A DNA stretch of 64,000 bases, from contig MFBZ01000016.1 in NCBI GenBank assembly GCA_001776545.1, positions 1,088 to 65,087 on the forward strand. Direction: 5' to 3'. This document shows, piece by piece, positions 1-64,000 of the stretch. This DNA is from Candidatus Curtissbacteria bacterium RIFCSPLOWO2_12_FULL_41_16. Its GTDB lineage: Bacteria; Patescibacteriota; Microgenomatia; Curtissbacterales; GWA2-41-24. The translations under genes and the position numbers were made by a program. Position 1 is the stretch's first letter, and each line of letters opens with the position of its first letter. Below the pieces are notes generated by a model that was given only the letters and a program-made list of their open reading frames with translations, did no database searches and was not told the origin of the DNA.

Positions 1-131
1 TGAAGCCCGCTGACCACCTCATCAAGGGGGTGGCTATTTTTAGTCCTGAGTTCAAAGTGGGGGCTTCTTCCAAGTTTTTCCTCCTCTTTTTCTTTTACCA
101 CTTTAATCAATTGCTGCTGTTTTGATTTCAT
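1..131 (-). CDS. partial hypothetical protein (N-terminal ~43 aa; continues past window start)
   Basis: Reverse-strand ATG at 131 opens a frame (MKSKQQQLIKVVKEKEEEKLGRSPHFELRTKNSHPLDEVVSGL...) that runs off the window edge. It overlaps the upstream gene's stop (TAG at 196-198) out of frame, consistent with the same minus-strand operon. Confidence 0.3.
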   Translation of the reverse strand, partial: MKSKQQQLIKVVKEKEEEKLGRSPHFELRTKNSHPLDEVVSGL

Positions 132-195
132 AACTTCAGCTCTTTCCGCAAAGTCTGCAGTTGCAGTAAAGATTTTGTTTGTTTTTTCCAGGTTT

Positions 196-579
196 CTACG
201 GATTTGAGTACTCTTGTTCTGGCTTTTCCTGACACCAAGAACCATCTGGATTTCTCCTTCCGCAAGACCAGAACTTCCCGTATTGGCCTTCCCTGAGCTT
301 CATTGGCGTCTCATGGACTGGGCAAACAGGGGCGAGCACCGCCTGAGCCTGCTCAGGTGTGTCAATTATTTTCCCAAAAGATTGACCATTAGTTTTCCTC
401 TGGCCATTTATTACTCCATTCCAAAGCTGCGGTTTCGTGCCCAAAGAGTTGGTGACTTTTTGATATAAGGCTCTGGCGAAAGGGTACATCTTATTCATTT
501 CCTCCCTGTCTGAAGCCTGGACATGGACTGTGTGTTTCCCGTCTGTTGAAAGATACAGTTCAATCACCTTTAGATTCAC
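196..579 (-). CDS. hypothetical protein with C-terminal topoisomerase-type C4 zinc ribbon (CPVH...WSCG...SWC)
   Basis: 127-aa ORF. C-terminal CxxH-x16-CxxxxxxxxC Zn-ribbon-like motif. Translationally coupled to the neighbouring small ORFs. Confidence 0.5.
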   Translation of the reverse strand: MNLKVIELYLSTDGKHTVHVQASDREEMNKMYPFARALYQKVTNSLGTKPQLWNGVINGQRKTNGQSFGKIIDTPEQAQAVLAPVCPVHETPMKLREGQYGKFWSCGRRNPDGSWCQEKPEQEYSNP

Positions 580-754
580 CTCCTTGCGATAAAAATTTTG
601 GCTTGAATTGGTCGTAATAGCTCATGTAGTTTTTTGCGATAAATTTTGAGGCTTTTTGTTTTGACCATTTGTGAAACACCACATCAAAGTTGATGTCTTT
701 GCCATACCTTCTGTAAATTGCCACAACAGCTTCACTTTGACGCAAAGTAGCCAT
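560..754 (-). CDS. hypothetical small protein
   Basis: 64-aa ORF overlapping the neighbours' start and stop in an operon-like arrangement. No recognisable domain. Confidence 0.35.
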   Translation of the reverse strand: MATLRQSEAVVAIYRRYGKDINFDVVFHKWSKQKASKFIAKNYMSYYDQFKPKFLSQGGESKGD

Positions 755-956
755 TTAGTTCACCTCCCCAAATGCGGTTAATCAACTCTTTGTGCTCATT
801 TAAGGCTCGTTCAAGTTCATCGGCCATATCCATGAGTGCCTTTGGTTGACTGTCTGCCTCACATTTGTTACCATCAAAAATGCCGAAAGAATCCATAATT
901 CTTTGCTTACAAGGTAGGGAGTTTGGCCTTTCGGCTTTCTTATGTTTATGTCTCAT
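732..956 (-). CDS. hypothetical small protein
   Basis: 74-aa ORF, first gene of a minus-strand four-gene cassette. Confidence 0.35.
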   Translation of the reverse strand: MRHKHKKAERPNSLPCKQRIMDSFGIFDGNKCEADSQPKALMDMADELERALNEHKELINRIWGGELNGYFASK

Positions 957-1258
957 TTATGTTTTGAAATATATTCGCCTCCGTTCTATAGGTTATTAAA
1001 TATAGAATAGCACAGTACGCTGCATTGTCAAGTAAAATCTCCCTAAATAATTTAGTTTATGTTGTTGGGATAATCTAATTTTAGTAGAGTTTTGATGAGT
1101 TCTGAAGTTGTATATTTTTGACTGAAGATGAACTACAAGCCTTTTTATTTCTTTTAGTATTGCATTATTAAGGGTACAGCTATTTAGATGTACCTATACT
1201 ATGAGAACAACGGGGTTAACTTAAAAAATAAGGGTAAATGTGATAGCATACTGCCATT

Positions 1259-1675
1259 ATGCCTAAGAAAGCTATTTCTCCTGATTCACTACCATTTAAG
1301 CTTGACCTTAATCAAGTATTTGGAACAATCCGTGTTTCAAGTGTCTTAAAAGATATGATTTATGTAGTCCTATTTTTTCTTGTATTCATCTTATTTTTAG
1401 TTTTTCTAAAGGCAAGTGTTTGGATTATTATTGCATCATTTGTTATCTTAATACCGATACTTCTATTTTTTGGGTATTGTTATTATTTTCTTATGCGTAA
1501 TGACCCAGATTCATTGCGTTCAGAAACTTATAAATTACAAAAACAGCGATTAGAAATGATGGGTAGGAAAGGACAAGAGATACCTGCTCAAGCCATAGAG
1601 GCAGAACTCGTAATTGGAAAACCAGAAGAAAAAAATATAAGAAAAGAACTAAAGAAAGGAAGCGGTAAAAAATGA
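1259..1675 (+). CDS. hypothetical 2TM membrane protein
   Basis: 138 aa. Two strongly hydrophobic helices (VVLFFLVFILFLVFL / IIIASFVILIPILLFFGYCYYFL) followed by a charged tail. First gene of a plus-strand four-gene cassette. Confidence 0.5.
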   Translation: MPKKAISPDSLPFKLDLNQVFGTIRVSSVLKDMIYVVLFFLVFILFLVFLKASVWIIIASFVILIPILLFFGYCYYFLMRNDPDSLRSETYKLQKQRLEMMGRKGQEIPAQAIEAELVIGKPEEKNIRKELKKGSGKK

Positions 1676-1950
1676 ACGCATATTTATTTGTATTCAATAG
1701 AAATACTTCGGTTGATTATAATAAACTGCATGAAAATATAAAAAGCGATAGGCACATTAGTAATTGGTGGCATTATTTAAATTCTGCTTATATTTTAATA
1801 TCGTCTTATGATGCCAATCAATTAGCGGATAGTATCAGAAGTTATTATCCTTATCAATTACTTGTAATTAAAATTACTAAAAGTAATTATCAAGGTTGGT
1901 TGCCACAAGATGCATGGGATTGGATTTCCAAAAATGTCCCTTATCAATAA
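1672..1950 (+). CDS. hypothetical protein
   Basis: 92 aa. ATGA overlap with the upstream gene. Trp/Tyr-rich. No recognised domain. Confidence 0.45.
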   Translation: MNAYLFVFNRNTSVDYNKLHENIKSDRHISNWWHYLNSAYILISSYDANQLADSIRSYYPYQLLVIKITKSNYQGWLPQDAWDWISKNVPYQ

Positions 1951-1979
1951 TGAAAAGTAGGATTTTCTCCAAAAGATAA

Positions 1980-2498
1980 TTGATAGCTAAAATAACAATG
2001 GGAAAATATGCAATTGCCATAAGAGATTCAGGCGAACTTTTCCTCATGTTCCTTATTCGTAGAGGTGTGAAGGGTGATGTCTATGTTAATTTTAATAAAC
2101 GTGATTCTAAACACAAACCACACTCAAGCTACCACTTATCGGGACAGCTTCACCACAAATCTTACAACAAAATTCTTCTTCCTGTTACAAAAAAACAATC
2201 ACCAACTCAAAACTTTAGAGGCTCTGAAGCTATTATTGCGACAAGTATTCAAAGAGGCGATGGTAGAACATGGAATATCCCCTGTAAGAAAAAGGATTTT
2301 TCAGAAATAATGGAAATACCCGATGAAATCATTACCCCAAAATTTGGATATCAATTAATAGTAGAGCTTGTTGAAGCAGGTAGTTTACCAGAAACTTCGA
2401 AATCTAAATACACGCGAATTATTAAACAACATTTTTTCAAAAAAGGTAACCCATGGATTGTCGCTTCACTTTGTGAAGTTAGTGCATCTTTTACTTGA
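1980..2498 (+). CDS. hypothetical protein
   Basis: 172 aa. His-rich stretch (RDSKHKPHSSYHLSGQLHHKSY). No recognised domain. Confidence 0.45.
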   Translation: MIAKITMGKYAIAIRDSGELFLMFLIRRGVKGDVYVNFNKRDSKHKPHSSYHLSGQLHHKSYNKILLPVTKKQSPTQNFRGSEAIIATSIQRGDGRTWNIPCKKKDFSEIMEIPDEIITPKFGYQLIVELVEAGSLPETSKSKYTRIIKQHFFKKGNPWIVASLCEVSASFT

Positions 2499-2945
2499 AT
2501 GAATTATTTTAATCAGCTTAGTCTAGTACAAAAAGTAATCTTGATTTCTATAGCAGGAGTGGTATCAATCATTGCACTTGTAGGACTATCGGAGACTTAT
2601 CAGGATTACTATGTAAGTGCGGCATTGGCACGAGCATTTTTCTGGGGTATCTTGCTATTAGTGTTGTCATCTCCATTTATTTACTTAGCAAGAAGGAAAA
2701 ACAATAAGGGTAAAGCAGAAAAAGAGCTAGAAAAAGCTAAGAGGTTGGCTGCCGAGGATAAAGAAAAAACAAAAAGAGCCTTGGAGAAACTAGAGGAAAT
2801 TAATCAATCTGAAACGATTACAGGTTGGAATGACATTCCAGTAAATAGGCATGTTGCAGGTTCGGTTGTTTATAAAATAAAACATAACACACCTTTGGAT
2901 AATAAGGAAGAAAATCTACTAAAATCTATAAAAGACAAACTTTAA
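2499..2945 (+). CDS. hypothetical 2TM membrane protein with coiled-coil segment
   Basis: 148 aa. Two TM helices then a Lys/Glu-rich coiled coil. Immediately follows the previous ORF. Confidence 0.5.
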   Translation: MNYFNQLSLVQKVILISIAGVVSIIALVGLSETYQDYYVSAALARAFFWGILLLVLSSPFIYLARRKNNKGKAEKELEKAKRLAAEDKEKTKRALEKLEEINQSETITGWNDIPVNRHVAGSVVYKIKHNTPLDNKEENLLKSIKDKL

Positions 2946-3211
2946 AGTCTTAGAGGTTAAGTGAGCTTGAAGATAATTTAAAAGAATGGATAAGCCAGGC
3001 CTGAAGAAAAAGCTTAGTTTGTCGACCATTCATAGTTAGTAATTAGTAAACTACTTGTAAATTAAGGAATCTTCCCACATTAGCTGGACTAAACTCAAAA
3101 GAATTGATAGTATGCCAAAGGTTCCTTATTTCGTCTAATAAGGCCGACCAAGTTAGAATAACTCGGTGGGTTTGACAAAATCAGTTAGAAAAAAGTTACA
3201 ATGGATATAGA

Positions 3212-3607
3212 ATGACAACTGCCGTTAAAGCAGAAGAGCTACCTCTTAAGCCACCTGGAAGCGAAACACCCGGACCGCCGCCTGAGGATCCAAATAGCCC
3301 AGAAGCCAAACAAAGACGTGCGGATGAACTTCAAAGACGATTAGATGCTTTGCTGCAGGGGAGTAACCAAGCTGCTAGTCATATTTCACTTGAAGGAGCT
3401 GATCGCAGAGAAATTACTGGATTGAAAGAAGAATTAGACCAACTACGTGGCCAAGGAATAACAAGCAGTGTCGAGCCCCGTGAATCAAAAGCGAGTTATT
3501 CATATCCCGACCGAGATTCTTTCGCTTTGCTGAGGCGCGCTGGAATCCCACCAACAACTACAAAGCCGGGTGCCTCGACAAAATCCGTTTTAAAAAGCAG
3601 GAGATAA
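3212..3607 (+). CDS. hypothetical Pro/Arg-rich protein, anomalously GC-rich (~50% vs ~40% background)
   Basis: 131-aa ORF with codon periodicity. Convergent with rpsI. Confidence 0.4.
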   Translation: MTTAVKAEELPLKPPGSETPGPPPEDPNSPEAKQRRADELQRRLDALLQGSNQAASHISLEGADRREITGLKEELDQLRGQGITSSVEPRESKASYSYPDRDSFALLRRAGIPPTTTKPGASTKSVLKSRR

Positions 3608-3683
3608 ATCAGAAACTCTCGACACTAAATCGTTTACCTTTTGGGTGATTGTCTTTCGGCGGACTCAGGAGATCGTCCTAAAC

Positions 3684-4115
3684 TTATCGTTTCGGACTCT
3701 GCTTGCCTTTTCGTGCCTTCTGGGCCAGGCCATATTTGCGGCGTTCCTTAACCCTAGGATCGCGGGTTAAAAGACCGGCTTTTTTTAAGATAGGGCGAAA
3801 ATCAGGATTGGCAAGAACCAATGCTCGTGAAAGACCGTGAACGGCAGCATCTAACTGGCCACTCTTACCTGAACCATCAACTTTGATATTTGCAAAATAC
3901 TTCTCCAGAGACTTCGTTAAAAATAAGGGTTTTTGCCACGTTACTTTAGCAATTTCTCCCGGAAAATATTTTGCGATCGGCTGATTGTTAACGATGGTTT
4001 CCCCTTTACCTTTAAACAGTCTGACTCTGGCGACAGCTTCTTTTCTGCGGCCGTGAGTAGTGACATACTGGGTATTCTTACTTTTAGTATTTGATCGTGC
4101 TGGTTCCATATTCAT
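3684..4115 (-). CDS. rpsI: 30S ribosomal protein S9
   Basis: GRRKEAVARV ... GGG..GQ..A..HG..RAL ... KARK..QSPKR hallmark motifs. Confidence 0.9.
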   Translation of the reverse strand: MNMEPARSNTKSKNTQYVTTHGRRKEAVARVRLFKGKGETIVNNQPIAKYFPGEIAKVTWQKPLFLTKSLEKYFANIKVDGSGKSGQLDAAVHGLSRALVLANPDFRPILKKAGLLTRDPRVKERRKYGLAQKARKGKQSPKR

Positions 4116-4633
4116 TTTGTGATCACGGAGGCCACAGTCGCCTTCGGCGAACCTCGCTCAATTGAGCGGGAAGGTTCTGAGGGCACTGAGTTCTGTGCCT
4201 TCTGTTTTTCTACTGTACTCTCTGTGATCAGTTTTTTATCCCCATACGGGTGTTGGGAGCCTGGATAGATATAGAGTTTTTTAATCATTTGTCTTGCGAG
4301 TTTTGTTTTCGGTAGCATACCGACAACTGCATGTTTGATGAGATCTTCAGGTTTTTTTGCTCTAACTTGCCGGGCGGACCGCTCGTTTAATCCACCGGGG
4401 TAATTTGAATGGTGCCGGTAAAGTTTTTGATTTTCTTTTTTACCAGAAAGGATAACGTCTTTAGCGTTGATAATAACTACATAATCCCCAGTATCCAAAT
4501 GGGGCGTGTAATAATTTTTACTTTTGCCCATTAATATCTTGGCGGTATTTGTGGATAGCCTTCCTAAAATTTTATTTTTGGCATCGATTAGCTGCCAGTT
4601 TCTTTGGATGTCGCCTGATTTGATGTTTTTCAT
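4112..4633 (-). CDS. rplM: 50S ribosomal protein L13
   Basis: L13 core (MKNIKSGDIQRNWQLIDAKNKILGRLST...). The track ORF runs upstream to 4840 and overlaps rplQ; I chose the internal Met at 4633. Confidence 0.85.
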   Translation of the reverse strand: MKNIKSGDIQRNWQLIDAKNKILGRLSTNTAKILMGKSKNYYTPHLDTGDYVVIINAKDVILSGKKENQKLYRHHSNYPGGLNERSARQVRAKKPEDLIKHAVVGMLPKTKLARQMIKKLYIYPGSQHPYGDKKLITESTVEKQKAQNSVPSEPSRSIERGSPKATVASVITK

Positions 4634-4649
4634 GCTAACAAAGATTTCT

Positions 4650-5150
4650 CTAATTTCTTGCCTGTGCGAGATTGCCTGCAGCTTCAGCCGCTGGCGGGCT
4701 AACAACCACTGATTTTGCCGAAGTCTTGCGTGACAACTTTTTCGGCGTCTTATTTTTAGCCTTCGTGCTTTTTGGGACAACAGACTTTTCCTTTTCCCCC
4801 ATTTCAATAAATTCAAGCCTTGCCATCTGGGCAGCATCACCTCGTCTGATGTCTAATTTGATTATTCTCGTGTAACCGCCTATTCTCTTGATATTAGCTC
4901 GCGCAATTTCGCGAGTTAATTTAAGTAAGGCTTGGTTGGTCAGAATAGATGCTAATGATCTTCGCGAATGCAAAGTATCTTTTTTGGCGTCCGTGACCAA
5001 TTTTTCGACAAAGCCGCGCACAAATTTTGCCTTTGCTAGGGTCGTGATAACAGCACCATTTGTTATTAATGAACTGGCCAGGTTGGCACGCAGCGCTTTT
5101 CTGGCGTTGGTATCTCTGGCGAGCTTGCGACCAAATTTTGCGTGTCTCAC
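4650..5150 (-). CDS. rplQ: 50S ribosomal protein L17
   Basis: MRHAKFGRKLARDTNARKALRANLASSLI... is the typical L17 N-terminus. Lys-rich C-terminal extension. Confidence 0.9.
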   Translation of the reverse strand: MRHAKFGRKLARDTNARKALRANLASSLITNGAVITTLAKAKFVRGFVEKLVTDAKKDTLHSRRSLASILTNQALLKLTREIARANIKRIGGYTRIIKLDIRRGDAAQMARLEFIEMGEKEKSVVPKSTKAKNKTPKKLSRKTSAKSVVVSPPAAEAAGNLAQARN

Positions 5151-6067
5151 TTGACATCGACTCCTTTCTCACTTAGTTTTTCTTCAACCAAAGCGATAGA
5201 TTTTGGCCCAAGATTCTTCATTTTTAAAAGATCTTTCTTGTCTTTCTGCAGAAAGTCACCGATCGTCTCAACTTTACTCGATTTTAAACTATTAGTTAAC
5301 CTCACTGGTAAATCAAGTTCTTCCAGGGATGTTTTTAAAACCTCATCGCTTGGTGGCTGACTTGTTTGAGGTTTTTGTTTTTTACTACCTGTTTGAGGTT
5401 GATAAATAGTTATGAAATGATCTACTAAAATTTTTGCCGCCTGTTTTAAGGCAAGAGATGGTTTAATTGTGCCATCGGTGGCTATCTCGATTATTAATTT
5501 GTCGTAGTTGGTAAGTCGGCCAACACGTGTTGCCTCTACTTTATAATTCACGGAAATAATTGGCGAAAAATTAGCGTCAATAGGAATAATTCCGATCTCG
5601 TCAGTTTTTCTCTCTTCGGCAAGTGAATAACCCATGCCTGTTTCGGCAACCAAACGAGCATTAAGTCTTGTTTTGGAATCCGCAAGATGAGCCAAAATTA
5701 AATCACCATTAACAATTTCCACCCCGGCTGCCGGTTCGATATCTTTTGCTTTCACTTCTTTTGGCCCTTTGACATCCAAAGTAAGCCTAACTGGTTTGTC
5801 ACCGGCAATTTTCAGTCTTACATTTTTGAGATTTAAGATAAACTCAACTATATCCTCGGTCATTCCGGGAAGAGAACTGAATTGATGGCGGATGCCGGAG
5901 ATTTTTACCTGCGTGATGGCTGCGCTCGGTAAGGACGTAAGAAGAACCCTGCGCAATGAATTGCCAATAGTATGCCCGTAACCTTGGTCTAATGGTTCAA
6001 TAATAAATTTTCCGAACTCTTGCGTTTCTTTTTCTGTTTCGATTTCAATTTGCGACAAATCGAGCAT
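5147..6067 (-). CDS. rpoA: DNA-directed RNA polymerase subunit alpha
   Basis: N-terminal and C-terminal alpha domain motifs (GHTIGNSLRRVLL; C-terminal helix-hairpin-helix region). 306 aa. Confidence 0.95.
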   Translation of the reverse strand: MLDLSQIEIETEKETQEFGKFIIEPLDQGYGHTIGNSLRRVLLTSLPSAAITQVKISGIRHQFSSLPGMTEDIVEFILNLKNVRLKIAGDKPVRLTLDVKGPKEVKAKDIEPAAGVEIVNGDLILAHLADSKTRLNARLVAETGMGYSLAEERKTDEIGIIPIDANFSPIISVNYKVEATRVGRLTNYDKLIIEIATDGTIKPSLALKQAAKILVDHFITIYQPQTGSKKQKPQTSQPPSDEVLKTSLEELDLPVRLTNSLKSSKVETIGDFLQKDKKDLLKMKNLGPKSIALVEEKLSEKGVDVK

Positions 6068-6089
6068 TTATTTCACCTCCTTTTATGCC

Positions 6090-6133
6090 CTAAGGGGACA
6101 CCTAAGGTTCCTTCTTAGTATTCCCCTTCCTTT
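6090..6133 (-). promoter_or_regulatory. repeated ~44-nt leader element, copy upstream of rpoA
   Basis: On the transcript, AAAGGAAGGGGAAUACUAAGAAGGAACCUUAGGUGUCCCCUUAG. 20/20 identity plus flanking similarity with the copy at 6768-6809. Confidence 0.5.
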
Positions 6134-6151
6134 AAAAATTTTCTTCACGAT

Positions 6152-6760
6152 TCATCTTGAGTAATACTCGACGATTAAACTTTCATTAATCGCCAGATCT
6201 TGCTCGTCACGTTTTGGTCTGGCAACAACTTTTCCGACAGTTGCCTTTTTGGCAAGCCAAGACGGTAATTTTGCATCTTTTGTTTCTTCCTGCAATTTTT
6301 TAATGAAATTTAAATTCGCAGCCTTTGCAGACAGTGAAATAACATCACCTATTTTAACATTATATGAGGAGATCGTCACCTTTTTACCGTTGACCAAAAC
6401 ATGGCCATGGGAGACAAGCTGTCTTGCTTGCGGGCGACTTTTGGCTAAATTTAATCTGTAAACCGCATTATCAAGACGATTTTCCAAAATTTCAAGCAAA
6501 GTTTGGCCGGTTGCGGATTTTTTACTGGAAGCCAATTGGTAGTATTTTTTGAACTGTCTTTCAAGAATTCCATACATTCTTTTGACTTTTTGTTTCTCTC
6601 TTAACTGGATGCCATATTCCGAAAGCTTTTTGCGGCCCTTTGCGCCATGCTGTCCTGGGGGGGCAGCATTCTTTCTGATTACCGGACATTTTGGCGAGCC
6701 ACACAGAGCTACACCTTCCGCTCGACAAAGTTTATGCTTTGGTCCTGTATATCTAGCCAT
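6152..6760 (-). CDS. rpsD: 30S ribosomal protein S4
   Basis: MARYTGPKHKLCRAEG...C...C Zn-finger-type S4 N-terminus and S4 domain. Confidence 0.95.
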   Translation of the reverse strand: MARYTGPKHKLCRAEGVALCGSPKCPVIRKNAAPPGQHGAKGRKKLSEYGIQLREKQKVKRMYGILERQFKKYYQLASSKKSATGQTLLEILENRLDNAVYRLNLAKSRPQARQLVSHGHVLVNGKKVTISSYNVKIGDVISLSAKAANLNFIKKLQEETKDAKLPSWLAKKATVGKVVARPKRDEQDLAINESLIVEYYSR

Positions 6761-6767
6761 GACACTC

Positions 6768-6809
6768 TAAGGGGCAACCAAGATTTCCCCTTAGTATTCC
6801 CCTTCCTTT
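6768..6809 (-). promoter_or_regulatory. repeated ~44-nt leader element, copy upstream of rpsD
   Basis: On the transcript, AAAGGAAGGGGAAUACUAAGGGGAAAUCUUGGUUGCCCCUUAG. Same 20-mer as at 6114-6133. Confidence 0.5.
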
Positions 6810-6838
6810 CATTGGAAATTTGAAATTGGTAATTCTCA

Positions 6839-7246
6839 TTAGACTCTTCTCTTTTTCGATGCTCTGGGTCCATTGTGTGGAATAGGTGTAACATCGGCGA
6901 TCATTGCAATATCAAGACCAACTGCTTTTAATGCACGGATCGCTCCATCTCTACCTGGACCAGCACCTTTGATGTAAACCTCTACGCTTTCAATGCCTTT
7001 TTCTTTGGCCTTTCTTGCAACTTGTTCAACTGCTGTGGTTGCAGCATAAGGTGTTGATTTTCTCGCGCCTTTAAAGCCGGAGGCACCCGCTGATCCCCAG
7101 CATATGGTCCGTCCGTTGGTGTCTGTTATTGTAACTAGCGTATTGTTAAAAGTGGCGGTAACGTAAGCGCGTCCGGCGGCGGAAGTTTCGTGAACGTTTC
7201 CGGGTTTTTTATTTAATTTGTTGGTTTTGGTGTTTTTTTTAGTCAT
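6839..7246 (-). CDS. rpsK: 30S ribosomal protein S11
   Basis: [12 protein letters not shown]...GFKG..K.TP.AA motifs. Confidence 0.95.
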
Positions 7247-7665
7247 TTATTCTCGGCCACTTTGGTTATTTCTTTCGTCTTTTCAACCCTTCCTGCAGCT
7301 TCTTTTCTGACTGTACCTATGGTTATTCTTTTACCTCTTTTGGTCCTAGCATTCGTCCTTGTCCTTTGGCCACGTACCGGTAAATTCCTGGTATGACGAA
7401 TACCCCGATATGAACTTATCTCTTGAAGTCTTTTAAGATTTTCTTGAATCTCGCGCCTAAGGTCTCCTTCTACTTTGTACTCTTCTACCTTGCGCTGAAG
7501 TCTATTTATTTGCTCTTCCGTAAGATTTTTTGTCCTAGTGTTTGGGTCTATTTGACAATCAGCAATGATTTTTTTGGACAAAGTTAATCCAATCCCAAAA
7601 ATGTAGGGTAGAGCTGCTTCAATTCTTTTTTCGTTTGGCAGATCGACTCCAGCAATTCTAGCCAT
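7243..7665 (-). CDS. rpsM: 30S ribosomal protein S13
   Basis: [11 protein letters not shown]....AL..I.GIG N-terminus. Arg-rich C-terminal tail. Confidence 0.95.
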
Positions 7666-7683
7666 AATATCCTAATTTATCCT
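7666..7683 (-). promoter_or_regulatory. 18-nt element AUUAGGAUAAAUUAGGAU abutting the rpsM start codon
   Basis: Identical 18-mer found abutting the rplC start (20238-20255). It contains tandem AGGA (SD-like) at 10-nt spacing. Confidence 0.5.
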
Positions 7684-7795
7684 AATAAGATTAGTCCGAA
7701 TTTATCCGAATGCTCCCAGTTGATTTCAATTGCTAATTTTGAGAATTGACTATTCGGATTCATTCGGATTATTTTGATTAAGACACATTGGTATT

Positions 7796-7909
7796 TCATC
7801 CCTGTCTTTGCTTATGGCGAGGGTTAGTACAAATCACATAAAGCCGACTTTTACGTTTGACGATTCTACAATTAACGCATCTTTTTTTAACGCTTGCTTG
7901 AACCTTCAT
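7796..7909 (-). CDS. rpmJ: 50S ribosomal protein L36
   Basis: Not in the ORF track (37 aa). Hand translation of the minus strand gives [37 protein letters not shown], the classic L36 Zn ribbon, at the position where L36 normally lies between infA and rpsM. Confidence 0.85.
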
Positions 7910-7959
7910 GGTAAATTCAAAAACTTTTCATTTTTAACTTTTATTCTTAAATTGGCCTC

Positions 7960-8199
7960 TTATCTGTACCTAAACGTTATCCTCCCACGAGCTAAATCGT
8001 AAGGTGTCATTTCAAGTTTTACTTTGTCGCCGGGCAAAATTCTGACATAGTGAATGCGCATTTTCCCTGACAGGTGGCAAAGGACAATTTTATCTTCTTT
8101 GACGCTTGGCAGTTGGGCAGATGCAACTCTGACCCTAAACATGGTGTTGGGCAAGGCTTCTGTGACTTCGCCTTCTGCTTCAATAACGCCGGGTTTCAT
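7960..8199 (-). CDS. infA: translation initiation factor IF-1
   Basis: LPNTMFRV....G....AH.SGKMR..YIRIL.GDKV..E..PYDL..GRI.FR. Start trimmed to [10 protein letters not shown]. Confidence 0.9.
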
Positions 8200-8275
8200 A
8201 ATTTCCCCTTTCCCATAGTGGATATACAGCGCCATAATTTTAGAAATATTTTTCTCAAGACTATATTGTACATAA

Positions 8276-9043
8276 TTACAAATAGGGCGTCAAGACTATA
8301 GGGCCATTTCTGGTGACGGCTACAGTTTGTTCATAAAGACCCGCAAGGGAACCATCTTTGGTTGAAATTGTCCATCCGTCTCTCTCTAATCTGACTTCAG
8401 ACGAACCTTGAGCATAGATTACCTCGATTGCTAAAACCATATTTTCTACTATTTTGGGACCGCTCCCTTTTTTGCCAAAACCGGGAACGAGCGGTTCTTC
8501 ATGGAGCTGGCGGCCAATTCCATGACCAGTAAGACTTTTAACAACCGAGAAGCCTTCACCTTCGATATTTCCTTGAATAGTTGATGAGATATCACCTATG
8601 CGGTTGTCGATTACTGCCTGACTGATAGCTTTTTTTAAGGTTAAATGCCCTATCTCTAAAAATTTTTGTGTGCTCTTTGATACATTACCGACGGCTACGG
8701 TTTTCGCCATATCAGTGTGAAAACCCCGGTAGCTGGCCCCAACATCTATTCCTAAAATATCTCCGTCTTGAAGTTCCTTTGCGGTGGGAACGCCATGGAC
8801 AACCTGCTGATTAACAGTTGTACAAATAGTCCACTTATAGCCATCAACTGTCATAAAAGAGGGTTGCGCCCTGCTTATTTCCATTTGGTGCTTGGCAATC
8901 TGATCCAGTCCGTCGCAGCTGACACCAGGTCTGGCTTGTTCTAAAACTTTTTTTAAGGCAAGCGCCGTAATTTTGCCAGAAATTTTCATTAAGTTTATTT
9001 CTCTGTCGGTTTTTACCACGTCAGACTCGGTTTGTGTTACCAT
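8276..9043 (-). CDS. map: type I methionine aminopeptidase
   Basis: MetAP fold and metal-ligand regions ([10 protein letters not shown]...HGIGR.LHE...). Start uncertain (9043 or 8989). Overlaps the adk 3' end. Confidence 0.85.
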
Positions 9044-9572
9044 TTTGTAATCGATTGATAATATCCTGGTGCACCTCGTCAATATTCCTTTGGCCATCAA
9101 TTTCTTCAAGTATCCCTTTTTGCTTAAAGTATAAAAGCAACGGTTCGGTTTGCTGATGATAAAGCTCGAGACGTCTGGTGATTGTTTCTAAAGTATCGTC
9201 ATGTCTTGCTCTATCAATTAATCTTTTAATGCCTTCTTGGTCGGAAACCTTTATAAAAAAAACTTTGTCAATATCTGATTCTATTCCCTCGAGTTGAGCA
9301 TAATTTCTAGGGTAACCATCCAGAATGTAACCATTTTTGCAATCAGATTTTGCTAACCGCTCCTTTAGTGTTACAACAGCAATATTATCCGGGACGAGAT
9401 CGCCTTTTTCTAAGGCTTCCCTTACCTCACCTGCTTCTTGGTTATTCTCTTGGGCCTTATCTCTCATAAGCTGACCCATTTCGATGTATGGCAGGACAAG
9501 CTTTTGGGAAAGCGTACTGGCCTGCGTTGATTTTCCTGAACCTTGGCTGCCTAAGAATATAAGTTTCATCAA
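9021..9572 (-). CDS. adk: adenylate kinase
   Basis: P-loop [10 protein letters not shown] and an LID/NMP-binding arrangement. Confidence 0.9.
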
Positions 9573-10849
9573 CTTTTCCTCAGAAAGGAATCATAATCTC
9601 TCATTACTAAGTGCGATTCGATTTTTTTTGTTGTCTCCAGGACAACTGAGACCACGATTAGAAGCCCGGTTCCTCCAATTAGGAGAGTTGCGACTCCGGT
9701 TAGGCTTTGGCCGATTGATGGCAGAATCGCAATAAGCCCCAAAAAGACTGCTCCGAAGAGGGTTATTCTTAATGAAATATAATCTAGGTGTGATTTAGTG
9801 GGAGAACCGGGTCTAATTCCAGGAACAAAACCGCCTTGTTTCATAAGCATTTCCGAGATTTGTTTAGTGTTAAAAGCGACAGTGGTGTAAAAATAGGTAA
9901 AAGCCACCACTAACAAAAAGTAGGTTACGTTGTAGAGAACATCTTGGGGATTGAAAAGCCTTTGGATTTCCTGGGCGATGTTGGCAACTAAAACGCTGGG
10001 GGACCTTTCGAAAAATTTGGCAAATGTTGTCGGCAAAAGAATTAAGGAAACAGCAAAGATTATTGGGATAACGCCGGCTTGGTTAATTCTAAGTGGAATA
10101 TAGCTCGCAACTGGCGTTTCAGTCGTGCTTCTTCTGGCGTAATGGACGGTAATCGGACGCTTAGCCTCTGTTACAATAACGATTGAGACAATGACAATTA
10201 CGGCCATCGCCATAAAAATCAGGATGTTTTTTATTTGTGTTGGATCAAAAATTGAAACAGTTTGGGCAAGACCAATAGGTAATCTACCAGCAATACCCGC
10301 AAAAATTATCATTGAGATTCCATTGCCTATTCCTTTTTCGGAAATTAGTTCACCCAACCACATCAAAAAAATTGTGCCTGCCGTCATGGTGATAACGAGA
10401 GCTAAAAGAATCAGCGGTGATAGGACACTTATAATGCCGGAATTGCGTAGTAAAATATACATTCCAAAAGCCTGAACGGCAGCCAGAGGGACGGTTAGAT
10501 AACGAGTGTACTGATTAATCTTCTCGTGTCCTTGCTCGCCCTCTTTGGCTAGCTCTTCAAGTTTTGGAAAAACCAATTGCAAGAGTTGCATGATAATGCT
10601 GGCATTGATGTACGGATTCAGCCCTAATGATAGGACTGAAAAATTGGCTAAGGTGCCGCCAGAAAAAAGATCTAAAAGCGAAAGTAGTTGACTTTCGGCA
10701 AATAATCTTTTAAGTGATGCAATATCGACACCAGGAACCGGCACATGGGCAAATAGCCTAAAGATAAGAAAAATAAAAAAGCTAAAAAGAATTCTTTTTC
10801 TTAAATCTTTAACTTTAAAAATCTTTAATAAGGTTTGTAGATAATTCAC
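9569..10849 (-). CDS. secY: preprotein translocase subunit SecY
   Basis: 426 aa, ten hydrophobic segments, canonical position after rplO. Confidence 0.95.
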
Positions 10850-10876
10850 AACTGTACTTCAGGGCAAGCCTTGCGA

Positions 10877-11482
10877 TCACCCCTGCTTCGCGGGGATCCT
10901 GTTTTTTCCCCTTAATACTTCCTTTCTCCTGGTGGACAAAATTGGTTTGCCTAAAGCAGTTCCAATTTTGGAATTTTGATTTCTGATATTTGCCCGCTCC
11001 GCTTCGCTTTGCGAGGCGGGGGATTTTTGATTCAGTATTGTCACTTTTCCGCCGGCTTTTTGAATTTTCTCTGCTGCACTTTTGGAAGTCGGTAAATTTA
11101 TGACGAGTGCTCTTGATAAATTACCATCTCCCAGGATTTTTACGCCATAATTTTTGGCGTCGTTTTTTTCAACTATACCGAACTTGACAAGTGCTTCAAG
11201 GTCCACATTTTGGCAGTTTTCGGGTAGCAGATTCAATGCTCCTAAATTGACAACTAGCGGTTTTTGGGAAATTTTAGGATTCCCTATACCTCTTCTTAAA
11301 GGAAGCCTTTTAATAAGAGGTCTTGTTCCGCCTTCGAAATGTGGATGGGTAATTTTCATTTTACCTCTGGCTTTTTGACCTTTGGTCCCGCGGCCGCCTG
11401 TTTTTCCTTTCCCTGACGACTGACCACGACCGATCCTTTTTGCTCTTTTTTGGGTTATTTTTGGCAAGGTATTTAAATTCAT
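10877..11482 (-). CDS. rplO: 50S ribosomal protein L15 with ~55-aa C-terminal extension
   Basis: RIGRGQSSGKGKTGGRGTKGQKARG motif. The extension carries GC-rich hairpin-forming DNA (10985-11025, 10855-10900). Confidence 0.9.
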   Translation of the reverse strand: MNLNTLPKITQKRAKRIGRGQSSGKGKTGGRGTKGQKARGKMKITHPHFEGGTRPLIKRLPLRRGIGNPKISQKPLVVNLGALNLLPENCQNVDLEALVKFGIVEKNDAKNYGVKILGDGNLSRALVINLPTSKSAAEKIQKAGGKVTILNQKSPASQSEAERANIRNQNSKIGTALGKPILSTRRKEVLRGKNRIPAKQG

Positions 11483-11940
11483 GGCATTAAACTTTCTAAA
11501 GCTGCAAGCGTTGCGTAGACATTTGACGCCTGATTTTTGGTCCCCATCACTTTACTGGAGATATTTCTAATTCCAGCCGCTTCAACCACAACCCGAACTG
11601 CTCCGCCGGCAATAATTCCTGATCCTTCTGGTGCAGGCTTGAGAAGAACCTTGGCCGCGCCTCTTTTAAGAAGTACATCATGAGGAATGGTACCTTTGAC
11701 GATCGGCACGGTGATCAAATGTTTCTTAGCATAAGTCGCACCCTTCCTGATTGAGGAAGAAACGTCTCTGGCTTTGCCCAAACCAACGCCAACTTTACCT
11801 TTTTTGTCACCAACAACTACAAGTACCGAAAAACCGATTCGATTACCGCCCTTTGTTTTTTTTGAAACTCGATTCACTTGGATGACTCTTTCGTCAAATT
11901 CTTTTGCAAATCCTATTAGTTGCTCTTCTTGACTATTCAT
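11479..11940 (-). CDS. rpsE: 30S ribosomal protein S5
   Basis: S5 dsRBD and C-terminal domain. Start trimmed to MNSQEEQL. No rpmD (L30) between rpsE and rplO. Confidence 0.9.
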   Translation of the reverse strand: MNSQEEQLIGFAKEFDERVIQVNRVSKKTKGGNRIGFSVLVVVGDKKGKVGVGLGKARDVSSSIRKGATYAKKHLITVPIVKGTIPHDVLLKRGAAKVLLKPAPEGSGIIAGGAVRVVVEAAGIRNISSKVMGTKNQASNVYATLAALESLMP

Positions 11941-11953
11941 TTTAAGCTTCTGG

Positions 11954-12295
11954 CTAAAAAAGTAGGCCCTCCTCCCTTGCACCTTCGGCTAAAGCTTTTA
12001 CGCGTCCATGATAGAAGTATCCAGCGCGGTCATAAACTACTTTTTTGATATTTTTGCTCTTTGCAGCTTTGGCCAAATTAATCCCAACTTCCTTTGCTTT
12101 CTGGCATCTTGTACCTTTTTTGATTTTTGCGTCAGAAGCGAAAGCGATAGTAGCTGCTTTTTGATCATCTATTAGTTGCGCATATATATGTTTATTTGAA
12201 CGAAAGACAACTATTCTCGGAACGTTTTTGGCTCGCGCTATTTTTTTTCTTATCCTGTCATGTCTTAGGACTTTCTGCTTCCTTCTATCTTTCAT
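11954..12295 (-). CDS. rplR: 50S ribosomal protein L18
   Basis: L18 family (RIVVFRSNKHIYAQLIDD...GYFYHGRVKALAEGAREEGL). Confidence 0.9.
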   Translation of the reverse strand: MKDRRKQKVLRHDRIRKKIARAKNVPRIVVFRSNKHIYAQLIDDQKAATIAFASDAKIKKGTRCQKAKEVGINLAKAAKSKNIKKVVYDRAGYFYHGRVKALAEGAREEGLLF

Positions 12296-12843
12296 GTTGA
12301 ACTCTGGGCAGCTTTAACTGCCTTACCAGCCTTTCGTCTGATTACTTCTTCTGAGTATTTTATTCCCTTACCTTTATAAGGTTCAGGCGGTCTTGCTCTT
12401 CTAATTCTGGCGGCTACTTCACCAACCAATGCTTTATCGCAACCAGAAACAATAATTTTGTTTTCTTTGGTTTCTATTTGGACACCGCTTGTAGGTGTGA
12501 TGATAACTGGATGAGAATAACCAATATTTAACACTAGATTCTCCCCTTGTTTTGTAGCTCTATAGCCAACACCGATGATTTCCAAAACTTTTTGGTGGCC
12601 TTCTGTCACGCCTTTGACCATGTTGGCAATAATACTTCTTGTTAAGCCGTGAAGGGATTTGGCAAATTTACTCTCAGATTTTCTGGCCACATTAATTTTA
12701 TCCTGAAAAACCTCAACAGTAACTTCCGGACGAAACTGAAATGAAAGATTGCCTTTTGGTCCAGAGATCTTAACCTGGGAATCGAAAGTTTCTACTTTAA
12801 TCCCTTGAGGAATTATAACTGGTTGTTTGCCTATTTTAGACAT
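12292..12843 (-). CDS. rplF: 50S ribosomal protein L6
   Basis: MSKIGKQPVIIPQGIKV... is the typical L6 start. Track ORF trimmed from 12885. Confidence 0.9.
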   Translation of the reverse strand: MSKIGKQPVIIPQGIKVETFDSQVKISGPKGNLSFQFRPEVTVEVFQDKINVARKSESKFAKSLHGLTRSIIANMVKGVTEGHQKVLEIIGVGYRATKQGENLVLNIGYSHPVIITPTSGVQIETKENKIIVSGCDKALVGEVAARIRRARPPEPYKGKGIKYSEEVIRRKAGKAVKAAQSST

Positions 12844-12913
12844 AGACTCTCCTTTCTGAGGAAATTTCCCGGCTTCGCAGGGCAAGTAATTTTATCTGAT
12901 ATCTGATATTTAT

Positions 12914-13363
12914 TTACCATGCTTCGCAAATTACCTCCCCTCCAAGTTTTTTGGCTTTGGCCTGTTCACCCGTCATCACTCCTTGGGGCGTTGAGACAAG
13001 AACCAGACCTCTTTTGCCTTTTACTTTTTTGATATTTTTGCTCTTGGTGTAAATCCTCAGGCCTGGTTTAGAAACTTTTTTGATCTCGTGTAATTTTGGC
13101 TTTTGATTCTCATATAAAAGACTGATAATAATTTTTGCCCGCCCGCTGCCTGCCTGCCGGCGAGGCAGGGCGAGGTGGGCTTGTGATTTTTTGACGATAC
13201 CCACAAATTTTTCTTTTTCCAAAACCTTAGCAACTTCCGATTTAAACTTTGAGTAAGGTACCAAAACTTCCGGCTTTTTAGCCATGTATCCATTTTTAAT
13301 TGTGACAAGCATATCAGCTATTGGATCCACAAAAAATCTCCTTTCGCCGAATTTTAATTTCAA
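12914..13363 (-). CDS. rpsH: 30S ribosomal protein S8 with internal insertion
   Basis: DPIADMLVTIKNG N-terminus and C-terminal LSTPQGVMTG..A.KLGGEVICEAW. An extra segment HLALPRRQAGSGRAK is encoded by a GC-rich palindromic stretch at 13141-13180. Confidence 0.9.
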   Translation of the reverse strand: MKLKFGERRFFVDPIADMLVTIKNGYMAKKPEVLVPYSKFKSEVAKVLEKEKFVGIVKKSQAHLALPRRQAGSGRAKIIISLLYENQKPKLHEIKKVSKPGLRIYTKSKNIKKVKGKRGLVLVSTPQGVMTGEQAKAKKLGGEVICEAW

Positions 13364-13378
13364 ATTTAAAATTGATCA

Positions 13379-13561
13379 TTACCATGATGCCTTTTTGACT
13401 CCAGGTATTTCTCCGCGATGTGCAAGATCCCTAAAACAAATTCGACAAATTCCGAATTTACGGATATAAGCTCTTGGCCTACCGCAAAGATGACAACGAT
13501 TTCGGTGCCGGCTGGCAAATTTTTGTTTTTTCTCATTTTTGATAATCTTAGATTTTTTGGC
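13379..13561 (-). CDS. rpsN: 30S ribosomal protein S14 type Z (zinc-binding)
   Basis: [23 protein letters not shown]4 motif, ~60 aa. Confidence 0.9.
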
Positions 13562-13586
13562 CATGATTGCCTCCGGCAATATTAGT

Positions 13587-14123
13587 TTACTTCTTAAAAG
13601 GTAATCCTAAGAGTTCAAAAAGTCTTTGGGACTTTTTCTGATCACTATTTTTGACGACTATGGTGACGACTAGTCCTCTGACTTTGTCGATTTTGGCGTA
13701 ATCTACTTCTGGAAAAATAATCTGCTCAGATAAGCCCAGACTGTAGTTGCCGAATTTATCAAATTTTGTCGTGGTAAGACCCCGAAAATCGCGCATTCTT
13801 GGCATAACAATGGCAATTAATTTTTCCAAAAACTGCCAAGCTCTTTTCCTTCGTAGAGTAACCATAACACCAATGGGGTCGTTTTTTTTTAATTTAAAGT
13901 TCGAGATTGCTCTTTTGGCACGGGCGACTTTTGGTTTTTGACCTGTAATTTGAGTTAGCTGATCTTTGACTTTTTCTAAAATATCATGACTGGTGATTGC
14001 TTCAGCTACTCCCATATTTAAGACTATTTTTTCCATTTGAGGCAGAGCCAAATCATTTTTTATACCAAATTCCTCCTTGAGTTTTGGTTTAACCTCCTCT
14101 TTATATTTAGTTAAAATATTCAT
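13587..14123 (-). CDS. rplE: 50S ribosomal protein L5
   Basis: L5 family (EKIVLNMGV...). Start trimmed to [11 protein letters not shown]. Confidence 0.9.
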
Positions 14124-14428
14124 ACTAGGCGTCCTTGACATTTTTTACAAATTCTATTTTTGATCTTGCCTTCTTTGACAAATCCTACTCTGGTAGTTTG
14201 AGCGCATTTTGGACAAATAAGAGCAACCTTGCTAACCGGAATGGGCCGAGTAATTTCGTAAATGCCGGAAGCTTTGGTTCTAGTAACTTTCTTGTGTCTT
14301 TTATAAATATTAGCTCCGGCAACAACAAGTTTATTTTCAAAGACCAGGACTTTTTCAACCTTGCCTTTGATGCCTTTATCTCGACCAGCTGTAACTTGTA
14401 CTTGATCACCTACTTTGAACTTAAACAT
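14120..14428 (-). CDS. rplX: 50S ribosomal protein L24 (KOW) with C-terminal C4 zinc ribbon
   Basis: KOW motif FKVGDQVQVTAGRDKGIKGKV. C-terminal CPKC-x17-CKKC. Confidence 0.9.
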   Translation of the reverse strand: MFKFKVGDQVQVTAGRDKGIKGKVEKVLVFENKLVVAGANIYKRHKKVTRTKASGIYEITRPIPVSKVALICPKCAQTTRVGFVKEGKIKNRICKKCQGRLV

Positions 14429-14797
14429 TTAAATAACCTCCTGGGCCATAGAAATGATTTTGGTAAAACCTTTATTTTTTAACTCTTGAGCTACCGGACC
14501 AAAAATTCTGGTTGCGAGGGGTATTCCTTTCTCATCGCAAACAACAGCGGCATTGTCTGAAAATCTGATATAAGAACCGTCCGGTCTTCTCGTTTCTTTT
14601 CTAGTCCTGACAATAACTGCTTTGACTATTTGATGATCTTTAACTTGACCGGTGGGGCTTGCTCCCCTAACTACACAGGTAACAATTTCTCCAATGCCGG
14701 CAAATTTTTTATGGGACATGCCAGGCATACCAATAATAACCAAGTTTCTGGCACCGCTATTGTCGGCAGCTGCCAAAACTGACCTTCTTAAAAGCAT
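14429..14797 (-). CDS. rplN: 50S ribosomal protein L14
   Basis: ADNSGARNLV...IRFSDNAAV motifs. Confidence 0.95.
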   Translation of the reverse strand: MLLRRSVLAAADNSGARNLVIIGMPGMSHKKFAGIGEIVTCVVRGASPTGQVKDHQIVKAVIVRTRKETRRPDGSYIRFSDNAAVVCDEKGIPLATRIFGPVAQELKNKGFTKIISMAQEVI

Positions 14798-15040
14798 CTA
14801 TCCTAATACCTCCAAAACCTTAAAATTGACGTCTTTTGAGATCGGCCTGGTTTCAACTATTTTTACAATGCTCCCGACTTTTGCTCCAAAATTATCGTGT
14901 ACTTTGTATCTTGTGGTTTTTTTGATTCGTTTTTTGTAAAGCGGGTGCAAGGTTTGCGAGACAACCTCAACAACTATTGTTTTATTCATCTTATTTGAAA
15001 CCACGGTACCAATTTTGGTATTAATATTGTTTTTCTTCAT
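14798..15040 (-). CDS. rpsQ: 30S ribosomal protein S17
   Basis: G.VVSNKMNKT..V.V....HP.Y.K. is the S17 pattern. Confidence 0.9.
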   Translation of the reverse strand: MKKNNINTKIGTVVSNKMNKTIVVEVVSQTLHPLYKKRIKKTTRYKVHDNFGAKVGSIVKIVETRPISKDVNFKVLEVLG

Positions 15041-15258
15041 TTTTGATTTTTGATCACTTCCATAAAATTTTTCTCAGCTATTATAGTTTTAATCTTGGCG
15101 ATGTCTTTGCGCTTTTGATTTGCAAGATGGACATTTTTTATTTTGCCTATTTTAAGCTTGAGACGCGTCTGTTTTTCTTCTTTTTCTTGATCGGCAATAA
15201 TTTTTTTTAGATTCTCAATACTTTTATTTTTTAATTCGTTCAAATCTTTATTTTTCAT
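15037..15258 (-). CDS. rpmC: 50S ribosomal protein L29
   Basis: Small Lys/Glu-rich helical protein at the L29 position between L16 and S17. Start trimmed to [13 protein letters not shown]. Confidence 0.8.
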
Positions 15259-15280
15259 CGCAATCACCGTCTTTTTGTGT

Positions 15281-15685
15281 TCATCTTGTAACAACTCTTG
15301 TTTTTATTGGTAATTTATGGGCGGCAAGCCTTAATGCTTCTTGGGCAACATTTGCTTCAACGGCACCCATCTCAAAAAGGATCATGCCTGGTTTGACAAC
15401 TGCTACATACTCGGAAACATCGCCTTTGCCTGAACCCATTCTAGTCTCTGCGGGTTTTTTGGTGACCGGTTTGTCTGGAAATATCCTGATCCAAATACGG
15501 CCACCTCTTTTGGTGTAATGGGTCATGGCACGTCTGGCTGCCTCGATTTGTCTAGCGGTCACCCAAGCACTCTCTTCACTTTTTAAACCATAAGAGCCAA
15601 ACGAGAGGATTGTTCCACGACCGGCAATGCCTTTTCTTTTACCTCTGAACTGTTTTCTATATTTTGCCCTTTTTGGTGCAAGCAT
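15281..15685 (-). CDS. rplP: 50S ribosomal protein L16
   Basis: [19 protein letters not shown]...[18 protein letters not shown] motifs. Confidence 0.95.
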
Positions 15686-15880
15686 AACTTTCCCTTTCCC
15701 TTAATAAACTACTCACGGCCGATTCGGTCTGAGCCTCACGGTCGAAGACCTGAAGGCCATAGTTCTCGCTCGCGTGGAATAGACAATAGACAAAATTGTC
15801 CAAGCTAAGCTTGTTACAATTTTGGGATTTGTTTTTTTTGAATTTTGATTTGTCATTTTGATGTTTGATTTTTGATTTTG

Positions 15881-16519
15881 TTACGTTTCTCCTTTATATA
15901 TCCAAACCTTAACACCGACGGTGCCTGACTTTGGAACTTGAGCATCGACTTTAGCAAAATCAATTTCTGCCCTAATTGTGTGGAGTGGAACGGCACCAAT
16001 TTTAACCGTCTCTCGTCTGGCTATTTCTGATCCTCCAAGTCTGCCAGAGAGCGAGATACGCACTCCTTTGGCGCCTGATCTTCTAACTCTTTCTTGCGTT
16101 TGATTCATTATCCTTCTAAAAGGAATTCGCCTGCCCAGTTGGTCTGCAATAGATTGAGCAATTAAATAAGCATCAAGGTCCGGTGATTTAATCTCTTCAA
16201 ATCTAATCTCTAGTTTGTCGGAATCTACAATTTTTAATTTCTTGACTAGTGCCGCTTTTAACTGTTCGATACCGGTTCCACCCCGACCGATGGCGATACC
16301 CGGCCTGGCGACATGGACGATGGCAACTCGTTTGTCAAAAGAACGCTCGATTTCAACTTTGGAAATCCCAGCGGGTTTTAGATGTTCCATGATAAATTTC
16401 CTTATTTTTTGATCCTCCAGAAGATATTGGGAATAAAGACCGTTTTTGGCAAACCATCTGGAGCTCCAGGTATAAATGTTTCCTAGCCTAAAGCCGATCG
16501 GGTTAACTTTTTGGCCCAT
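15881..16519 (-). CDS. rpsC: 30S ribosomal protein S3
   Basis: MGQKVNPIGFRLG N-terminus, KH domain and S3 C-terminal domain. Track ORF trimmed from 16567. Confidence 0.9.
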   Translation of the reverse strand: MGQKVNPIGFRLGNIYTWSSRWFAKNGLYSQYLLEDQKIRKFIMEHLKPAGISKVEIERSFDKRVAIVHVARPGIAIGRGGTGIEQLKAALVKKLKIVDSDKLEIRFEEIKSPDLDAYLIAQSIADQLGRRIPFRRIMNQTQERVRRSGAKGVRISLSGRLGGSEIARRETVKIGAVPLHTIRAEIDFAKVDAQVPKSGTVGVKVWIYKGET

Positions 16520-16654
16520 GACAACCTCGCTTTCGTTCGTTAGGTGAAAAGTGAAAAGTGCCGCCAAGGGCGAGCCTTGCTCGCCTCGCTGCGAAGCGGG
16601 TCTTTGACGGGAAAAGTGAAAAGTTATGGTAATTTAAAATTAATTTGAAATTTT

Positions 16655-17086
16655 TCATTGTAATTTTGAACTTTGCATTTTGATTTTTGAATTTTGATTT
16701 TCAGAAACAACTTTATTGTCTTTTGATACTTTGTAAGCAGTAGCTGTGTTTTTCGTTTCTCCCTCCAGAATCACTCTTATATGGCTGGTTCTTCTTAAAA
16801 TTGGATGGGCTCTGCCCCTGGCAACTGCCCGGAAGCGTTTAAAAACAGGTCCCTTGCCAACTAAGATTTCTTTAAAGGCCAAGGAGTTCTGGTCAAGATT
16901 AAAATTGTTTTTGGCGTTGGCAATTGCCGAGGCAATTACTTTTTTAAGAATCGGCGCCGATCGCTTATTGACAAAATTTAAAATTTGAACAGCTTTTTGT
17001 GGAGGCGTCTTTTTTATTTGATCCACAACAAGTCGTACCTTTTCAGGTGATACTCGGACTGATTTGGCTACTGCTGTTACTTCCAT
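16655..17086 (-). CDS. rplV: 50S ribosomal protein L22 with C-terminal extension
   Basis: L22 family core, about 30 aa of extra C-terminal tail. Confidence 0.9.
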   Translation of the reverse strand: MEVTAVAKSVRVSPEKVRLVVDQIKKTPPQKAVQILNFVNKRSAPILKKVIASAIANAKNNFNLDQNSLAFKEILVGKGPVFKRFRAVARGRAHPILRRTSHIRVILEGETKNTATAYKVSKDNKVVSENQNSKIKMQSSKLQ

Positions 17087-17108
17087 ACTCTAATCTCCTT
17101 GTCGCGTT

Positions 17109-17393
17109 TTATTTCTTAGTTGTTGATTTCTCGGTAATTTTCCCGTGCCCGCGAAATACTCTGGTTGGGGCAAATTCACCAAGTCTATGACCAACCATTG
17201 GTTCGCTGATAAAAACACTGATGAAAGTACGCCCATTGTGAATCGAAAAAGTATGATTGACAAATTCCGGCGGAATTTGGCTTGCTCTGGCCCAGGTTTT
17301 GATTGGCTCTTTTTTACCCGATTGTTTTTGAGCCATAACTTTTTTTAACAACTTTTGATCCACATACGGACCTTTTTTACTTGATCTTGCCAT
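17109..17393 (-). CDS. rpsS: 30S ribosomal protein S19
   Basis: [17 protein letters not shown] motif. Confidence 0.95.
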
Positions 17394-17425
17394 TTTCTAC
17401 ATCCCCTTCCAATTTAAATTGATTT

Positions 17426-18244
17426 TTATTTCCTCTTTTGAATAATAAATTTATCTGACGGTTTGTTTTTCTTTCTGGTTTTTTTGAAGGCGGGTTTGCC
17501 CCAGGGTGTTTTGGGATGCATGCCTGTGCCCGATCTGCCTTCACCACCGCCATGGGGGTGTGACCCTGGATCCATAGCAACCCCCCGCACTTTCGGACGC
17601 TTGCCCATGTGGCGGGATCTGCCAGCCTTTCCAATCGAGATATTCTTCCAATCTAAATTTCCAACTTGACCAACCGTGGCGAAGCAACTGGCGTGTATTT
17701 TCCTAACTTCTTTAGAGGGGAATTTGAGGTGGACCCAATTGCCTTCTCTGGCAACAACAATGGCACCTGCGCCTGCGCTTCTTACTATTTGACCTCCGGC
17801 TCCGGGGATAAGTTCGATATTATGAACCACTGTACCAATAGGCATTTTACCGAGAGGCAGGGCATTGCCCGGTTTTATCGGAGCAATCTGGCCCGTCATA
17901 ACCTCAGTTGCAATCTTAAGACCAATTGGAGCCAGAATGTATCTTTTTTCGCCATCAGCATAGTGAAGAAGGGCAATATTGGCAGAGCGATTAGGATCGT
18001 ATTCAATTGCCGCAACTCGTGCCGCAATATCTCTTTTATCTCTTTTAAAATCAATCACTCTAAAATTCCTTTTGGCCCCTCCACCTTTACCACGCATGGT
18101 TACCCTACCCGCTGATCTTCCGGCCTTTTCTAAAAGACGATAGACCAGTGATTTTTCGGGTCTTGTTTTAGTTATTTCGCCAAAGATTAAGCCTGTTTTG
18201 AATCGTTGTCCGGGCGTTGTTGGTTTAAAAACTCTTAGTGCCAT
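17426..18244 (-). CDS. rplB: 50S ribosomal protein L2
   Basis: [18 protein letters not shown] ... HPHGGGEGR motifs. Confidence 0.95.
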
Positions 18245-18619
18245 TTATCCTTCCTTCCCTTCTGCTGATGTTGTTTGGATATCCTTTTCCTTTGGCGATG
18301 GGTGTCTTTTTTTCGACTTTTCACTTTCTTTTTTTGGTGAAATCATGGCAATAGATTGACCCGCCTTCAGCCAAACAATAGCCTTTTTGCCGCCACCAGT
18401 TTTTGTCTCTTTTCTCGTCCTGGCAATTCTTTTGGTTTTAAAAGCACGTGTGGCAACGTTGACTTTTTGAACTTCTACAGAAAATTGTTTTTCAACTTGT
18501 TTCTCAATTTGATCTTTTGTGGATCGCGCATCGACTAAAAAAGTGTAGATGCTTTTTTCCATTTGCTTGTAAGCTTTCTCGGAAAGAATTGCTTTTTTAA
18601 TAACGTCGGTGGTTTTCAT
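18245..18619 (-). CDS. rplW: 50S ribosomal protein L23 with C-terminal Lys/Glu-rich extension
   Basis: L23 core (YTFLVDARSTKDQIEKQVEKQFSV.V.KVN) plus about 40 aa tail. Confidence 0.9.
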   Translation of the reverse strand: MKTTDVIKKAILSEKAYKQMEKSIYTFLVDARSTKDQIEKQVEKQFSVEVQKVNVATRAFKTKRIARTRKETKTGGGKKAIVWLKAGQSIAMISPKKESEKSKKRHPSPKEKDIQTTSAEGKEG

Positions 18620-19413
18620 TTTATTTGAAAAGAACTTACCGCCTCTTTTGAAATCAACAATTGATTGTTTTTCAGAACGATGTTTGCATTTAGGTTTTGA
18701 GCGGTTTCAACTGAAACTTGCGAAATGTTACGAGAGGCTAGTTTTACATTTTTTCCGCCAGCCGGCGGATTGGCAGATAGAACTAAAAGCGTGTCGCCTT
18801 TTGCCCGGAGTTTTAAAAGAAGATTGGCAATAATTTTTGTTTTTGGTTCTATTTTTTCGATATTTTGGATAACTTTGATATGACCGGATTTAAATTTGAG
18901 AGAGAGCGAGTGGATTAGAGCTTTGTGTTTCATTTTCTTAGGTAAAGAGAGTTTCACTTCCCGATAGTGCGGCCCAAAGGCCTTTCCCCCGCCAACCCAA
19001 AGCGGTGAACGAATCGATCCGGCTCTGGCCCGACCTGTGCCTTTTTGACGATGCGGTTTTCTTCCACCGCCGCGGACTTCGCTTCGTGTTTTGGTATTAG
19101 CAAAATGTCCAGACTGGTTGGCAAAATAGACCCTGACCGCTTGGGCCAGAAGATTTTGATTGGGAGTTTGGCCAAAAATTTCCTTTGGTAAATTGATTGT
19201 TCCCTGTACTCTGCCTTGAGTATCAAATACTTGAGCTGCCAGTTTTGGTATGGCAAGTTTCTTTTGACTCTTTCGGGGTGAGCTTTCAACTTTCAGACGT
19301 GTTTTGAAAACTCCTTGTCTGGCCTTTTCCGGAGCAATTTTTTTAGGGTCGGCCTTTACGGTTTTTACCTTGATAACTTTTGCTTGTTTTGTGACTTTTG
19401 TTTTTTGCTTCAT
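18616..19413 (-). CDS. rplD: 50S ribosomal protein L4 with N-terminal Lys-rich extension
   Basis: L4 core (GGGRKPHRQKGTGRARAGSIRSPLWVGGG). About 55 extra N-terminal residues if the ATG at 19413 is used. Confidence 0.9.
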   Translation of the reverse strand: MKQKTKVTKQAKVIKVKTVKADPKKIAPEKARQGVFKTRLKVESSPRKSQKKLAIPKLAAQVFDTQGRVQGTINLPKEIFGQTPNQNLLAQAVRVYFANQSGHFANTKTRSEVRGGGRKPHRQKGTGRARAGSIRSPLWVGGGKAFGPHYREVKLSLPKKMKHKALIHSLSLKFKSGHIKVIQNIEKIEPKTKIIANLLLKLRAKGDTLLVLSANPPAGGKNVKLASRNISQVSVETAQNLNANIVLKNNQLLISKEAVSSFQIK

Positions 19414-19442
19414 TTTCTTTACGCTGGCTTTGCAGCCACTGA

Positions 19443-20237
19443 TTATGGCAAATCGGATTGGCCTGATTGCGGTTTCTTCTCTTCTTCCAGTTTCTGGTTG
19501 TCGCCCTTGGCTTGGGCCGCACCAGAATCGGTGCGGGGTGAAGTTGCAGGTTTTTCCTTCGGCTCTTCCTCCTCTTTTGGTGGTGGTTTATAGCCCTTAA
19601 CTTTGCCGGTTTTTTCGATTATTAAAAATCCGTTTTTGACACCCGGCACCGAACCTTTAACGATAAGTTGACTTGCGGCGCTATCAACTTCAATAACCTC
19701 AAGACCTGTAATTGTTAATTTGGCGTGACCCATGTGCCCGGCCATTTTTTTACCTTTATAAACACGGCCTGGTGTTGTAGTCTGGCCAATGGAACCCGGT
19801 GCCCTGTGACGATCACTTTGTCCGTGAGTTTTAGGTCCGCCAGCAAAACCCCATCTTTTGACTGTCCCTGCGAATCCCTTACCGCGAGTGATACCGCAAA
19901 CTTTAACTTGATCACCCGGCTCAAAAATAGAAAGGGTGATTTTGTCGCCAGTTTTGACCACGTCTGACGTGGTTTTGATCTTTTCCGAACCGGTAATCTC
20001 TGCTTGAGCAATTTTGATCTCTCTTTTATACTTTGGGGCAAAGCCCAATGCTGAAATAAAGGCATTCTCAGTTTTTTTGGCCTTCTTTTTTTGACCCAGG
20101 CCAAGCATTATTTGCCCATCTTTTTTTAAAATCACGACATTCGGATCGACCTGGACTACGGTGACGGGTAATCGACGACCAAGTTGATCAAAACGAACAG
20201 ACATTTCCTTTTTAATACCGAGTATTGTAGTTACCAT
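19443..20237 (-). CDS. rplC: 50S ribosomal protein L3 with acidic/Pro-rich C-terminal extension
   Basis: L3 core (GITRGKGFAG..KRWGF.GGP.THGQSDRHRAPGSIG). Confidence 0.95.
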   Translation of the reverse strand: MVTTILGIKKEMSVRFDQLGRRLPVTVVQVDPNVVILKKDGQIMLGLGQKKKAKKTENAFISALGFAPKYKREIKIAQAEITGSEKIKTTSDVVKTGDKITLSIFEPGDQVKVCGITRGKGFAGTVKRWGFAGGPKTHGQSDRHRAPGSIGQTTTPGRVYKGKKMAGHMGHAKLTITGLEVIEVDSAASQLIVKGSVPGVKNGFLIIEKTGKVKGYKPPPKEEEEPKEKPATSPRTDSGAAQAKGDNQKLEEEKKPQSGQSDLP

Positions 20238-20255
20238 CCTAATTTATCCTAATTT
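20238..20255 (-). promoter_or_regulatory. 18-nt element AUUAGGAUAAAUUAGGAU abutting the rplC start codon
   Basis: Identical to the element before rpsM. Confidence 0.5.
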
Positions 20256-20284
20256 TTACCAAAAAGGCAGGACTCCTTAAATTC

Positions 20285-20313
20285 TCCCCAATCGAGTCAG
20301 GCTCGATTGGGGA
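20285..20313 (-). promoter_or_regulatory. 11-bp perfect GC-rich hairpin in the rpsJ-rplC spacer (no U-tract)
   Basis: tccccaatcga-gtcaggc-tcgattgggga. Confidence 0.45.
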
Positions 20314-20502
20314 CCCCGATAAGAAAAATCTCCTATGGAGCTTTCAGGTGTCCTACCGATTAACAAATCGTCAATTGTTGAGCGTTAATTGTTAATGGTT
20401 ATTTTTATTTAATTTTAGCAAGTACCTCCAAATTTTCTGTAATTCTAATCTATCCGAATATAATTAATCCTAATGAATCCGAATATTAGGATAAATTCGC
20501 AT

Positions 20503-20811
20503 TTACATCTTAATTTCGATATCTACCCCCGCGGGAAGATCAAGATGCGTTAGGGAATCAATTGTTTTATTCGTCGGCTCGATAATATCAATAAGCCTCT
20601 TGTGAATGCGCATTTCAAACTGTTCTCTGGCGTCTTTATCGGTATGCGGACTGGTAAGAACAATGAATTTCTCAAACTTTGTCGGCAAAGGAATCGGGCC
20701 GGAAATTTTAGCACCGGTTGACAGTGCCGTGTTGATAATGTCCTTACAGGCCGCATCCATAACCCGTGCGTCGTATGCTTTAAGTTTGACTCGAATTCTA
20801 CCTTTTGGCAT
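20503..20811 (-). CDS. rpsJ: 30S ribosomal protein S10
   Basis: IRVKLKAYD...LD....I...A...[11 protein letters not shown] ... [20 protein letters not shown]. Confidence 0.95.
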
Positions 20812-20959
20812 GGTTTTTCTTTTAATGTGCTATTTAATTTTGTGTCCGTTATTTGCTTTCAGCTTAACCTAACGGTTTTGTACTTAAATGCCTTGCTTTA
20901 AAACCAATTGTGACTCCGGTTTTAGGGTATCGGAATTCCTTAATAACAGGTTATATAAG

Positions 20960-20980
20960 GTCCTGAAATGAGTTCAGGAC
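20960..20980 (-). promoter_or_regulatory. perfect 8-bp hairpin in the S10-operon leader
   Basis: gtcctgaa-atgag-ttcaggac, about 150 nt upstream of the rpsJ ATG. Confidence 0.35.
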
Positions 20981-21118
20981 GACCATAATGTTGATTGAGC
21001 GATAAGAGCCGAGAAGTTTCTTTATTACTCTAAGCGGTTAGGCTTGAAGCTTAAACTTGTTGATTTCATATATTGGTTCTCGACTTCGCTCCAGAATAAC
21101 AATAATTACCAATTGTAT

Positions 21119-21152
21119 CAAAAAAAATCCCCCTTGAGCAACTCTTGGGGGA
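21119..21152 (-). terminator. rho-independent terminator downstream of tuf
   Basis: On the minus transcript, UCCCCCAAGAGUUGCUCAAGGGGGA (5 bp + 3 bp interrupted stem) followed by U9. Lies 13 nt after the tuf stop. Confidence 0.6.
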
Positions 21153-21164
21153 AGTTCATTGCGC

Positions 21165-22346
21165 TTAGGCAATAATTTTAGCAACGACTCCGGCGCCAAC
21201 AGTATGGCCGCCTTCGCGAACTGCAAACCTAAGTCCTTCTTCCATGGCGACGGGCACAATCAATTTTACCTTCATTTTGGTGTTATCACCAGGCATGACC
21301 ATTTCGGTACCCTCCGGCAAAGTCGCTTCACCGGTGACATCAGTCGTCCTGACATAAAACTGTGGTCTGTACCCTGTGAAAAATGGGGTATGTCTGCCAC
21401 CTTCTTCTTTGGTTAAGACATAAACTTCTGCCTCAAATTCGGTATGAGGAGTGGTTGAGCCGGGTTTGGCTAAAACTTGACCTCGCTCAACATCATCTTT
21501 CTCGATTCCTCGAAGTAAAACGCCGATATTGTCACCAGCCTGACCTTGATCAAGCTCTTTTCTGAACATTTCAACGCCGGTGACAATCGTTTTTTTAGTG
21601 GGCCGAATGCCGATTATTTCAACCTCATCATTGACCTTAACAACTCCCCGCTCGACTCTTCCGGTAACGACCGTGCCGCGACCTTTTATGGAGAAAACAT
21701 CTTCAACTGGCATTAAGAATGGTTTATCAAGGTCTCGAGTCGGGGTCGGAATTTTTTCATCAACCGCAGCCATTAAGTCTTCGATTGCTTTGGTGGCTTC
21801 GGAATCACCTTCAAGGGCCTTTTTGGCAGAACCGCGGATGATGGTGGCGTTTTTGCCGTCGTATTGATATTTGTCTAAAAGTTCGCGAACTTCAAGTTCA
21901 ACGAGGTCTAAAAGTTCGGGATCGGAAACCATATCGACTTTATTCAAGAAAACGACAATTGCCGGAACATTGACTTGACGGGCCAGAAGAACGTGTTCTC
22001 TTGTTTGGGGCATGGGACCGTCAGGAGCTGAAACAACTAAAATTGCGCCATCCATTTGAGCGGCTCCGGTGATCATGTTCTTGATGTAGTCGGCATGACC
22101 GGGAGCATCGATATGGGCGTAATGCCGTTTTTCGGTTTCGTATTCGACATGGGTAATATTGATAGTGATTCCACGCTGTTTTTCTTCAGGGGCATTGTCA
22201 ATCTGATCAAAGGACTTGGCCTGAGCCAGACCTTTTTTGGAAAGGACTTGGGTGATCGCGCTGGTTAGCGTGGTTTTACCATGGTCAACATGACCAATGG
22301 TTCCGATATTAACATGTGGTTTTGTTCTTTCGAATTTTTCGGCCAT
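21165..22346 (-). CDS. tuf: elongation factor Tu
   Basis: [23 protein letters not shown]-domain motifs plus domains 2 and 3. Start trimmed to [11 protein letters not shown]. Confidence 0.95.
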
Positions 22347-22511
22347 ATTACCTTTAGGGAACAACTAAGATAAACCCCTTTGATCGTAAACAAATAATAA
22401 TATCAGTTTTAGTCACAATAAATGCGACTTCTCTGGCAGGCGGAGCAACTGATATTTGATCGATAGTTTATACGATTAGCGCAACAAAATGCAAGTAGTA
22501 AAATTCTTTAA

Positions 22512-24647
22512 CTAACTTTCTTTAACATTACCCTTAACCTTGGCAACAATTTTATCGGCAATATTTTGCGGCACTTCCTCGTAGTGAGACGGTTCCATGT
22601 ACGCCGAACCTCTACCTTGGGTCATCGAACGAAGTGTAGTTACGTATCCTGACATTTCGGAAAGAGGAACAAGAGCGGTAATAATAACACTGTTTGCCCG
22701 ATGTCCACTTGAGAGTATTTGCGCACGTTTTGCGGAAAGATCACCAATGACATCACCCATGAATTCTTCCGGAATGGTGACTTCAACTTTCATAATAGGT
22801 TCTAAAAGACAAAGATTGGCACGTTTAACGGCCTCTTCTAGAGCTAATGATCCGGCGATTTTAAAGGCAATATCGGAGGAATCAACATCATGATAACTAC
22901 CGTCATAGACCGCTACTTTCATGTCAACTATTGGATATCCGGCCAGAACTCCTATATCCATCTTTTCGCGAACGCCTTTCTGGATTGAAGAAATAAATTC
23001 TTGGGGAATGGCTCCACCTCTAATCTCGGAAACGAATTGGAATCCCTCTCCACGTCCCATGGGTTCAACTCTTAAAAAGCAATGACCATATTGTCCACGG
23101 CCTCCGGTTTGCCTAATGTATTTACCTTCGGCTGTGGCAGTATTTTTGATTGTTTCCCTGTAGGCAACTTGGGGGCTGCCAACATTGGCTGCCACTCTAA
23201 ATTCCCGGTGCATTCTGTCTACTAAAATTTCCAGGTGCAGCTCGCCCATGCCCGAGATAATGGTTTGGCCGGTTTCCAAATCGCTTTTGATGCGGAAAGT
23301 TGGATCTTCTTCTGAAAGTCGCGACAGGGCATAACCAAGTTTTTCTTGGTCGGCTTTAGTTTGCGGTTCGATAGCCAGCGAGATTACCGGTTCGGGAAAG
23401 GAGATTGATTCCAAAATGATTGGTGCTAACCCATCACATAAGGTGTCACCAGTGGCCGTATTTTTAAGCCCAACAACGACAATAATTTCTCCGGCGTAAG
23501 CTTCTGGAATTTCTTCTCTGGCGTTGGCATGCATTAAAAGAATTCGGCTGATTCTCTCCTGATCATTCTTGACGCTATTTGCAACCGAGGTTCCGGATTT
23601 CAATTTGCCAGAGTAGACCCGTAAGTAGGTAAGTTTACCGACATGGGGATCGACTTGGATTTTAAAGGCAAGGGCTGCAAAGGGCGCTTCTATAACTTGT
23701 TTGCGGATTTCTTTTTGGTTCGTTTTAGGATTAATGCCTTCGACCTTTTCGATATCTACCGGGGAGGGTAAATACTGGACAACAGCATCCAAGAGTGGTT
23801 GTACTCCTTTGTTTCGAAGACTTGAACCTGCCATTACAGGAACTATTTTATAATCAATAACCGCACGTCTTAAGGCTTTTTTAAGATCGTTAATATCAAG
23901 TTCTTCCTGTGCCAGGTATTTCACAAGAAGCGCCTCATCAGTTTCAACTATTTTTTCGATAAGCTCATGACGATATTTTTCGACCTTTTCTTTTTCTGTG
24001 GGGGGTATTGGAGTTTCAACAAACTTGGCACCATATGGATCAGTTTCATCCCAAACATACGCTTTCTGATCAAATAAATCGATTATTCCCTTGAAGTCGC
24101 TTTCTGCACCTAAGGGTAAATTAATAGGGTAAGCCGGAGCACCTAATCTTTTTTTGATTGAAGCGAGTGTGGCAAAAAAGTCAGCGCCAATCTTATCCAT
24201 TTTGTTAACAAAACAGATTCTTGGAACCTTATACTTATCCGCTTGGCGCCAAACAGTTTCTGATTGTGATTGAACACCTTCTTCGGCATCAAGAACCGTA
24301 ACTCCTCCATCCAAAACACGCAGTGATCTTTCGACTTCAGCGGTAAAATCAACGTGGCCGGGGGTGTCAATGAGATTGATTCTTGCGGGGATATTGGCAA
24401 ACGGACCTTGTTTTGGGGTCCAAAAGGTAGTAATGGCGGCGGAAACAATGGTTATACCTCTTTCTTTTTCCTGAGCCATCCAATCGGTGACGGTAGTACC
24501 CTCATCGATATTACCAAGCTTATAGGTTCTGCCAGTGTAATAAAGAATGCGTTCGGTAGTGGTCGTTTTGCCAGCATCAATGTGGGCAATAATGCCGATG
24601 TTTCTGATTTGTTCGAGTGGATAGAGTCGTGATTTATTAGTCGCCAT
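22512..24647 (-). CDS. fusA: elongation factor G
   Basis: AHIDAGKTT, DTPGHVDF, NKMD and EF-G domains III-V. 711 aa. Confidence 0.95.
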   Translation of the reverse strand: MATNKSRLYPLEQIRNIGIIAHIDAGKTTTTERILYYTGRTYKLGNIDEGTTVTDWMAQEKERGITIVSAAITTFWTPKQGPFANIPARINLIDTPGHVDFTAEVERSLRVLDGGVTVLDAEEGVQSQSETVWRQADKYKVPRICFVNKMDKIGADFFATLASIKKRLGAPAYPINLPLGAESDFKGIIDLFDQKAYVWDETDPYGAKFVETPIPPTEKEKVEKYRHELIEKIVETDEALLVKYLAQEELDINDLKKALRRAVIDYKIVPVMAGSSLRNKGVQPLLDAVVQYLPSPVDIEKVEGINPKTNQKEIRKQVIEAPFAALAFKIQVDPHVGKLTYLRVYSGKLKSGTSVANSVKNDQERISRILLMHANAREEIPEAYAGEIIVVVGLKNTATGDTLCDGLAPIILESISFPEPVISLAIEPQTKADQEKLGYALSRLSEEDPTFRIKSDLETGQTIISGMGELHLEILVDRMHREFRVAANVGSPQVAYRETIKNTATAEGKYIRQTGGRGQYGHCFLRVEPMGRGEGFQFVSEIRGGAIPQEFISSIQKGVREKMDIGVLAGYPIVDMKVAVYDGSYHDVDSSDIAFKIAGSLALEEAVKRANLCLLEPIMKVEVTIPEEFMGDVIGDLSAKRAQILSSGHRANSVIITALVPLSEMSGYVTTLRSMTQGRGSAYMEPSHYEEVPQNIADKIVAKVKGNVKES

Positions 24648-24662
24648 TTTAAATTTGATAGA

Positions 24663-24944
24663 TTATTTTGAATTTTCGCCAGATGGCGGATCGTTAGTTG
24701 GGGCTGGAGATGGAGGGTGTTTCAGGTTTTTAATTTCTGTTTTTATTCCGGTAATCATTGCCCGAAGAACAGAGACTTCTTCATCGGCAAGTTCCCAAGC
24801 AGCATTTTCATTCCAGTTAGAAGTTGACTCCTGGTATGCTTGACCATATTTGGCTAAAGCTTCCTTGAGTTTAACTTCTTCAAGCTCTTTAAGCCGTTTC
24901 TTAAGATCTCTTAATTTTTGAGCTTTTGTTTGGATTTCTCTCAT
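24663..24944 (-). CDS. hypothetical coiled-coil protein inserted between rpsG and fusA
   Basis: 93-aa ORF. Lys/Glu-rich heptad-like N-terminal half, Pro-rich C-terminus. No SD sequence visible. Confidence 0.4.
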   Translation of the reverse strand: MREIQTKAQKLRDLKKRLKELEEVKLKEALAKYGQAYQESTSNWNENAAWELADEEVSVLRAMITGIKTEIKNLKHPPSPAPTNDPPSGENSK

Positions 24945-25139
24945 TCTAATTGTTATCTTATTATTATATACACAAACTCCTTCAATAATTAAAGAGATTT
25001 AAATTGTTGAAGAGTGTTTAGAAAACTAAGCGGGAATTATATCAGCAGATTGTGCTTCTTGGCAAGTTAAGGCGCTCCTTGTGATACATCAACCCTAATT
25101 GTTTTGCGAGCTTCCTGATATTTTCTCAGTGAACTTCGT

Positions 25140-25634
25140 TCACCATCGAAAATGGGCGAAGGCCTTGTTCGCTTCGGCCATACGGTGCATTTCTTCTTTC
25201 TTGGCAACCGCTCTACCATGGCCTTCGGCGGCTTCCAATATTTCTGTTGCCAGCTTTGAGATGATTAATGGTTTGTTCTTGAGTTTTTCTACTTCTTTGA
25301 CAGAACGACCTTGGGCCGCGGCGACTAACCAAGTGAGAGCCAGTGATTGTCTTCGAAAACTCCTAACTTCCATTGGTACCATATAGGAGGCTCCCCCAAC
25401 CCGTCTTGGCCTAACTTCTATCTTTGGGGTAATATTTTCGAGGGCTTTTTCAAAGGTTCTTAAAGGATCTTGGCCTTTTTCTCTAATTTTTTCAAAGGCT
25501 TCATAAACAATTTTGGCGGCCAAAGATTTTTTACCGCTTATCATAAGCTTATTGATAAGCTTGGCAATGGTTGGGTTTTGGAAAATAGGATCCGGTTTGA
25601 TTTGTCTTTTTTCGACTCTTCCTGTTCTAGGCAC
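25140..25634 (-). CDS. rpsG: 30S ribosomal protein S7
   Basis: S7 family (KLMISGKKS.A..I...A....E..RR.GGA.Y.VP.EV). Confidence 0.95.
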   Translation of the reverse strand: MPRTGRVEKRQIKPDPIFQNPTIAKLINKLMISGKKSLAAKIVYEAFEKIREKGQDPLRTFEKALENITPKIEVRPRRVGGASYMVPMEVRSFRRQSLALTWLVAAAQGRSVKEVEKLKNKPLIISKLATEILEAAEGHGRAVAKKEEMHRMAEANKAFAHFRW

Positions 25635-25694
25635 AGCAACGCTCCCTTCGGTCGCAAGTGATAAGTGATAAGTTTTGGAAATTCGACATTTTAA

Positions 25695-26174
25695 TTATTC
25701 AATCGGTTGGGCTTGGGATGCAACGGCGGCGCCAACAGTGGTTGCAGCTTGAGCGCCTGTGACTGCCCCTGACTTTTTGGTGCCGTAAAGTGAACGGCCC
25801 TTTCGTCTTCCGGCCACGCCAGTCGTATCGTATTTCCCACGAATTATGTGGTATTTGACTCCAGGTAAGTCCTTAACACGGCCGCCACGAATTAAAACAA
25901 CGGAGTGTTCGGCAAGTTCATGGCCAATCCCCGGAACATAAGCTGTAACTTCTTGTTTATTGGACAGGCGAACACGGGCTACTTTTCTTAAAGCCGAATT
26001 AGGTTTTTTGGGCGTCATGGTTTTGACGATGACGCAGACACCTCTCTTTTGACCAGAAGGATAATAAACATAACGATTGACACGATTATTGAACGCACGA
26101 CGCAGCGCTGTTGCCCTAATTCTTTTGGGTTTTGACTTTCTGCCTTTTCTAATAAGTTGATTTACTGTTGGCAT
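25695..26174 (-). CDS. rpsL: 30S ribosomal protein S12 with ~12-aa internal insertion and Ala/Gly-rich C-terminal tail
   Basis: [16 protein letters not shown]...[18 protein letters not shown] core. An insertion ([15 protein letters not shown]) precedes QKRGVC. Confidence 0.95.
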
Positions 26175-26229
26175 AAAATTACCTCAAGTTTCAAGTTTAA
26201 ATTGTAAAGATAAAAATTACAATCTTTGA

Positions 26230-26257
26230 ATTATAGCAAAATCGGGGTAGATTGCAA
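26230..26257 (-). promoter_or_regulatory. sigma70-like promoter for rpsL-rpsG(-fusA-tuf)
   Basis: On the minus strand, TTGCAA-16 nt-TATAAT lies about 55 nt upstream of the rpsL ATG. Confidence 0.5.
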
Positions 26258-26288
26258 GCTAGGTAGGAGTTATTGGGTATCAATTCTT

Positions 26289-26756
26289 TTAAAAAAGGCC
26301 GAGGACGATCAGCTCTTGGTGGGGTTCCTTATACCACTCGGCGATCACCTTTAATTCCAATTCAGCAAAGTCCGTCTGACCTGTATTTAAAAATCTATGC
26401 CTGACTGGAAGAGTGGGTTTAAGCCTATCTGAAAGATGGCCTACAGCTTCAGAAACAGACCTGGTTGTTTCATCGCAAGACTTGCTCCCTTTTTCTATCG
26501 GCGTAATTACTTCTGCGAGCAGCGTGCTCCCACACCTAGGATAGTTAGAAATCAGAAAAGCCACACCAGCTACTCTGGGAAGAGTCTGGAGTTTGTTTAA
26601 AAAATCCTTTACCGGTTCAGAAATGGGATCGGGGTTATCCCCAATCTCACAGAGCCGCTCGGCAACAATTCCGGCTAACTCTACTGAGAATTCCTCAGGT
26701 GACGCAAGGTACTCCTCCTCGCCGCCGTTTCCTCCTGATTGCCACTCTTTTGCCAT
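26289..26756 (-). CDS. hypothetical Cys-containing protein between rpoC and rpsL (GC-rich relative to flanks)
   Basis: 155-aa ORF. Four Cys residues (LCEIG / YPRCGS / SKSCDE). No recognised domain. Confidence 0.45.
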   Translation of the reverse strand: MAKEWQSGGNGGEEEYLASPEEFSVELAGIVAERLCEIGDNPDPISEPVKDFLNKLQTLPRVAGVAFLISNYPRCGSTLLAEVITPIEKGSKSCDETTRSVSEAVGHLSDRLKPTLPVRHRFLNTGQTDFAELELKVIAEWYKEPHQELIVLGLF

Positions 26757-26812
26757 GGTTGCAACTCAGCTTAATTCTAGCAAAAATTTTAAGTTCTGAG
26801 AATCTTGGAATC

Positions 26813-29800
26813 TCACTCTATTTTTGCCCGGTCAGGGCTTGTGGGTATTAATCTTCCAATTATGACGTTTTCTTTAAGACCCAGAAGACGATCGTCTTTA
26901 CCTTCAATGGCAGCATCGGTTAAAACACGGGTTGTTTCTTGGAAAGAAGCTGCAGAAAGAAAACTATCGGTATAAAGCGCCGCTCTGGTTATTCCCAGAA
27001 TAACAACTTGGGCAGTTGCTGGTTCACCGCCTTCGGCTAAAACTTTGGCATTTTCTTCTTGAAACTTGTTTTTACCGATTAGTTCACTTGGCAGAAAGAC
27101 AGTATCGCCAGATGACTCGATTCTAACCTTCTCGCTCATTTTTCGGACAATTACCTCGAAATGTTTGTCGTGGATGACTACCCCTTGGCTTTCGTAAACC
27201 TCTTGGGTACCGTCGATGATGTATTTTTGTGCTATTTCCAGGCCTGAAATTGCTAAGATCTCTTTAACGTCCAAGTATCCTGTCGAAAGTGCAGTGCCGG
27301 CGGTAATTAATTGTCCATCGGTTACGGCAAGTTCTGCTGTCGGCAGAGCCGTATATTCCCTTTCTTGTGACGGCTTAAGATTAGTACTTTTGATTCTTAT
27401 ACTATAACCGTCTTTCGTTTCCTCTATTTTAACCTTACCTGTAATTTCCGAAATCTGGGCGACGTATTTTGGAGTACGGACTTCAAAAAGTTCTTCGACT
27501 CTTGGCAAGCCTTGCGTGATATCGAGACCAACAATTCCTCCCGTATGAAAAGTTCTCATGGTCAACTGAGTCCCCGGCTCGCCTATCGACTGGGCAGCTA
27601 TGACTCCAACGGGGGTACCAAGCGCCACAAGGGTCCTGGCGACTAAGTCCATCCCGTAACATTTGGCGCACAAGCCATATTTTGCTTCACAGGTGATAGG
27701 TGAATAGACTTGGATTTTTTCGATATCGCTTTTTTCCAAATCTTGTGCAATGTTTTCGGTAAGTAGCGTGCCTTTTGGTGCTAAAACTTTTTTGCTTTTG
27801 GGAGAAATAACATCAGCTGCTGTAATCCTGCCCAGCAGCCTTGTGGAAAACGGCGCTCGCCGTTTGTCTTGTCGAGAAATAGTAATACCTTTTTGGGTAG
27901 CGCAATCTTCCAATCTGACAATGGCATCATGGGCAACATCAACGAGCCTTCTGGTAAGGTATCCACTTTCCGCAGTTTTGATGGCACGATCTGCCAGTCC
28001 TTTTCTGGCTCCTCGGGCACTGGTGAAATATTCAAAAACAGAAAGGCCCTCTCTAAAGTTTGATTTGATCGGCAAAGGGACAATACTGCCGGAGGGGTCT
28101 GTAACTAGACCTCGAATTGCAGCAAGCTGTTTGATTTGTTCGGCGGTCGCCCGAGAACCACCTGAATCAGAGATAATTTTGATAGAATTGTCCTTTGGTA
28201 AGTTCTTCCAAGTAAGATCGGCAAGCTCGTTTGTTGTTGAAAGCCAAACTTCTTGCGAAAGGCGTTTTTCTTCATCACGGGTGATTAAACCAAGCTTAAA
28301 GTTTTTTTCAATAGACTCGACTTCTTTTTCTGCTTTTTCGATGATTTTCGATTTTTCATCGACAATCATACAATCGAAAACGGAAACGGAAAGACCCGAG
28401 AAGGTGGCACCTTCAAAACCAAAACTTTTAAGTTTATCGATAAGTTCGATTACTTCATCTTCTTTCAGGGTGTTGATGCTGGTATCTATTAACCTTTTAA
28501 TTGTTGAGGCAGTAATTGGTTCGTTAATGAACTTAAGAGACTGGGGAAGTTGAATGTTGAAAAGAACTCTACCTGCCGAGGTTGTCAGGGTTTCTTTGCC
28601 AATTTTTACCTGGATCTGTTGTCTGGTTTTGATTTTAGCAGACTCTTTGGCAAGAATGACCTCGGTTTCGCTTTCAAAAACATTATCGTATGGAGGTGTT
28701 TTTGTGTCTAACAAGGTGAGATAATAAACACCGAGGGCCATTTCTTTGTTTGGCAAAGTGATCGGTGAGCCATCTGCTGGCCTGAGCAGATTTTTGCCAG
28801 CCATCATTAGCGCGATTGCTTCTTCTTGCGATTTTAAAGAAAGGGGAACGTGGACGGCCATTTGATCTCCGTCAAAATCCGCATTAAAGCCCGCACAGAT
28901 ACAAGGATGAATTCTAATGGCATCGCCCTCTATCAAAATTGGATAGAATGCCTGGATTCCCAGACGATGCAGAGTCGGAGCTCGGTTTAAAAGAATTGGA
29001 TGGTTTTTAGTAATTTCTTCTAAGATGTCCCAAATTTCTCCACTTCTTCGTTCTAAATAATGCTTGGCACTTTTAACGTTTGGTGCAAGCGCAAGGGTTA
29101 TTATTTCACGCAGCACAAATGGTTTAAACATCTCAAGTGCCATCTCTTTGGGAATGCCGGCTTGGTTGAGGTTTAACTCGGGTCCGACGACAATCACAGA
29201 CCTACCCGAATAATCGACTCTTTTGCCTAAAAGATTTTGTCTGAATCTTCCTTGTTTACCTCTGAGCATGTCGGAGAGCGAGCGTAGTGCAGGAGTAAGT
29301 CTGGTTGCTTTAGTTCGTTGTGAATCGATGAGGGCATCAACGGCTTCCTGCAGCATTCTTTTTTCATTCCTAAGGATAATTTCTGGCGCACCCAATTCAA
29401 TAAGTTTTTTGAGTCGGTTATTTCTGTTTATTACCCTTCGGTAAAGATCATTAAGATCGCTAGTTGCAAATCTACCGCCAGAAAGTTGAACCATTGGTCG
29501 CAGATCTGGTGGTAAAACCGGCAAAATTTTGGCGATCATATAGGTCGGTAAAATGCCAGCTTTGCGCATATTTTCAACAACTCTGAGTCTCTTGGTAGCT
29601 TTAAGATGTCTTTGGCCGGTAGTTCTGGTGATTTCTTCCTTAAGTGAAGCTGATAATTGGGAAAGGTCAATTTTTTCAATGATTGCCAGTAAGGCTTCGG
29701 CACCCATGCCGACTTTAAAGAAATCGCAAGAATTGTAATCGCCTAACTTAAGATATTCATCTTCTGAAAGAAGATCACGATGTTTAATGGATCTGGTCAT

Positions 29801-30499
29801 ATCAATGATATTTTTGTAAATTTCCTCGAGTCTTGAAATTTCCTGAGCGTTTTCATCACGAAGCTTGGCTGCTTTCTGGCGCATGGCAAGTTTGATTTCT
29901 TCAATCTTTAAATCTGTCTGTTCTTTAACAATATTTTTTTTAGATTTGATGGCTGAAATTTCCTTCTTAACTTGGTTTTCTTCCTCCTCGAGTTTCTTTT
30001 TAAGGATGGCGTCTTGTTCCTTACGCTTGACATCTTGCTCGGTTTCAAGCCTTTTGATGGTTTGACGCCTGGCCTCATCATCGACTTGGCAGACTATATA
30101 AGAAGCAAAATAAACAACCGACTCTAAGCTTCTTGGAGCAATATCTAAAATTAATCCCAATTTTGAGGGACTACCTTTAAAGAACCAGTTATGGGCGACG
30201 GGGGCTGCAAGATTAATATGCCCCATGCGTTCTCTTCTAACTCGAGACTGAGTAACTTCAACGCCACATTTGTCGCATATAATGCCACGATACCTAATTT
30301 TCTTATATTTGCCACAGTAACATTCCCAATCTTTGGTTGGACCAAAAATTCGTTCATCGAAAAGGCCGTCTTTTTCAGGTTTTAAAGTTCGGTAATTGAT
30401 GGTTTCTGGTTTTGTAACTTCGCCAAACGACCATGTTTTAATGTCGTCCGCTGAGGCAAGTGTTAATCTTAATGTTTCAAAATCAATTAGTTCATTCAT
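26813..30499 (-). CDS. rpoC: DNA-directed RNA polymerase subunit beta'
   Basis: 1228 aa. Zn-binding CxxC-x..-CxxC N-terminus, NADFDGD catalytic motif, trigger loop. Confidence 0.95.
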   Translation of the reverse strand: MNELIDFETLRLTLASADDIKTWSFGEVTKPETINYRTLKPEKDGLFDERIFGPTKDWECYCGKYKKIRYRGIICDKCGVEVTQSRVRRERMGHINLAAPVAHNWFFKGSPSKLGLILDIAPRSLESVVYFASYIVCQVDDEARRQTIKRLETEQDVKRKEQDAILKKKLEEEENQVKKEISAIKSKKNIVKEQTDLKIEEIKLAMRQKAAKLRDENAQEISRLEEIYKNIIDMTRSIKHRDLLSEDEYLKLGDYNSCDFFKVGMGAEALLAIIEKIDLSQLSASLKEEITRTTGQRHLKATKRLRVVENMRKAGILPTYMIAKILPVLPPDLRPMVQLSGGRFATSDLNDLYRRVINRNNRLKKLIELGAPEIILRNEKRMLQEAVDALIDSQRTKATRLTPALRSLSDMLRGKQGRFRQNLLGKRVDYSGRSVIVVGPELNLNQAGIPKEMALEMFKPFVLREIITLALAPNVKSAKHYLERRSGEIWDILEEITKNHPILLNRAPTLHRLGIQAFYPILIEGDAIRIHPCICAGFNADFDGDQMAVHVPLSLKSQEEAIALMMAGKNLLRPADGSPITLPNKEMALGVYYLTLLDTKTPPYDNVFESETEVILAKESAKIKTRQQIQVKIGKETLTTSAGRVLFNIQLPQSLKFINEPITASTIKRLIDTSINTLKEDEVIELIDKLKSFGFEGATFSGLSVSVFDCMIVDEKSKIIEKAEKEVESIEKNFKLGLITRDEEKRLSQEVWLSTTNELADLTWKNLPKDNSIKIISDSGGSRATAEQIKQLAAIRGLVTDPSGSIVPLPIKSNFREGLSVFEYFTSARGARKGLADRAIKTAESGYLTRRLVDVAHDAIVRLEDCATQKGITISRQDKRRAPFSTRLLGRITAADVISPKSKKVLAPKGTLLTENIAQDLEKSDIEKIQVYSPITCEAKYGLCAKCYGMDLVARTLVALGTPVGVIAAQSIGEPGTQLTMRTFHTGGIVGLDITQGLPRVEELFEVRTPKYVAQISEITGKVKIEETKDGYSIRIKSTNLKPSQEREYTALPTAELAVTDGQLITAGTALSTGYLDVKEILAISGLEIAQKYIIDGTQEVYESQGVVIHDKHFEVIVRKMSEKVRIESSGDTVFLPSELIGKNKFQEENAKVLAEGGEPATAQVVILGITRAALYTDSFLSAASFQETTRVLTDAAIEGKDDRLLGLKENVIIGRLIPTSPDRAKIE

Positions 30500-33400
30500 G
30501 AGATTGGTCCCTCCTCAAGTTCCATGGGGCTGTCTTTGGTGATTTCTGTCTCACTTGCAACTATTTCGCTCCCCACGATTTCGGCAAATTCTTGGACTTT
30601 CTTGGTTTCTTCCTCGGATTGGGGGATTTCTTCTGTCGCCTCTTTGGTTTTAGCGCCGATTGTTTGAACATTTAAAGATAAACTATTTAATTCTTTAACT
30701 AAGACTTTAAATGATTCCGGTATGAGAGCCTGGGGGATTTCGGTTCCTTTAATAATTGCTTCGAAGGCCTTGGCACGACCTACAATGTCGTCAGATTTGA
30801 TGGTTAGCATTTCCTGTAAGGTGTAAGCTGCGCCATAAGCTTCAAGAGCCCAGACCTCCATTTCGCCAAGACGTTGGCCGCCCATCTGAGCCTTGCCGCC
30901 AAGTGGCTGTTGAGTAATTAGGGAGTAGGGTCCGGTTGAGCGGGCATGAGTTTTATCTTCAACCATATGAATAAGCTTCATAATGTAGGCATTTCCAACA
31001 ACAATTGGTCTATCAAATGGTTGTCCGGTCCGGCCGTCGTAGAGAGTTACGCGACCATCTGTCGGTAGACCTGCTTTTTTAAGCTCAGAGATAATACGTT
31101 CTTCTGAGACATGTTCAAAAACAGGTAGGGCAACTTTATAGCCAAGTTTGGAAGCGGCCCAGCCAAGGTGGGTTTCTAAAAGTTGGCCCAAATTCATACG
31201 GGAAAGAACAGAAAGGGGGCTAATGATAATATCTATTGGCGTACCGTCTGGAAGATAAGGCATGTCGGGCCGCGGGACGATCTTTGAGATAACACCCTTG
31301 TTGCCATGACGACCAGCAAGTTTATCGCCAACAACTACCTTGCGGATTTGGGCAACTTTGACAAAAATCTTGAAAAGGACACCATGCTCCAATTCATCCC
31401 CTTTATCACGAGACAAAATCTTAATGTCGATAACTGTACCTTTTTCCCCGTGGGGCATTCTAAGCGAAGTGTCGCGAACTTCACGAGCCTTTTCTCCAAA
31501 AATTGTTCTCAACAATCTTTCTTCTGCGGTTAATTCGGTTTCGCCCTTGGGTGCAATTTTGCCGACTAAAATATCATTCGGGCCAACTTCGGCACCGATA
31601 ACGACAATGCCTTTTTCATCTAAATTCGCCAAATCTTCTTCTGAAACATTAGGAATGTCGCGGGTTGTTTCTTCTGGTCCCAGCTTGGTTTCAACAACCG
31701 ATGTTTCATACTCTTCGATGTGGATTGAGGTTAAAACATCTTCTCTGGAGAGTCTATCTGAAATGACAATGGCGTCTTCATAACCCAGACCATCAAAACT
31801 CATATAAGCGATTGTTAAATTTTGGCCGATTGCCAATTCGCCATCATCAGTTGCCGAACCGTCGACTAGAACATCTCCCTTTTTGATCTTTTGATTTATT
31901 ACCACCTTGGGTCTTTGTGAGTAACAGGTACTTTGCGGAGATCTGGCAAACTTTTGGGTTGGAATGGTTATTTGGCCGTCTTTCGTTTTTAAAATAAGCT
32001 TTTTGGCATCGACATAGACAACTTCACCATCTTGAGGACTTCTAACAACTCGACCCATATTGGTGGCAACAACTTCTTCCATGCCGGTACCAACTTGCGG
32101 TGCTTGGGGTTTGATTAATGGAACGGCCTGGCACTGCATATGAGTTCCCATTAAAGCACGATTAGCCTCATCATGGGCCAAAAATGGAATAAGCGAGGCT
32201 GAAGTTCCGACAACTTGTCTGGGGATAACATCGATAAAATTGACCGCATCGGTAAGTGCGGTTGTGAATTCGCCTTTATAACGGACAGGGATCCTGTCTG
32301 CTTCCAGATAGCCATTTTTGTCTATTTCGACTTGAGCATGAGTAATGTAATAATCTTCTTCGTCATCTGCCGCAAGATAAACGACTTCGTCGGTCACTTG
32401 GGCTCTACCGTTTTTTGCCTTGACAACTTTTTTATAAGGAGCTTCTAGAAATCCATATTCATTTACACGGCAGTAAAGTGCCATGTAGGTAACAAGGCCA
32501 ATATTTGGGCCTTCTGGTGAACGGACCGGGCAGATCCTGGAGTATTGAGAATGATTAATGTCCCGAATGGAAAAAGCAGCTCTTTCTCTGGCAATGCCGC
32601 CGGTACCCATGACAGTTAACCTTCTGAGGTTATCCAGTTCTGAAAGTGGATTGGTTTGATCTAAAATAGTAGAAAGTTGAGAGGACCGGAAAAATTCATT
32701 GATAGCCGAAATCAATGGTCTGGCGTTGATGAGCGCGGCTGGGGCCGGAACGGTATCTATCGGGGTAAGACTCATTCTTTCTTTGACCACACGTTCCAGT
32801 CTTAAAACTCCGATTCTAAAAGCATTCTGGGCTATGAGTTCACCAACACGTCTCACCCGGCGGTTCCCTAAGTGATCAATGTCATCGACTAGACCATTAC
32901 CTTTTAAAAGCTCGAATAGGTAGGCAATGGCTGCTATAAAATCCGGAGGCGAAAGTACAAGATCTTTTTCATCTTTTTCCCAAGCAAGCTTTTCTTTAAT
33001 TTTTGCGAGGCGTTTTTCAATTTTGTATCTACCAACCTTTCCGAGAGAATATCGTCGAGGATTGAAAAACATATTTTCGACTAAAGCTTTGGCATTGTCT
33101 AAGACCACATGATCACCCGGACGCATTCTGCGATAAATTTCCAAGAGTGCTTCTTCTTGAGTGGTGGTAGTGTCTTTGGCGAGGGTATTTGCGATGAGTT
33201 TTTGCGAAATTTCATCGGTAACATTTTCAAAAAGCCGGTGAATTTGGTCATCTGCAAATCCAACCGCTTTGAGAAATAAAGTAACAGGAAACTTGCGGCG
33301 TCTGTCAATTTTGACCGTGATGATATCGTTTTTGGTGATGGCAAATTCAAGCCATGAACCACGAAGGGGCCTAATTTCACAATTATAAAGATTTTTGCCT

Positions 33401-33837
33401 GTTGTAGGATCAATTTCAGCGGAATAGTAAACTCCAGGAGCACGTACTAATTGAGTAACTACTGCCCGTTCTATCCCATTAATTATAAAGGAGCCTTTTT
33501 CCAGCATTAATGGAAGATCGCATAGGAATACTTCCTGGGTGTTTTTGCCCCCAGTTTGCTTATTGACAACCTGGGCTTCTATCTTGAAGGGGACATCATA
33601 GGTGATGCCTTTCTCAATGGCTTCTTCCGGTGTATGTTTTGCCTTCCCTAAGTTGTAAGCGCCAAACGAAAGTGTAAAGTTTTTACCGGTGAAATCTTCT
33701 ATTGGAAAAACTTCGTCTATAACCTCACGGATTCCTTCCTTTAAAAAGGCATCAAAAGAATCTCTTTGAACTTTTACCAAGTCCAAGGATGGTAAGTTAA
33801 TGTTTGAAGGCTGTTCCCAGGAGATACGTTTTACCAC
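30496..33837 (-). CDS. rpoB: DNA-directed RNA polymerase subunit beta
   Basis: 1113 aa. Rif-region and beta-flap motifs. 4-nt overlap with rpoC. Confidence 0.95.
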   Translation of the reverse strand: MVKRISWEQPSNINLPSLDLVKVQRDSFDAFLKEGIREVIDEVFPIEDFTGKNFTLSFGAYNLGKAKHTPEEAIEKGITYDVPFKIEAQVVNKQTGGKNTQEVFLCDLPLMLEKGSFIINGIERAVVTQLVRAPGVYYSAEIDPTTGKNLYNCEIRPLRGSWLEFAITKNDIITVKIDRRRKFPVTLFLKAVGFADDQIHRLFENVTDEISQKLIANTLAKDTTTTQEEALLEIYRRMRPGDHVVLDNAKALVENMFFNPRRYSLGKVGRYKIEKRLAKIKEKLAWEKDEKDLVLSPPDFIAAIAYLFELLKGNGLVDDIDHLGNRRVRRVGELIAQNAFRIGVLRLERVVKERMSLTPIDTVPAPAALINARPLISAINEFFRSSQLSTILDQTNPLSELDNLRRLTVMGTGGIARERAAFSIRDINHSQYSRICPVRSPEGPNIGLVTYMALYCRVNEYGFLEAPYKKVVKAKNGRAQVTDEVVYLAADDEEDYYITHAQVEIDKNGYLEADRIPVRYKGEFTTALTDAVNFIDVIPRQVVGTSASLIPFLAHDEANRALMGTHMQCQAVPLIKPQAPQVGTGMEEVVATNMGRVVRSPQDGEVVYVDAKKLILKTKDGQITIPTQKFARSPQSTCYSQRPKVVINQKIKKGDVLVDGSATDDGELAIGQNLTIAYMSFDGLGYEDAIVISDRLSREDVLTSIHIEEYETSVVETKLGPEETTRDIPNVSEEDLANLDEKGIVVIGAEVGPNDILVGKIAPKGETELTAEERLLRTIFGEKAREVRDTSLRMPHGEKGTVIDIKILSRDKGDELEHGVLFKIFVKVAQIRKVVVGDKLAGRHGNKGVISKIVPRPDMPYLPDGTPIDIIISPLSVLSRMNLGQLLETHLGWAASKLGYKVALPVFEHVSEERIISELKKAGLPTDGRVTLYDGRTGQPFDRPIVVGNAYIMKLIHMVEDKTHARSTGPYSLITQQPLGGKAQMGGQRLGEMEVWALEAYGAAYTLQEMLTIKSDDIVGRAKAFEAIIKGTEIPQALIPESFKVLVKELNSLSLNVQTIGAKTKEATEEIPQSEEETKKVQEFAEIVGSEIVASETEITKDSPMELEEGPIS

Positions 33838-34044
33838 TGGTTATTTTGTTTTGCTATATATTAATAATTAATAACTGATTGAGCAAGAGGATCAGGCCAA
33901 TTCTGGTTTTGTCGGATTAAAATCTAGCCAGCTCATTAGTTGAGAAGACCAGGGTTACTTGGATGATCCACAGGATTTTTATTTGATACAACAAAAATAA
34001 AGGTACAATAAGTACCCCTCTTTAAAAGGATGTATCTTCCCTGT

Positions 34045-34074
34045 TTTATACCACTGACTATTTGCTTTTGTCAA
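34045..34074 (-). promoter_or_regulatory. sigma70-like promoter upstream of rpoB (extended -10)
   Basis: On the minus strand, TTGACA-17/18 nt-TGgTATAAA lies about 205 nt upstream of the rpoB ATG, in the mltG-rpoB spacer. Confidence 0.5.
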
Positions 34075-34104
34075 CCCGCGTGTCGTGTATAGAAATTCCG
34101 AATT

Positions 34105-35106
34105 CTAGAGAAACTCTTGAATATTTTTGTTATGTTCCTCGATGGTTTTGGCAAAATGAATTTTACCTTCTTTGTCATGGAGGTAATAAAGGTAGTCTGT
34201 TTGAGTTGGGGTTGCTGCTGAGCGAATTGATTCAAGACCTGGATTGGCAATAGGAGCCGGTGGCAGGCCGGGGTTTAGGTAGGTGTTGTAGGCTGATTTG
34301 ACGCTTCGATAGTCTTCCTGAGTAATGGACGGCCACCAGCTGCTGTTGGCAACATCATAACCTTTGGCGTATTGAACAGTGGCGTCTACCTGGAGGGCAA
34401 GACCAGTGTTTAATCTATTAATTAAAATTCCGGCGATAATTGGTCTTTCTTCGTTTGTTTTAGCTTCTCTTTCAATCAGTGATGCCAGAATTATGACTTC
34501 TTCTTCTTTAAGGTTATTTTTGCTACCGGCTGAGGTGATTTTTTTATCGACCTTATCTTCGAAAGTTTTTCTAAGGCGCTGAACGATATCTTGGGATGAG
34601 GCATCGCGTGCGATAAGATAGGTGTCCGGAAACATGTAACCCTCGAGGGCTATTTTTATGAACTCGTTTTTATCGAACTGGTATTTATCGTTGGTCGCGG
34701 TTTTAAGCTTGACCTCGATTAGCTGGGCCATTTCTTCGATTCTGGTACCCTCTGGAAAAGTAATCCAGACGTCGATTGCTCCATGAGTTAAGAATTCGGC
34801 TATTTCCCGTGCTGAAAGATGGGGAGAAAGACGAAAGTCACCCGCCTGGATATTTTTAGCAATACCTGTTTGAGCAACGAATAGCCTGAAGGCAAGGGCA
34901 TTCTTGATGAGTTTGGTACTTTCAAGATTTTTGGCGATTCGGGCGACTGGTTGACCGGGTTTAATGACAAAAATTTGGAAAGATTCCATATTTGAGATTG
35001 GTCGGAGTAAATAATTGTAATACTGGTTCAAACCAATCGGTGCTGAAATCAAAATGATAAAGATTATGAGAAAAATTAAAGATCTCGGTTTCTTTGTCAC
35101 TCTCAA
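34105..35106 (-). CDS. mltG: endolytic murein transglycosylase MltG (YceG-like)
   Basis: N-terminal TM anchor and a YceG domain (LASLIEREA...GILINRL..G..LQ.DATV.YA). Confidence 0.85.
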   Translation of the reverse strand: MRVTKKPRSLIFLIIFIILISAPIGLNQYYNYLLRPISNMESFQIFVIKPGQPVARIAKNLESTKLIKNALAFRLFVAQTGIAKNIQAGDFRLSPHLSAREIAEFLTHGAIDVWITFPEGTRIEEMAQLIEVKLKTATNDKYQFDKNEFIKIALEGYMFPDTYLIARDASSQDIVQRLRKTFEDKVDKKITSAGSKNNLKEEEVIILASLIEREAKTNEERPIIAGILINRLNTGLALQVDATVQYAKGYDVANSSWWPSITQEDYRSVKSAYNTYLNPGLPPAPIANPGLESIRSAATPTQTDYLYYLHDKEGKIHFAKTIEEHNKNIQEFL

Positions 35107-35303
35107 CCCTCCGCGAAAGTTGCTCTGTGGTATTTACCTTTTCTTTTATCGAAAATAAATATACGTCCGCAAGTGCAGATGACTTTTTGACTATTGTCTT
35201 GTTTTTCTATTCTGCGCCCCAAAGATAAATTACGGCCGCAACCGACACACTTTCCCTGAAGAAGAATCCAAGCCTGAACCGGGGCGATGATTTTTTTGAT
35301 CAT
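35103..35303 (-). CDS. small C4 zinc-ribbon protein
   Basis: 66 aa with CVGCG...CTCG. Overlaps ruvX and mltG by 4 nt each. Confidence 0.5.
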   Translation of the reverse strand: MIKKIIAPVQAWILLQGKCVGCGRNLSLGRRIEKQDNSQKVICTCGRIFIFDKRKGKYHRATFAEG

Positions 35304-35683
35304 TGTGAATCGAGATAACTTTGCAAAATAATGGCAGCTGCCACTTCGTGTTCTTTTTGACGACGACGCATCTTTGGTACTTGAAGTTTAATCATAGTTT
35401 GAGTTGCCTGTCCAGTAGTCAAAGTTTCATCCCACAAGATGATTTTTAAATCGGGTTTTTGCTTATGGAGTTTTTTGGCAAAACCTTCAAATAGAGTTTT
35501 TATTTTTCCTTCAACGCAACCGATAACAACAGTGGCGATTCCCTCCAATTCAATAGTTTGAACTATTGAATTGACAGCCTGATCAATATTTTTGTGGGTG
35601 ATTGTGGCATACGGTGATGCCAGTTGACCGGCTGAGATAGCCACACCGGTTGTTTTTCGACCAAGATCAATACCTAAATACAT
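35300..35683 (-). CDS. ruvX: putative pre-16S rRNA nuclease / Holliday junction resolvase-like RuvX (YqgF)
   Basis: MYLGIDLGRKTTGVAIS RNase H-like N-terminus. 127 aa. Confidence 0.85.
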   Translation of the reverse strand: MYLGIDLGRKTTGVAISAGQLASPYATITHKNIDQAVNSIVQTIELEGIATVVIGCVEGKIKTLFEGFAKKLHKQKPDLKIILWDETLTTGQATQTMIKLQVPKMRRRQKEHEVAAAIILQSYLDSQ

Positions 35684-35731
35684 TGTTTAATTGCTAAATT
35701 GTTAAATTGTTTAGAGGAAATTGTCAAATGA

Positions 35732-36541
35732 CTAGTCACTGCTTGCTCCCCCATCAATCACCAGTTGTGTGCCGGTGATATAGGAAGCTTCATCAGACGC
35801 TAGGAAAAGTGCGCCATACGCCACCTCCCGGGGTGTACCTATACGCTTTAAAAGGGCCGCATCGCCGAATTGCTTGTAAGCCCTTTTAGGATCGAGCCCT
35901 AGAAATTTAGCGTGGCGTTCGGTGATCTGCGTCTTGATTGTGCCAGGGCAAATGGCGTTGACACGAATATTGTCTGGCGCCAAATCCATGGCAAGACAAC
36001 GTGTCATCTCCAAGACGGCGGCTTTGGAAGCATTGTAGGGAACAAATGCTGGCTGGGCAATGAAAGAACTAACCGATGCAAGGTTTACGATGGCTCCGCC
36101 GCCAGCTTCGCGCATAAAAGGAAGTATCTCTTTCACGCAATTTGCATAGCCGATAACATTGACCTCAAATACTTTGTGCCAGTCTTCTTGGCTTACATCC
36201 TCAACTTTACCGAAAATAAAAGCAACTGCATTATTTACCAGAATGTTGACTGCGCCAAATTTTTCGACAGCCGTGGCAACCGTTGACTTGACGTCATCAG
36301 GTTTGGTGACATCACAACAAACAAAAACGGCTTGACCATCACCATCTGTAATCTCTTTTGCTGTCTCTAAACCATTTTTCTCGTCAATGTCGGCAATAAG
36401 TACGCTGGCGCCTTCCTCGGCAAATAATTGCGCTATGGCACAACCGATGCCGTTGGCGGCACCGGTTACAATCGCTGATTTGCCTTGCAGTCTGGCAAAC
36501 TCTTTTGGTTTAATCCGTTCCATTTTATTGTGGCTCATCAT
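35732..36541 (-). CDS. SDR-family short-chain dehydrogenase/reductase
   Basis: TGAANGIGCAIA Rossmann motif, NNAV, catalytic YNASKAAV. Confidence 0.85.
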   Translation of the reverse strand: MMSHNKMERIKPKEFARLQGKSAIVTGAANGIGCAIAQLFAEEGASVLIADIDEKNGLETAKEITDGDGQAVFVCCDVTKPDDVKSTVATAVEKFGAVNILVNNAVAFIFGKVEDVSQEDWHKVFEVNVIGYANCVKEILPFMREAGGGAIVNLASVSSFIAQPAFVPYNASKAAVLEMTRCLAMDLAPDNIRVNAICPGTIKTQITERHAKFLGLDPKRAYKQFGDAALLKRIGTPREVAYGALFLASDEASYITGTQLVIDGGASSD

Positions 36542-36573
36542 AGGTCATTTACTTTCTGCTGTCAAAACGTAGT

Positions 36574-37386
36574 TCATATCAAACTGGTAACAACCACCAG
36601 ACGTTTAAGATTTGTTCCGGGGGGCACGCAAGTCATTAGAGTCAGGTTACGACCGGCTGGCGAAATCGGGTTAATGACAGACGTGTCGCGCGGGTCAACA
36701 ACTCTTAAATACTGAACTGTGAAATGGAGTTTTTGACCTTCAATTTCTACAAAAACATCATCCCCTACCTCCAGATCGGAAAGTTTGGTGAAAATTGCCC
36801 GATAATTTTTAGGATCGTTAAATTGAGGCAGAACCGAGTGGCCAGTGATAAAGCTATTGCCGATTTCGCCGGGAAGAGCGGATCCGGGGAAATGGGCAAG
36901 ACTCTTGTAAAAGTCTAGGCTATCGACTTTAACTTTGGCTCTTGCGATTTTGAGTCTGGGAATTGTCAGGGAAAACTCGCTAGGTTTATTTTCTAATCTA
37001 TAATTTTGGACAAGTGAAGAAGATTCAGAAGCTTCTTCTTTTGAAAAAGTAGTCGGAATGAAATAAGAGGGCTTGTTTCCCTCCTCCTCTTTTGAAAAAG
37101 TAGTCGGAATGAAATAAGAAAATCCATCTGGGTCTTGAATTACTTGGATGCTTGCGGAAAGAGTAGATTTTGATGAAAGCACCTGAGCCTTAGGTATAGG
37201 AAAATCATTAACACCTCCAGACAATCTTGGTCGGGTCACCGTCTGCCAGACGAAATACGGCCAAATGGCAAAAATTACTGAAGTTAAACCTATAATGGTG
37301 ATAAGCCCAAAAAAGACCCGATCGCGACGTTTGGCGACCTGTATTTTGTCGAAAGTATTTTCCTTGACATAAACTGCAAGGGGCAT
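36574..37386 (-). CDS. sortase-family transpeptidase with N-terminal TM anchor and internal 17-aa tandem repeat
   Basis: ITGHSV (His), LTLMTC (TLxTC Cys) and a downstream Arg in NLKRLVV. N-terminal TM helix. Linker repeat SYFIPTTFSKEE x2. Confidence 0.75.
   Translation of the reverse strand: MPLAVYVKENTFDKIQVAKRRDRVFFGLITIIGLTSVIFAIWPYFVWQTVTRPRLSGGVNDFPIPKAQVLSSKSTLSASIQVIQDPDGFSYFIPTTFSKEEEGNKPSYFIPTTFSKEEASESSSLVQNYRLENKPSEFSLTIPRLKIARAKVKVDSLDFYKSLAHFPGSALPGEIGNSFITGHSVLPQFNDPKNYRAIFTKLSDLEVGDDVFVEIEGQKLHFTVQYLRVVDPRDTSVINPISPAGRNLTLMTCVPPGTNLKRLVVVTSLI
37038..37119. repeat. 51-nt tandem duplication inside the sortase gene
   Basis: cttttgaaaaagtagtcggaatgaaataaga occurs twice 51 nt apart, encoding two copies of SYFIPTTFSKEE(E/A). 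Confidence 0.8.
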
Positions 37387-37429
37387 TCTAAAATTAAAAG
37401 TTAACTAAGTTGGCTGCTATCATTTTGAA

Positions 37430-39631
37430 TTATTCTTGACTTGCCTCTATTTTAAAGGTGATTTTTGATTTGTTACGCGGAATCGAACCGGCCAAAGGCA
37501 AACTCGGTGAAAATCTTACTTGAACATCAGAAATTTCTGGTGTTGTTTTGATAATCGTTCTTGTTTCTTTTAGATTTTTGCCGGCAATTTTGGCGGCCAG
37601 TTCGTCTTCATTAAATTTTGGGATTAAGTTTGCCTGATACCTTCCGGAAAGTTCGATGGTATCATTGAGGCGTTTAACCGTTATATCGACAATTTCAATA
37701 TCGTCGGCTCTGGCTTCCAAGTTTGCCGGGATATCACTTTGGGCATCTTGCGCCAGGTGGTTTTTAAGATCACTTTCTTTGTAAACAACCACGCGCGCCT
37801 CGATTTCCATGTTTAGATTAATCAGGGAGGCTTCTTCGTCTTGTTTTTTGTCGAATTCTTTTTCGAGAATTTTAATGATGGTGGTCTCGTTGTGGAATTT
37901 TTGTCCGGAAATTTTTTCTTTGAGATCAGCTTTGGCTTTTTCCGTTAATGAGTCGATGAGAGACTTTTCTAACTTATCTAAGTCTTGCCGGGCGACTACG
38001 GTGACCTGCTTCTCGCTGCCACCGGAAAATGGTGTGTCATTATGTGCCCAATAAGCATATTCATCAAATTGAGCAAAAGAGAAGTCTTGTTCTGTGTCTA
38101 TATTATATTGCGGTCCTGCTTCACTGGCTGTGACGCGTGTTTTTGTCTGACTTGGTTGTCCAGGTTTACCAGCTGAGGTAGCCTCCACCTCTTCGTCTAA
38201 AACAAACTTGAGTCCACTTTTGGTAATTATTGTTGTATCTTTTGGAAAACTCTTAGGAGTAGACGTGATATTAAAAATTGTCACTTCACCGCCGGCTTTC
38301 TCCCCCAATTTTTTAGTACCAGTGGCTATGGCCTTTTGGGAACCGCTCATTTTGGTAGTAATTTCTTGGCCTATTATTTGGGAGCTTTCTGTCTGTCTTA
38401 AAACAACATCGGCTTTGAAATTTTTCTCTAAAGTTTTAGCGTTCACTTTAATAATCACTTGCGCGGAAGTTAAGGTTTGAGATGCTATAAAGCTTCCGAG
38501 AAAACCGATTATCACAAGCCCTGCTACAGCAACGGCAATTTTTTTGACTGAAGGCCTTTTTTTAAAAATTGCCAAGACTCGCGATAACCAAGCGCCGGTT
38601 GCGATATCTCCTAAAGTTTCTTTGTAATTTTGGGCGGGGGCAGTATCGGGCGTTTGGTTTACTTCGACTGCATAATCTTCTTTGTCTGGTTTGTCTTTTT
38701 CTTGTTTTGCTAAAACATGTTTTGGCAAGTCTGGTTGTAAACTTTTGACTGCGGAATCCGATGTCTCGTGTCTTTCTAATTCTTCTTGTTGCTTGGTAAG
38801 TAAAATGTCCTCTCCCTCAACAAAACCAAACTCATTAATTTTTTCTATTTTTGATTTGACAGGGCTTGGGTAATGACCTTTGGTGATTTCCAATAACGTA
38901 GGGTCATGGCCAAGAATATCTGCTGCCTGAGCATAGGCAACGGACTTTGCCAGTTGGTTGGCGTCTAAAATCATAATTTTGGGTTCGTGAATAAATAGAT
39001 CTTTCCAATCCGCTTTAATGATTTTGTCAGTAAACCCTGGGTCCTTGATTCCATAAACAATAAAGCGTGAGGGAAGATTTTCCACTTCATCCTTGAGGCG
39101 ACTTATCAGATTTTCAATTTTATCGATGGTAATTTTCTCCTTGGAAGTATAAGTGGCGATCACTTTATTGTTTTTAATTATGTGAACCTCGCAAAAATCA
39201 TTAAAAACCCCAATCAAAACAGCGTGTGGTGTTGCCGATTCTTCTATTTTTAATAAATGATTGATTGCCGCTGCCAACGGTATAAAAGCCTGTGGTGAAA
39301 GTTCCAAGTCACTGGCTAAATTCTTGATAATCTTTGAAACTTCGCGGGAAGGCTGGTTATCTTCAAGATAGAAATTGGAGAGCCCGAATACTATTTTTGT
39401 AACATCGCTTTTAGCATTTTGCGCTGCAGTATCGATAGCAATTGTAGCCTGATGACGTAGACTATTTATATCGGTAATGGACTTTTGGCCAAATCCAAGA
39501 AATTCTACTTGGTCAAAATTTAGGACCCAAATACAAGCCACTACTCTATCTGGAGTGACTACAAGCGAAAGATAATTTTGTCCCGGTGAATCTTTTTTAA
39601 GAATCTTTGTGAATATATTCAAAGGTCCCAT
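37430..39631 (-). CDS. large membrane protein: degenerate FtsA/PilM-like actin-fold N-terminal domain + single TM + ~350-aa extracytoplasmic domain
   Basis: 733 aa. The N-terminal 330 aa follow the FtsA/PilM pattern (YLSLVVTPDRVV...; HAVLIGVFNDFCEVHI...) but have DIGT/DIGGGST-like phosphate motifs replaced. TM helix AVAVAGLVIIGFLGSFIA at about residue 360. Confidence 0.5.
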   Translation of the reverse strand: MGPLNIFTKILKKDSPGQNYLSLVVTPDRVVACIWVLNFDQVEFLGFGQKSITDINSLRHQATIAIDTAAQNAKSDVTKIVFGLSNFYLEDNQPSREVSKIIKNLASDLELSPQAFIPLAAAINHLLKIEESATPHAVLIGVFNDFCEVHIIKNNKVIATYTSKEKITIDKIENLISRLKDEVENLPSRFIVYGIKDPGFTDKIIKADWKDLFIHEPKIMILDANQLAKSVAYAQAADILGHDPTLLEITKGHYPSPVKSKIEKINEFGFVEGEDILLTKQQEELERHETSDSAVKSLQPDLPKHVLAKQEKDKPDKEDYAVEVNQTPDTAPAQNYKETLGDIATGAWLSRVLAIFKKRPSVKKIAVAVAGLVIIGFLGSFIASQTLTSAQVIIKVNAKTLEKNFKADVVLRQTESSQIIGQEITTKMSGSQKAIATGTKKLGEKAGGEVTIFNITSTPKSFPKDTTIITKSGLKFVLDEEVEATSAGKPGQPSQTKTRVTASEAGPQYNIDTEQDFSFAQFDEYAYWAHNDTPFSGGSEKQVTVVARQDLDKLEKSLIDSLTEKAKADLKEKISGQKFHNETTIIKILEKEFDKKQDEEASLINLNMEIEARVVVYKESDLKNHLAQDAQSDIPANLEARADDIEIVDITVKRLNDTIELSGRYQANLIPKFNEDELAAKIAGKNLKETRTIIKTTPEISDVQVRFSPSLPLAGSIPRNKSKITFKIEASQE

Positions 39632-39675
39632 GAAGTGTAGCCCAATTATATCAGCTAAAAATTTTATTCGGAAGA

Positions 39676-40287
39676 TTACTCTCGTGGCTCACTGGTGGCT
39701 TCACGCGTTGATTCCCTGAGAATTTGAGGAAGATCGGCAAAACCGCCTCTTGTTCTTTTGGGAAGAGGCGGAGGTTCTTCAATCTGTGGTTGGCTTGTTT
39801 CTGATTTAACAGTCTCTTTTGGCGTTTTTTTGCCCAGTACCAAAAACCAACCGGCTGCGGCAATTGCCGCGACGAGAATTAAAACACCAATAATTATGAC
39901 AATTAGCCTTAGTTTTTTAATTTGCGAATGCTCTTCGGGTGCCGGACTTTGGTCAGGTGGTGCAGCGTAGGGTGTTGGGTTTGGTTGTTCTCCCATTACA
40001 GGGAACTTGGGTGGAAAATTTTGGGCGGGGGGAGCAGGCTCATTTGACGGAGGAGTCGGTGGTGGTGAGATGCTAGGTATCGGGGGAACCGATGGAAGTG
40101 GTGGTGTGGTGATGGTGGAGCTTGCCGCATTTTCTTCTTGAGTTGTTACAAATTGTCCTGGCTCAATAGGAGTTGGTGAGGCGTCATTCGGATTTGTATT
40201 GGAAGAGTCCGATGTAGGCGGTGAAGATAATCCGATTGGAGATTTAGAATCTTGAACTATTGAATTATTCTTGGGGGCAGTATCCAT
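39676..40287 (-). CDS. Pro-rich single-pass membrane protein
   Basis: 203 aa. N-terminal half about 30% Pro, a TM helix LIVIIIGVLILVAAIAAAGWFLVL, then a short C-terminal tail. Confidence 0.6.
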   Translation of the reverse strand: MDTAPKNNSIVQDSKSPIGLSSPPTSDSSNTNPNDASPTPIEPGQFVTTQEENAASSTITTPPLPSVPPIPSISPPPTPPSNEPAPPAQNFPPKFPVMGEQPNPTPYAAPPDQSPAPEEHSQIKKLRLIVIIIGVLILVAAIAAAGWFLVLGKKTPKETVKSETSQPQIEEPPPLPKRTRGGFADLPQILRESTREATSEPRE

Positions 40288-40311
40288 AAATTTTAAAATT
40301 GAAATTGAAAA

Positions 40312-42081
40312 TTACTCCTCAATTGTAGCATAGATTCTCCTGAGGTCAGAACCGGCGGATTCTTCTTTGGTGATTTTAAAATGGCCAAGAACGCCGGTAG
40401 ATTTGGCATGCGGTCCACCACAAAATTCTTTAGAATAGGCTTCTTCGATTTTAGTGGATGGGCCAATAAAATAAATATTGACCAAATCTCCGTATTTTTC
40501 TTCAAAAAGTCCGACGGCGCCAATTTTATTTGCTTCTTCTTTAGGCATAACCCTTTGATTAACCATAAGATTATCTCTGATCTTTTGGTTAACGATTGCT
40601 TCGGTCTGTTTTATTTGCTCTGGTGTCGTTTTGGCATGATGCGAAAAGTCGAATCTCAATCTTTCTTCGGTAATGTGAGAGCCGGTTTGGTGGACATGCT
40701 TGCCTAAAACATCACGGAGTGCTTGATGTAAAAGATGGGTAGCAGTATGAAGTTTGGCTGCTTTTTCCGTTTGGACTGTCAATCCCCCTTTGGTTTTTTC
40801 ACCGGCTTTCCTAGAGAGTTCTTGATGGGCTTTAAGTTCTTTTTCAAACCCCGCGAGGTCGACTTGTTTACTTTTCTCAGTCGCTAACTCGATTGTTAGT
40901 TCTATGGGAAAACCATAGTTTTGATAGAGATCGAATGCATCATGACCAGAAATATCTCCGGTAATTTTTTCAAATTGTCTGATACCTGATGAGAGTGCTT
41001 TTTTAAATTTATCTTCTTCTTTTTTAAGGGTTTCAATGATCAAGTTTTGAGACTCATATAGATTAGGATAGAGATCACCATAGGTTTTGATGACAATTTT
41101 GGCTAAATCTTCCAAGAAGTCTTCCTCGATTTTTAACAAAGAAGCATGTCGAATCGCACGTCTGACAAGTCGACGAAGGACATATCCTCTCTCGACATTT
41201 GATGGGAAAACACCGTCTGATATCAAAAAAACTGACGAGCGAATATGGTCGGCCACGATTCTTGTGGATTTAACATCGAGGTAACTGGCGAGATCCTCGA
41301 TTCTTTTGGCAAGTGGTAGAAAAACATCGGTTTCATAAATTGAGAGAGCATTTCCCAAAACTGCCAGCATGCGTTCCAAGCCCATACCGGTGTCAACATT
41401 TTTTTGTTTAAGAGGTTTGAAGCTACCGTCATTTTGCTTGTCATATTGCATAAAGACGTCGTTCCAAATTTCAATGAAGCGATTTGAATCACTCGTTTTT
41501 TCAACCTGCCCTGAATCGTTCGGACTGACGTCATAAAACATCTCAGTGTCAGGACCACAGGGACCGGTTGGGCCTACCGGACCCCACCAATTTTCTTGTT
41601 TGCCATATTTGAAAATGTGATTCTCTGGTAAGCCAAGTTTCCTCCAGATATCGTAGGATTCTTGGTCAAAAGGGGCATCGGCGTCTCCAGCAAAAACCGA
41701 AACATAGATTCTTTTGGCATCGAGTTTTAAAACATCAATTAAAAATTGATAAGACCAAGAAATCGCCTCTTCTCTCCAGTACCCGCCCAAAGACCAGTTG
41801 CCAAGCATTTCGAAAAATGTGTTGTGGACGCTGTCCCCTACCTGATCGATATCATCGGTGCGCAGACACTTTTGGACGTTAACGAGCCGTTTGCCTTCTG
41901 GGTGGGATTCACCCAGCAGATAGGGCACCAGTGGGTGCATGCCGGCAGTGGTAAATAAAACTCTTTTAGTACCGGTAAGTTCGACGGACTCTGACGGAAC
42001 AAGAGATGCAGAAGGAATAATCTTGTGTCCCCTATCTTCAAAAAATTTCAAAAACTTTTGGCGAAGGTCTGAAGAGTTCAT
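40312..42081 (-). CDS. alaS: alanine--tRNA ligase, short form (catalytic + tRNA-binding + editing domains; no C-terminal oligomerisation domain)
   Basis: Class II motifs (FTTAGMHP, GNWSLGGYW), editing-domain HxxxH...H (HTATHLLHQALRDVLGKHVHQTGSH), C-terminal CGGPH. 589 aa. Confidence 0.9.
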   Translation of the reverse strand: MNSSDLRQKFLKFFEDRGHKIIPSASLVPSESVELTGTKRVLFTTAGMHPLVPYLLGESHPEGKRLVNVQKCLRTDDIDQVGDSVHNTFFEMLGNWSLGGYWREEAISWSYQFLIDVLKLDAKRIYVSVFAGDADAPFDQESYDIWRKLGLPENHIFKYGKQENWWGPVGPTGPCGPDTEMFYDVSPNDSGQVEKTSDSNRFIEIWNDVFMQYDKQNDGSFKPLKQKNVDTGMGLERMLAVLGNALSIYETDVFLPLAKRIEDLASYLDVKSTRIVADHIRSSVFLISDGVFPSNVERGYVLRRLVRRAIRHASLLKIEEDFLEDLAKIVIKTYGDLYPNLYESQNLIIETLKKEEDKFKKALSSGIRQFEKITGDISGHDAFDLYQNYGFPIELTIELATEKSKQVDLAGFEKELKAHQELSRKAGEKTKGGLTVQTEKAAKLHTATHLLHQALRDVLGKHVHQTGSHITEERLRFDFSHHAKTTPEQIKQTEAIVNQKIRDNLMVNQRVMPKEEANKIGAVGLFEEKYGDLVNIYFIGPSTKIEEAYSKEFCGGPHAKSTGVLGHFKITKEESAGSDLRRIYATIEE

Positions 42082-42165
42082 TGAACTTAATTATATCTCA
42101 GTTTGTCGAGGAAAATTAAGATTCAGTACGACTGCAGCGAAAAGTTTAACCAGGTCTGATTTGGT

Positions 42166-42528
42166 CTAACTTTCCTGGCGCGTATGACTGCGCCGGAAGA
42201 AGAAGCGGCGGCCTTTTTTTTGGATTTCTTCGATGTGCTCAGGTATTTGCGCGGTTGCTTCCTGAACATTTTCCTTGATATTTTGAACGGCATGGGCGCT
42301 TTCGGCTAATTTTTCTTTAATTCCTTCTTTATGCTTGTCGATTTTTTCTTCTGCTGATTCTTTTGTTTCTTCTAATGCTTCAGCCATTTTCCCGATAAGC
42401 TTTTGGCTTTCTTTTAAAAGCTCCTCTTTGAGTTTTTGGCCGCTTTTGGTGCCAAAAAGATAAACAAGAGCAGCGCCTACGATAACGCCAAAAAGAAATG
42501 AGGAATTGCCGTTTTTTTGATCGTTCAT
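42166..42528 (-). CDS. YtxH-like membrane-anchored coiled-coil protein
   Basis: N-terminal GVIVGAALVYLFGTKSGQKLKEEL (YtxH signature) then coiled coil. Confidence 0.6.
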   Translation of the reverse strand: MNDQKNGNSSFLFGVIVGAALVYLFGTKSGQKLKEELLKESQKLIGKMAEALEETKESAEEKIDKHKEGIKEKLAESAHAVQNIKENVQEATAQIPEHIEEIQKKGRRFFFRRSHTRQES

Positions 42529-42788
42529 TTACCTGATTCTTTCTTGCCCTTTTTTAATAAATGGGCAATACCGACACCGGCAGCAAGCGAAGCAAAAAGG
42601 TTACCGGCAGTTTCAATCGGTTTTTTAACTTGACCCACTAAATCGTCGGTGTCATCAAAAAGCCTATTCATTCTAAAAAGTGTCTTTCGAAGGTCGCGAA
42701 GAACAAAGAAAACTTGGAAACCCAAAGCTATAAGGAAAATTGACAGTACAATAATTACTGCGAGAAGAATTATTTGTGTTATATCCAT
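42525..42788 (-). CDS. DUF948-like small membrane protein
   Basis: 87 aa, an N-terminal TM helix then a helical region. 4-nt overlap with the YtxH-like gene, the usual pairing. Confidence 0.5.
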   Translation of the reverse strand: MDITQIILLAVIIVLSIFLIALGFQVFFVLRDLRKTLFRMNRLFDDTDDLVGQVKKPIETAGNLFASLAAGVGIAHLLKKGKKESGK

Positions 42789-42940
42789 AGGGCAGTTGTT
42801 AAGTCAAAGTATGTAGTCAAGGTCGAAAGTCAAACTTTGACTGTGAACTAGTCTTGTATACTTCACTGTCCTTGTTTTTGTCAATGGGGACTAGCGGCAC
42901 CTATCCCCACATGACAGGTAAAGTGATATAATTCCCAATA

Positions 42941-43129
42941 ATGAACCAGATTAGAAAATACTTCGCAGGTCTTCTATTTGCACTTTCTATACTATATATG
43001 TTTTTCCCAAGTTTAGGCAAAAGAGGTCTTTTTGAAAATGCGACAAACGTTGAAATTGGAATCTCTGCTTTAATTCTTGTTGCTACAGCTATAATCTTAT
43101 ATCTTATGCCAGACGAAAAGAAAAACTAA
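42941..43129 (+). CDS. hypothetical small membrane protein
   Basis: 62 aa with two hydrophobic helices, followed by a clear terminator. Confidence 0.35.
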   Translation: MNQIRKYFAGLLFALSILYMFFPSLGKRGLFENATNVEIGISALILVATAIILYLMPDEKKN

Positions 43130-43179
43130 ATTGACTTCAAAATAAAATAGCCTTAGAATAGTTTTAAGAGGGAAATTAC

Positions 43180-43206
43180 CCCACGCAAATGCGTGGGTTT
43201 TTGCGT
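43180..43206 (+). terminator. rho-independent terminator
   Basis: CCCACGCAAATGCGTGGG (7-bp stem) followed by TTTTT, about 50 nt after the 42941..43129 ORF. Confidence 0.55.
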
Positions 43207-43289
43207 TTAAGGGGTCAGTTTTGCCATTTGCCTATAAATAAAAATGCCTGAAACAATATAAATATGGGATAAAAAATAAAAAACTCCTT

Positions 43290-43502
43290 TTGGCGAAGGA
43301 GTCTAAAAGATATATGAGTTGGATAAATATACCTCTTGATAAGAGTATAAATGCTATGAGTGATTTTGTCAAAGTAGCCTCAGAAATGAATAAACGGAGG
43401 CAAAATAGGTCGTTGCGTCTAATTGCATTGCTCCTTGCTCTAATTGCAGGGTTTCTGCTACTTATGTTTTGGGGATTCGGCTTTTTTATCTTAAGTAGTT
43501 GA
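43290..43502 (+). CDS. hypothetical small protein with C-terminal TM helix (start may be the second Met at 43314)
   Basis: 70-aa ORF. AAGGAG lies 12 nt before the second ATG. The antisense 91-aa ORF 43232..43507 is the less likely reading. Confidence 0.3.
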   Translation: MAKESKRYMSWINIPLDKSINAMSDFVKVASEMNKRRQNRSLRLIALLLALIAGFLLLMFWGFGFFILSS

Positions 43503-43713
43503 GTCAATTTGTTAGAATATACTTGTGCCGACTAAAAAGAAATCAGAATTTGTAACCCTCACCTCAATCCTAATCGAAAAAAGGAATCCTGACAGGAAAG
43601 ATTTAGCGGGTAGCAAGAGTAGTTTTAAAAAATTAGTTGTAGAAGCTACGAAACAAGAGCCGTTTGATAAGTCAAAGTAACACTCAAAAAATTAGTTTGC
43701 TATAATACCGCCG

Positions 43714-43974
43714 ATGGCAGAAAAGAAAGAGATACCACAAAAAACAATAATAAATGCCAGCACAATTATTGGAAGTGCTTATTCCCAGCTTGCAAGCGTG
43801 ACAGTCACTAATATAGATATGACAATAGAATTTATTTTTATCAATCCTCGTGATCCGTCCTCTGGACAAGTAGTTTCAAGAGTTACTTTGCCTAAAAAGG
43901 TTGGTTTAAAACTTGCGGAGGTTATTGTAAATACAAACAAAATTAATGAAAAAAGGAGAAGTGAGAAAAAATGA
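43714..43974 (+). CDS. hypothetical protein, DUF3467-like pattern
   Basis: 86 aa. The YSQLASVTVTNIDMTIEFIF...VVSRVTLPKKVGLKLAEVI pattern resembles DUF3467. TATAAT-like box 10 nt upstream. Confidence 0.4.
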   Translation: MAEKKEIPQKTIINASTIIGSAYSQLASVTVTNIDMTIEFIFINPRDPSSGQVVSRVTLPKKVGLKLAEVIVNTNKINEKRRSEKK

Positions 43975-44246
43975 TTAATGCCTTACCCTGGGAATCCAGA
44001 GATTACGACATAATAATAGATGAAGATTTACAACCAAAGATAGGGGAAATTAAGTGGGTAACAAACATTCCGAGAGAAAATCAACTGGTAGTTAGCTTGG
44101 TGGATAATTTTGAATACCCACTGCTAGCAGAATTGCGTTCGCAATTTGAGGCAACAGGCTCATACACAAGTGAGCAATTAGATGAAATAATTGGAGTGTA
44201 TGGGCGGTTACCAAAATACAGAGCGCAAAGTCATAGTACTACCTGA
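43971..44246 (+). CDS. hypothetical protein (possible antitoxin partner)
   Basis: 91 aa. ATGA overlap with the upstream gene. Its 3' end overlaps the RelE/ParE-like ORF by about 55 nt in another frame. Confidence 0.35.
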   Translation: MINALPWESRDYDIIIDEDLQPKIGEIKWVTNIPRENQLVVSLVDNFEYPLLAELRSQFEATGSYTSEQLDEIIGVYGRLPKYRAQSHSTT

Positions 44247-44457
44247 GGCTGAAGACGAAGCTCGCAGACTTAGACTTAAACCACAGCTAGAGAGACTCGT
44301 AGAAAGACTAAGAAAAAGATCACTAATCAAGGGTTTCAAGAAGATAGAACCTAAAACTGCAAATACGTGGGAAGCTCGGTTGAAATTGAGGTGGCGTGCC
44401 TATATCATTTTTGATGATGATATACCAACTATCTTTAGAGTGGGCGATCATTTATAA
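44191..44457 (+). CDS. RelE/ParE-superfamily type II toxin
   Basis: C-terminal half (KKIEPKTANTWEARLKLRWRAYIIFDDDIPTIFRVGDH) matches the RelE/YoeB/ParE consensus W.aR....yR..Y..dd....I.rigHR. The N-terminal AEDEARRL matches the helix-1 pattern. Confidence 0.6.
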   Translation: MECMGGYQNTERKVIVLPEAEDEARRLRLKPQLERLVERLRKRSLIKGFKKIEPKTANTWEARLKLRWRAYIIFDDDIPTIFRVGDHL

Positions 44458-45402
44458 GAAATTCTAAGTTTTCAAAACCCTAACTCCGTTAATTTGCCCG
44501 AGTAATACTTCAAACATTGGCTCGTTTCTGTGATTAAAGCGAAATCCATACTCATCAACATAAGCCTGTAAATACTTTTTGCTAACAACCCGATAGACTC
44601 CTGTTACCCCTCTCTTGAAATGACTCCAAAAGTTCTCGATTCCTTGCGTATGCACTTCGCCTCGTACTGATTCCAACCTGTGATTTACTGATTCGTGGTA
44701 GTAGCCAAACTTCGGCAAGTGATAGTAACCTGCAAATTCGTCTGTAAAAACCCTTGCTGTCGGGTCAACATTCTCTTTTATCTGTTGTAGTAATGTCCAC
44801 TTACCAGTATTAGGAATGTGTTTTAAATATACTTTCCCGCCTCTTTTTAACATACCCATTACTATTTCCTTATCGGTTGAACCAATACCATATTTATTCT
44901 TGCGGTTGCTTGTCTTACCACCTACAAATGTTTCGTCAACTTCTACAATGCCGTCCAGCAAGCCATCTTTTGGCTCTGCCATTAACATTCTGATCTGTTT
45001 AAACATTCTCCACGCCGTCTTATATGAAACTGCAAGCTCACGCTGTAATTGCTTTGCTGATACGCCTGATCGGGTATTAGACATTACAAACATAGCGTAG
45101 AACCAATACTGCAAGGGTGTTGTGGTTTTTTCAAAGATAGTTCCTGCAAGCGGTGCTATTTGATAACCGCAGGAGCATTGATAAACCATTCTGCCTTTTA
45201 TTTTGTAGAAGTTGGATATTTGCTCGAAGTATTTACATTTCTTGTTCTGGCATTTAGCACCTTTTGGATACTTAATCTTAAATATCTCAGCAAGACACGA
45301 TTCATCATCTTTATACTTTCGCAAGAATGTTGCGAGGCTAAATTGATTTTTCATAGCCTCAGTATAGCACACTAATTACCTGTTGTCAAGGGATAAGTGC
45401 CG
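44440..45402 (-). mobile_element. IS1595-family insertion sequence (ends approximate)
   Basis: A single transposase gene filling about 0.9 kb between the toxin cassette and the rodZ-like gene. I could not define terminal inverted repeats by eye. Confidence 0.5.
44464..45354 (-). CDS. IS1595-family transposase (N-terminal Zn ribbon + DDE domain)
   Basis: MKNQFSLATFLRKYKDDESCLAEIFKIKYP...C..C.. ribbon and an ISXO2-like DDE core. Start trimmed to MKNQFSL. Confidence 0.85.
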   Translation of the reverse strand: MKNQFSLATFLRKYKDDESCLAEIFKIKYPKGAKCQNKKCKYFEQISNFYKIKGRMVYQCSCGYQIAPLAGTIFEKTTTPLQYWFYAMFVMSNTRSGVSAKQLQRELAVSYKTAWRMFKQIRMLMAEPKDGLLDGIVEVDETFVGGKTSNRKNKYGIGSTDKEIVMGMLKRGGKVYLKHIPNTGKWTLLQQIKENVDPTARVFTDEFAGYYHLPKFGYYHESVNHRLESVRGEVHTQGIENFWSHFKRGVTGVYRVVSKKYLQAYVDEYGFRFNHRNEPMFEVLLGQINGVRVLKT

Positions 45403-45404
45403 GA

Positions 45405-46031
45405 CTAGCGGGTCAGGCGAATGATTTTGGTGACTTTGGTTTTTGGAGAAAGACGTTTGGAAGCAATAATTTCAATGATGTTTTGGCCGTCTTTAAGCTT
45501 GTGCTCATAAGAAAAATTGCCCTGGGGATCAACCGGGACGAACTGACCATTAATGGCGAGTTGTGATTCTTTTTCTGTTTGGCCTGAAATAACAACGATC
45601 GGTACTGAGGTAGTGAAATCATCGGGAGGACTTGCGACTTTGAGTTCGGGGGCAGAAAGTATCGAGAGATATTGAATTACCAAATAAGCAATAAAGATAA
45701 TAACGGCTACTGTAAAAGTTGAGTTAATAATTTTTGTGGTAGTTGGCATCAGGCCTTTTTTGTATTGCCTGATCGGCGGTTTTTGCGGGTATTTAGCCTC
45801 ATCGTATTCTCTTCTAAAAAGGGCCAGGGCATGTTTTTCGTCAAGGCCTAAATAGGTAGAGTAATTTTTGATGAAACCGCGAATAAAGGCTGATTCAGGA
45901 AGAACCGACCAGTCGGATTCTTCTAAGGCTTGCAGGTGTTGTTTTTTAATAGATAACTGGCGAGCTGCTCTTTTTAGTGGAATTCTTTTGGCTTTCCTTT
46001 GTGAAGATAGAAGCTCGCCTAATGTTGCCAT
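45405..46031 (-). CDS. rodZ: RodZ-like cytoskeleton protein (N-terminal HTH, TM, C-terminal DUF4115-like domain)
   Basis: HTH segment LGELLSSQRKAKRIPLKRAARQLSIKKQHLQALEE...FIRGFIKNYSTYLGLD, then a TM helix VAVIIFIAYLVIQYL. Confidence 0.6.
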   Translation of the reverse strand: MATLGELLSSQRKAKRIPLKRAARQLSIKKQHLQALEESDWSVLPESAFIRGFIKNYSTYLGLDEKHALALFRREYDEAKYPQKPPIRQYKKGLMPTTTKIINSTFTVAVIIFIAYLVIQYLSILSAPELKVASPPDDFTTSVPIVVISGQTEKESQLAINGQFVPVDPQGNFSYEHKLKDGQNIIEIIASKRLSPKTKVTKIIRLTR

Positions 46032-46037
46032 CTACTT

Positions 46038-48152
46038 TTAGTTTGTGGAGTTTTGTGATTGAGCTTGTAAGTATTCATCGGCATTTTTGACTAAAACATC
46101 GCGGGGTTTTGAGCCTTCACCTGGACCTACAATACCGGCTATTTCCAGTTCGTCAAGAAGTCTGGCGGCTCTTGCATAACCGATGCGTAACCTTCTTTGC
46201 AACAGTGAAGCGCTCGCTCGATCGTACTGACAAATTGTACGCACAGCCTCTTCAAAAAGATCATCTTTTTCGCCTTCACGTCCGGCCATTTTACCAATCG
46301 GCAGCTGGGTAACTTCTTCGGTGTATTCGGGGGCAAATCCTGATTTTTTAAGAAAATTTATTAAATTTCTGATTTCCGTATCAGAAACGAAAACGCCTTG
46401 AATTCTTTGTGATTTTGAAGCATCAGGGGGGACATAAAGCATGTCTCCTTTCCCCAGGAGTTTGTCAGCGCCCGGCTGGTCGAGAATCACCCTGGAATCA
46501 ACCATGGAAGAAACATTGAAAGCAATCCGGCAGGGAATATTAGCCTTGATAAGGCCAGTGATTACATCAACAGAAGGTCTTTGGGTGGCAATGACTAAAT
46601 GAATACCGGTGGCCCTGGCCATGGCGGCGATTCTGCAAATGGCATCTTCAACCTCAACCGGGGCAAACTCCATCAAATTATGCAACTCATCTATTAGAAT
46701 GATAATGTAAGGTAGTGCCTGGAAACCGGAGAATTCATTATAGCTTCCGATATTTCTAACTTGAGCTTCATGGAATAATTTGTAACGCCTATCCATTTCT
46801 CCCATTGCCCACTTCAGGGCCGAAAGAATTTTATCCGGTTCGACAATAACCGGTGTTAGAAGATGGGGAATATCATTATATTCTGAAAGCTCTACACGCT
46901 TGGGATCCGCAAGGATGAGCTTTATCTCTTGGGGACTTGCCCTAAAGAGCAAGGTGGCAATGAGAGCATTTAAAAGAACTGATTTGCCGGAACCCGTAGT
47001 GCCGGCGATTAAAACATGGGGCATTTTGGCTATGTCATTAACCACAATGTTACCGGTGACATCCAACCCTAGGCCGACTGCAGTTTTGGATTTGTTTGTC
47101 CGCAATAAATCGCTTGCAAGAACATTTTTTAAAGAAACGATTTCCGGTGAAATGTTAGGTATTTCAATGCCGACAAGAGATTTGCCGGGGATCGGTGCTT
47201 CTATCCTGACGTTACCGGTTGGGGTTGCCAGGGCAAGGGCCAAATTATTTTGGAGGCTGATGATCTTGGAAAGTTTAGTTCCCATGGGAATTTCCAGAGC
47301 ATATTGGGTAACCGTCGGACCAAGATTAATCTCGGCTACTTTGGCGGTTATACCAAAACTTTCAAGAGTTTTTTCGATGATAGCGGCATTTTGCTTTAAG
47401 TTACCACGATTAGCGGAGGCTCCATGATTATCTGAAAGAAGAGACAAAGGCGGGTATTGCCAAATTTGTGCATGATCTGGATTGTTAACAATAACGCTTG
47501 TTCCCAGGGGATATTCAAAGTCTTTTTCTGCTTGTTTTTTTGCTTGTAGATTTTCTTTGGGAGCAGTATAGCCCGATTGGGTTTTGGTGATAAGTTTTGG
47601 TTTTGATCTCCCAAATATTTTCGGGCTTAATTTTGCGGTAAACTTAGTTACCATTTGATACGTCTTAACAATAGCCGCAATTGCTTGATCTAAACTGGTG
47701 TTAAAGGCAATAAAATTCGCAACTAAAAATGTAAAAAATAGAATAAGAAAAGCACCGGCCGGGGTAACTATTGATTTTAAAAACGACCATAGGGAGTTTC
47801 CTATTAAACCTGAAAGTTCTTCGGACATTGAAGATACTAGGCCAAGCGCCGAAAGGAGAACGGCAATTGCGCCTAAGATTACGTTAGTTTTGGCAAAACG
47901 AGATTTTAGGGAAAGTAAAGGCAAACTGATTAATATCCCGATTATGGGAAGAAAAATAATCCCGATGCCAAAAAGATCGTAAAAGTATTCTTTGAAGACA
48001 AGTAGTGCGCCTGCTTTGGTGAACAATGATAAAAAAAGAAGCAGTGACGTGGCCAAAATTGATATACCGATAATAGTGGTTATTGTTTTCTTTTCAAGAT
48101 AAATTGGTGGTCCAAATGCAGATTTTCTACGTCTTCTCATGGTAGAGTTCAA
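46038..48152 (-). CDS. ftsK: DNA translocase FtsK/SpoIIIE
   Basis: Four N-terminal TM segments, Walker A GTTGSGKS, Walker B ILIDE, gamma-like winged-helix C-terminus. Confidence 0.9.
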   Translation of the reverse strand: MNSTMRRRRKSAFGPPIYLEKKTITTIIGISILATSLLLFLSLFTKAGALLVFKEYFYDLFGIGIIFLPIIGILISLPLLSLKSRFAKTNVILGAIAVLLSALGLVSSMSEELSGLIGNSLWSFLKSIVTPAGAFLILFFTFLVANFIAFNTSLDQAIAAIVKTYQMVTKFTAKLSPKIFGRSKPKLITKTQSGYTAPKENLQAKKQAEKDFEYPLGTSVIVNNPDHAQIWQYPPLSLLSDNHGASANRGNLKQNAAIIEKTLESFGITAKVAEINLGPTVTQYALEIPMGTKLSKIISLQNNLALALATPTGNVRIEAPIPGKSLVGIEIPNISPEIVSLKNVLASDLLRTNKSKTAVGLGLDVTGNIVVNDIAKMPHVLIAGTTGSGKSVLLNALIATLLFRASPQEIKLILADPKRVELSEYNDIPHLLTPVIVEPDKILSALKWAMGEMDRRYKLFHEAQVRNIGSYNEFSGFQALPYIIILIDELHNLMEFAPVEVEDAICRIAAMARATGIHLVIATQRPSVDVITGLIKANIPCRIAFNVSSMVDSRVILDQPGADKLLGKGDMLYVPPDASKSQRIQGVFVSDTEIRNLINFLKKSGFAPEYTEEVTQLPIGKMAGREGEKDDLFEEAVRTICQYDRASASLLQRRLRIGYARAARLLDELEIAGIVGPGEGSKPRDVLVKNADEYLQAQSQNSTN

Positions 48153-48247
48153 GTATTTTTCTTAATTTTACCTCAAAAGGATGATTATTGCTATAGGGTT
48201 CTCCTTTTTCCCCTCGGGAAAGAGTCCTCCGATGAAACCTTTATCTT

Positions 48248-49306
48248 TCACCATTTTGGTAGATAATCTTTCAGGTTTTGAGCGGTAAGAGTAAGGCTTT
48301 CCAGTTTACTTTCCACTTTTAGCTTAGCTACTTTGCGGCATATGTTATTTAATGTTCTTTCTAAAGTTCTCATGCCTGCATCAAAACCAAGGGGCCTGAC
48401 GATTTGTGGCCAAACATCGTCTTCTAAAACTAAATTGCCGGGTTTAAGGCCTGAAGCAGCAATTATCCTTGGTAAAAGGTAATTTCTACCGATTATTATT
48501 TTTTGCTCATCGGAGTAAGAGGGCATTTCAATTATTTCTAATCTGTCTAAAACTGCCGTCGCGATACCTGTTGTATTATTGGCCGTAGCGATAAAGAAAA
48601 TTTCCGACAAATCAAACGGGTGGTCTATAAAATGGTCTAAAAATTGACTGTTCTGTTCGGGGTCTAAGAGTTCGACCAGTACACTCATGATGTCTGCCTT
48701 CGCTTCATCGGTAACCCTATCAATTTCATCCAGGAGAATTACAGGGTTTTTGGTTTGGACACGTCGCAAGACTTTCATAATTTGGCCCGGTTCAGCGTCT
48801 GTATAGGTCTTTGCTCTACCCCTTAGCTGTATGGCATCACCCATGCCGCCCATGGGAATTCTGCCAAATTGGCGACCCAATGCTTGGGCGATAGAGTAAG
48901 CCATGGTTGTTTTGCCGGTACCAACTAATCCCAGAAAAAGTAGAGTCGGGGCCTTTGGTCCTTGTGGATTTTGATGCTTTTGATTTTTAAGGTTTGCAAC
49001 AGCAATATACTCAAGTATGCGTTCTTTGACATTGTCCAATCCATGGTGATTGGCGTCCAGAATTTTCTTGGCGTTTTCCAGGGAGGCCGTATCCGTGCTT
49101 CTTTTATTCCAGGGCAGCGAGATGATCCAATCCAAGTATCTGGCGACGGAATCATACTCCTGTGAATATCCTTGTTGTGTGGCAAGGCGAACCAAGCGCG
49201 CGAGCATAGCTTGGGTTTTTTGGGCAAGCTCCGGCGGGAGCGCGGCGCCTGCCAGTTTATTTTCAAGAAGCGTGATGTCTTCAAATTGGGCAGGTGCAAC
49301 AGCCAT
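48248..49306 (-). CDS. Lon-type AAA+ ATPase module lacking both the N-terminal LAN domain and the C-terminal serine-protease domain
   Basis: Lon-specific pre-AAA helix (ARYLDWIISLPWNKRS...HHGLDNVKERILEYIAV), Walker A GLVGTGKTT, Walker B ILLDEID, sensor TAN, Arg finger LDRLE. Stops where the Lon protease domain would begin. The 5' 200 nt is GC-rich. Confidence 0.75.
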   Translation of the reverse strand: MAVAPAQFEDITLLENKLAGAALPPELAQKTQAMLARLVRLATQQGYSQEYDSVARYLDWIISLPWNKRSTDTASLENAKKILDANHHGLDNVKERILEYIAVANLKNQKHQNPQGPKAPTLLFLGLVGTGKTTMAYSIAQALGRQFGRIPMGGMGDAIQLRGRAKTYTDAEPGQIMKVLRRVQTKNPVILLDEIDRVTDEAKADIMSVLVELLDPEQNSQFLDHFIDHPFDLSEIFFIATANNTTGIATAVLDRLEIIEMPSYSDEQKIIIGRNYLLPRIIAASGLKPGNLVLEDDVWPQIVRPLGFDAGMRTLERTLNNICRKVAKLKVESKLESLTLTAQNLKDYLPKW

Positions 49307-49336
49307 AGTCCAATTGTAACAGATGGAAAGCTGATT

Positions 49337-50152
49337 TTAATTTGAATTTAAAGAAGCAACTAGATTAGGATTATCTCTCAGTTTATCTTTTAACCGGTAG
49401 GACTCTCCTTCTATTTTAATTATTGTAGCGTGATGATGCAGTCGATCGAGAATCGCTGCTGCTCTTTGTTGGCTGCCAAAAAGCCTCCCCCACTCCTCGA
49501 AAGATCTATTAGAAGCAAAGATAACTGAACCGGTTTCGTATCTTTGGTGCAGTAGCTTGAAAAGAAAAGTCGCTGCATTGGTACTTGTTTCATACAAATC
49601 CATTTCATCCAGTATTAAAAGATCTGGCCGCAGGAGTGAGGTGAAGAGATAATGGCGTTCTTCGGCACTAGCTTTTCTCTCGACTAGTTCTACTAGTTGG
49701 TCGAGGGTTAAAAATTTTACATCATGACCACTATAAATTGCTTCATAGCCAAGTGCCACACTAAGGTGAGTCTTACCTACTCCCGGAGGACCCATAAAAA
49801 CAACGTCTTCTGTTTTATCAATGTACTGGCAAGAAGCTAAATCGCTAATTTGTGTTTCGTCAACCGTGGGCTGAAAGGTAAAATCAAATTCTTTTAGAGT
49901 TCTCTTAAACGGAAAGCCGGCCTTTTGAATCCAGCGCTGCAAACGGCTGTCCTCTCTTAAAGTGAACTCTTTTTCAAGCAGCCCTTCTAAAAAATCGTGC
50001 GGAGTTTTTTTGTTTTTGATACACTCTTGCGCAGTTCTATCAAAGGATGAACTCATTCCATCAAGGCCAAGTTCTTTCAATGCTTGACTAATTCTTTCGT
50101 TCTGTTTTAGAGAGCTAGATATTTTATAAATTCTAACTTTCGACTTTGCCAT
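49337..50152 (-). CDS. istB: IS21-family helper ATPase IstB
   Basis: DnaC-like AAA: GPPGVGKTH Walker A, LILDEMD Walker B. Confidence 0.9.
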   Translation of the reverse strand: MAKSKVRIYKISSSLKQNERISQALKELGLDGMSSSFDRTAQECIKNKKTPHDFLEGLLEKEFTLREDSRLQRWIQKAGFPFKRTLKEFDFTFQPTVDETQISDLASCQYIDKTEDVVFMGPPGVGKTHLSVALGYEAIYSGHDVKFLTLDQLVELVERKASAEERHYLFTSLLRPDLLILDEMDLYETSTNAATFLFKLLHQRYETGSVIFASNRSFEEWGRLFGSQQRAAAILDRLHHHATIIKIEGESYRLKDKLRDNPNLVASLNSN

Positions 50153-51335
50153 TTTTGTTTTGCGGAATAAATTGGTTGTAATAACTAAGCGGTCGTATTT
50201 TTATCTCAATTGAATATTTCTCCAAGTTCCCAACCTGTATGTCAAATTCTTTTTCTGTGTTTTTAGGTTGACGAAGATTCTTGATAATGTGCTCGTCGCT
50301 GACGATCCACTCATTTCGGCCTTGAGAAACAATATGTTTGGCAATAACCTTGTCTTCATAATAAATCTTGATAAAGGGAACGCCGAGATTGTTAACTTCC
50401 TCTAAGAAAAGTCTTTTGGCCGCAAATTCGAGAGGTACTGAATAGTAGTTGGAATGATATTGAACCATCCCGTCTTTGGTACTACTTCTAACTTCAAAAT
50501 GGGAAATTTGATATCTTTGTTGTTTTGACGGAAATCTCAAGTATGCTTTTTCGAACAACCATCTGTCTATGGGTCTTTCTCCTGTTGTCCTGTGGTTTCG
50601 GTTATTGGCCACTTGACTTAGCCAAAAACTCGCTTTTTCATTCAGTTCCTCTAACGAAAAGGAGTTCTTTTTAAAACTCATACCCTGCATGAAATTGTTT
50701 CTTACAAATTTAACGGAGGCCTCAACTTTTCCTTTCGCTCTTGGCCAATACGGAGGGCAAACAAATATTTCGAAACCATAGAAATTGGCAAAATCCAGAA
50801 AAGCAGGATTGTAATGGTTTTTTACCTCCCCGTTTTCTAGTTTTTCCCTCCTTAAAACGACAGTTTTCATATTGTCATAAACTATGGTCTGGGGAATTCC
50901 TAACTGCTCAAAAGCATGAATATGACATTCCAACAATGATTGGATATTTTGTTTCGTGGTAAATTCGACATAGAGTGCGCGACTGTAGCCCAATACGTAA
51001 ACGAAGCAGTACAGCCTTTTAGCTACACCATTAATTTCGATTTCTCCGAAAGATCCCCAATCCACTTGAGCTTGCTCTCCTGGGCCTGTCTCTAATCGTT
51101 GACTACGCTTTAGAGTTTGAAAATTTTTAACATCTGTTTTCATGAACCGGTAAAGAGACATGTAACAGCCTTGATATCCTTGTTGCCTGATTTCAAAGTA
51201 CAACTTCTTGATGTTTGCAACGCTTGCTTTGGTTCTTTGCCCAAGATAATCAACAAAGGGAACAAGCTTCTTGGGAACTTTCAATGAAACGTTTTTGCTA
51301 ATTTTATAAGCTCTTTTCTGATGTCGCTTAAACAT
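50133..51335 (-). CDS. istA: IS21-family transposase IstA
   Basis: 400 aa. N-terminal HTH and DDE integrase core (QVDWG...). 20-nt overlap with istB. Confidence 0.9.
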   Translation of the reverse strand: MFKRHQKRAYKISKNVSLKVPKKLVPFVDYLGQRTKASVANIKKLYFEIRQQGYQGCYMSLYRFMKTDVKNFQTLKRSQRLETGPGEQAQVDWGSFGEIEINGVAKRLYCFVYVLGYSRALYVEFTTKQNIQSLLECHIHAFEQLGIPQTIVYDNMKTVVLRREKLENGEVKNHYNPAFLDFANFYGFEIFVCPPYWPRAKGKVEASVKFVRNNFMQGMSFKKNSFSLEELNEKASFWLSQVANNRNHRTTGERPIDRWLFEKAYLRFPSKQQRYQISHFEVRSSTKDGMVQYHSNYYSVPLEFAAKRLFLEEVNNLGVPFIKIYYEDKVIAKHIVSQGRNEWIVSDEHIIKNLRQPKNTEKEFDIQVGNLEKYSIEIKIRPLSYYNQFIPQNKNGKVES

Positions 51336-51477
51336 TTTAGCGATTTATTGTTTTGTCGGAATTATTCCAAATTTGCTGAAAAAATCAATCTCTATATTTT
51401 GAGCAAAGCTATAGGATATTATTCAAACTTTGGGGGAAATTTTCAAAGATTGACTAACAACAAATGAATATACTAAA

Positions 51478-51855
51478 ATGCGTATGGTGATTGCCGATGA
51501 TTGGTCGATAGTTTTTTACACAACAAAGAGCGGTCGCAATCCTGTCCAGGAGTTCTTAGACACTCTTGATGCAAAAACCAACTCTAGATTTATATGGTCG
51601 ATTAGGGAACTACATCGTCGCAATGTTCATGCCCGAAAACCATTAGTAAAACATATCGAAGAAAAGTTGCGGGAATTGCGGGAAGAAAGTATGGGTAATA
51701 TTCACAGAATTATATATGTATTTTTCACTGGCCGAAAGATTATTCTATTGCATGGTTTTCAGAAAAAGTCACGACAAACGCCGCGTCGAGAAATTGACAT
51801 CGCATCGTCTCGACTTAAAGACTTTATAGACAGGCAGGGAGGTGAAAATGACTAA
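51478..51855 (+). CDS. higB: HigB-like toxin (Gp49/RelE family)
   Basis: VFYTTKSGRNPVQEFLDTLD....I...I..L ... IYVFFTGRKIILLHGFQKKSRQTPRREI is the Gp49-like HigB signature. Toxin-first gene order. Confidence 0.75.
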   Translation: MRMVIADDWSIVFYTTKSGRNPVQEFLDTLDAKTNSRFIWSIRELHRRNVHARKPLVKHIEEKLRELREESMGNIHRIIYVFFTGRKIILLHGFQKKSRQTPRREIDIASSRLKDFIDRQGGEND

Positions 51856-52186
51856 ACTAGATTTAATTAAAAAGGGAGAACTTGCATATAAGAAGTGGGA
51901 GAAAAAATTCCTTTCCGATTCCGAGAATCGTCGTATTTACGAGGAAGAAGCTGCCAAAAAAGAACTTTGGCTACAATTAGTGGAAGCTCGACAAGCTGCG
52001 GGGCTTACACAGCAACAACTTGCAAAAAGACTTGGTGTTTCACAAGCGCAAGTGGCTAGAGTGGAAAAGCGTGGTTATGATGCCTATACTTTAACTTCAC
52101 TGCGTCGCTATGTTAACGCTTTAGGTAAGGGCTTTTCTCTAAAAGTTATTATAGAAGAACAACGTATGTATTCTATTAACAATTAA
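51842..52186 (+). CDS. higA: HigA-like antitoxin (XRE-family HTH)
   Basis: LVEARQAAGLTQQQLAKRLGVSQAQVARVEKRGY HTH_XRE. 14-nt overlap with higB. Confidence 0.75.
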   Translation: MKMTKLDLIKKGELAYKKWEKKFLSDSENRRIYEEEAAKKELWLQLVEARQAAGLTQQQLAKRLGVSQAQVARVEKRGYDAYTLTSLRRYVNALGKGFSLKVIIEEQRMYSINN

Positions 52187-52216
52187 GTTGTGCAGTGTAA
52201 GTTTGGGCGGAAGTCT

Positions 52217-52305
52217 GTAAGTTTTCAAAAACTTTTTATCAAATTTAGCCTCGAGATTTTAGAAATTTTTGGTAAATTGAGGCTAAATGTTTTTTGAAAA
52301 CTTAC
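52217..52305. terminator. nested inverted-repeat structure between convergent higA and the 52310..53344 gene (probable bidirectional terminator)
   Basis: Perfect 15-bp IR gtaagttttcaaaaa / tttttgaaaacttac (52217-52231 / 52291-52305) encloses a perfect 10-bp IR atttagcctc / gaggctaaat (52243-52252 / 52279-52288). T-rich on the plus side. Confidence 0.45.
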
Positions 52306-52309
52306 ACAT

Positions 52310-53344
52310 TTATTTTAACATCATTAAGCCAGAAAACTTATTGGCCTTCAAAATAAATTCGAACTTGGTAACTTTTTCAAAGACTTGGGGATTTTTCTTT
52401 TTTTGGCCGAAAAGCAAATCATAAAAATTTGGGCCGAGTGGTTGATTGCCATTTCTAAAAAAAACAGCCATTGACGTATCAGGCGGTAGTTTTGGGAGTT
52501 CAAAGACAGGATTTTTTAATTTTTGGACAGATGCAAGAATGCGGGCGGCGGCATTTGAGGAAACAAAGAAAGACCACTCTCCAATTTGGAAAAATGTAAA
52601 TGTTTTTCTTTGATCATTCTCGTCTGGTGGTAAGTTCAAAAGATGAAAAGTTATATTTTCTTGTGATTCTTCCTTGTATACAGGTTGTTGGCCTTCGGCT
52701 GTTGGAATATTTTTTAACCTATCCAAATCTATCTTTTTGGCGCTTCTTAAAATAACTGCAACATCAGCGTCTTGTCCAAGAATAATAAGATATTGGCCAT
52801 GTTCTGAAATTAGATTGTCATCAATCCAGTTCGCAAGTTCTTTGGGAAAAGTAAATCTGGTTTTTAGAAAATCTCTGAGGTCTGGTCCAAAGATGACTAG
52901 ATTGGCAGAGCCGGGAATTATAAACTTCTTGCTTGCAAAATTGTCTGATATAAAAGGACTTGTTTCTCGTAGGGTTGGAAATGGTACGCGGGTCATCGTA
53001 CCTTTAAAGCTGATTTCTTTGGCTTTAATTGCGAGCCTTACATTCACTGGCGTTAGGTATGAAAGTCTAGCCTGCGAAGTTGCGTCTAACTCAAACTCAA
53101 CTCCCTCTTTTGTGCTTTGTGGTAAATTGAGTTTTTCTAAAATTTGCGAAAACCTTAACTCGTCTTCTTCTTGAAGATTAAAGTTGAGTTGAAACTTATT
53201 TTCATAAGAAGTGAGTTGGAGTGAATTTTCGTTTTGGTTAAATAATTTTAGAAAAGCTGTTAAGAAAAGGGTTGCTAAGAGAAGTATTGTAAACCCTAAG
53301 ATTATCTTTGTCTTGCCTACCGGCAGGCGGAGGCTATTTTTCAT
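52310..53344 (-). CDS. hypothetical secreted/membrane-anchored protein
   Basis: 344 aa. N-terminal signal/anchor ILGFTILLLATLFLTAFL. No recognised domain. Confidence 0.6.
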   Translation of the reverse strand: MKNSLRLPVGKTKIILGFTILLLATLFLTAFLKLFNQNENSLQLTSYENKFQLNFNLQEEDELRFSQILEKLNLPQSTKEGVEFELDATSQARLSYLTPVNVRLAIKAKEISFKGTMTRVPFPTLRETSPFISDNFASKKFIIPGSANLVIFGPDLRDFLKTRFTFPKELANWIDDNLISEHGQYLIILGQDADVAVILRSAKKIDLDRLKNIPTAEGQQPVYKEESQENITFHLLNLPPDENDQRKTFTFFQIGEWSFFVSSNAAARILASVQKLKNPVFELPKLPPDTSMAVFFRNGNQPLGPNFYDLLFGQKKKNPQVFEKVTKFEFILKANKFSGLMMLK

Positions 53345-53346
53345 TT

Positions 53347-55569
53347 TTAATATCTTTTCGGGGGACGTCTGCGATCTGACCCAGTACGCCTATTGTCAAA
53401 TCTTTTATGGACAAAGTCTCTTCTCTGGTCACCTTGGTGCCTCGCGGAACCTACCGCATCTCCTTCTAAATTCATTGAGAGATTAACTCTGCCTTGATCA
53501 TCAATTTCAGCAACTCTGACTTTGACTGTTTGGCCTATTTTGACAATGTCTTCAACTTTATCAACTCTGTAAGATGCCAGTCTCGAAACGTGTACTAAGC
53601 CTTCTTTACCCGGGAGGATTTCGACCATAGCTCCAAACGGGAGAATTCTTTTAACCTTACCTTCGTAGACTTCACCCGGCTGAGGCTCTTTAACGATACC
53701 TTCTACCCACTGAGCAGCTTTTTGACAAGCCTGGGCGTCTTTGCCACTGATAGTGACTGTACCTTCGTCGTTGATGTCGATAGCAACACCTGTTTCGGAG
53801 ATGATTTTATTAATTGTACGGCCGCCAGAACCGATTACTTCGCCAATTTTTGACGGATCAATTCTAACTAAGATAACAGTTGGGGCGTGTGGTGAAATTG
53901 TTTTTCTTGAACCAGGAATTGTAGAGAGGATTTTTTCTAATATCGCAAGTCTGGCCTTCCTCGCTTTTTCGAGAGCTTCCTCAACAATTTTTACCGTGAT
54001 ACCATTTAATTTCGTGTCCATTTGAATTACGTTGATGCCATTTTTGGTGCCGGCGACTTTGAAATCCATATCTCCCTGGGCATCCTCCTGGTAGGCAATA
54101 TCTGTTAAAAGAAGGTATTTTGATTTGTCTTTTTTATCGGAAATTAAACCGATAGAAATACCTGCAACGGGTTCTTTTATGGGTACACCGGCATCCATAA
54201 GTGCCAGGGTAGAACCGCATACAGACGCCATAGAAGTTGATCCGGCAGAAGATAAAACTTCTGAAACAACTCGAATAGTGTATGGGAAAGCATCGTTTGA
54301 GGGAAGAACAGGTAAGAGCGCTCTTTCGGCTAGCGCACCGTGACCGATTTCCCTTCTTCCAGGTGAGCCCAGTCTCCTGACTTCACCTGTTGAAAAAGGA
54401 GGAAAGTTGTAATGATGCATGTATCTTTTGGTCCCTTCTTTACTCATACCTTCAATTAATTGCTCGAGAGCGGGAGATGCTAAGGTGGCAATCGATAAAA
54501 CTTGGGTTTCACCCCTTTCAAAAAAGCCGGAACCGTGGGTTCTTGGCAGAATTCCTACCTTGGTTTTGATCGATCTTATTTCTTCGGGAGCACGACCGTC
54601 GATCCGCTTTTTGTTAACCAAAATCTGTTTTCTTAAAAATTCACTGACAGCATCATCAAGCATGGCAGAAAGAATCTTCGTGGTTATTTCTTGATTGCCG
54701 GATAACTGTGATTGGTCTTCTTTTAGAAACTCATTTTCGATTTTTTCTAGCGACTCTCCAAACCAGTTCTCGCTTTCAGCTTTGGAGGGCAATTCTAATT
54801 CTTTAATAAGATTGTCTTGAATAAATTTTTTGATAGCTTCTTCTTTTTTGGGATCCAACTTTTGAACTTCGTACTGTTGTTTTTGGCGACCCGCCTCCTT
54901 GACAAATTCACCGATGAGTGAAACGATTATTTCCCCTTGTTCGAGGGCAAACTTAACCGCTTGCGCCATGGATTTTTCTTCAACCTCTTGGCCGGCAGCT
55001 TCAATCATAACAATTTCGTCACGAGTTGAGGCGACGACTAAATCGAGACTTGAGAATGTTTTTTCTTCTTCTGTTGGGTTTAAGATAAAACCACCATTTT
55101 GTCTGCCAATTCGCACGGCCGCAATTGGTCCGTCCCAGGGTATGTCGGAAATAGAAAGGGCACAAGAAGCAGCAATTAAAGAAACGACATCGGGATCATT
55201 TGCTTGATCCACAGAAAGAACAGTAATAACGACTTGAACTTCAGCTTGGTAATCTTTAGGGAAAAGAGGACGAATAGCGCGATCAATTAGCCTGGAAGTT
55301 AAAATTGCTTCCTCAGAAGGACGACCTTCTCTTTTAATAAATCTCGAGGTTGAAATTTTACCGCCAGCATATAATCTTTCTTCATAATCAACAGCTAATG
55401 GGAAAAAATCGACGTCTGGACGGGCCGTTTGAGAAACAGCGGTTGCTAAAACAACCGTTTCGCCGTAAGAAGCTAAGACTGAGCCACTGGCCTGGCCGGC
55501 CAGTTCACCGGTTTCCAGAACTAGTTTTTTGCCTGCAAGTTCGATTTCTTTTCGAATAATCTTTTGCAT
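53347..55569 (-). CDS. pnp: polyribonucleotide nucleotidyltransferase (PNPase)
   Basis: Two RNase PH domains, KH and S1 domains. Arg-rich C-terminal tail. 740 aa. Confidence 0.95.
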   Translation of the reverse strand: MQKIIRKEIELAGKKLVLETGELAGQASGSVLASYGETVVLATAVSQTARPDVDFFPLAVDYEERLYAGGKISTSRFIKREGRPSEEAILTSRLIDRAIRPLFPKDYQAEVQVVITVLSVDQANDPDVVSLIAASCALSISDIPWDGPIAAVRIGRQNGGFILNPTEEEKTFSSLDLVVASTRDEIVMIEAAGQEVEEKSMAQAVKFALEQGEIIVSLIGEFVKEAGRQKQQYEVQKLDPKKEEAIKKFIQDNLIKELELPSKAESENWFGESLEKIENEFLKEDQSQLSGNQEITTKILSAMLDDAVSEFLRKQILVNKKRIDGRAPEEIRSIKTKVGILPRTHGSGFFERGETQVLSIATLASPALEQLIEGMSKEGTKRYMHHYNFPPFSTGEVRRLGSPGRREIGHGALAERALLPVLPSNDAFPYTIRVVSEVLSSAGSTSMASVCGSTLALMDAGVPIKEPVAGISIGLISDKKDKSKYLLLTDIAYQEDAQGDMDFKVAGTKNGINVIQMDTKLNGITVKIVEEALEKARKARLAILEKILSTIPGSRKTISPHAPTVILVRIDPSKIGEVIGSGGRTINKIISETGVAIDINDEGTVTISGKDAQACQKAAQWVEGIVKEPQPGEVYEGKVKRILPFGAMVEILPGKEGLVHVSRLASYRVDKVEDIVKIGQTVKVRVAEIDDQGRVNLSMNLEGDAVGSARHQGDQRRDFVHKRFDNRRTGSDRRRPPKRY

Positions 55570-55637
55570 TAGAAAATAAATTGAGTAGGTTTTTGGGGAG
55601 TTAGAAATCGGATAGTAAGAATCAAATATTTATTGCT

Positions 55638-55654
55638 ACCAAGTCAAACTTGGT
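55638..55654 (-). promoter_or_regulatory. 7-bp hairpin in the pnp 5' leader
   Basis: accaagt-caa-acttggt, about 70 nt upstream of the pnp ATG. Confidence 0.35.
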
Positions 55655-55701
55655 TCACACTATTCAACTTCCAACAACCCAAACCCTTTTAACTTAATAT
55701 T

Positions 55702-55730
55702 ATTATACTATAAATTCTTCTGATTTCAAA
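55702..55730 (-). promoter_or_regulatory. candidate sigma70-like promoter for pnp
   Basis: On the minus strand, TTGAAA-17 nt-TATAAT in the rpsO-pnp spacer. Confidence 0.4.
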
Positions 55731-55797
55731 ATCAGTCCTTTTTAGTCGCTAACTTATCATTTAGGCTTGCGAGACAACAACAAAGTCATTTCTTTGA

Positions 55798-56061
55798 TTA
55801 CTTAGGTAATCCTAATTTTCCAATAATATCTTTATAGCGATCCGGTGCTTTTCTCGTCAGATAATGAAGTAATCTTCGTCTTTTATTGATCATCGAAAGT
55901 AGTCCTCTTCTGGAGTGGTTGTCATGAGCGTGGGATTTAAGATGATCAGCAACGTTGTCTATTCTTTGGGATATAAGGGCGACCTGTACTTCGGGGGAGC
56001 CTGTATCTCCTTCATGTGTTTTGAATTTATCTATTATCTGCTTTTTTGTATTTTGTGCCAT
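55798..56061 (-). CDS. rpsO: 30S ribosomal protein S15
   Basis: HEGDTGSPEVQVALISQRI..L..HLK.H..D..SRRGLL.....RRRLL.YL. Confidence 0.95.
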   Translation of the reverse strand: MAQNTKKQIIDKFKTHEGDTGSPEVQVALISQRIDNVADHLKSHAHDNHSRRGLLSMINKRRRLLHYLTRKAPDRYKDIIGKLGLPK

Positions 56062-56119
56062 AGTTTAGTTTATAGAAAGTAGAGTTAAGACTTTAGAAAC
56101 AGAAAATAGTATAACCAGA

Positions 56120-57043
56120 TCAGTTCTCGCTGTCAAAGGATTTTGAGCCCTTATAAATTTTGGGTGGTTTGAGCCAGTCTTCTTCAGAGTCCTCAAAAGA
56201 TTTATAAAAATCAGCAGGTTTTATGTGGGCTTTAGGTTGGAATTCTGAAGTTGATGGTTGACTGACGAAACTCGGGTTCCTAAAAGTCTTACTAAGTTGG
56301 TTAGCAAGACTGGCTTTACCAGCGCCAAATTTAACTAACCAAGCGGCTGTCTGAAAACTTGCCGGACTAGACTTTGCAGGTGAAAAATTTGACGTTGCAT
56401 CAACAATGCCCACAAACAGGTTAAAAGCGATGTCCTGATCTATAGGAAGCGCTAAGTCTTGCAGGATCAAACCTGTTATCTCGCTGAGACTTGCTGCTTG
56501 CGGATTGCAAATATCTACTTGAGCAAATTTTTGTTTCACATCTTCTCTATTGATATTCACTATCCATACAGTTGAGTCTATATTTTGTTCGTGAGTAATA
56601 AGTCTGGTCAAATCTTCCAAGGACTTGTTCCCAATAGAGAAAATCAGGTCTGGTTTTGATAGAGTTTCTTCAAATTTAAGTTGTTCTTGAGAGACCCCAG
56701 TAGTTCCAGGAAACGAGTGGATAACAATCTTTAATTTGTTACCGTCTAAAAAATAAGTCACCTTATCGACATTTTGGACTGCATTTTCAACAACAACAAC
56801 TAGGTTCTTTTTACCTGCAGGCTTGCCAATTTTATCAACGCCATAAAGTGTTTTTGCATCAGATACCTGTGGCGACTTTGCGAATATGGAAACGTTTTTG
56901 CCTAATTTTTGGCAGGAAAGACAAATCGCCAGCCCCGCGGCAAGTCCATCAAAACCAGAATTTTCGGAAACAGCAACCAAAACGGCTTCTGCTTTGGTTA
57001 AACTTTCAAGGGTTTTCTCTTTTGAATTTTGATCCATAAACAT
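56120..57043 (-). CDS. DHH/DHHA1-family (NrnA-like) protein with degenerate catalytic motifs
   Basis: Collinear with NrnA. Motif I position reads VSENSGFDGLAAG instead of H.H..PD.DA.GS. Motif II reads VVVVENA instead of ivvDt. Motif III reads VIHSF instead of iDHH. The DHHA1 GGGH position reads FGAGK. Confidence 0.55.
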   Translation of the reverse strand: MFMDQNSKEKTLESLTKAEAVLVAVSENSGFDGLAAGLAICLSCQKLGKNVSIFAKSPQVSDAKTLYGVDKIGKPAGKKNLVVVVENAVQNVDKVTYFLDGNKLKIVIHSFPGTTGVSQEQLKFEETLSKPDLIFSIGNKSLEDLTRLITHEQNIDSTVWIVNINREDVKQKFAQVDICNPQAASLSEITGLILQDLALPIDQDIAFNLFVGIVDATSNFSPAKSSPASFQTAAWLVKFGAGKASLANQLSKTFRNPSFVSQPSTSEFQPKAHIKPADFYKSFEDSEEDWLKPPKIYKGSKSFDSEN

Positions 57044-57138
57044 GGAGATGGGGCAGAATCCCGATTTATCTTAGTGCTCGCCTTTGGGTACTATTCGTAC
57101 ACGGCTAATGCCTTGATTCTAGCGATACAAGTAAAATT

Positions 57139-58569
57139 TTACCCCAATGATTCTATAATATCACCAATTCTCACGTCAAGGCTTGGATTAATACCAATTC
57201 CACAGTCTTGACCATTAGTTACCTGTTCGAGGTCTTTTTTAAATCTTTTTAATGAAACAATCTTTGCCTCTTGTTTAAGGTTATCTCTTTTTAAGAGTAT
57301 TTGGTCGCCGATTTTCAACCTGCCATGAGTTACTTTGGCGCCAGCTATCTTTTTGCCATCTACGTCGAAGGTGGCAACTACTTTAGCGCGACCGATAATT
57401 TTTAATTCATGTTTTGCCTGTTCATAGAGTGCGACGACATCTTGCATGTCGGAAAGTAGTTCATAAATAACATTATAATTTTTGATCACGACTCCCTCTC
57501 TTTCCGCTTGAGATTTAATTTGGCCATTAATTTTAAGATTAAATGCCAAAATTGGAGCATTGGCAAGTTTGGCAACAACAATGTCGCCGCTTTTAACCTC
57601 ACCCAACCCCGAGGAAACAACTAATAAATTCTTCGGTAGGTTGCTCATAATGGCCTCAAGAGAACCAGCGACATCAGCTTTAATAACTACTTTGAAGCTT
57701 TCTTTGGCCTCTTCGGATTTGGCGATAATATCGGCAATAGTTTTGGCAGGTTGACCGGCTTTCGATTTTGTCAGAGTAAGATCGCTAACAATACCACCAA
57801 TATCAAATATTTTTTTAAATCCTAAAATTTCGACTGGTTTGCCCGGTTGTGCTTTGTCAACATTCTGATCCTTGTCGTCAATTAAAGCGCGGACTGTAAT
57901 AATCTCGGAATCGACCGTTATTTTTTGACCGACTGCAAGCGTACCTTTTTTAACAATAACAGTAACTACTGGCCCGCGTTTTTTATCTAAAAATGATTCA
58001 ACGACAACAGCCTCCAAGGGATCTTCTGGAAGGTAGGGCTGCGGTGAAAGTTGCCAGACTAAAAGAACAACCTCAAGAAGTTCGGTGATTCCCTTATTTT
58101 TTGGTGCGGCAACTTCGACCTCGGGAACTTGGCCGCCGAAGCTTTCAAGAATAATATTTTGGTCTTGGAGCTGTTTTTTTATCCGATCGATGTTGATATC
58201 AGGAAGATCAGTTTTAGTGATTGCGACAATTGACGGCTTGTCTGCTTTTTTAATGTGTTTAATGGCCTCGATAGTTTGAGGTTTAACCCCATCGTTGGCG
58301 GCAACCACTAGAATAACGATGTCGGCAACTTCTGCGCCACGAGAACGCATTTTTTCGAATGCGGCATGTCCGGGTGTATCAATAAAAGTAATAGGTTTAT
58401 CTTGAAAAATTATCTGATAGGCACCAATATGTTGGGTTATGCCACCATGCTCTGTGGCAACAACATTGGTTCTGCGGATTGTGTCAAGAAGGGTAGTTTT
58501 ACCGTGGTCGACATGACCCATAAGGGTAACAATTGGCGGACGAATATCGGTATCTGGTTTCTGGTTCAT
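57139..58569 (-). CDS. infB: translation initiation factor IF-2, short form (G domain onward)
   Basis: [22 protein letters not shown] motifs and IF-2 domains II-IV. 476 aa with no N-terminal extension. Confidence 0.9.
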
Positions 58570-58603
58570 GATTATTGGTTTCTAAGACGACAAAGCTTTT
58601 CAT

Positions 58604-59953
58604 TTAACTAGACTCGTCGCCATCAGCGTTGTTGGAAGTTGTTTCATCTTTTATCACTGATGGCGTAGGAGATTCTGGGGGCACTGAGGTAGTTGTCGAC
58701 TGTTTTGATTCTGTGCTTTCATTTCCTTTTGTGCCTTCCGTTCCTTTTGTGCCTTCCGTGATCGTTTTTTCGTCCTGATCGCTTGTGGAAATTGTCTGAT
58801 CATCTATATTTCGAACTGGTTGGCTGATCTTGCGACTCACTGAGTCATCTGCCGGTTTCTTTTGATCGCCTTTTGCGCTTGATTTTTCCGTTGTCCCCTT
58901 ATCATTGGTTTTTGATAGCTTTGATGCTTTTAATCCCTCTTCAATAACTCCTAGGGCCTTTTTGGCCTCAGCTTGAGCTTTTCTTTCTTTGGCCTCAACT
59001 TCTTTAGGCAAACCACTTTTGCCGCGAATATCAATTTTATATCCGGTAAGTTTGTGAGCAAGCCGCACATTTTGGCCTTCTTTACCGATTGCCAGTGAAA
59101 GTTGGTCATCAGGTGCGGTAACTTCTGCGGTTTTTTCTTTTTCGTTTACTTTTACTTGTAAATCCTTCGCGGGTGAAAGAGCGGCTCTGATAAACTCTGA
59201 CGGGTCTTCTTGATAAGCGATGACGTCGATTTTCTCGTCACTAAGTTCATTAATAACAGCCTGGACTCTAACGCCTTTTTGACCAACACATGAACCAACT
59301 GGATCAACGCCGAGTTGGCGCGAGGCGACGGCAACTTTGGATCTTGAGCCGGCTTCTCTGGCAACGGTTTTAATTTCTACAATACCTTGCGCAATTTCCG
59401 GAACTTCTTGTTTGAAAATACCTTCCAGGAGACCATTAGCGCTTCTTGAAATAATAATTTCTTCTCCCCTTGCTCCTTCTTTAATACCAACAACATAAAA
59501 TTTCAAGCGTTGGTTTACATAATATTTTTCATTGTGAGCTTGTTCTGCGGGTGGCATAATACCTTCGGCCTTGCCAAGATTGACCGTGATCACTTGACCG
59601 GCAATTCTTTGAATAATTCCGGAAACAATGGTGCCAACTTTTGATGAATACTCTGTTAAAATGGCATTTTTCTCGGCTTCCCGAATTCTTTGCAAAATGA
59701 CTTGTTTGGCGGTTTGCGCGGCAATTCGGCCAAAACCACTCGGAGTCACATTTTTTTTACCTTTTTGAAGATTTACTTCGCCAGTTGCCGGATCAAGATC
59801 AACGACGATGCCTTCGGGCTCTCCGTAATCTTTGCGGTAAGCAGCCAGAATGGCTTGTTTGATAGAGTCGATAACGACTTCGGGTTCGATTCCCCGTTCG
59901 GAGCAAACCTGATTTAGGGCTGATGCGAATTCTGTTCGAGCTTGTATGGCCAT
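58604..59953 (-). CDS. nusA: transcription termination/antitermination factor NusA with low-complexity C-terminal tail
   Basis: NusA N-domain, S1 and two KH domains (GxxG: GKEGQNVRLA). The tail holds the GTKGTE repeat. Confidence 0.9.
   Translation of the reverse strand: MAIQARTEFASALNQVCSERGIEPEVVIDSIKQAILAAYRKDYGEPEGIVVDLDPATGEVNLQKGKKNVTPSGFGRIAAQTAKQVILQRIREAEKNAILTEYSSKVGTIVSGIIQRIAGQVITVNLGKAEGIMPPAEQAHNEKYYVNQRLKFYVVGIKEGARGEEIIISRSANGLLEGIFKQEVPEIAQGIVEIKTVAREAGSRSKVAVASRQLGVDPVGSCVGQKGVRVQAVINELSDEKIDVIAYQEDPSEFIRAALSPAKDLQVKVNEKEKTAEVTAPDDQLSLAIGKEGQNVRLAHKLTGYKIDIRGKSGLPKEVEAKERKAQAEAKKALGVIEEGLKASKLSKTNDKGTTEKSSAKGDQKKPADDSVSRKISQPVRNIDDQTISTSDQDEKTITEGTKGTEGTKGNESTESKQSTTTSVPPESPTPSVIKDETTSNNADGDESS
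58724..58759. repeat. 18-nt tandem duplication in the nusA tail
   Basis: tccttttgtgccttccgt occurs twice, encoding GTKGTE twice. Confidence 0.7.
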
Positions 59954-59961
59954 TCTACTTG

Positions 59962-59983
59962 GAGAAAAGCTAAAGCTTTTCTC
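59962..59983 (-). promoter_or_regulatory. perfect 9-bp hairpin 9 nt upstream of the nusA start codon
   Basis: gagaaaagc-taaa-gcttttctc occupies the position of the ribosome-binding site. Confidence 0.4.
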
Positions 59984-60057
59984 GATATTCCTCTTTCCCT
60001 GCTAGATTTAAATTTAATTTTTAACTAATTATTTTCTTTGTAGTTTTTGCGATATTC

Positions 60058-60078
60058 AAAAAAAGGCGCATGCGCGCC
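60058..60078 (-). terminator. rho-independent terminator downstream of dnaJ
   Basis: On the minus transcript, GGCGC-GCAU-GCGCC then U7. Lies 70 nt after the dnaJ stop. Confidence 0.6.
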
Positions 60079-60148
60079 TTAGACTCTTGCCGAACTAAAA
60101 TGCAAAAGAATTTTAGCAAAATAGGATACTTTCAGTCAACTTCCGTGA

Positions 60149-61015
60149 TTAAGATCTTTCCAACTCCTCAAGAAGTCTTTTTTGGTCGTGGGAGAGTTTT
60201 GTGGGGATGCGGATCCGGATAATGACGTAATGGTCGCCGCGGGCATGACCTGCGACACGGTGAACCCCTTTGTTTCTTAGTCTAATTTGAGTGCCGGGTT
60301 GGGTACCTGCAGGAATGCGAATTTTGACTGGACCATCAATAGTTTCAATATTGGCAACGGTCCCCAGCGCTGCTTGGGCGAAAGAAACTTCATGCTCACT
60401 AATAATATCGTAACCTCTTCTTTTAAACTTAGGGTGTGGGGAAACTTGACAGACAATAACAAAGTTTGAAAAACGGATTTCGGAACCGTCGTCAACACCA
60501 GCTGGAATTTTAATTTTTTGTCTTTTGCCCGCTTCGCCGCGAGGCGAGCCATCTATTTCAATTTCTTTCTGTGTGCCATGAACTGCCTCCATAAAGTCTA
60601 AATTGAGGATATAGCGAGAAAGACGAGCACGTCTGCCGAAAGGCGATCTTTCTCCGAAGACCATTTCAAAAATATCAAAAGGGTCAGAAAAACCGCCGAA
60701 ATCAAAGTCAAAATCGCCGGGTGAGCCAGTCCAAGTGTAAGTTCGAAATCCGCCTGGCCCTGCGCTAGCACCGCCGAAGCCGCCACCTGGCTGAAACGCT
60801 GCGTGACCAAATTGATCGTAGGCGGACTTTTTCTGAGGGTCAGATAAAACTTGATAGGCTTCGTTTGTTTCTTTAAACTTTTCTTCCGCACCTGCTGATT
60901 TGTTGACGTCTGGGTGATACTTGCGCGCATTGACCCGGTAGGCTTTTTTTATTTCCTCGGGGGTTGCTGATTTGGAAACTCCCAAAATTTCATAGTAATC
61001 TGCTTCTGTTGCCAT
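60149..61015 (-). CDS. dnaJ: DnaJ-like co-chaperone (J domain + G/F region + C-terminal domains; no Cys-rich zinc-finger domain)
   Basis: J domain DYYEILGV...HPD. Gly/Phe-rich linker. No CxxCxGxG repeats. 288 aa. Confidence 0.85.
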
Positions 61016-61096
61016 ATATAAAATTAATTTCTAATTTCCAATAACCAATTTCTAATGTTTAATCTTAAAACATTTTGTCATTGGGGTTTGATTAGG

Positions 61097-61528
61097 TCAA
61101 TTAGAAATTTTCTTTCCTTGGAGATCTTGACCACCATAAGTTGCTGTTGTCTTATTAACTTTAAACTCAAGTTGACTAACTGAATTTTTATCACTTAAAA
61201 GTTCAATTTTGTAGGTGCCAGCAACAGGTAGGGGGAAATTAACAAGCTCAGTCATTAAATTGGCCTTGCCATTTTGGCCTAAAGTGACTTTGATTTCTCT
61301 GTCTGGAAATTTTTGTTCGGTTTCTTGCTGGGGGGTTAGTTTTAAGGTAAGTGGGTATTCCCTACCTGGTTCACCTTTTAAAACTGCGACCAGAAACATT
61401 CTGGGCCAGGAAGTTGGCAAATTGGCAACAAAAAATTGGTCGAAAATGCCAATTACTGAGAGCTTCTGCTCCTGAGAAACAGTGGCCAAATCGCATAAAA
61501 CAAATATCTCCGCTTGAAGTTTGTCCAC
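61097..61528 (-). CDS. hypothetical protein inserted between dnaK and dnaJ
   Basis: 143-aa ORF flanked by 2 nt (dnaK) and 81 nt (dnaJ). No recognised domain. Confidence 0.5.
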   Translation of the reverse strand: MDKLQAEIFVLCDLATVSQEQKLSVIGIFDQFFVANLPTSWPRMFLVAVLKGEPGREYPLTLKLTPQQETEQKFPDREIKVTLGQNGKANLMTELVNFPLPVAGTYKIELLSDKNSVSQLEFKVNKTTATYGGQDLQGKKISN

Positions 61529-61530
61529 AA

Positions 61531-63447
61531 TTATTCCTTCACCACTTCGCCTTCCTGGACATCGCCTGTGTCTGATTTAGCATCTTGAGTTTGCCCGTCG
61601 GTCTGACCTTTTTCGTCCATAGGACGATCAGCCCCTGGCTGAGACTCTGTCCTTTGACCCTTATACATGGACTCGCCTATTTTGGAGAGGACGCCAGAGA
61701 GTTCTTCGGTTTTTGTCTTGACCTCATCGAGTGGGCCGGCTGCCTGAATTTCTTTGAGAGCTTTAATCTTTTCTTCGACTTCGGTTTTGACTTCAGTCGG
61801 AACTTTGTCGCCGGCATCTTTGAGGGCTTTCTCGGCTTGGTAAACAAGGGCATCGGCTTTATTTCTGGTTTCGATTTCTTCCTTTTTGGCCTCATCTTCT
61901 TTGGCGTGCTCCTCGGCTTCTTTGGTCATCCTTTCGATTTCTTCGCTGGTCAATCCAGTACTACCTGTAATTTTGATGGACTGTTCTTTGCCTGTTGCCT
62001 TGTCGCGCGCCTTAACGTTTAAAATACCATTGGCGTCAAGATCGAAAGCGACCTCGATTTGGGGAATACCACGGGGGGCTGGAGGAATACCATCGAGAAT
62101 AAAACGGCCGAGAGATTTGTTGTCTTGCGCCATGGGTCTTTCGCCCTGCAAAACATTAATTTCGACTGATGTTTGGTTGTCGGAAGCAGTTGAGAAGATT
62201 TCTGATTTTGACGTGGGGATTGTGGTGTTTCTTTGGATAAGAGCAGTGGAGACACCACCTAAGGTTTCAATACCCAGTGTTAATGGAGTAACATCAAGAA
62301 GGACCATTTCCTTCATTTCGCCACCCAGAACAGCGCCTTGAACGGCAGCGCCGACGGCAACGACTTCGTCCGGGTTAATTCCTTTGTGGGGTTCTTTACC
62401 GAAGAATTCTTGGACTTTGGTATTTACAAGGGGCATTCTGGTCATGCCGCCAACAAGGATAACTTCGTCAACTTTAGCCGCGTCCATCTTGGCATCTTTA
62501 AGACAGGCTTTAACCGGTCCGAAAGTCTTTTCGACGAGATCGCCGACGATTGATTCAAGCTTGGCGCGCGAAAGTTTGAGTTGCAGATGTTTGGGGCCGG
62601 TTTGGTCGGCAGTTAGATAGGGAATGGAAATTTCTGATTCGGTGGTAGTGGAAAGCTCAATTTTAGCTTTTTCGGCTGCGTCCCGAAGCCTTTGGAGTGC
62701 GGGTCTATCTTTGGTGATATCGATACCTGATTCCTTTTTAAATTCTTCAACCAAATATTCGACAATTTTGGAATCAAAATCGTCACCGCCAAGATGGGTA
62801 TCGCCGTTGGTAGCTTTAACTTCAAAAACACCTTCGCCAAGTTCCAAAATAGAAATATCAAAAGTACCACCACCAAGGTCGTATACGGCAATAGTGTGGG
62901 CGTGGGATTTATCAAGGCCGTAGGCTAAAGCGGCGGCGGTCGGCTCATTGATAATACGCTCAACTTTAAGCCCGGCAATTTCTCCAGCTTGCTTTGTTGC
63001 TTGACGTTGAGAATCATCGAAATAGGCAGGAACCGTAATAACGGCTTTTTCAACTTTACCGCCAAGATAGCTTTCGGCATCGGCTTTAAGTTTTTGTAAG
63101 ATCATTGCGGAAATTTCCTGAGGAGTATAATCTTTGTTTTCAACATTAATGACAGCCATGACATCGCGGCCTTCTTTAATATCATAGGGGAGCCACTTGA
63201 TATCTCTTTGAACTTCCGGATCTTTGTATTTGCGACCCATTAACCGTTTGATGGAAAAAATGGTGGTTTTGGGATTAACAATCATTTGGCGTTTGGCGAC
63301 ATCGCCAACGATGTGTTTTGAGACGTCAACTACCGACGGGATAATATTTCTGCCTTCTGCAGAGTGAATCACCTTGGGCTTGCCAGCCTCGATGACGGCA
63401 ACTACGGAATTTGTTGTTCCTAGATCGATACCGATGATTTTTGACAT
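61531..63447 (-). CDS. dnaK: molecular chaperone DnaK (Hsp70)
   Basis: [18 protein letters not shown], and a lid with a C-terminal charged tail. 638 aa. Confidence 0.95.
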
Positions 63448-63487
63448 GTTGCGTTTCTTTCAGTCACTTAATGTGAATGCATCCGAA

Positions 63488-63982
63488 TTAGGATTCATTC
63501 GAAGTGTTTTCATTGGGATACATTCTTGATTCTACTTGCTGACCAACCTTCTTTCTCTCAACCACTACTTGCGTGGGCCTAATAACCTTATTATTTATTT
63601 TATAACCTTTTTGCGTAACCTTAACAACCCTTCCTTCGCCAGAACCTTCGACAACATCGGTGGCTTCATGGAAATTTGGATCAAACCTAGCACCCTCTGC
63701 CTGGATTTCCTCTACACCTTCTGCTTTCAAAATCTCTTTGAACTGTTTAATAACAATTTCCAAACCCTGATCATTTAAATGTTTTTGGGCGTTTTCTAAA
63801 TTATCCAAAACCGGCAAAAGCTTTTCTACCAAGATTGCCGACGAGAGTTGACCTAAAAGTTTTCTTTCTTCCTCAACACGCCTTTCTAAATTTCGGTAAT
63901 CCGCCAGAGCACGTTTAAGCTGATCCTCCAAGTGTTTGAGCTGTTCTTCTAGGTAATTATTTTTTGCAACCACTGATTTCAT
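63488..63982 (-). CDS. grpE: nucleotide exchange factor GrpE (N-terminus may extend beyond the window)
   Basis: LKRALADYRNLERR coiled coil and a C-terminal beta domain. The frame stays open up to the window edge. Confidence 0.85.
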   Translation of the reverse strand: MKSVVAKNNYLEEQLKHLEDQLKRALADYRNLERRVEEERKLLGQLSSAILVEKLLPVLDNLENAQKHLNDQGLEIVIKQFKEILKAEGVEEIQAEGARFDPNFHEATDVVEGSGEGRVVKVTQKGYKINNKVIRPTQVVVERKKVGQQVESRMYPNENTSNES

Positions 63983-64000
63983 TGAAGAAATGCCTTGGAT

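What the first reader, a model, noticed from the sequence alone, without database searches (positions are those of the whole stretch)
6068..6838. Duplicated ~44-nt leader element immediately upstream of both rpsD and rpoA
What the sequence shows: the spacers rpsK-rpsD and rpsD-rpoA each carry AAAGGAAGGGGAAUACUAAG (20/20 identical) followed by a CCUUAGG/CCCCUUAG-containing segment.

Established knowledge: in E. coli the alpha operon is translationally autoregulated by S4 binding a structured leader.

Inference: two copies flanking rpsD itself suggest a lineage-specific S4 (or other) operator, or a duplicated strong SD (AAGGAAGGGG) module.
Basis: partly seen in the sequence, partly recalled or inferred. 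Interest (0 to 1): 0.5.

Follow-up and report, generated by a model that had tools for sequence, protein, structure and literature searches.

The report
Dispersed structured leader element in Curtissbacteria
The two repeats flanking rpsD are real, but they are shortened copies of a roughly 100-base, two-hairpin RNA element, unknown to RNA databases, that these tiny-genome bacteria place just before the start codons of many core genes, so it is not a sensor for ribosomal protein S4.

Summary
The repeat is real: AAAGGAAGGGGAATACTAAG occurs 20/20 at 6790-6809 and 6114-6133 (minus strand), with 0.01 matches expected by chance.

It is not specific to rpsD/rpoA. The window comes from a Candidatus Curtissbacteria MAG. 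Both copies are 5'-truncated members of a ~98-nt family: UAAAAU, hairpin P1, linker, invariant purine block AAAGGAAGAGGAAUA, hairpin P2 (CUAAGGGG...CCCCUUAG), then AGAGU.

Across 25 copies, 19 of 26 base pairs covary; 93.7% of cells are paired versus 81% in shuffles (0/500 shuffles reach this). Copies precede infA, rpmJ, rpsM, rpsD, rpoA, rpsL, rpsG, rplP, secY, nusA, an ftsL-like gene and tmRNA. All are co-oriented with the downstream gene, and P2 usually ends 3-12 nt before the start codon.

The window holds at least two more copies (secY, nusA). Several close relatives lack the element at rpsD and rpoA. I found no match in Rfam or in the literature searched.

An S4-specific operator is not supported; a portable SD/leader module is closer. 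The most likely role is a cis-acting leader cassette for the downstream cistron. The mechanism is inferred, not shown.

The parts
6757..6833 (-). Copy W1, upstream of rpsD. It is 5'-truncated (P1 missing). Purine block 6795-6809, hairpin P2 6767-6794 (CUAAGGGG-AAAUCUUGGUUG-CCCCUUAG), then AGUGUC and the rpsD ATG at 6758-6760.
   Evidence: Model R1 scores 53.9 bits, E 4e-9, with the P1 segment deleted. Sequence, fold. The core is 96% identical to the rpsG copy of L212.
6080..6186 (-). Copy W2, upstream of rpoA. The real element spans about 6090-6139; the rest of the model match lies in the rpsD 3' end. Purine block 6119-6133. P2 at 6090-6118 has a mismatched 5' arm (CUAAGAAGG versus UCCCCUUAG). 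A canonical SD, AAAGGAGGUGA, follows, and the rpoA ATG is at 6065-6067, 22 nt after P2.
   Evidence: Model R1 scores 33.9 bits, E 6e-5, with non-standard pairs marked in P2 and no genuine P1. Sequence. The fold prefers AAGGGGA:UCCCCUU.
10878..10975 (-). Copy W3, a full-length but divergent copy in the rplO-secY spacer. P1 is intact (CCAAAAUUGG...CCAAUUUUG). P2 is followed by a GC-rich insert, CCCCGCGAAGCAGGGGTGATC. The secY GTG start is at 10849.
   Evidence: Model R1 scores 38.1 bits, E 8e-6. Sequence. The same insert occurs in the L087 rpmJ copy.
59950..60022 (-). Copy W4, lacking the GC-rich core of P1, directly upstream of nusA (ATG at 59951-59953). It reads AGGGAAAGAGGAAUA, then hairpin UCGAGAAAAGC-UUUA-GCUUUUCUCCA, then AGUAGA and AUG. 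It lies ~60 nt after a canonical terminator, AAGGCGCGCAUGCGCCUUUUUUU.
   Evidence: Model R1 scores 28.1 bits, E about 1e-3. Sequence. The downstream ORF is NusA by Pfam.
15701..15829 (-). Possible P1-only relative in the rpsC-rplP spacer. A P1-like hairpin, CCAAAAUUGU...ACAAUUUUG, lies at about 15791-15825 and is followed by UCUAUUG. The purine block and P2 are replaced by unrelated GC-rich sequence.
   Evidence: Model R1 scores 22.6 bits, E 0.013, which is weak. Sequence.
6152..6760 (-). rpsD (ribosomal protein S4), the gene flanked by copies W1 and W2.
   Evidence: ORF; Pfam Ribosomal_S4 and S4 domains on the identical protein.
5147..6067 (-). rpoA (RNA polymerase alpha), downstream of copy W2.
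   Evidence: ORF; Pfam RNA_pol_L, RNA_pol_A_bac and RNA_pol_A_CTD.

Best explanation
The two repeats are 5'-truncated members of a multi-copy, ~98-nt structured element family restricted, as far as sampled, to Candidatus Curtissbacteria-type genomes.

Shown: the full element reads UAAAAU, hairpin P1 (a variable, covarying outer stem plus a CUGGC-UUU-GCCAG core, followed by a short U-rich stretch), linker UCCAnU, an almost invariant single-stranded purine block AAAGGAAGAGGAAUA, hairpin P2 (CUAAGGGG-AAAC(CUUG)GUGU-CCCCUUAG), then AGAGU. It always lies on the coding strand of the downstream gene, usually with P2 ending 3-12 nt before that gene's start codon.

Inferred: it is transcribed as part of the mRNA and works in cis as a portable leader or intercistronic cassette. 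The purine block is the ribosome-binding (SD-like) site for the downstream cistron. P2 folds out the ~28 nt between the block and the start codon, giving an effective spacing of 7-16 nt, as in the split ribosome-binding sites of phage T4 genes 38 and 25. P1 closes off the upstream cistron, either as a 3'-end hairpin or as a weak terminator.

In the window, the rpsD copy keeps only the block+P2 half and supplies the rpsD initiation region. The rpoA copy is a decaying remnant, because rpoA has its own canonical SD. The element is not an S4-specific operator.
For: Family and structure:
- 13 distinct full copies align over ~98 nt.
- RNAalifold predicts 26 pairs, 15 with compensatory changes.
- On 25 copies, 93.7% of cells are paired versus 81.0% in shuffles, 19 of 26 pairs change on both sides, and the covariation score is 0.386 versus 0.151 (0/500 shuffles). 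Sliding the partners drops pairing to 36-62% (for the 13-copy set).

Distribution:
- Copies lie upstream of rpsD, rpoA, secY and nusA in the window.
- Copies lie upstream of infA, rpmJ, rpsM, rpsD and rpoA in L002, L003, L087, L090 and L091.
- Copies lie upstream of infA, rpoA, rpsL, rpsG, rplP, an ftsL-like gene, tmRNA and nrdR in metagenome contigs.
- All ~28 copies, at 15 different loci, are co-oriented with the downstream gene.

Geometry:
- 17 of 24 copies have a start codon 3-12 nt after P2, mostly with no other SD in between.
- In L212 a strong sigma-70-type promoter (TCGACA-17-TATAAT with TG, 11/12) ends 19 nt upstream of the rpsL copy, so there the element forms the 5' end of the transcript.

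Selection:
- Flanking r-protein DNA is 68-71% identical between these genomes.
- The single-stranded linker+block averages 79% identity, while P1 keeps its pairing at only 64% sequence identity.

Precedent:
- A hairpin that bridges SD and AUG enhances initiation in T4 genes 38 and 25 (PMC3014915).

Not S4-specific:
- Relatives with 76-81% identical S4 lack the element at rpsD.
Against: - No transcription, ribosome-binding or protein-binding data exist, so the function is inferred.
- Most genes in this window lack any SD within 22 nt. The missing proximal SD at rpsD, secY and nusA is therefore not exceptional, and the block need not act as an SD.
- Intact copies also precede rpoA, which has its own AAAGGAGGUGA 22-23 nt after P2, and the non-coding tmRNA gene. 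Supplying an SD cannot be the whole function.
- Predicted accessibility of the block is mixed, 0.29-0.89.
- With P2 ending only 3 nt before the AUG in the infA copies, the hairpin could hinder initiation instead of helping it.
- GU versus AC counts (14 versus 9) do not by themselves decide which strand folds.
- P1 meets the scanner's terminator criteria in only a few copies.
- The linker helix UCC:GGA shows no covariation.
Confidence: 0.45

Rival explanations
1. The element is a regulon operator. The invariant purine block, presented between two hairpins, is the binding site of one trans-acting factor: an RNA-binding protein such as a CsrA-like GGA binder, an sRNA, or the 16S 3' tail used as a sensor. 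That factor would coordinately control translation or stability of many core information-processing genes.
For: The single-stranded block and its flanks (GGAAUAYUAAGG) are conserved far beyond what an SD needs: about 79% between genomes whose coding DNA is ~70% identical. The block carries two GGA motifs. Copies precede functionally related genes (translation factors, r-proteins, RNAP alpha, NusA, SecY, tmRNA). Intact copies persist where no SD is needed, at rpoA and tmRNA.
Against: No candidate factor was identified. No covariation supports presenting GGA in a loop; the alternative helix pairs in only 8-22 of 25 copies per position. The element is absent from orthologous spacers in close relatives, which is odd for an essential regulon. 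The gene set was sampled mostly around S4 loci, so the apparent functional coherence is biased.
Confidence: 0.2
2. The element is transcriptional punctuation. P1 is an intrinsic terminator for read-through from the upstream gene. The TAAAAT hexamer abutting P1 is the -10 box of a -35-less promoter whose transcripts start inside the P1 5' arm. Those transcripts escape termination and carry block+P2 as their 5' leader.
For: A hexamer with at least 5/6 matches to the -10 consensus (TAAAAT, TATAAT or TAGAAT) starts exactly 7-8 nt before the first P1 pair in 14 of 22 full copies; background is 7% for a whole 22-position window. P1 is an A-tract/GC-core/U-tract hairpin and is flagged terminator-like in two L087 copies. 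A promoter would explain why the element also precedes the tmRNA gene and a gene next to a divergent neighbour.
Against: There is no -35 signal: the mean best score is 2.55 versus 2.51 in background. The rpsL copy of L212 already has a strong promoter just upstream. U-tracts after P1 are short, and most copies fail the terminator scan. Terminators inside r-protein operons would be unusual. The window's rpsD and rpoA copies lack both P1 and the hexamer.
Confidence: 0.15
3. The element is a selfish small mobile repeat of the MITE, REP or MIRU type. It spreads between intergenic sites and is tolerated only where it does not disturb expression. Its hairpins would serve mobility, possibly in single-stranded DNA, and not gene expression.
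For: Presence is patchy at orthologous spacers among close relatives. The window rpsD copy is 96% identical to a copy at a different locus (rpsG) in a genome whose coding DNA is ~69% identical. L214 carries a duplicated rplP 5' fragment next to its copy, and L165 a duplicated tRNA 3' end. GC-rich mini-hairpins are nested inside some copies. There are several copies within a few kb.
Against: There are no terminal inverted repeats, no regular target-site duplication and no associated transposase. Compensatory changes maintain both hairpins across species, and copies at the same locus (infA, rpmJ, rpoA) share subtype features, which indicates vertical inheritance under selection. Orientation is 100% with the downstream gene, and the position before start codons is fixed. 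No real copy was found on viral contigs.
Confidence: 0.15
4. The element is a lineage-specific autoregulatory operator for ribosomal protein S4. S4 binds the duplicated element to repress rpsD and rpoA.
For: Two copies flank rpsD in the window. E. coli S4 does autoregulate the alpha operon through a structured leader (established knowledge).
Against: The same element precedes at least 12 unrelated genes and an RNA gene. It is absent at rpsD in L001-L003, L090, L091, L094 and L098. There is no match to Rfam Alpha_RBS or to the S4 leader families. No similarity to E. coli genomes, rRNA operons included, was detected.
Confidence: 0.03

Closest known systems
E. coli alpha-operon S4 translational operator (Rfam Alpha_RBS, RF00140) and the Rfam S4 leader families
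   Same: Both are structured RNA in the rpsM-rpsK-rpsD-rpoA gene neighbourhood, located in an mRNA leader or intercistronic region.
   Different: There is no Rfam match. This element is not at the rpsM start as a pseudoknot. It is multi-copy before many unrelated genes and absent from close relatives' rpsD spacers. No S4 link is testable here.
Split ribosome-binding sites of phage T4 genes 38 and 25 (PMC3014915)
   Same: An SD-like tract is separated from the start codon by a stable hairpin that would bring the two to a workable distance. The effective spacing here is 7-16 nt; in T4 it is 5 and 11 nt.
   Different: The T4 cases are single loci with 22-27 nt linear spacing. Here a conserved ~28-nt hairpin, with 35-44 nt linear spacing, is reused at many genes and carries an additional upstream hairpin. 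Function is untested.
Dispersed intergenic repeats co-transcribed with operons: REP/BIME, ERIC/IRU, Neisseria Correia elements, mycobacterial MIRU (own knowledge; reviewed in PMC3184786)
   Same: These are short (40-150 nt), hairpin-forming, multi-copy elements in intergenic or intercistronic DNA. Like MIRU, this element is oriented with the operon and sits between cistrons. Presence among relatives is patchy.
   Different: There are no terminal inverted repeats and no target duplications. The position before start codons is fixed. The element has an SD-like invariant single strand. Covariation is maintained across species at orthologous loci. It is found in a CPR lineage.
STAB-SD and 5' stem-loop mRNA stabilisers of Bacillus (cryIIIA, aprE; own knowledge)
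   Same: Both have an SD-like purine tract located well upstream of the start codon, next to hairpins, in a 5' leader.
   Different: STAB-SD elements are single-gene features defined by mRNA half-life experiments. No stability data exist here, and this element is a repeated family.

Membership tests
S4 autoregulatory operator (Alpha_RBS / S4 leaders) | Sequence and structure match to the curated covariance models | tested here: not met
   There are no Rfam hits at gathering score in the whole window. In E-value mode over 5900-8000, only chance-level hits to unrelated families appear.
S4 autoregulatory operator (Alpha_RBS / S4 leaders) | Specific association with the S4-regulated operon and conservation with rpsD | tested here: not met
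   The element is found before infA, rpmJ, rpsL, rpsG, rplP, secY, nusA, an ftsL-like gene and tmRNA. It is absent at rpsD in seven relatives.
S4 autoregulatory operator (Alpha_RBS / S4 leaders) | Binding of S4 and repression of translation | not testable with these tools
   This needs in vitro binding or toeprint assays.
Conserved structured RNA motif (cis-regulatory leader) | Base pairs maintained by compensatory substitutions across independent sequences | tested here: met
   19 of 26 pairs change on both sides. 93.7% of cells are paired versus 81.0% in shuffles (0/500). Slid controls give 36-62%.
Conserved structured RNA motif (cis-regulatory leader) | Consistent strand and position relative to the regulated gene | tested here: met
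   All ~28 copies at 15 loci are co-oriented with the downstream gene. In 17 of 24 copies the start codon lies 3-12 nt after P2.
Conserved structured RNA motif (cis-regulatory leader) | Transcribed as part of the mRNA | not testable with these tools
   The only evidence is indirect: a strong promoter-like site 19 nt upstream of the L212 rpsL copy.
Split (hairpin-bridged) ribosome-binding site | An SD-like tract, an intervening stable hairpin, then a start codon at a short folded distance | tested here: met
   The block (AAAGGA / GAGG) is followed by AAUA, the 28-nt P2, then 3-12 nt to the AUG or GUG in 17 of 24 copies. P2 is supported by covariation.
Split (hairpin-bridged) ribosome-binding site | The upstream tract is the only usable SD, and the genome depends on SDs | tested here: inconclusive
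   Most genes in the window have no SD at all. The rpoA copies have their own canonical SD, and one copy precedes tmRNA.
MITE / REP-type mobile repeat | Terminal inverted repeats and/or target-site duplication; linkage to a transposase or RAYT | tested here: not met
   The element ends (UAAAAU... and ...AGAGU) are not inverted repeats. There are no regular flanking duplications; only two idiosyncratic gene-end duplications exist. No transposase lies in the neighbourhoods examined.
MITE / REP-type mobile repeat | Many copies per genome and patchy presence at orthologous sites | tested here: met
   There are 4-5 copies in the 64-kb window and 2-3 copies within 5.6-kb loci. Presence or absence differs among close relatives.
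Intrinsic terminator (P1) | A GC-rich stem followed immediately by a U-tract | tested here: inconclusive
   Two L087 copies pass the scanner. The window secY copy and the L146 and L212 copies do not. U runs are 3-4 nt.
Sigma-70-type promoter | -35 and -10 hexamers at 16-18 nt spacing | tested here: inconclusive
   A -10-like TAAAAT sits at a fixed position in 14 of 22 copies, but the -35 score equals background. No promoter-like site was found in the window's two spacers.

The most novel reading that the evidence does not exclude
Curtissbacteria (a CPR lineage with minimal genomes) may use one conserved leader RNA, copied in front of a dozen or more core information-processing genes (infA, nusA, secY, rpoA, many r-protein genes, tmRNA), as a common operator. 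A single trans-factor, or the ribosome itself, would read that operator. This would give a one-RNA regulon that coordinates the translation apparatus, replacing the many protein-specific r-protein leaders known from E. coli and Bacillus.
Probability: 0.2. Interest if true: 0.8.

Novelty: new variant of a known kind. Interest (0 to 1): 0.6.

Why it matters
Almost nothing is known about gene-expression signals in Candidate Phyla Radiation bacteria, which cannot be cultured alone. This work defines a strongly covarying, roughly 100-nt RNA element that is absent from Rfam. It recurs immediately upstream of the start codons of many essential genes, inside operons that are normally tightly packed.

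If it is a portable initiation or leader cassette, it shows how an organism that mostly lacks SD sequences boosts or insulates individual cistrons. If it is a shared operator, it would define a new global regulon for the translation machinery. Either way it gives a concrete, testable RNA with a covariance model for surveying CPR genomes. It also corrects an attractive but wrong S4-autoregulation reading.

Tried and rejected
- Rfam: a gathering-score search of the whole window, an E-value search of 5900-8000 and a gathering-score search of 14 loci with full copies found nothing except tmRNA and tRNAs. A weak opposite-strand resemblance to Bacillus ncr1241 (E = 8) is treated as chance.
- rRNA mimicry: blastn of a full copy against all complete E. 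coli genomes gave no match. This is a weak test, because Curtissbacteria rRNA was not available.
- Viral contigs: six pattern hits, none confirmed by the model.
- Promoter inside the block/P2 region: hexamer spacing does not fit, and the scanner found nothing in the two window spacers.
- -35 box for the TAAAAT hexamer: at background level.
- Alternative linker helix UCCnCU:AGAGGA, which would present AAAGGA in a loop: poorly paired and without covariation.
- Alternative switch fold (block paired with the P2 3' arm, plus ACUAAGG:CCUUGGU): possible in 'type A' copies but not conserved in the infA/rpmJ/rpsL subtype.
- Predicted accessibility of the block and the AUG: inconclusive.
- Strand call from GU versus AC counts: 14 versus 9, not decisive.
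- Missing proximal SD as evidence for the split-SD model: undermined by the control showing that most genes here lack an SD.
- Literature searches found no description of this element.
Full report
**Observation**

All relevant genes are on the minus strand: rpsM 7243-7665, rpsK 6839-7246, rpsD 6152-6760, rpoA 5147-6067 and rplQ 4650-5150. In mRNA sense the two spacers read as follows:

- rpsK-rpsD spacer: UAA ugagaauuaccaauuucaaauuuccaaug AAAGGAAGGGGAAUACUAAGGGGAAAUCUUGGUUGCCCCUUAG agugucAUG
- rpsD-rpoA spacer: UGA aucgugaagaaaauuuuu AAAGGAAGGGGAAUACUAAGAAGGAACCUUAGGUGUCCCCUUAG ggcauaAAAGGAGGUGAaauaaAUG

The 20-mer AAAGGAAGGGGAATACTAAG occurs only at 6790-6809 and 6114-6133, even allowing 3 mismatches; 0.01 matches are expected by chance. 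Similarity extends to 39 nt at 82% identity.

**Source and relatives**

The window's S4 protein is encoded identically on contig MFBB01000003.1 of GCA_001774835.1 and on several Rifle-aquifer metagenome scaffolds with the same spacers. The nearest genomes are Candidatus Curtissbacteria.

Relatives with 76-81% identical S4 (L001-L003, L090, L091, L094, L098) have rpsK-rpsD spacers of 0-4 nt. Most also have short rpsD-rpoA spacers without the repeat. Others do carry a related sequence, but in only one of the two spacers:

- L087 (S4 84% identical): before rpsD only.
- L091 (81%) and L146 (79%): before rpoA only.
- L096 (79%): what looks by eye like a divergent copy before rpoA.

This patchiness already argues against a conserved S4 operator.

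**The element is longer and dispersed**

A degenerate pattern for the 5' block was scanned against metagenome contigs. It also returned 11 distinct loci with the complete block plus hairpin, in quite different contexts:

| Context | Loci |
|---|---|
| smpB to tmRNA (element ends 11 nt before the Rfam-defined tmRNA 5' end) | L103 |
| rsmH to an ftsL/DivIC-like gene | L106, L127 |
| rpsL to rpsG | L212 |
| rpsC to rplP | L214 |
| rpsD to rpoA | L146 |
| Upstream of nrdR | L108 |
| After a tRNA | L165 |
| Next to a divergently transcribed RNase H-like gene | L102, L115, L167 |

Aligning the full copies shows a ~98-nt unit:

- (U)AAAAUC
- P1: an 8-bp outer stem of variable sequence, plus the core CUGGC-UUU-GCCAG
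- the linker UUUnUCCAnU
- the purine block AAAGGAAGAGGAAUA
- P2: CUAAGGGG-AAAC(CUUG)GUGU-CCCCUUAG
- AGAGU

**Structure**

RNAalifold predicts 26 pairs, 15 of them with compensatory changes. On the 13-sequence alignment, 94.7% of cells are paired versus 83.8% in shuffles, and the covariation score is 0.367 versus 0.144 (0/500 shuffles). Partner-slid controls fall to 34-62%.

A covariance model (R1) then recovered 25 copies. On that alignment:

- 93.7% of cells are paired versus 81.0% in shuffles.
- 19 of 26 pairs change on both sides.
- The covariation score is 0.386 versus 0.151 (0/500 shuffles).
- Every pair of P1 and 7 of 9 pairs of the main P2 stem covary.

This alignment was fitted to the model, so it leans towards the structure. 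The independent MAFFT alignment gives the same answer.

The 3-bp linker helix (UCC:GGA) never covaries, and an alternative linker helix is poorly paired. Both remain unsupported. GU versus AC cells (14 versus 9) do not decide the strand. The strand assignment rests on orientation and position.

**More copies, including in the window**

With filters off, R1 finds these matches in the window:

| Copy | Coordinates (strand) | Score | Context |
|---|---|---|---|
| W1 | 6757-6833 (-) | 53.9 bits | Before rpsD; P1 deleted |
| W3 | 10878-10975 (-) | 38.1 bits, E 8e-6 | Full-length, in the rplO-secY spacer |
| W2 | 6080-6186 (-) | 33.9 bits | Before rpoA; mismatches in P2 |
| W4 | 59950-60022 (-) | 28.1 bits, E about 1e-3 | Directly before an ORF that Pfam identifies as NusA |
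| weak match | 15701-15829 (-) | 22.6 bits | A P1-like hairpin before rplP |

In the S4 loci, R1 hits only Curtissbacteria-type contigs, before infA (L003, L090), rpmJ (L002, L087, L091), rpsM (L002, L087), rpsD (L087) and rpoA (L091). It finds nothing at E up to 1 in the other 80-odd loci, which include Woesebacteria, Levyibacteriota, Woykebacteria and other phyla. In the metagenome loci it adds copies before rpsL (L212) and infA (L146). L212 therefore shows rpoC-[E]-rpsL-[E]-rpsG, the same 'gene flanked by two copies' picture as rpsD in the window.

**Geometry**

All ~28 copies, at 15 different kinds of locus, are on the coding strand of the downstream gene. In 17 of 24 tabulated copies, P2 ends 3-12 nt before the start codon. 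Examples are infA at 3 nt (CCCCUUAA-AGU-AUG), rpmJ at 5-7 nt, rpsM at 5-10 nt, rpsD at 6-9 nt, rpsG at 9 nt and rpsL at 11 nt, usually with no other SD in between. The three rpoA copies lie 22-23 nt upstream and are followed by a canonical AAAGGAGGUGA. One copy precedes tmRNA.

In L212, a strong promoter-like site (TCGACA-17-TATAAT with TG, 11/12) ends 19 nt before the rpsL copy, so there the element would be the very 5' end of the transcript.

**Conservation**

r-protein DNA flanking the copies is 68-71% identical to the window. Between genomes the linker+block averages 79% identity, P2 75% and P1 64%. The single strand is therefore the most constrained part, and P1 is kept as a structure and not as a sequence.

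W1's core is 96% identical to the rpsG copy of L212, which is a different locus in a different genome. Yet copies at the same locus in different genomes (infA, rpmJ, rpoA) share subtype features such as UAUUAAGGRG...CCGUAGGUUGUC. So there is both vertical inheritance and some exchange or duplication between loci.

**What the window copies are**

W1 retains the 3' remnant of the P1 region, the block and an intact P2, 6 nt before the rpsD AUG. W2 has no P1, and its P2 5' arm (CUAAGAAGG) no longer matches the 3' arm (UCCCCUUAG). It resembles the L087 rpsD copy in the 5' arm and loop, but the standard type in the 3' arm. rpoA has its own strong SD. W2 therefore looks like a decaying or recombinant copy. 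The 20/20 identity of the blocks, with the uncommon GGGG variant, suggests local gene conversion or a recent duplication between the two sites, which lie 676 nt apart (inference).

**Mechanism**

The best-supported reading is a cis-acting leader or intercistronic cassette for the downstream cistron. The block (AAAGGA / GAGG) is complementary to the universal anti-SD; this genome's canonical SDs, such as AAAGGAGGUGA before rpoA, imply that anti-SD. With P2 folded, the GAGG-to-AUG distance is 4 + (3-12) = 7-16 nt. This is analogous to the experimentally proven split ribosome-binding sites of T4 genes 38 and 25, where spacing is reduced from 22 to 5 nt and from 27 to 11 nt (PMC3014915). P1 would cap the upstream cistron.

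These steps are inferred, and there are caveats:

- Most genes in the window have no SD within 22 nt of the start, so lacking a proximal SD is normal here.
- Intact copies precede rpoA and tmRNA, where an SD is not needed.
- Predicted block accessibility is 0.29-0.89.
- A stem ending 3 nt before the AUG could hinder initiation instead of helping it.

**Rivals**

- A shared operator for one trans-factor is attractive. The single strand is conserved beyond the needs of an SD, and the genes served are functionally related. No factor is known, and the sampling was biased towards S4 loci.
- A terminator-plus-promoter 'punctuation' module is suggested by a -10-like hexamer (TAAAAT, TATAAT or TAGAAT) starting exactly 7-8 nt before P1 in 14 of 22 full copies, against a 7% background. 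It is also suggested by the terminator-like shape of P1, which is flagged in two L087 copies. Against it, there is no -35 signal, and most copies fail the terminator scan.
- A selfish mobile repeat fits the patchy distribution, the near-identity between different loci, the duplicated rplP 5' fragment in L214, the duplicated tRNA 3' end in L165 and the nested GC-rich inserts. However, there are no terminal inverted repeats, no regular target duplications and no transposase. Covariation, strict orientation and fixed placement argue for selection on a cis function. No copy was found on viral contigs.
- An S4-specific operator is disfavoured for the reasons given above.

**Known or new**

Rfam 15 has no matching family, and three literature searches found no description. 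The kinds involved, namely dispersed intergenic repeats, structured leaders and hairpin-bridged ribosome-binding sites, are all known. What is unusual is the combination: one covarying two-hairpin leader reused in front of many core genes, inside operons, in a CPR lineage.

I therefore class it as a new variant of a known kind. Interest is moderate to high for RNA and CPR biology. The function is open and directly testable.

Noticed in passing
window 7666-7795: The rpmJ-rpsM spacer (~130 nt) is filled with other short repeats: direct TCCTAATTTATCCTAAT / TCCGAATTTATCCGAAT and inverted AATTTATCCGAATG / CATTCGGATTATTT. Similar 'aattcg...' repeats fill the 108-nt rpsK-rpsD spacer of L085. This may be a second family of spacer elements.
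   Followed up: no
window 10877-11482: The L15 (rplO) ORF is 201 aa, but its Pfam L15 domain ends at residue 148. The last ~50 codons run through the secY copy of the element, and the stop codon lies at the element's 3' end. Either L15 has acquired an element-encoded tail, or the true stop was lost when the element arrived.
   Followed up: partly
window 10875-10895; L087 ~1255-1280; L091 ~3205-3225: GC-rich mini-hairpins are nested inside element copies. The 21-mer CCCCGCGAAGCAGGGGTGATC is shared by the window secY copy and the P2 loop of the L087 rpmJ copy. L091's rpoA copy has CCTGTCTGCCGACAGGCAGG inserted in its P2 loop. They look like a separate small insertion family.
   Followed up: partly
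L214 3900-4046; L165 3991-4215: Gene-end duplications lie next to element copies. In L214, a 28-nt copy of the rplP 5' end (it encodes MLAPRRAKY with different codons) follows the element, and the true rplP start lies 119 nt further on. In L165, the element sits between a tRNA and a ~31-nt duplicate of that tRNA's 3' end. This suggests recombination or integration events around copies.
   Followed up: partly
window, whole (80 long ORFs): Most genes, including rpsJ, fusA, rpoB and dnaK, have no recognisable SD within 22 nt of the start, while a minority (rpoA, rplX, rplN, rpoC) have strong ones. Start sites are mechanical (first ATG/GTG/TTG), so the fraction is approximate.
   Followed up: partly
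L115 8497-8670 (also L102, L167): The free-standing copy is followed by a hairpin, GACCCC...GGGGTC, that is a strong terminator on the opposite strand (8 U). Beyond it lie ~100 nt of conserved non-coding sequence (TACTGGCCAGTAC...CTGAAAGGGCTT). There is no Rfam hit. It may be an unannotated antisense-oriented small RNA.
   Followed up: no
window 15830-15900; L087 ~1420-1463: Runs of A-rich (A)TCAAAA repeats, such as caaaatcaaaaatcaaacatcaaaatgacaaatcaaaat, lie immediately upstream of P1-type hairpins.
   Followed up: no
window 6101-6144 (+): The opposite strand of the rpoA copy gives a weak Rfam hit to Bacillus sRNA ncr1241 (17.9 bits, E = 8, gathering score 60) and shares UAGUAUUCCCC with it. 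I treat this as chance.
   Followed up: no

Follow-up and report, generated by a model that had tools for sequence, protein, structure and literature searches.

The 18-mers preceding rpsM and rplC of a Curtissbacteria genome resemble the ends of a dispersed intergenic hairpin repeat of CPR bacteria

Octamer clusters and the repeated 18-mer

The stretch of DNA analysed here, 64 kb from Candidatus Curtissbacteria bacterium RIFCSPLOWO2_12_FULL_41_16 and referred to below as the window, has a GC content of 41% and contains an S10–spc–alpha ribosomal-protein cluster, in a region whose genes lie on the minus strand. Among these genes are rpmJ (7796–7909) and rpsM, separated by a 130-nt spacer, and rpsJ and rplC, separated by 265 nt; dnaK lies near the far end of the window. 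A search of both strands for ATCCKAAT returned 21 matches, compared with 5.42 ± 2.15 in shuffled sequences (maximum 11). Thirteen of the matches fall in four intergenic clusters, at 7669–7769, 20236–20253, 20452–20492 and 63481–63494, and the other eight are scattered singles at background level (about 5 expected). The family of octamer arrays proposed in a preliminary description of this DNA is confirmed by the excess and by its clustering between genes, the frequency being well above that expected of the AT-rich background. A generic inverted-repeat scan of the window did not single out the octamer elements.

That the arrays are a chance or low-complexity product of an AT-rich genome, or a fault of assembly, is scarcely credible. 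The base composition and the background level of the eight scattered octamers would suit such an explanation, but the shuffle controls exclude chance, an independent ENA assembly (L241; the loci used for comparison carry L numbers) has the rpmJ–rpsM sequence without any difference, and the same architecture recurs in 89 metagenome stretches described below.

Two of the clusters contain an 18-mer, ATCCTAATTTATCCTAAT on the plus strand and AUUAGGAUAAAUUAGGAU in mRNA sense, which occurs exactly twice in the window, ahead of rpsM and rplC (Table 1). Allowing up to three mismatches brings in four further sites; dinucleotide shuffles give an expectation of 0.21 matches at this stringency and never reached six. 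The preliminary description had the two copies abutting both start codons at 7666–7683 and 20238–20255. The exact duplication stands, but these coordinates are off by 3 and 2 nt, respectively. At rpsM (start CAT at 7663–7665), the 18-mer stops 3 nt short of the AUG (AUUAGGAUAAAUUAGGAU-AUU-AUG; AGGAU-AUU-AUG), whereas at rplC (start CAT at 20235–20237) it overlaps the AU of the AUG (AUUAGGAUAAAUUAGG-AUG; AUUAGG-AUG). Because the register differs, the 18 nt directly preceding each AUG are not identical. The start assigned to rplC matches that of relatives, M-I/V-N/T-T-I-L. The two AGGA Shine–Dalgarno-like cores of the first copy are situated 4 nt and 14 nt ahead of the rpsM AUG. In the case of rplC, the AGG closest to the AUG lies directly against it and is unusable as a Shine–Dalgarno sequence, leaving only the distal AGGA, 9 nt upstream, as usable.

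Table 1. Positions of the octamer-family features and of an associated hairpin in the window
Feature	Position	Strand	Remarks
Complete element copy	7666..7795	-	whole rpmJ–rpsM spacer, 130 nt; predicted single long hairpin
Outer 5' segment	7770..7795	-	directly after the rpmJ stop codon; mRNA sense AAUACCAAUGUGUCUUAAUCAAAAUA
5' arm	7752..7769	-	mRNA sense AUCCGAAU-GA-AUCCGAAU (DNA letters ATCCGAAT-GA-ATCCGAAT)
Loop	7712..7751	-	40 nt; sequence not conserved in other family copies
Inner-hairpin 3' arm	7694..7711	-	mRNA sense AUUCGGAU-AA-AUUCGGAC (DNA letters ATTCGGAT-AA-ATTCGGAC)
18-mer, copy 1	7669..7686	-	3'-terminal double unit AUUAGGAU-AA-AUUAGGAU (DNA letters ATTAGGAT-AA-ATTAGGAT); exact match
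18-mer, copy 2	20236..20253	-	right-arm remnant of an element upstream of rplC; exact match
Terminator-like hairpin with U-run	20258..20360	-	not of the octamer family; GGUAGGACACCUGAA...variable hairpin...UUAAGGAGUCCUGCCUUUUUGG
Octamer hairpin cluster	20442..20502	-	directly after the rpsJ stop codon (20503–20505)
Inverted-repeat partner	20485..20497	-	perfect 13-nt match with 20241–20253; mRNA 5' AAUUUAUCCUAAU...AUUAGGAUAAAUU 3'
Mini-palindrome of octamer units	63475..63500	-	GAAUGAAUCCUAAUUCGGAUGCAUUC (mRNA sense)

The complete copy extends from the base after the rpmJ stop codon (7796–7798) to the base before the rpsM start codon. In the order of the mRNA, it consists of the outer segment, the 5' arm, the 40-nt loop, the inner 3' arm and the 18-mer, followed by AUU and the AUG. 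It is predicted to fold as one hairpin of −32.2 kcal/mol (z = −2.98) that spans the region from the post-stop base to 3 nt before the AUG. The 5' arm is complementary to the inner 3' arm at 15 of 17 positions, and in both the minimum-energy and the centroid fold the outer segment is paired with both Shine–Dalgarno-like units of the 18-mer. The octamer element at this junction is unique among the 26 genomes compared, being absent from all 25 Curtissbacteria relatives. In 15 of these, the rpmJ–rpsM spacer is 12 nt or shorter and the end of rpmJ (CAAGGATAA) supplies an AAGGA ahead of rpsM; the remaining relatives carry other inserts.

The rpsJ–rplC spacer has octamer units at both ends. The cluster that follows rpsJ comprises, on the plus strand, ATTCTAAT, ATCCGAAT, ATCCTAAT, ATCCGAAT, ATTAGGAT and ATTCGCAT, and the orthologous cluster in L005 (486–561) has 4+4 units. 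A perfect 13-nt inverted repeat links this cluster to the rplC 18-mer and so brackets the whole spacer; the long-range pairing is present in the minimum-energy and centroid folds of the spacer (z = −5.53). Between the two octamer clusters, and enclosed by the inverted repeat, is a terminator-like hairpin that is found also in the rpsJ–rplC spacer of the Curtissbacteria relatives compared. In a 15-sequence alignment (A1), it has 11 pairs, two of them with compensatory changes, and it has no match in Rfam. Full elements occupy the same position upstream of rplC in L005 (698–781) and L007 (1033–1127), from which we take the rplC 18-mer of the window to be the right arm of a decayed copy.

The fourth cluster, a mini-palindrome, overlaps the stop codon (63488–63490) of the ORF that precedes dnaK, provisionally grpE, and is situated 28 nt ahead of the dnaK AUG (63445–63447). 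Its predicted fold is weak (−11.6 kcal/mol, z = −1.2); at a related locus, L219, a full element is located upstream of grpE. The window holds, in all, one complete copy, one hairpin behind rpsJ along with a right arm that has decayed, and one mini-copy before dnaK.

Architecture, position and spread of the wider family

A SecY search gave 27 Candidatus Curtissbacteria (CPR/Microgenomates) loci with 73–82% identity to the window protein, and one metagenome scan with the pattern ATCCGAATNNATCCGAATN{20,50}TTMGGAT gave 89 further stretches, including a Komeilibacteria-like (Parcubacteria) contig. The window and loci together contain 123 unit clusters, two or three of them in several loci, and the copy density is about one per 15–20 kb in the DNA examined, in a collection that is biased by the search pattern and has crude gene calls.

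In mRNA sense, the element begins with a 5' arm of two to five octamers of the ATCCGAAT type, spaced about 8–13 nt apart, which is followed by a variable loop; the 3' arm consists of the complementary units ATTCGGAT/ATTCGTAG and in many cases terminates in ATTAGGAT. The whole is quasi-palindromic and about 60–130 nt in length. Loops differ between most copies, and arm lengths vary. The outermost pair of units is in many cases ATCCTAAT...ATTAGGAT, with an extension of TATA or GCG, and the termini of subfamilies are specific to the genome, for example GTACGAAT...ATTCGTAC or GCGATCC...GGATCGC. The same modular element is present at map–infA in L001, where it ends in ATTCGGATatATTAGAAT directly before the ATG, and at rpsC–rplP in L007 and L012, where ATTAGG directly precedes the ATG. 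Restriction of the 18-mer to two genes of this strain had been named in the preliminary description as a point against its significance. The exact 18-mer is indeed specific to the window, yet doubled TTAGGA units ahead of a start codon recur in L005, L007 and L172/L191/L193. The 18-mers are probably the start-proximal terminal double units of a quasi-palindromic repeat that is dispersed between genes, each belonging to a different copy. They look like part of a CPR intergenic hairpin repeat and not like a dedicated regulator of two ribosomal genes.

The elements have a marked preference as to position. Among 91 non-identical elements, 46 lie between co-directional genes; in most of these, the 5' end is no more than about 13 nt from the stop codon and the 3' end no more than about 20 nt from the start codon. 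Another 25 are found a short way upstream of a start codon. Only two are at convergent and three at divergent junctions, which seems in line with a mostly co-directional gene order. An association with operon starts, for which the preliminary description had suggested looking, was not found; the elements are at junctions inside operons instead. The neighbouring genes are functionally unrelated housekeeping genes, encoding ribosomal proteins and including tatD, uvrA, groES, secY, gapA, pilin-like and other genes. Both orientations occur, and the ATTAGGAT/ATTCGTAG (ATTAGGAT/GTAG) end is directed towards the start codon in 26 cases versus 11 (p = 0.02). The start-proximal arm bears two to five GGA motifs in either orientation.

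The mean minimum free energy is −31.1 kcal/mol for the sense and −31.0 kcal/mol for the antisense strand (p = 0.94). Since the two strands fold equally well, the palindrome is a feature at the level of DNA, with no G–U signature, and a structure specific to RNA was rejected on these grounds. The distances between units are 8 nt (39 cases), 9 nt (62), 10 nt (162, of which about 90 are forced by the search pattern), 11 nt (37), 12 nt (19) and 13 nt (14). The 10-nt period claimed earlier therefore holds within the window, but the wider family is spread over 8–13 nt and its mode of 10 is inflated by the search pattern. An array phased to the DNA helix would keep strictly to a spacing of about 10.5 bp.

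As to the breadth of the family, the SecY of L172, a carrier of the element, is only 45% identical to that of the window, and the best named relative of the L200 UvrA is from Candidatus Komeilibacteria (Parcubacteria lineage), at 83% identity. We conclude from these two cases that the octamer family crosses CPR superphyla. The lineages that share the octamer range in GC content from 0.34 to 0.52.

This breadth bears on the main rival to the interpretation that we favour, namely that the arrays are host cis-regulatory sites to which a conserved CPR protein binds, controlling downstream transcription, mRNA processing or translation. The protein could be a DNA-binding factor acting on phased units, as in the helically phased protein-binding array suggested at the outset, or an RNA-binding factor of the CsrA type acting on the GGA of AUUCGGAU/AUUAGGAU near the start codon. 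The conservation of the unit from Curtissbacteria to Komeilibacteria-like genomes speaks for a host factor, as do the survival of units at orthologous sites with flanks only 70–77% identical, the 10-nt mode of the spacing, the GGA motifs of the start-proximal arm and the close agreement of the L007 and L012 elements described below. High expression of csrA has been reported in ultra-small groundwater prokaryotes (PMC9938205). The adjacent genes, however, are functionally unrelated, the element is absent from most of their orthologues, both orientations are found, the spacing is spread over 8–13 nt, and the arrays are inverted so as to form hairpins in which the GGA motifs are predicted to be base-paired. 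For a phased protein-binding array, the conservation across distant CPR lineages would fit a sequence-specific factor; no candidate protein was found. CsrA/RsmA sites have two or more A(N)GGA motifs, one of them over the Shine–Dalgarno sequence and preferably unpaired. The GGA repeats by the start codon are predicted to be paired, and no CsrA homologue was detected in 1.09 Mb of CPR DNA or among 10 small ORFs of the window, a weak negative. Overall, we regard recognition of the octamers by a host factor as unlikely.

Gain, loss and copying of the elements

One indication of mobility comes from copies at different loci. An 85-nt element is 100% identical in L155 and L202, loop included, and its flanks are unrelated. 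Two copies in L191 are 97% identical, and those of L188 and L173 are 94% identical, likewise between unrelated flanks; in the same alignment procedure, unrelated 100-mers have an identity of 0.53. Identical copies between unrelated flanks imply that the element spreads by some copy-and-paste process.

Presence and absence also vary at orthologous junctions, at rpmJ–rpsM as described above and at uvrA. In four Komeilibacteria-like genomes, the interval from the uvrA −10 box to the ATG is found in four states: L240 has no insert there (33 nt), the insert of L200 is a ATCCGAAT element, that of L239 is a hairpin of TACAGAT/ATCTGTA arrays, and that of L237 is a palindrome rich in GC. The last of these genomes has, in addition, a nested insert after the uvrA stop codon. 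No empty site was found in a closer relative of the window, the next-best RpsM being at most 85% identical and L241 carrying the same element.

Comparison of orthologous elements gives two patterns. The L007 and L012 elements are 99% identical versus 83% in the coding flanks, and those of L206 and L223 are 99% identical versus 87% in the flanks. For the window and L005, on the other hand, the element is 59% and the flanks 70% identical, and for L165 and L232 the values are 57% and 77%; over this longer divergence, arrays are rebuilt and unit numbers change, while the units themselves persist. The excess conservation in L007 and L012 suggests gene conversion, or selection acting on the sequence, more than it does a neutral parasite.

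The variation in these comparisons could be viewed differently. The array hairpins might not be mobile at all, arising in place by replication slippage or template switching in AT-rich spacers and being kept as useful or harmless, with the ATCCGAAT family as one recurrent outcome. Other unit families do have the same arm/loop/arm design at the same junctions (TTAGAAAT, CCAATTTC/GGAAATTGG, CAATTTAACAAT, TCAGAA and TACAGAT), and such an origin would also suit the variation in unit number between orthologous copies (window and L005, L165 and L232) and the unrelated loops of different copies. It does not sit well with the 85-nt copy found at unrelated loci, with the use of one octamer by lineages of such different GC content in different CPR superphyla, or with subfamily termini specific to each genome. 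Moreover, the two 18-mers of the window are identical to one another, and the orthologous L005 sequence differs. We consider an origin in place quite improbable.

We favour the interpretation, with a probability of about 0.6, that the octamer elements are a copy-and-paste family of palindromic repeats resembling REP elements or MITEs. The flanks of the elements are TA-rich and palindromic (ATA-ATCC...GGAT-TATA), which fits duplication of a TA target and extension of the palindrome alike. Neither a transposase, a RAYT nor an autonomous parent element was found in the 64 kb of this genome and the flanks, of up to 10 kb, of the others, and the listings of unit clusters gave no sign of a gene bracketed by a ATCCGAAT-unit array and a complementary array. 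In viral contigs, a degenerate form of the pattern gave only single chance matches among the matches listed. The repeat itself is real; as the analysis found neither a transposase nor a target duplication nor a binding protein, its mechanism is one that we infer.

Relation to known systems and possible role at gene junctions

No description of the element was found in Rfam or in the searchable literature. The whole window has no Rfam match at the gathering score, and relaxing the threshold to E values of up to 10 for both spacers and for the rpsD/rpoA spacers produced only chance hairpin matches, on both strands. Consensus scans of both regions for promoters and intrinsic terminators gave nothing above shuffled sequences, and ARAGORN found no tRNA or tmRNA in the window. 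A ribosomal-protein autoregulatory operator was ruled out because the downstream genes are too diverse. DnaA boxes were rejected by eye, TTATCC appearing only where the 2-nt spacer is TT and not being conserved in the family.

The closest counterparts are REP/BIME sequences (REPINs) of Enterobacteria and Pseudomonas and the MITEs that reside in operons. Like the octamer elements, REP/BIMEs are short imperfect extragenic palindromes, often between co-transcribed genes; they are scattered in many copies and in both orientations, fall into subfamilies specific to a genome and form hairpins once transcribed. REPs are about 20–40 nt in length, whereas the octamer elements are composites of 60–130 nt built from tandem 8-nt units, two to five per arm. 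The GTAG/CTAC motif of REPs does not characterise the family, xTACGAAT/ATTCGTAx units being present in 33 of the 91 elements and in none of the window copies. A given REP sequence is confined to one species or genus, unlike the octamer unit, which is shared across CPR superphyla. REPs flank a cognate RAYT (Y1 transposase) gene in the same genome, and no such gene was seen within the DNA covered here (64 kb and flanks of up to 10 kb).

Operon-resident MITEs, such as Correia/NEMIS of Neisseria, RUP and BOX of Streptococcus pneumoniae and ERIC/IRU, are likewise intergenic, about 100 nt long and bounded by terminal inverted repeats. MITEs in general measure about 50–500 bp. The octamer elements share with them their small, noncoding nature, the polymorphism of presence and absence, identical copies at unrelated sites and nesting (L237), and the TA-rich junctions fit a TA target. 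MITEs can alter the expression of neighbouring genes, and by analogy the octamer elements may do so too. They differ from MITEs in lacking a conserved internal sequence in most copies and a known parent insertion sequence, and their arms are arrays of short direct repeats where a MITE has a single terminal inverted repeat; the variable loops and arm lengths are unlike those of a young MITE family. In the design of their arms, they may be compared with the ends of Tn7, Mu and Tn402/Tn552, which have several short direct repeats per arm, inverted between the arms. The transposase-binding sites of those classes are about 19–22 bp, as against units of 8 bp in the octamer elements, which have no cargo or transposase.

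A further likeness is to the uptake sequences of Neisseria (DUS) and Haemophilus (USS), also short conserved words found as inverted pairs, often after genes. CPR bacteria are believed to rely on taking up DNA. DUS and USS are abundant throughout the genome, coding DNA included, whereas the octamer is not over-represented outside its four clusters (8 versus 5.4 expected), and we rejected an uptake sequence for this reason. The family is filed here as a member of neither the REPs nor the MITEs, and it looks like an apparently undescribed relative of the known small intergenic repeats.

The position of the elements suggests how they might be accommodated. An insert would be tolerated in a tight operon by virtue of folding into a single long hairpin, at the base of which the stop codon of the upstream gene and the start codon of the downstream gene would again be close to each other; restored proximity of this kind may be what allows translationally coupled genes to bear it. 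As the predicted hairpin spans the region from the upstream stop codon to the downstream Shine–Dalgarno sequence and AUG, a ribosome terminating on the upstream gene would open it, melting the 5' arm and freeing the 3' end. In the commoner orientation, the end so freed would carry UUAGGAU, with the AGGA core of a Shine–Dalgarno sequence. Against a role in ribosome binding, Shine–Dalgarno use in this genome is low: such cores precede only 15 of the 76 genes of the window (about 20%), versus 8% at random positions. The arrangement resembles, on the modelled fold, the coupling by hairpin-sequestered ribosome-binding sites at rpmI–rplT of E. coli and coat–replicase of phage MS2. Those structures are gene-specific and evolved in place, whereas the octamer hairpin would be a side effect of a repeated insert.

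The preliminary description had also envisaged the remnant of a mobile element that delivered a ready-made ribosome-binding site. Its first half gains support from the variation in presence and absence, the identical 85-nt copies and the 26-to-11 bias in orientation; as to the second, the UUAGGAU end may be able to serve as a Shine–Dalgarno sequence. A more elaborate proposal, which we put forward as doubtful, is that the elements, and with them the other unit families found at these junctions, are mobile intercistronic cassettes specific to CPR, their octamers read by a conserved candidate protein and their hairpin and ribosome-binding site tuning translational coupling or mRNA processing. 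The candidates for such a protein would be a new transposase or RAYT-like enzyme, or an RNA- or DNA-binding factor.

The genomes of CPR bacteria (Patescibacteria), of about 1 Mb, are generally regarded as streamlined and as having few repeats. In the genomes compared here, even the ribosomal-protein operons carry several families of hairpin insert, at junctions that vary from genome to genome, and at least one of these families is common to Microgenomates and Parcubacteria groups. Whatever the elements do, start codons, Shine–Dalgarno assignments and predictions of 'leader RNA' in their vicinity can mislead annotation. If they are mobile, they would represent a so-far undescribed class of small repeats in a major section of bacterial diversity, for the most part uncultivated, and they would provide markers for strain typing and for finding errors of assembly. 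If they are functional, they would suggest that their hosts have in common a means of managing translation, or the stability of mRNA, between genes.

Hairpins ahead of rplC and other ribosomal-protein genes

The spacer between rpsJ and rplC, which is 86–381 nt long across all the Curtissbacteria relatives compared, contains a conserved terminator-like hairpin and U-run directly 5′ of rplC. The module is laid out as GGUGGGACACCUGAA, a variable hairpin and AUCUAAGGAGUCCUGCCUUUUUGG; in the alignment, compensatory changes are seen in 2 of the 11 pairs, and Rfam holds no match for the module. We regard it as a candidate ribosomal-protein leader or attenuator, the response of which is perhaps triggered by L3 or L4. 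The C-terminal tail of L3 is long, charged and of low complexity (…PPPKEEEEPKEKPATSPRTDSGAAQAKGDNQKLEEEKKPQSGQSDLP), and resembles the L3 tails of two relatives, L005 and L007; the N-terminal extension of L4 is lysine-rich.

A second recurrent type of insert, of some 90–110 nt, has two hairpins and follows the pattern AAATTTGAATCTGGCTTTGCCAGTTCAAATTT ... GGGAAAGGGAATATTAAGGGGAAAACCGTTAGGTTGTCCCCTTAAAGT. It is found at at least 12 different ribosomal-operon junctions, which vary by genome (many are in relatives L001–L027), and its 3′ end lies 3–10 nt ahead of the start codon. A permissive Rfam search returned no real match to this insert. Two possible identities are a structured leader that is mobile and a shared site for protein binding.

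Features of the window and of comparison loci
Feature	Location	Strand	Remarks
rplC (L3)	window 19443-20237	-	264 aa
rplD (L4)	window 18616-19413	-	265 aa
Terminator-like hairpin and U-run	window 20258-20360	-	also in L001-L027 rpsJ-rplC spacers
Two-hairpin insert	window 6761-6838 and 6068-6151	-	
Two-hairpin insert, partial	window 15686-15880 and 59954-60148	-	
Further short tandem units 5′ of genes	window 25635-25694, 26175-26288, 35684-35731, 61016-61096, 15686-15880	-	
Additional palindromic element types	L237 2170-2512 and 5360-5625; L239 2170-2512		Komeilibacteria-like loci
Heptamer-like AAATCCG(A) units, four in a row (aaatccgaaatccgaaatccgaaatccgaaacc)	L167 840-868 / L212 5427-5455		

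Other tandem units and palindromes

In the window, rpsG is preceded by two copies of ACTTATC and rpsL by two of AAACTTG, and additional unit arrays (CAATTTAACAATTTAGCAATT; TTAGAAATTGG/GGAAATTAGAAATT; AATCAAAA) likewise lie 5′ of genes. Such arrays build the same kind of arm/loop/arm hairpin in relatives, where a conserved CGACYGAARGGAG module often comes next, followed by the start codon. The Komeilibacteria-like contigs carry a GC-rich palindrome with termini GTCATCTCGA...TCGAGATGAC, also GTCATCCCGAGCGG..., which in one case sits nested within a TTCCAAT/ATTGGAA array hairpin, in its loop. Another of their palindromic element types, a TACAGAT/ATCTGTA array hairpin, occupies the position of the ATCCGAAT element, the octamer-array hairpin repeat, of L200, another such locus.

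The AAATCCG(A) run in loci L167/L212 falls within an apparent gatA coding region (...KAEIRNPKSEIRNLKG...); if this assignment is correct, related units can sit in frame inside a gene.

Translation initiation

An AGGA, GGAG or GAGG core is present no more than 18 nt upstream of 15 of the 76 window genes on crude start calls (about 20%, versus 8% at random positions). With so small a proportion, Shine–Dalgarno-led initiation seems to be the minority mode in this genome.

Follow-up and report, generated by a model that had tools for sequence, protein, structure and literature searches.

A 21-nt GC-rich palindrome in the ribosomal-protein operon of a Candidatus Curtissbacteria genome, probably a very small inserted element of CPR bacteria

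Introduction

Very AT-rich genomes can carry short GC-rich modules of about 30-80 bp, such as the GC clusters of yeast mitochondrial DNA and the double-hairpin elements in the mitochondrial genomes of Allomyces and other fungi. These occupy spacers, variable rRNA regions and, in frame, protein genes, and are polymorphic between strains; for the GC clusters short AT-rich target duplications are reported. The small dispersed repeats (SDR) of heterocystous cyanobacteria are reportedly 21-27 nt long and hairpin-forming, with no known mobilising enzyme. They are said to lie often within tandem heptamer repeats and other small repeats, and their insertions can reportedly be inferred by comparing orthologous regions. 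REP sequences (repetitive extragenic palindromes) are mostly intergenic, with some lying within genes and in particular within those for repair (PMC3733652). Rickettsia palindromic elements (RPE) are palindromic repeats of a reduced genome that lie in frame within unrelated housekeeping genes, where the resulting peptides are tolerated (PMC10969869, PMC3733652). The sequence d(GCGAAGC) forms an unusually stable mini-hairpin as single-stranded DNA (PMC13037366).

Here we describe a recurrent 21-nt unit from the S10-spc-alpha ribosomal-protein cluster of Candidatus Curtissbacteria (CPR). Like REP/REPIN, which are short (20-40 bp), it is a GC-rich imperfect palindrome dispersed in genomes, frequently forms larger hairpins by pairing or nesting and lacks a target-site duplication; among its host genes are uvrA, a uvrD-like gene, recJ and fpg. 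Unlike REP, it carries neither GTAG nor CGTC as a tag at its ends, has about 43% of its sampled copies within ORFs, keeps the reading frame because it is exactly 21 nt long, and apparently has few exact copies per genome. One sequence is shared by several candidate phyla, whereas REP have one family per species. The likeness to SDR, by description and not by sequence, lies in size class, hairpins, embedding in heptamers and in other small repeats, and the kind of insertion evidence, while the CPR host, the GC-richness in an AT-rich genome and the frequent in-frame residence in essential protein genes set the element apart. With RPE it shares in-frame insertion in unrelated housekeeping genes, but RPE are ~100-150 bp long, code for 30-50 aa of conserved peptide rather than 7 aa, carry a CGTC tag and are confined to Rickettsia; the element has neither of the last two features. 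Mitochondrial elements are likewise short GC-rich palindromic modules in spacers and in frame in protein genes of AT-rich genomes, but differ in sequence and belong to eukaryote organelles. The d(GCGAAGC) sequence, present in the right half of the unit, is a structural motif and not an element family.

Results

The 21-nt core

The window, i.e., the whole 64-kb stretch of DNA analyzed, carries the operon genes on its minus strand. The five GC-rich motifs of the preliminary description all lie at the coordinates given there, and the GC content of the window, given there as ~40%, was computed as 41.2%. Perfect GC-rich hairpins numbered 15 compared to 3.6 ± 2.1 in shuffles. The proposed common core GGGC(A/G)AGCCTTGC was found in the copies before secY and rpsC (24/34 identical) but was absent from the other three.

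The recurrent unit is a 21-nt imperfect palindrome, CTCGCCTCGC-N-GCGAAGCGGG, usually preceded by G and followed by C, in which 9 of the 10 centre-symmetric positions are able to pair. Its left half is (CTCGC)x2, and its right half contains the GCGAAGC mini-hairpin, which is off centre. The unit corresponds to seven codons and all six frames are free of stop codons. The window holds two exact copies of the core, 44 kb apart:

16580..16600, plus strand: E5, canonical core CTCGCCTCGCTGCGAAGCGGG, one mismatch to the 23-nt extended consensus, antisense to the operon
60528..60548, minus strand: E6, canonical core CTCGCCTCGCGGCGAAGCGGG, no mismatches, in frame within dnaJ and read (G)SPRGEAG

The two copies are identical in 21 of 22 nucleotides (E = 4e-4), and 40-nt block shuffles gave 0.05 sites at five mismatches and none closer. 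Folded alone as DNA the core reached -6.4 kcal/mol (z = -0.9 relative to shuffles), i.e., the hairpin is not exceptional. No Rfam family matched the motifs, even at E <= 10, and we found no published description of the 21-nt element.

The composite before rpsC

E5 is located in the rplV-rpsC spacer, in a GCCGCC...GACGG segment at 16560-16610, and is enclosed by the following features:

16546..16559, plus strand: (GAAAAGT)x2 heptamer dimer left of the composite, one half of the 14-nt repeat pair
16560..16579, plus strand: left outer arm of the composite fold, GCCGCCAAGG (the 'gamma' arm) followed by GCGAGCCTTG
16601..16610, plus strand: right outer arm TCTTTGACGG, the complement of the left gamma arm
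16611..16624, plus strand: (GAAAAGT)x2 heptamer dimer right of the composite, the other half of the repeat pair

The GCGAGCCTTG segment can pair with the opening bases of the core and resembles the terminal part of an inverted core that has been truncated. Folded as DNA, the composite reached -14.1 kcal/mol. Arms of the CCGCCWWWGGCG type adjoin cores in L107, L129, L145, and L148 and occurred 16 times where 0.1 were expected. The 14-nt direct repeat gaaaagtgaaaagt noted previously is present on both sides, but each side is itself a dimer of the heptamer GAAAAGT and the pair is not a simple duplication. In L087 the same spacer contains an unbroken (TTCTCAA)x4 array. The spacer is 134 nt long in the window, while rplV and rpsC overlap in L089 and L090.

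Other copies in the operon

The remaining motifs of the operon are all on the minus strand:

4124..4207: palindrome TCGCCGAAGGCGA (a gamma-type arm) in the window-specific 28-aa C-terminal tail of L13, with a GC island at 4124-4159
10861..10895: E1, mini-palindrome CCCCGCGAAGCAGGGG, which includes the rplO stop codon, and GCAAGGCTTGC in the 27-nt spacer before secY (plus strand AGGGCAAGCCTTGC and CCCCTGCTTCGCGGGG)
10992..11022: E2, degenerate core-like copy, sense strand CCCCCGCCTCGCAAAGCGAAGCGGAGCGGGC, in frame in the L15 tail (plus strand GCCCGCTCCGCTTCGCTTTGCGAGGCGGGGG)
12868..12886: E3, mini-palindrome CCCTGCGAAGCCGGG in the 70-nt rpsH-rplF spacer (plus strand CCCGGCTTCGCAGGGCAAG)
13137..13180 (44 nt): E4, 14-codon GC-rich in-frame insertion in rpsH
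13148..13168: inner 21-nt 'alpha' palindrome CTGCCTCGCCGGCAGGCAGGC of E4, seven codons that are missing from the 131-aa S8 of L087

In E4, core-like outer halves (GCCCACCTCGCC ... AGCGGGCGGGCA) surround the alpha palindrome, which encodes the window-only S8 residues LPRRQAG and has a GC fraction of 0.81. S8 is 138 aa long in the window and L086; most relatives have 124 aa and some 131 aa. Starting at 124 aa, rpsH has grown in 21-nt steps, first to 131 and then to 138 aa. The insert site is a gap in the alignment to solved S8 structures, and 12 of the 15 insert codons end with G or C, a composition foreign to a genome of 41% GC. The inner module of the window is completely different from that of L086.

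E2 lies in the 50-60-aa C-terminal tail of L15, a protein of 201 aa in the window compared to 138-181 aa in relatives. It aligns to E6 over 36 nt with 72% identity and one indel (E = 0.17) and to E5 over 20 nt with 85% identity. Nesting or degeneration marks the copies in rpsH and rplO, which match other copies at E = 0.17-1.2. E1, E2, and E3 match the core weakly (E = 0.2-4 to other copies).

E1 and E3 have GCGAAGC at their centres and are identical in 13 of 15 nucleotides. Their shared 15-nt pattern CC[CT]NGCGAAGCNGGG was found at these two sites only in 772 kb of sampled sequence, with 0.0 expected, and the two constitute a separate two-copy mini-family. E1 is also 24/34 identical to E5, but its membership in the family of the core is less secure. 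The rpsH-rplF spacer that holds E3 is only 6-8 nt long in L087, L089, and L090; in L086 it has an unrelated AT-rich hairpin instead of E3. L13 is 173 aa long in the window and 136-145 aa in relatives, and a CGCCGAAGGCG arm similar to the palindrome in its tail adjoins the core in L148; this palindrome is a probable further family member. The rpsC copy is antisense to the operon, the dnaJ, S8, and L15 copies are sense, and the hairpins are not followed by a U-tract on the sense strand.

Empty and filled sites

The 21-nt unit is a discrete block that is present or absent at orthologous sites. In atpA, L211 has the empty sequence GAC-AAA and L123 the filled sequence GAC-TCGCCTCGCGGCGAAGCGGGT-AAA; the seven residues are missing in thirteen homologs of 70-86% identity. 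In dnaJ, L216 has GGC-CGA and the window GGC-TCGCCTCGCGGCGAAGCGGGC-AAA, and the insert is missing in 9 of 17 close DnaJ homologs. Both pairs show a clean 21-nt (7-codon) insertion without target-site duplication, and the earlier view that the 14-nt repeat before rpsC is such a duplication is not supported.

The copies were found to differ in their conservation. The atpA copy in L212 has kept 13 of 21 bases, and the core of L215 carries 6 extra nucleotides exactly at its centre. Between two species the dnaJ core is identical in all 21 nucleotides, while the dnaJ genes themselves are only 73% identical. The expanded rplV-rpsC and rpsH-rplF spacers were found only in the lineage of the window; other Curtissbacteria do not have them at these junctions. 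No insertion polymorphism between strains was seen among five contigs, which belonged to the same population and were 99.9% identical.

Spread, nesting, and heptamer arrays

A metagenome scan found the core at no fewer than 122 sites in at least 108 distinct contexts on at least 120 contigs. The family is thus present elsewhere and above chance similarity; these copies, together with the shorter loci of relatives, support the earlier suggestion of a dispersed family of REP-like miniature inserted elements. Among the matches listed, 104 of 120 contigs were below 47% GC, and viral contigs gave no match to the core pattern. Named contigs belonged to Curtiss-, Levy-, Shapiro-, and Woesebacteria and to one MAG labelled 'Parcubacteria group'.

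Among the matches listed, 52 of 122 copies (~43%) were inside long ORFs, in frame within unrelated housekeeping genes including uvrA, secA, atpA, recJ, gap, fpg, rsmH, proS, and aroC. Of these 52, 34 were forward and 18 reverse and all six frames were used. The unit occurs in both orientations, in every frame and in several candidate phyla. The commonest frame was SPRGEA (17/52 among the matches listed), where 13 of 17 copies had G as N and so encoded Gly and not Cys. Among the matches listed, 2 of the 120 stretches retrieved held a second copy, and the window has 2 exact copies in 64 kb. Exact copies thus appear sparse within a genome, and a recent burst would look different.

The core is accompanied by an entire set of GC palindromes that are related to it but distinct. 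Alpha arms surround it as CCTGCCTG[core]CCGGCAGGCAGG in L091, L093, L103, L105, L143, L165, L207, and L209; beta arms do so too, and an empty beta module is present in L184. The reverse nesting, alpha inside core-like halves, is that of S8 in the window. Half-cores are stacked in L158 (left and right halves), L124, and L204. In-phase heptamer arrays flanked the core at 9 of 122 sites among the matches listed, with 0.07 expected, and deleting 21 nt restored the period-7 array at those nine sites.

Discussion

The motifs are probably very small, GC-rich, imperfectly palindromic non-autonomous elements that have inserted into AT-rich genomes of Microgenomates and other CPR, and the best reading of the family is a REP-, SDR- or RPE-like inserted element. 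The preliminary interpretation is therefore supported in part. Spread would occur at the DNA level, the unit being copied and inserted by an enzyme encoded elsewhere, probably via a single-stranded hairpin intermediate. Precedents are REP, moved by RAYT tyrosine transposases, and the IS200/IS605 elements, which insert without duplication. Targets may be DNA prone to unpairing, for example the loops of palindromes, heptamer repeats that have slipped, or A-rich tracts. Selection would purge harmful insertions and leave survivors in spacers, protein loops, and protein tails, where the surviving reading frames presumably give harmless peptides, SPRGEAG being the commonest. The window encodes no transposase, and ~900 kb of sampled flanks contained neither a RAYT or IS200-like gene near any copy nor a match to a validated IS200 Y1-transposase probe. 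An assembly artefact is unlikely, since the copies are in frame, were obtained by Sanger and Illumina sequencing in independent laboratories and have diverged orthologous counterparts.

The 21-mer could instead be the binding site of a conserved host DNA-binding protein, in the style of parS, matS, Noc or DNA-uptake sequences, kept by selection or biased recombination. The near-palindrome with its nine pairing positions, the few exact copies per genome, the identical sequence across several candidate phyla, the use of either orientation and the dnaJ core conserved amid 73% gene identity would all fit. This is nevertheless unlikely, because the unit is a discrete insertion relative to orthologs and not a point-mutated native sequence, nests in other palindromes, stacks as half-copies, is accompanied by related but different GC palindromes and decays freely in some orthologous copies (atpA in L212; the S8 inner module compared to L086). 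Decidedly less probable is a selected cis-acting RNA of the operon (stabiliser, processing site, attenuator, coupling or autoregulatory site). In its favour, the spacers directly ahead of secY, rplF, and rpsC each hold a copy, the composites fold stably as RNA (-11 to -30 kcal/mol), and REP hairpins stabilise upstream mRNA (PMC3733652). However, spacers and hairpins are missing at the same junctions of other Curtissbacteria, L086 has its AT-rich hairpin between rpsH and rplF, the copies differ in strand sense, and Rfam match and sense-strand U-tract are lacking. The unit also lies in both orientations and six frames in coding regions of unrelated genes, so the translational-coupling and protein-binding roles in the operon suggested earlier gain no support.

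Local errors, i.e., template switching, hairpin-primed synthesis or short-repeat slippage with nothing moving between sites, are a very improbable origin. They would account for the symmetric growth of the L215 core, the stacked halves of L158, the tandem heptamers and the (CTCGC)x2 half, and may well have caused changes after insertion, but they cannot yield an identical 21-mer at 108 or more unrelated sites in different genes and lineages. It is scarcely credible that the resemblance is chance among GC-rich coding or terminator segments. The bare GCGAAGC is not enriched in the window (9 compared to 6.2 expected) and E1 to E3 match other copies poorly. Chance may account for the likeness of individual weak members, E1 and E3, to the core; for the core itself it is refuted by the E5/E6 identity, the block shuffles and the low-GC metagenome contigs as opposed to the absence of viral matches.

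For the inserted element, the operon copies are most likely neutral passengers; their effects would include longer spacers, hairpins in the polycistronic mRNA, 14 residues in an S8 loop, and a contribution to the extended L15 and L13 tails. The unchanged dnaJ core in otherwise diverged genes suggests either that the sequence is constrained as DNA or RNA or that insertion has recurred at one site; a purely neutral passenger would not predict it.

The GC-rich elements of the ribosomal protein operon

The S10-spc-alpha ribosomal protein cluster is located on the minus strand of the window in the order rpsJ to rplO, secY, adk, map, infA, rpsM, rpsK, rpsD, rpoA, and rplQ to rplM, rpsI. The GC content of the window is 41.2%, and perfect GC-rich hairpins are over-represented in it (15 compared to 3.6 ± 2.1). 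Homologs of S8 and DnaJ assign the window to Candidatus Curtissbacteria of the CPR (Microgenomates), and the DnaJ protein encoded here is 100% identical to DnaJ of bin RIFCSPHIGHO2_01_FULL_41. The five GC-rich motifs of the preliminary description (E1 to E5) and the 14-nt direct repeat around E5 were all confirmed on the sequence at their assigned positions, and a sixth copy (E6) was added.

GC-rich elements of the window
E1: 10861-10895, rplO stop codon and the 27-nt spacer before secY
E2: 10992-11022, in frame in the tail of the 201-aa L15
E3: 12868-12886, 70-nt rpsH-rplF spacer
E4: 13137-13180, in frame within rpsH
E5: 16560-16610, 134-nt rplV-rpsC spacer
E6: 60528-60548, inside dnaJ, on the strand opposite to E5

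The motif GGGC(A/G)AGCCTTGC, previously taken as the core of the family, was found to link only E1 and E5 (24 of 34 nucleotides identical), and a 13-mer of it is also present within rpoC. The exact 13-mer of E1, GGCAAGCCTTGCG, lies in the rpoC coding region at 27504-27516, probably by coincidence. The unit common to the elements is CTCGCCTCGC-N-GCGAAGCGGG, a core of 21-23 nt. Direct reading of the sequence shows that nine of its 10 centre-symmetric positions pair, one of them as G-U, while one is a C-A mismatch. In a sensitive blastn search the best non-self matches of the elements within the window were mostly each other. E6 matched E5 on the opposite strand in 21 of 22 nucleotides (E = 4e-4) and E2 with 72% identity over 36 nt (E = 0.17), and E1 and E3 shared 13 of 15 nucleotides. 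The 23-nt extended form of the core has no mismatches in E6 and one in E5; 40-nt block shuffles gave 0.05 sites at five mismatches and none closer. The 64 kb hold two exact core copies and about five degenerate or related ones. E5 and E6 are secure members of the family; the assignment is good for E4 and moderate for E2, whereas E1, E3, and the L13 tail are assigned tentatively. The part of the L13 tail that is extra in the window contains another GC palindrome.

The core is not an exceptional hairpin by itself (z = -0.9). The heptamer GCGAAGC, a known ultra-stable DNA mini-hairpin (PMC13037366), was not enriched in the window as a motif in its own right (nine compared to 6.2 expected).

The core is widely dispersed

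Metagenome contigs were scanned for the 21-mer with 20 bases specified. The core was found at no fewer than 122 sites, in at least 108 distinct flank contexts and on at least 120 contigs, while 2.9 million viral contigs, used as negative control, gave no matches. The similarity is therefore clearly not confined to the operon, and the claim of a dispersed family, originally made from the window, holds outside it. Among the 120 contigs listed, 104 have a GC content below 47% and just three are at or above 55%. They originate from aquifer, groundwater, sediment and soil samples of independent laboratories, and include one Sanger-era record. Fifteen of 16 proteins inferred from the listed contigs are present letter for letter in a public protein collection; the named hosts of the matched proteins are Candidatus Levybacteria, Shapirobacteria, and Woesebacteria, together with one Tara MAG labelled 'Parcubacteria group'. 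A full-text search, with most subscription journals outside its coverage, returned only primer coincidences for the core sequence, and a search of the same kind gave no paper in which REP or MITE elements are connected to Patescibacteria or Microgenomates.

Insertion at orthologous sites

Comparison of orthologous genes showed that the core is a discrete 21-nt unit gained without target duplication. AtpA from a Levybacterium contig (L123) carries seven extra residues where 13 homologs of 70-86% identity read EFED-KTRGL, and a homolog of 87% identity has a decayed version of the seven residues. At the DNA level, the empty site GAC|AAA corresponds to the filled site GAC|TCGCCTCGCGGCGAAGCGGGT|AAA, a difference of exactly 21 nt with no duplicated target. 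Among close homologs of DnaJ, GSPR(FA)GEAG is present in eight of 17 and absent from the other nine, the empty site being GGC|CGA. Two filled dnaJ alleles have identical cores in genes that are just 73% identical, and a third carries six extra nucleotides exactly at the centre of the palindrome. Apart from a boundary ambiguity of 1-3 nt, neither the atpA nor the dnaJ pairs contain a duplicated stretch of at least 2 nt.

Ribosomal protein S8 is 124 aa long in most Curtissbacteria, 131 aa in some, and 138 aa in the window and in the relative L086 (81% identical). The seven codons of the window S8 that are missing from the 131-aa form make up a perfect 21-nt palindrome, CTGCCTCGCCGGCAGGCAGGC, which sits mid-way between core-like halves. 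In the insert, 12 of 15 codons end in G or C, and solved structures of S8 have an alignment gap at its site.

Copies within genes

At least 40 open codons were present on both sides of the core at 52 of the 122 listed sites; 38 sites were ambiguous and 32 non-coding. The host genes encode UvrA, SecA (beside the DEVD motif), AtpA, a UvrD-like helicase, RecJ, and GAPDH, and further Fpg, RsmH, ProRS, chorismate synthase, a Mur ligase, and a P-type ATPase. The core is free of stop codons in every frame and all six frames are used. Among the matches listed, 34 of the 52 copies in open reading frames are in forward and 18 in reverse orientation; the commonest reading is SPRGEA (17 copies), while RFAARR is seen once. 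In the SPRGEA frame the variable base is a G in 13 of the 17 listed copies, which avoids Cys. This is the pattern expected if insertion is blind to frame and selection then acts on the resulting peptide.

Nesting and heptamer arrays

The base preceding the core is G or A at 105 and the base following it C or T at 93 of 116 listed sites. Several cores are enclosed by other GC palindromes. Among the matches listed, a composite termed alpha, CCTGCCTG[core]CCGGCAGGCAGG, was found on eight contigs and a second one, beta, CCCGCCTTG[core]C.GCGAGGCAGG, on five, and an 'empty' version of the beta palindrome is present on contig L184. Arms of the CCGCCWWWGGCG type (gamma) surround several cores including E5, and stacked half-cores were found at five loci (L158, L124, L125, L157, and L204). 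The accompanying modules were enriched in the 772 kb sampled (16 compared to 0.1, seven compared to 0, and 14 compared to 2.1 expected).

Removal of the 21 nt, equal to three heptamers, restores an in-phase tandem array of period 7 at nine of 122 listed sites, where 0.07 are expected; periods of 5, 6, 8, and 10 gave no signal across the core junction. This across-junction test was used because one-sided detection of heptamer arrays was too strict (two sites). Direct repeats of at least 7 nt in the 20-nt flanks were found at 13 of 116 listed sites compared to 1.75 in the control and are otherwise rare, and those found are heptamer arrays. The same applies to the 14-nt pair gaaaagtgaaaagt, which is a heptamer array enclosing the whole E5 composite. 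The atpA and dnaJ pairs lack a duplication as well, and the earlier interpretation of this pair as a target-site duplication is not supported.

A-rich low-complexity repeats, AAATCAAAATTCAAAAATCAAAAT on the sense strand, adjoin GC elements in the window at 15822-15879, 16630-16701, and 10966-10990, and in L22 repeats of this type make up the C-terminal tail, while in L15 they form the beginning of the tail. On L184, an 800-nt non-coding region (6000-6800) contains three GC modules. L184, L102, and L202 conserve a long hairpin, CTACAATACT..ATCCNCTACG.GGAA[core]TTCGCCGTRGGCGAT..AGTATTGTAG, whose apex holds the core. It had no Rfam match at gathering score and may be an unannotated structured RNA that carries the core in its terminal loop.

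The operon in the window and in relatives

Five JGI Rifle contigs that are 99.9% identical to the window (L081-L085) had no indels at the motifs. A scan of genome contigs with L5 matched distant phyla only, one conserved peptide pattern being dominant, and contributed no close relatives. The more distant Curtissbacteria operons L087, L089, and L090 differ from the window in spacer and protein length.

Lengths in the window and in the relatives L087, L089, and L090
rplV-rpsC junction: 134-nt spacer in the window; 53 nt in L087; overlap by 17 nt in L089 and L090
rpsH-rplF spacer: 70 nt in the window; 6-8 nt in the relatives
L15: 201 aa in the window; 138-181 aa in the relatives
L13: 173 aa in the window; 136-145 aa in the relatives

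The rplV-rpsC spacer of L087 contains an uninterrupted (TTCTCAA)x4 array, and the L22 tail of this relative has a GC hairpin of its own. L086 has an rpsH-rplF spacer, but with an unrelated AT-rich hairpin. In the window, rplO follows directly after rpsE with no rpmD (L30) in between (10877-11982), which is usual for CPR, and the L15 frame stays open until the stop at 10877, giving the 201-aa protein.

As RNA, the operon copies have hairpin energies of -11 to -30 kcal/mol. An intrinsic terminator requires a GC-rich hairpin with a U-tract immediately behind it in the transcribed strand, and the operon hairpins fail in this respect: terminator-like scores were obtained at 10997-11021 and 10881-10895 on the plus (antisense) strand only, and the number of terminator-like structures in the window (15) did not exceed that of shuffles (14.6). 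The operon elements also match none of the curated RNA families of Rfam 15, which include ribosomal protein leaders. No match was found at gathering score in the whole window, nor at E <= 10 in the region 10500-17200, and a tRNA scan of the window found nothing.

Relation to known element types

REPs are short imperfect palindromes of 20-40 bp, some of them within genes and notably within repair genes (Di Nocera et al.; PMC3733652), and the core agrees with them in size and palindromic structure. One end of a REP, however, carries the tetranucleotide GTAG or CGTC (PMC3733652), and neither is present in GCTCGCCTCGCNGCGAAGCGGGC or its reverse complement. REPs also reach a high copy number per genome, are mainly extragenic, and flank an associated RAYT or IS200-family transposase gene. 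For the core, the 64-kb window gave two exact and about five degenerate or related copies, and 52 of 122 listed copies are in long open reading frames. In a tblastn search of the window and the sampled loci, with a few kb per copy, a single IS200 transposase probe (Y1_Tnp, confirmed as PF01797 with E = 3e-38) gave nothing better than E = 7, and Pfam identified no transposase among the unassigned open reading frames of the window. The core works like REPs, yet lacks their defining tag, and no association with a RAYT was seen around the copies sampled. MITEs are about 50-500 bp long, have terminal inverted repeats that stem from a parent IS, and create a target-site duplication at each copy, whereas the unit here is 21 nt, with composites of 40-50 nt, and the atpA and dnaJ pairs lack duplications; no parent IS was found in the window or the sampled loci. 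The RPEs of Rickettsia are, like the core, inserted in frame into unrelated protein genes (PMC10969869). With about 100-150 bp and a conserved peptide of 30-50 aa, they differ from the 21 nt and 7 aa of the core, which is five to seven times shorter. For the small dispersed repeats (SDRs) of cyanobacteria, PMC3116915 cites Elhai et al. (2008). SDRs are reportedly hairpin-forming units of 21-27 nt, often in tandem heptamers or other small repeats, and the core resembles their reported size, heptamer-array context and nesting. Fungal mitochondria contain GC clusters and double-hairpin elements, and the core parallels these as well.

The reading of the core as an inserted, REP-like miniature element is supported. 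The core is found in unrelated contexts, in both orientations, nested in palindrome centres and heptamer arrays, and in several lineages. Against this reading, or unexplained by it, are the lack of a transposase in the window and the sampled loci, the lack of polymorphism among the near-identical contigs, the apparently low number of exact copies per genome, and the ordinary hairpin of the core alone. Furthermore, the copies in atpA and S8 decay or turn over, while the dnaJ core is perfectly conserved across 27% gene divergence, which leaves room for an explanation by host function or by an insertion hotspot.

Most likely, the unit is non-autonomous, and an enzyme encoded elsewhere copies and inserts it at the DNA level. 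Insertion probably occurs via a single-stranded hairpin into transiently unpaired DNA; REP/RAYT and IS200/IS605 are precedents of duplication-free insertion. Purifying selection would then filter the copies. Those in the operon are most likely passengers that lengthen spacers and proteins and add RNA hairpins. A more far-reaching proposal, which we regard as rather doubtful, is that the 21-mer is the product of an undescribed, dedicated and sequence-specific insertion system common to CPR lineages. Here an enzyme or templated process would write a stop-free palindrome of seven codons into unpaired DNA without target duplication, and at least some copies would be constrained as DNA (in dnaJ, 21/21 core positions are conserved compared to 73% gene identity). 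Short sequences would then be mobile in a new way, one that remodels the essential proteins of minimal genomes, and the element would be more than another REP family.

CPR bacteria have tiny streamlined genomes and, to our knowledge, are not known for dispersed repeats. The element, shared by several candidate phyla, has added residues to S8, SecA, ATP synthase alpha, UvrA, DnaJ, and GAPDH, and would represent a novel way in which proteins and operons vary in this group. It explains oddities met by annotators, such as long spacers in ribosomal operons and elongated ribosomal proteins, and the GC-rich islands it leaves may be mistaken for structured RNAs or terminators. It would serve well as a marker in studies of lineages and populations. 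The core would also offer a clean system for studying how very small repeats such as REPs, SDRs, and mitochondrial GC clusters move.

Other motifs and neighboring genes

A purine-rich leader motif, AAAGGAAGGGGAATACTAAGGGGAAATCTTGGTTGCCCCTTAG, closely precedes both rpsD and rpoA on the minus strand (6761-6838 and 6068-6151), with weaker copies at 10905-10945 and 15690-15715. It had no match to an Rfam family, could form a pseudoknot, and may act in translation initiation or as a regulatory RNA. In L089 and L090 a close relative of it, GAATACCAAGGGGAAACCTTGGTGCCCCCTTGG, is located upstream of rplP. The frame of the L15 tail runs through a degenerate copy of the leader motif, which suggests that this tail was once a spacer and has come to be translated.

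In each of the four Curtissbacteria operons, rpsC and rplP are separated by an unusually long spacer (125-250 nt).

Positions of the rpsC-rplP spacers
Window: 15686-15880
L087: 2668-2792
L089: 5797-6045
L090: 7383-7578

The spacers of L089 and L090 have in common a conserved block of about 70 nt, TCACCCTTGCGRGATYTTCGCAACTACYGAAATAGTTTTTTCAGTAGTGCT, in place of which the window has a GC-rich structured segment of its own at 15700-15790. Repeated ATTCGGAT(A/G)AAT and TTAGGATAAAT motifs occur in the long spacers of the window at 20238-20502 (S10-L3) and 7666-7959 (upstream of infA / rpmJ), and also in the L087 rpsC-rplP spacer (2660-2720). They look like another dispersed intergenic repeat or operator-like motif of the lineage. 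In addition, the S10-L3 spacer of the window has a perfect hairpin of 12 bp (20285-20313).

Genes for a Gp49/HigB-like toxin and an Xre-type HTH antitoxin, likely a toxin-antitoxin pair, are found at 51478-52186 on the plus strand, opposite to their surroundings, and a similar pair adjoins dnaJ in locus L215. In locus L214, from a related Curtissbacterium, an inserted IS1595-family DDE transposase gene (4153-4941) separates dnaJ from nusA, whereas L216 and the window have no insertion there; ordinary IS elements are therefore also active in the Curtissbacteria group.
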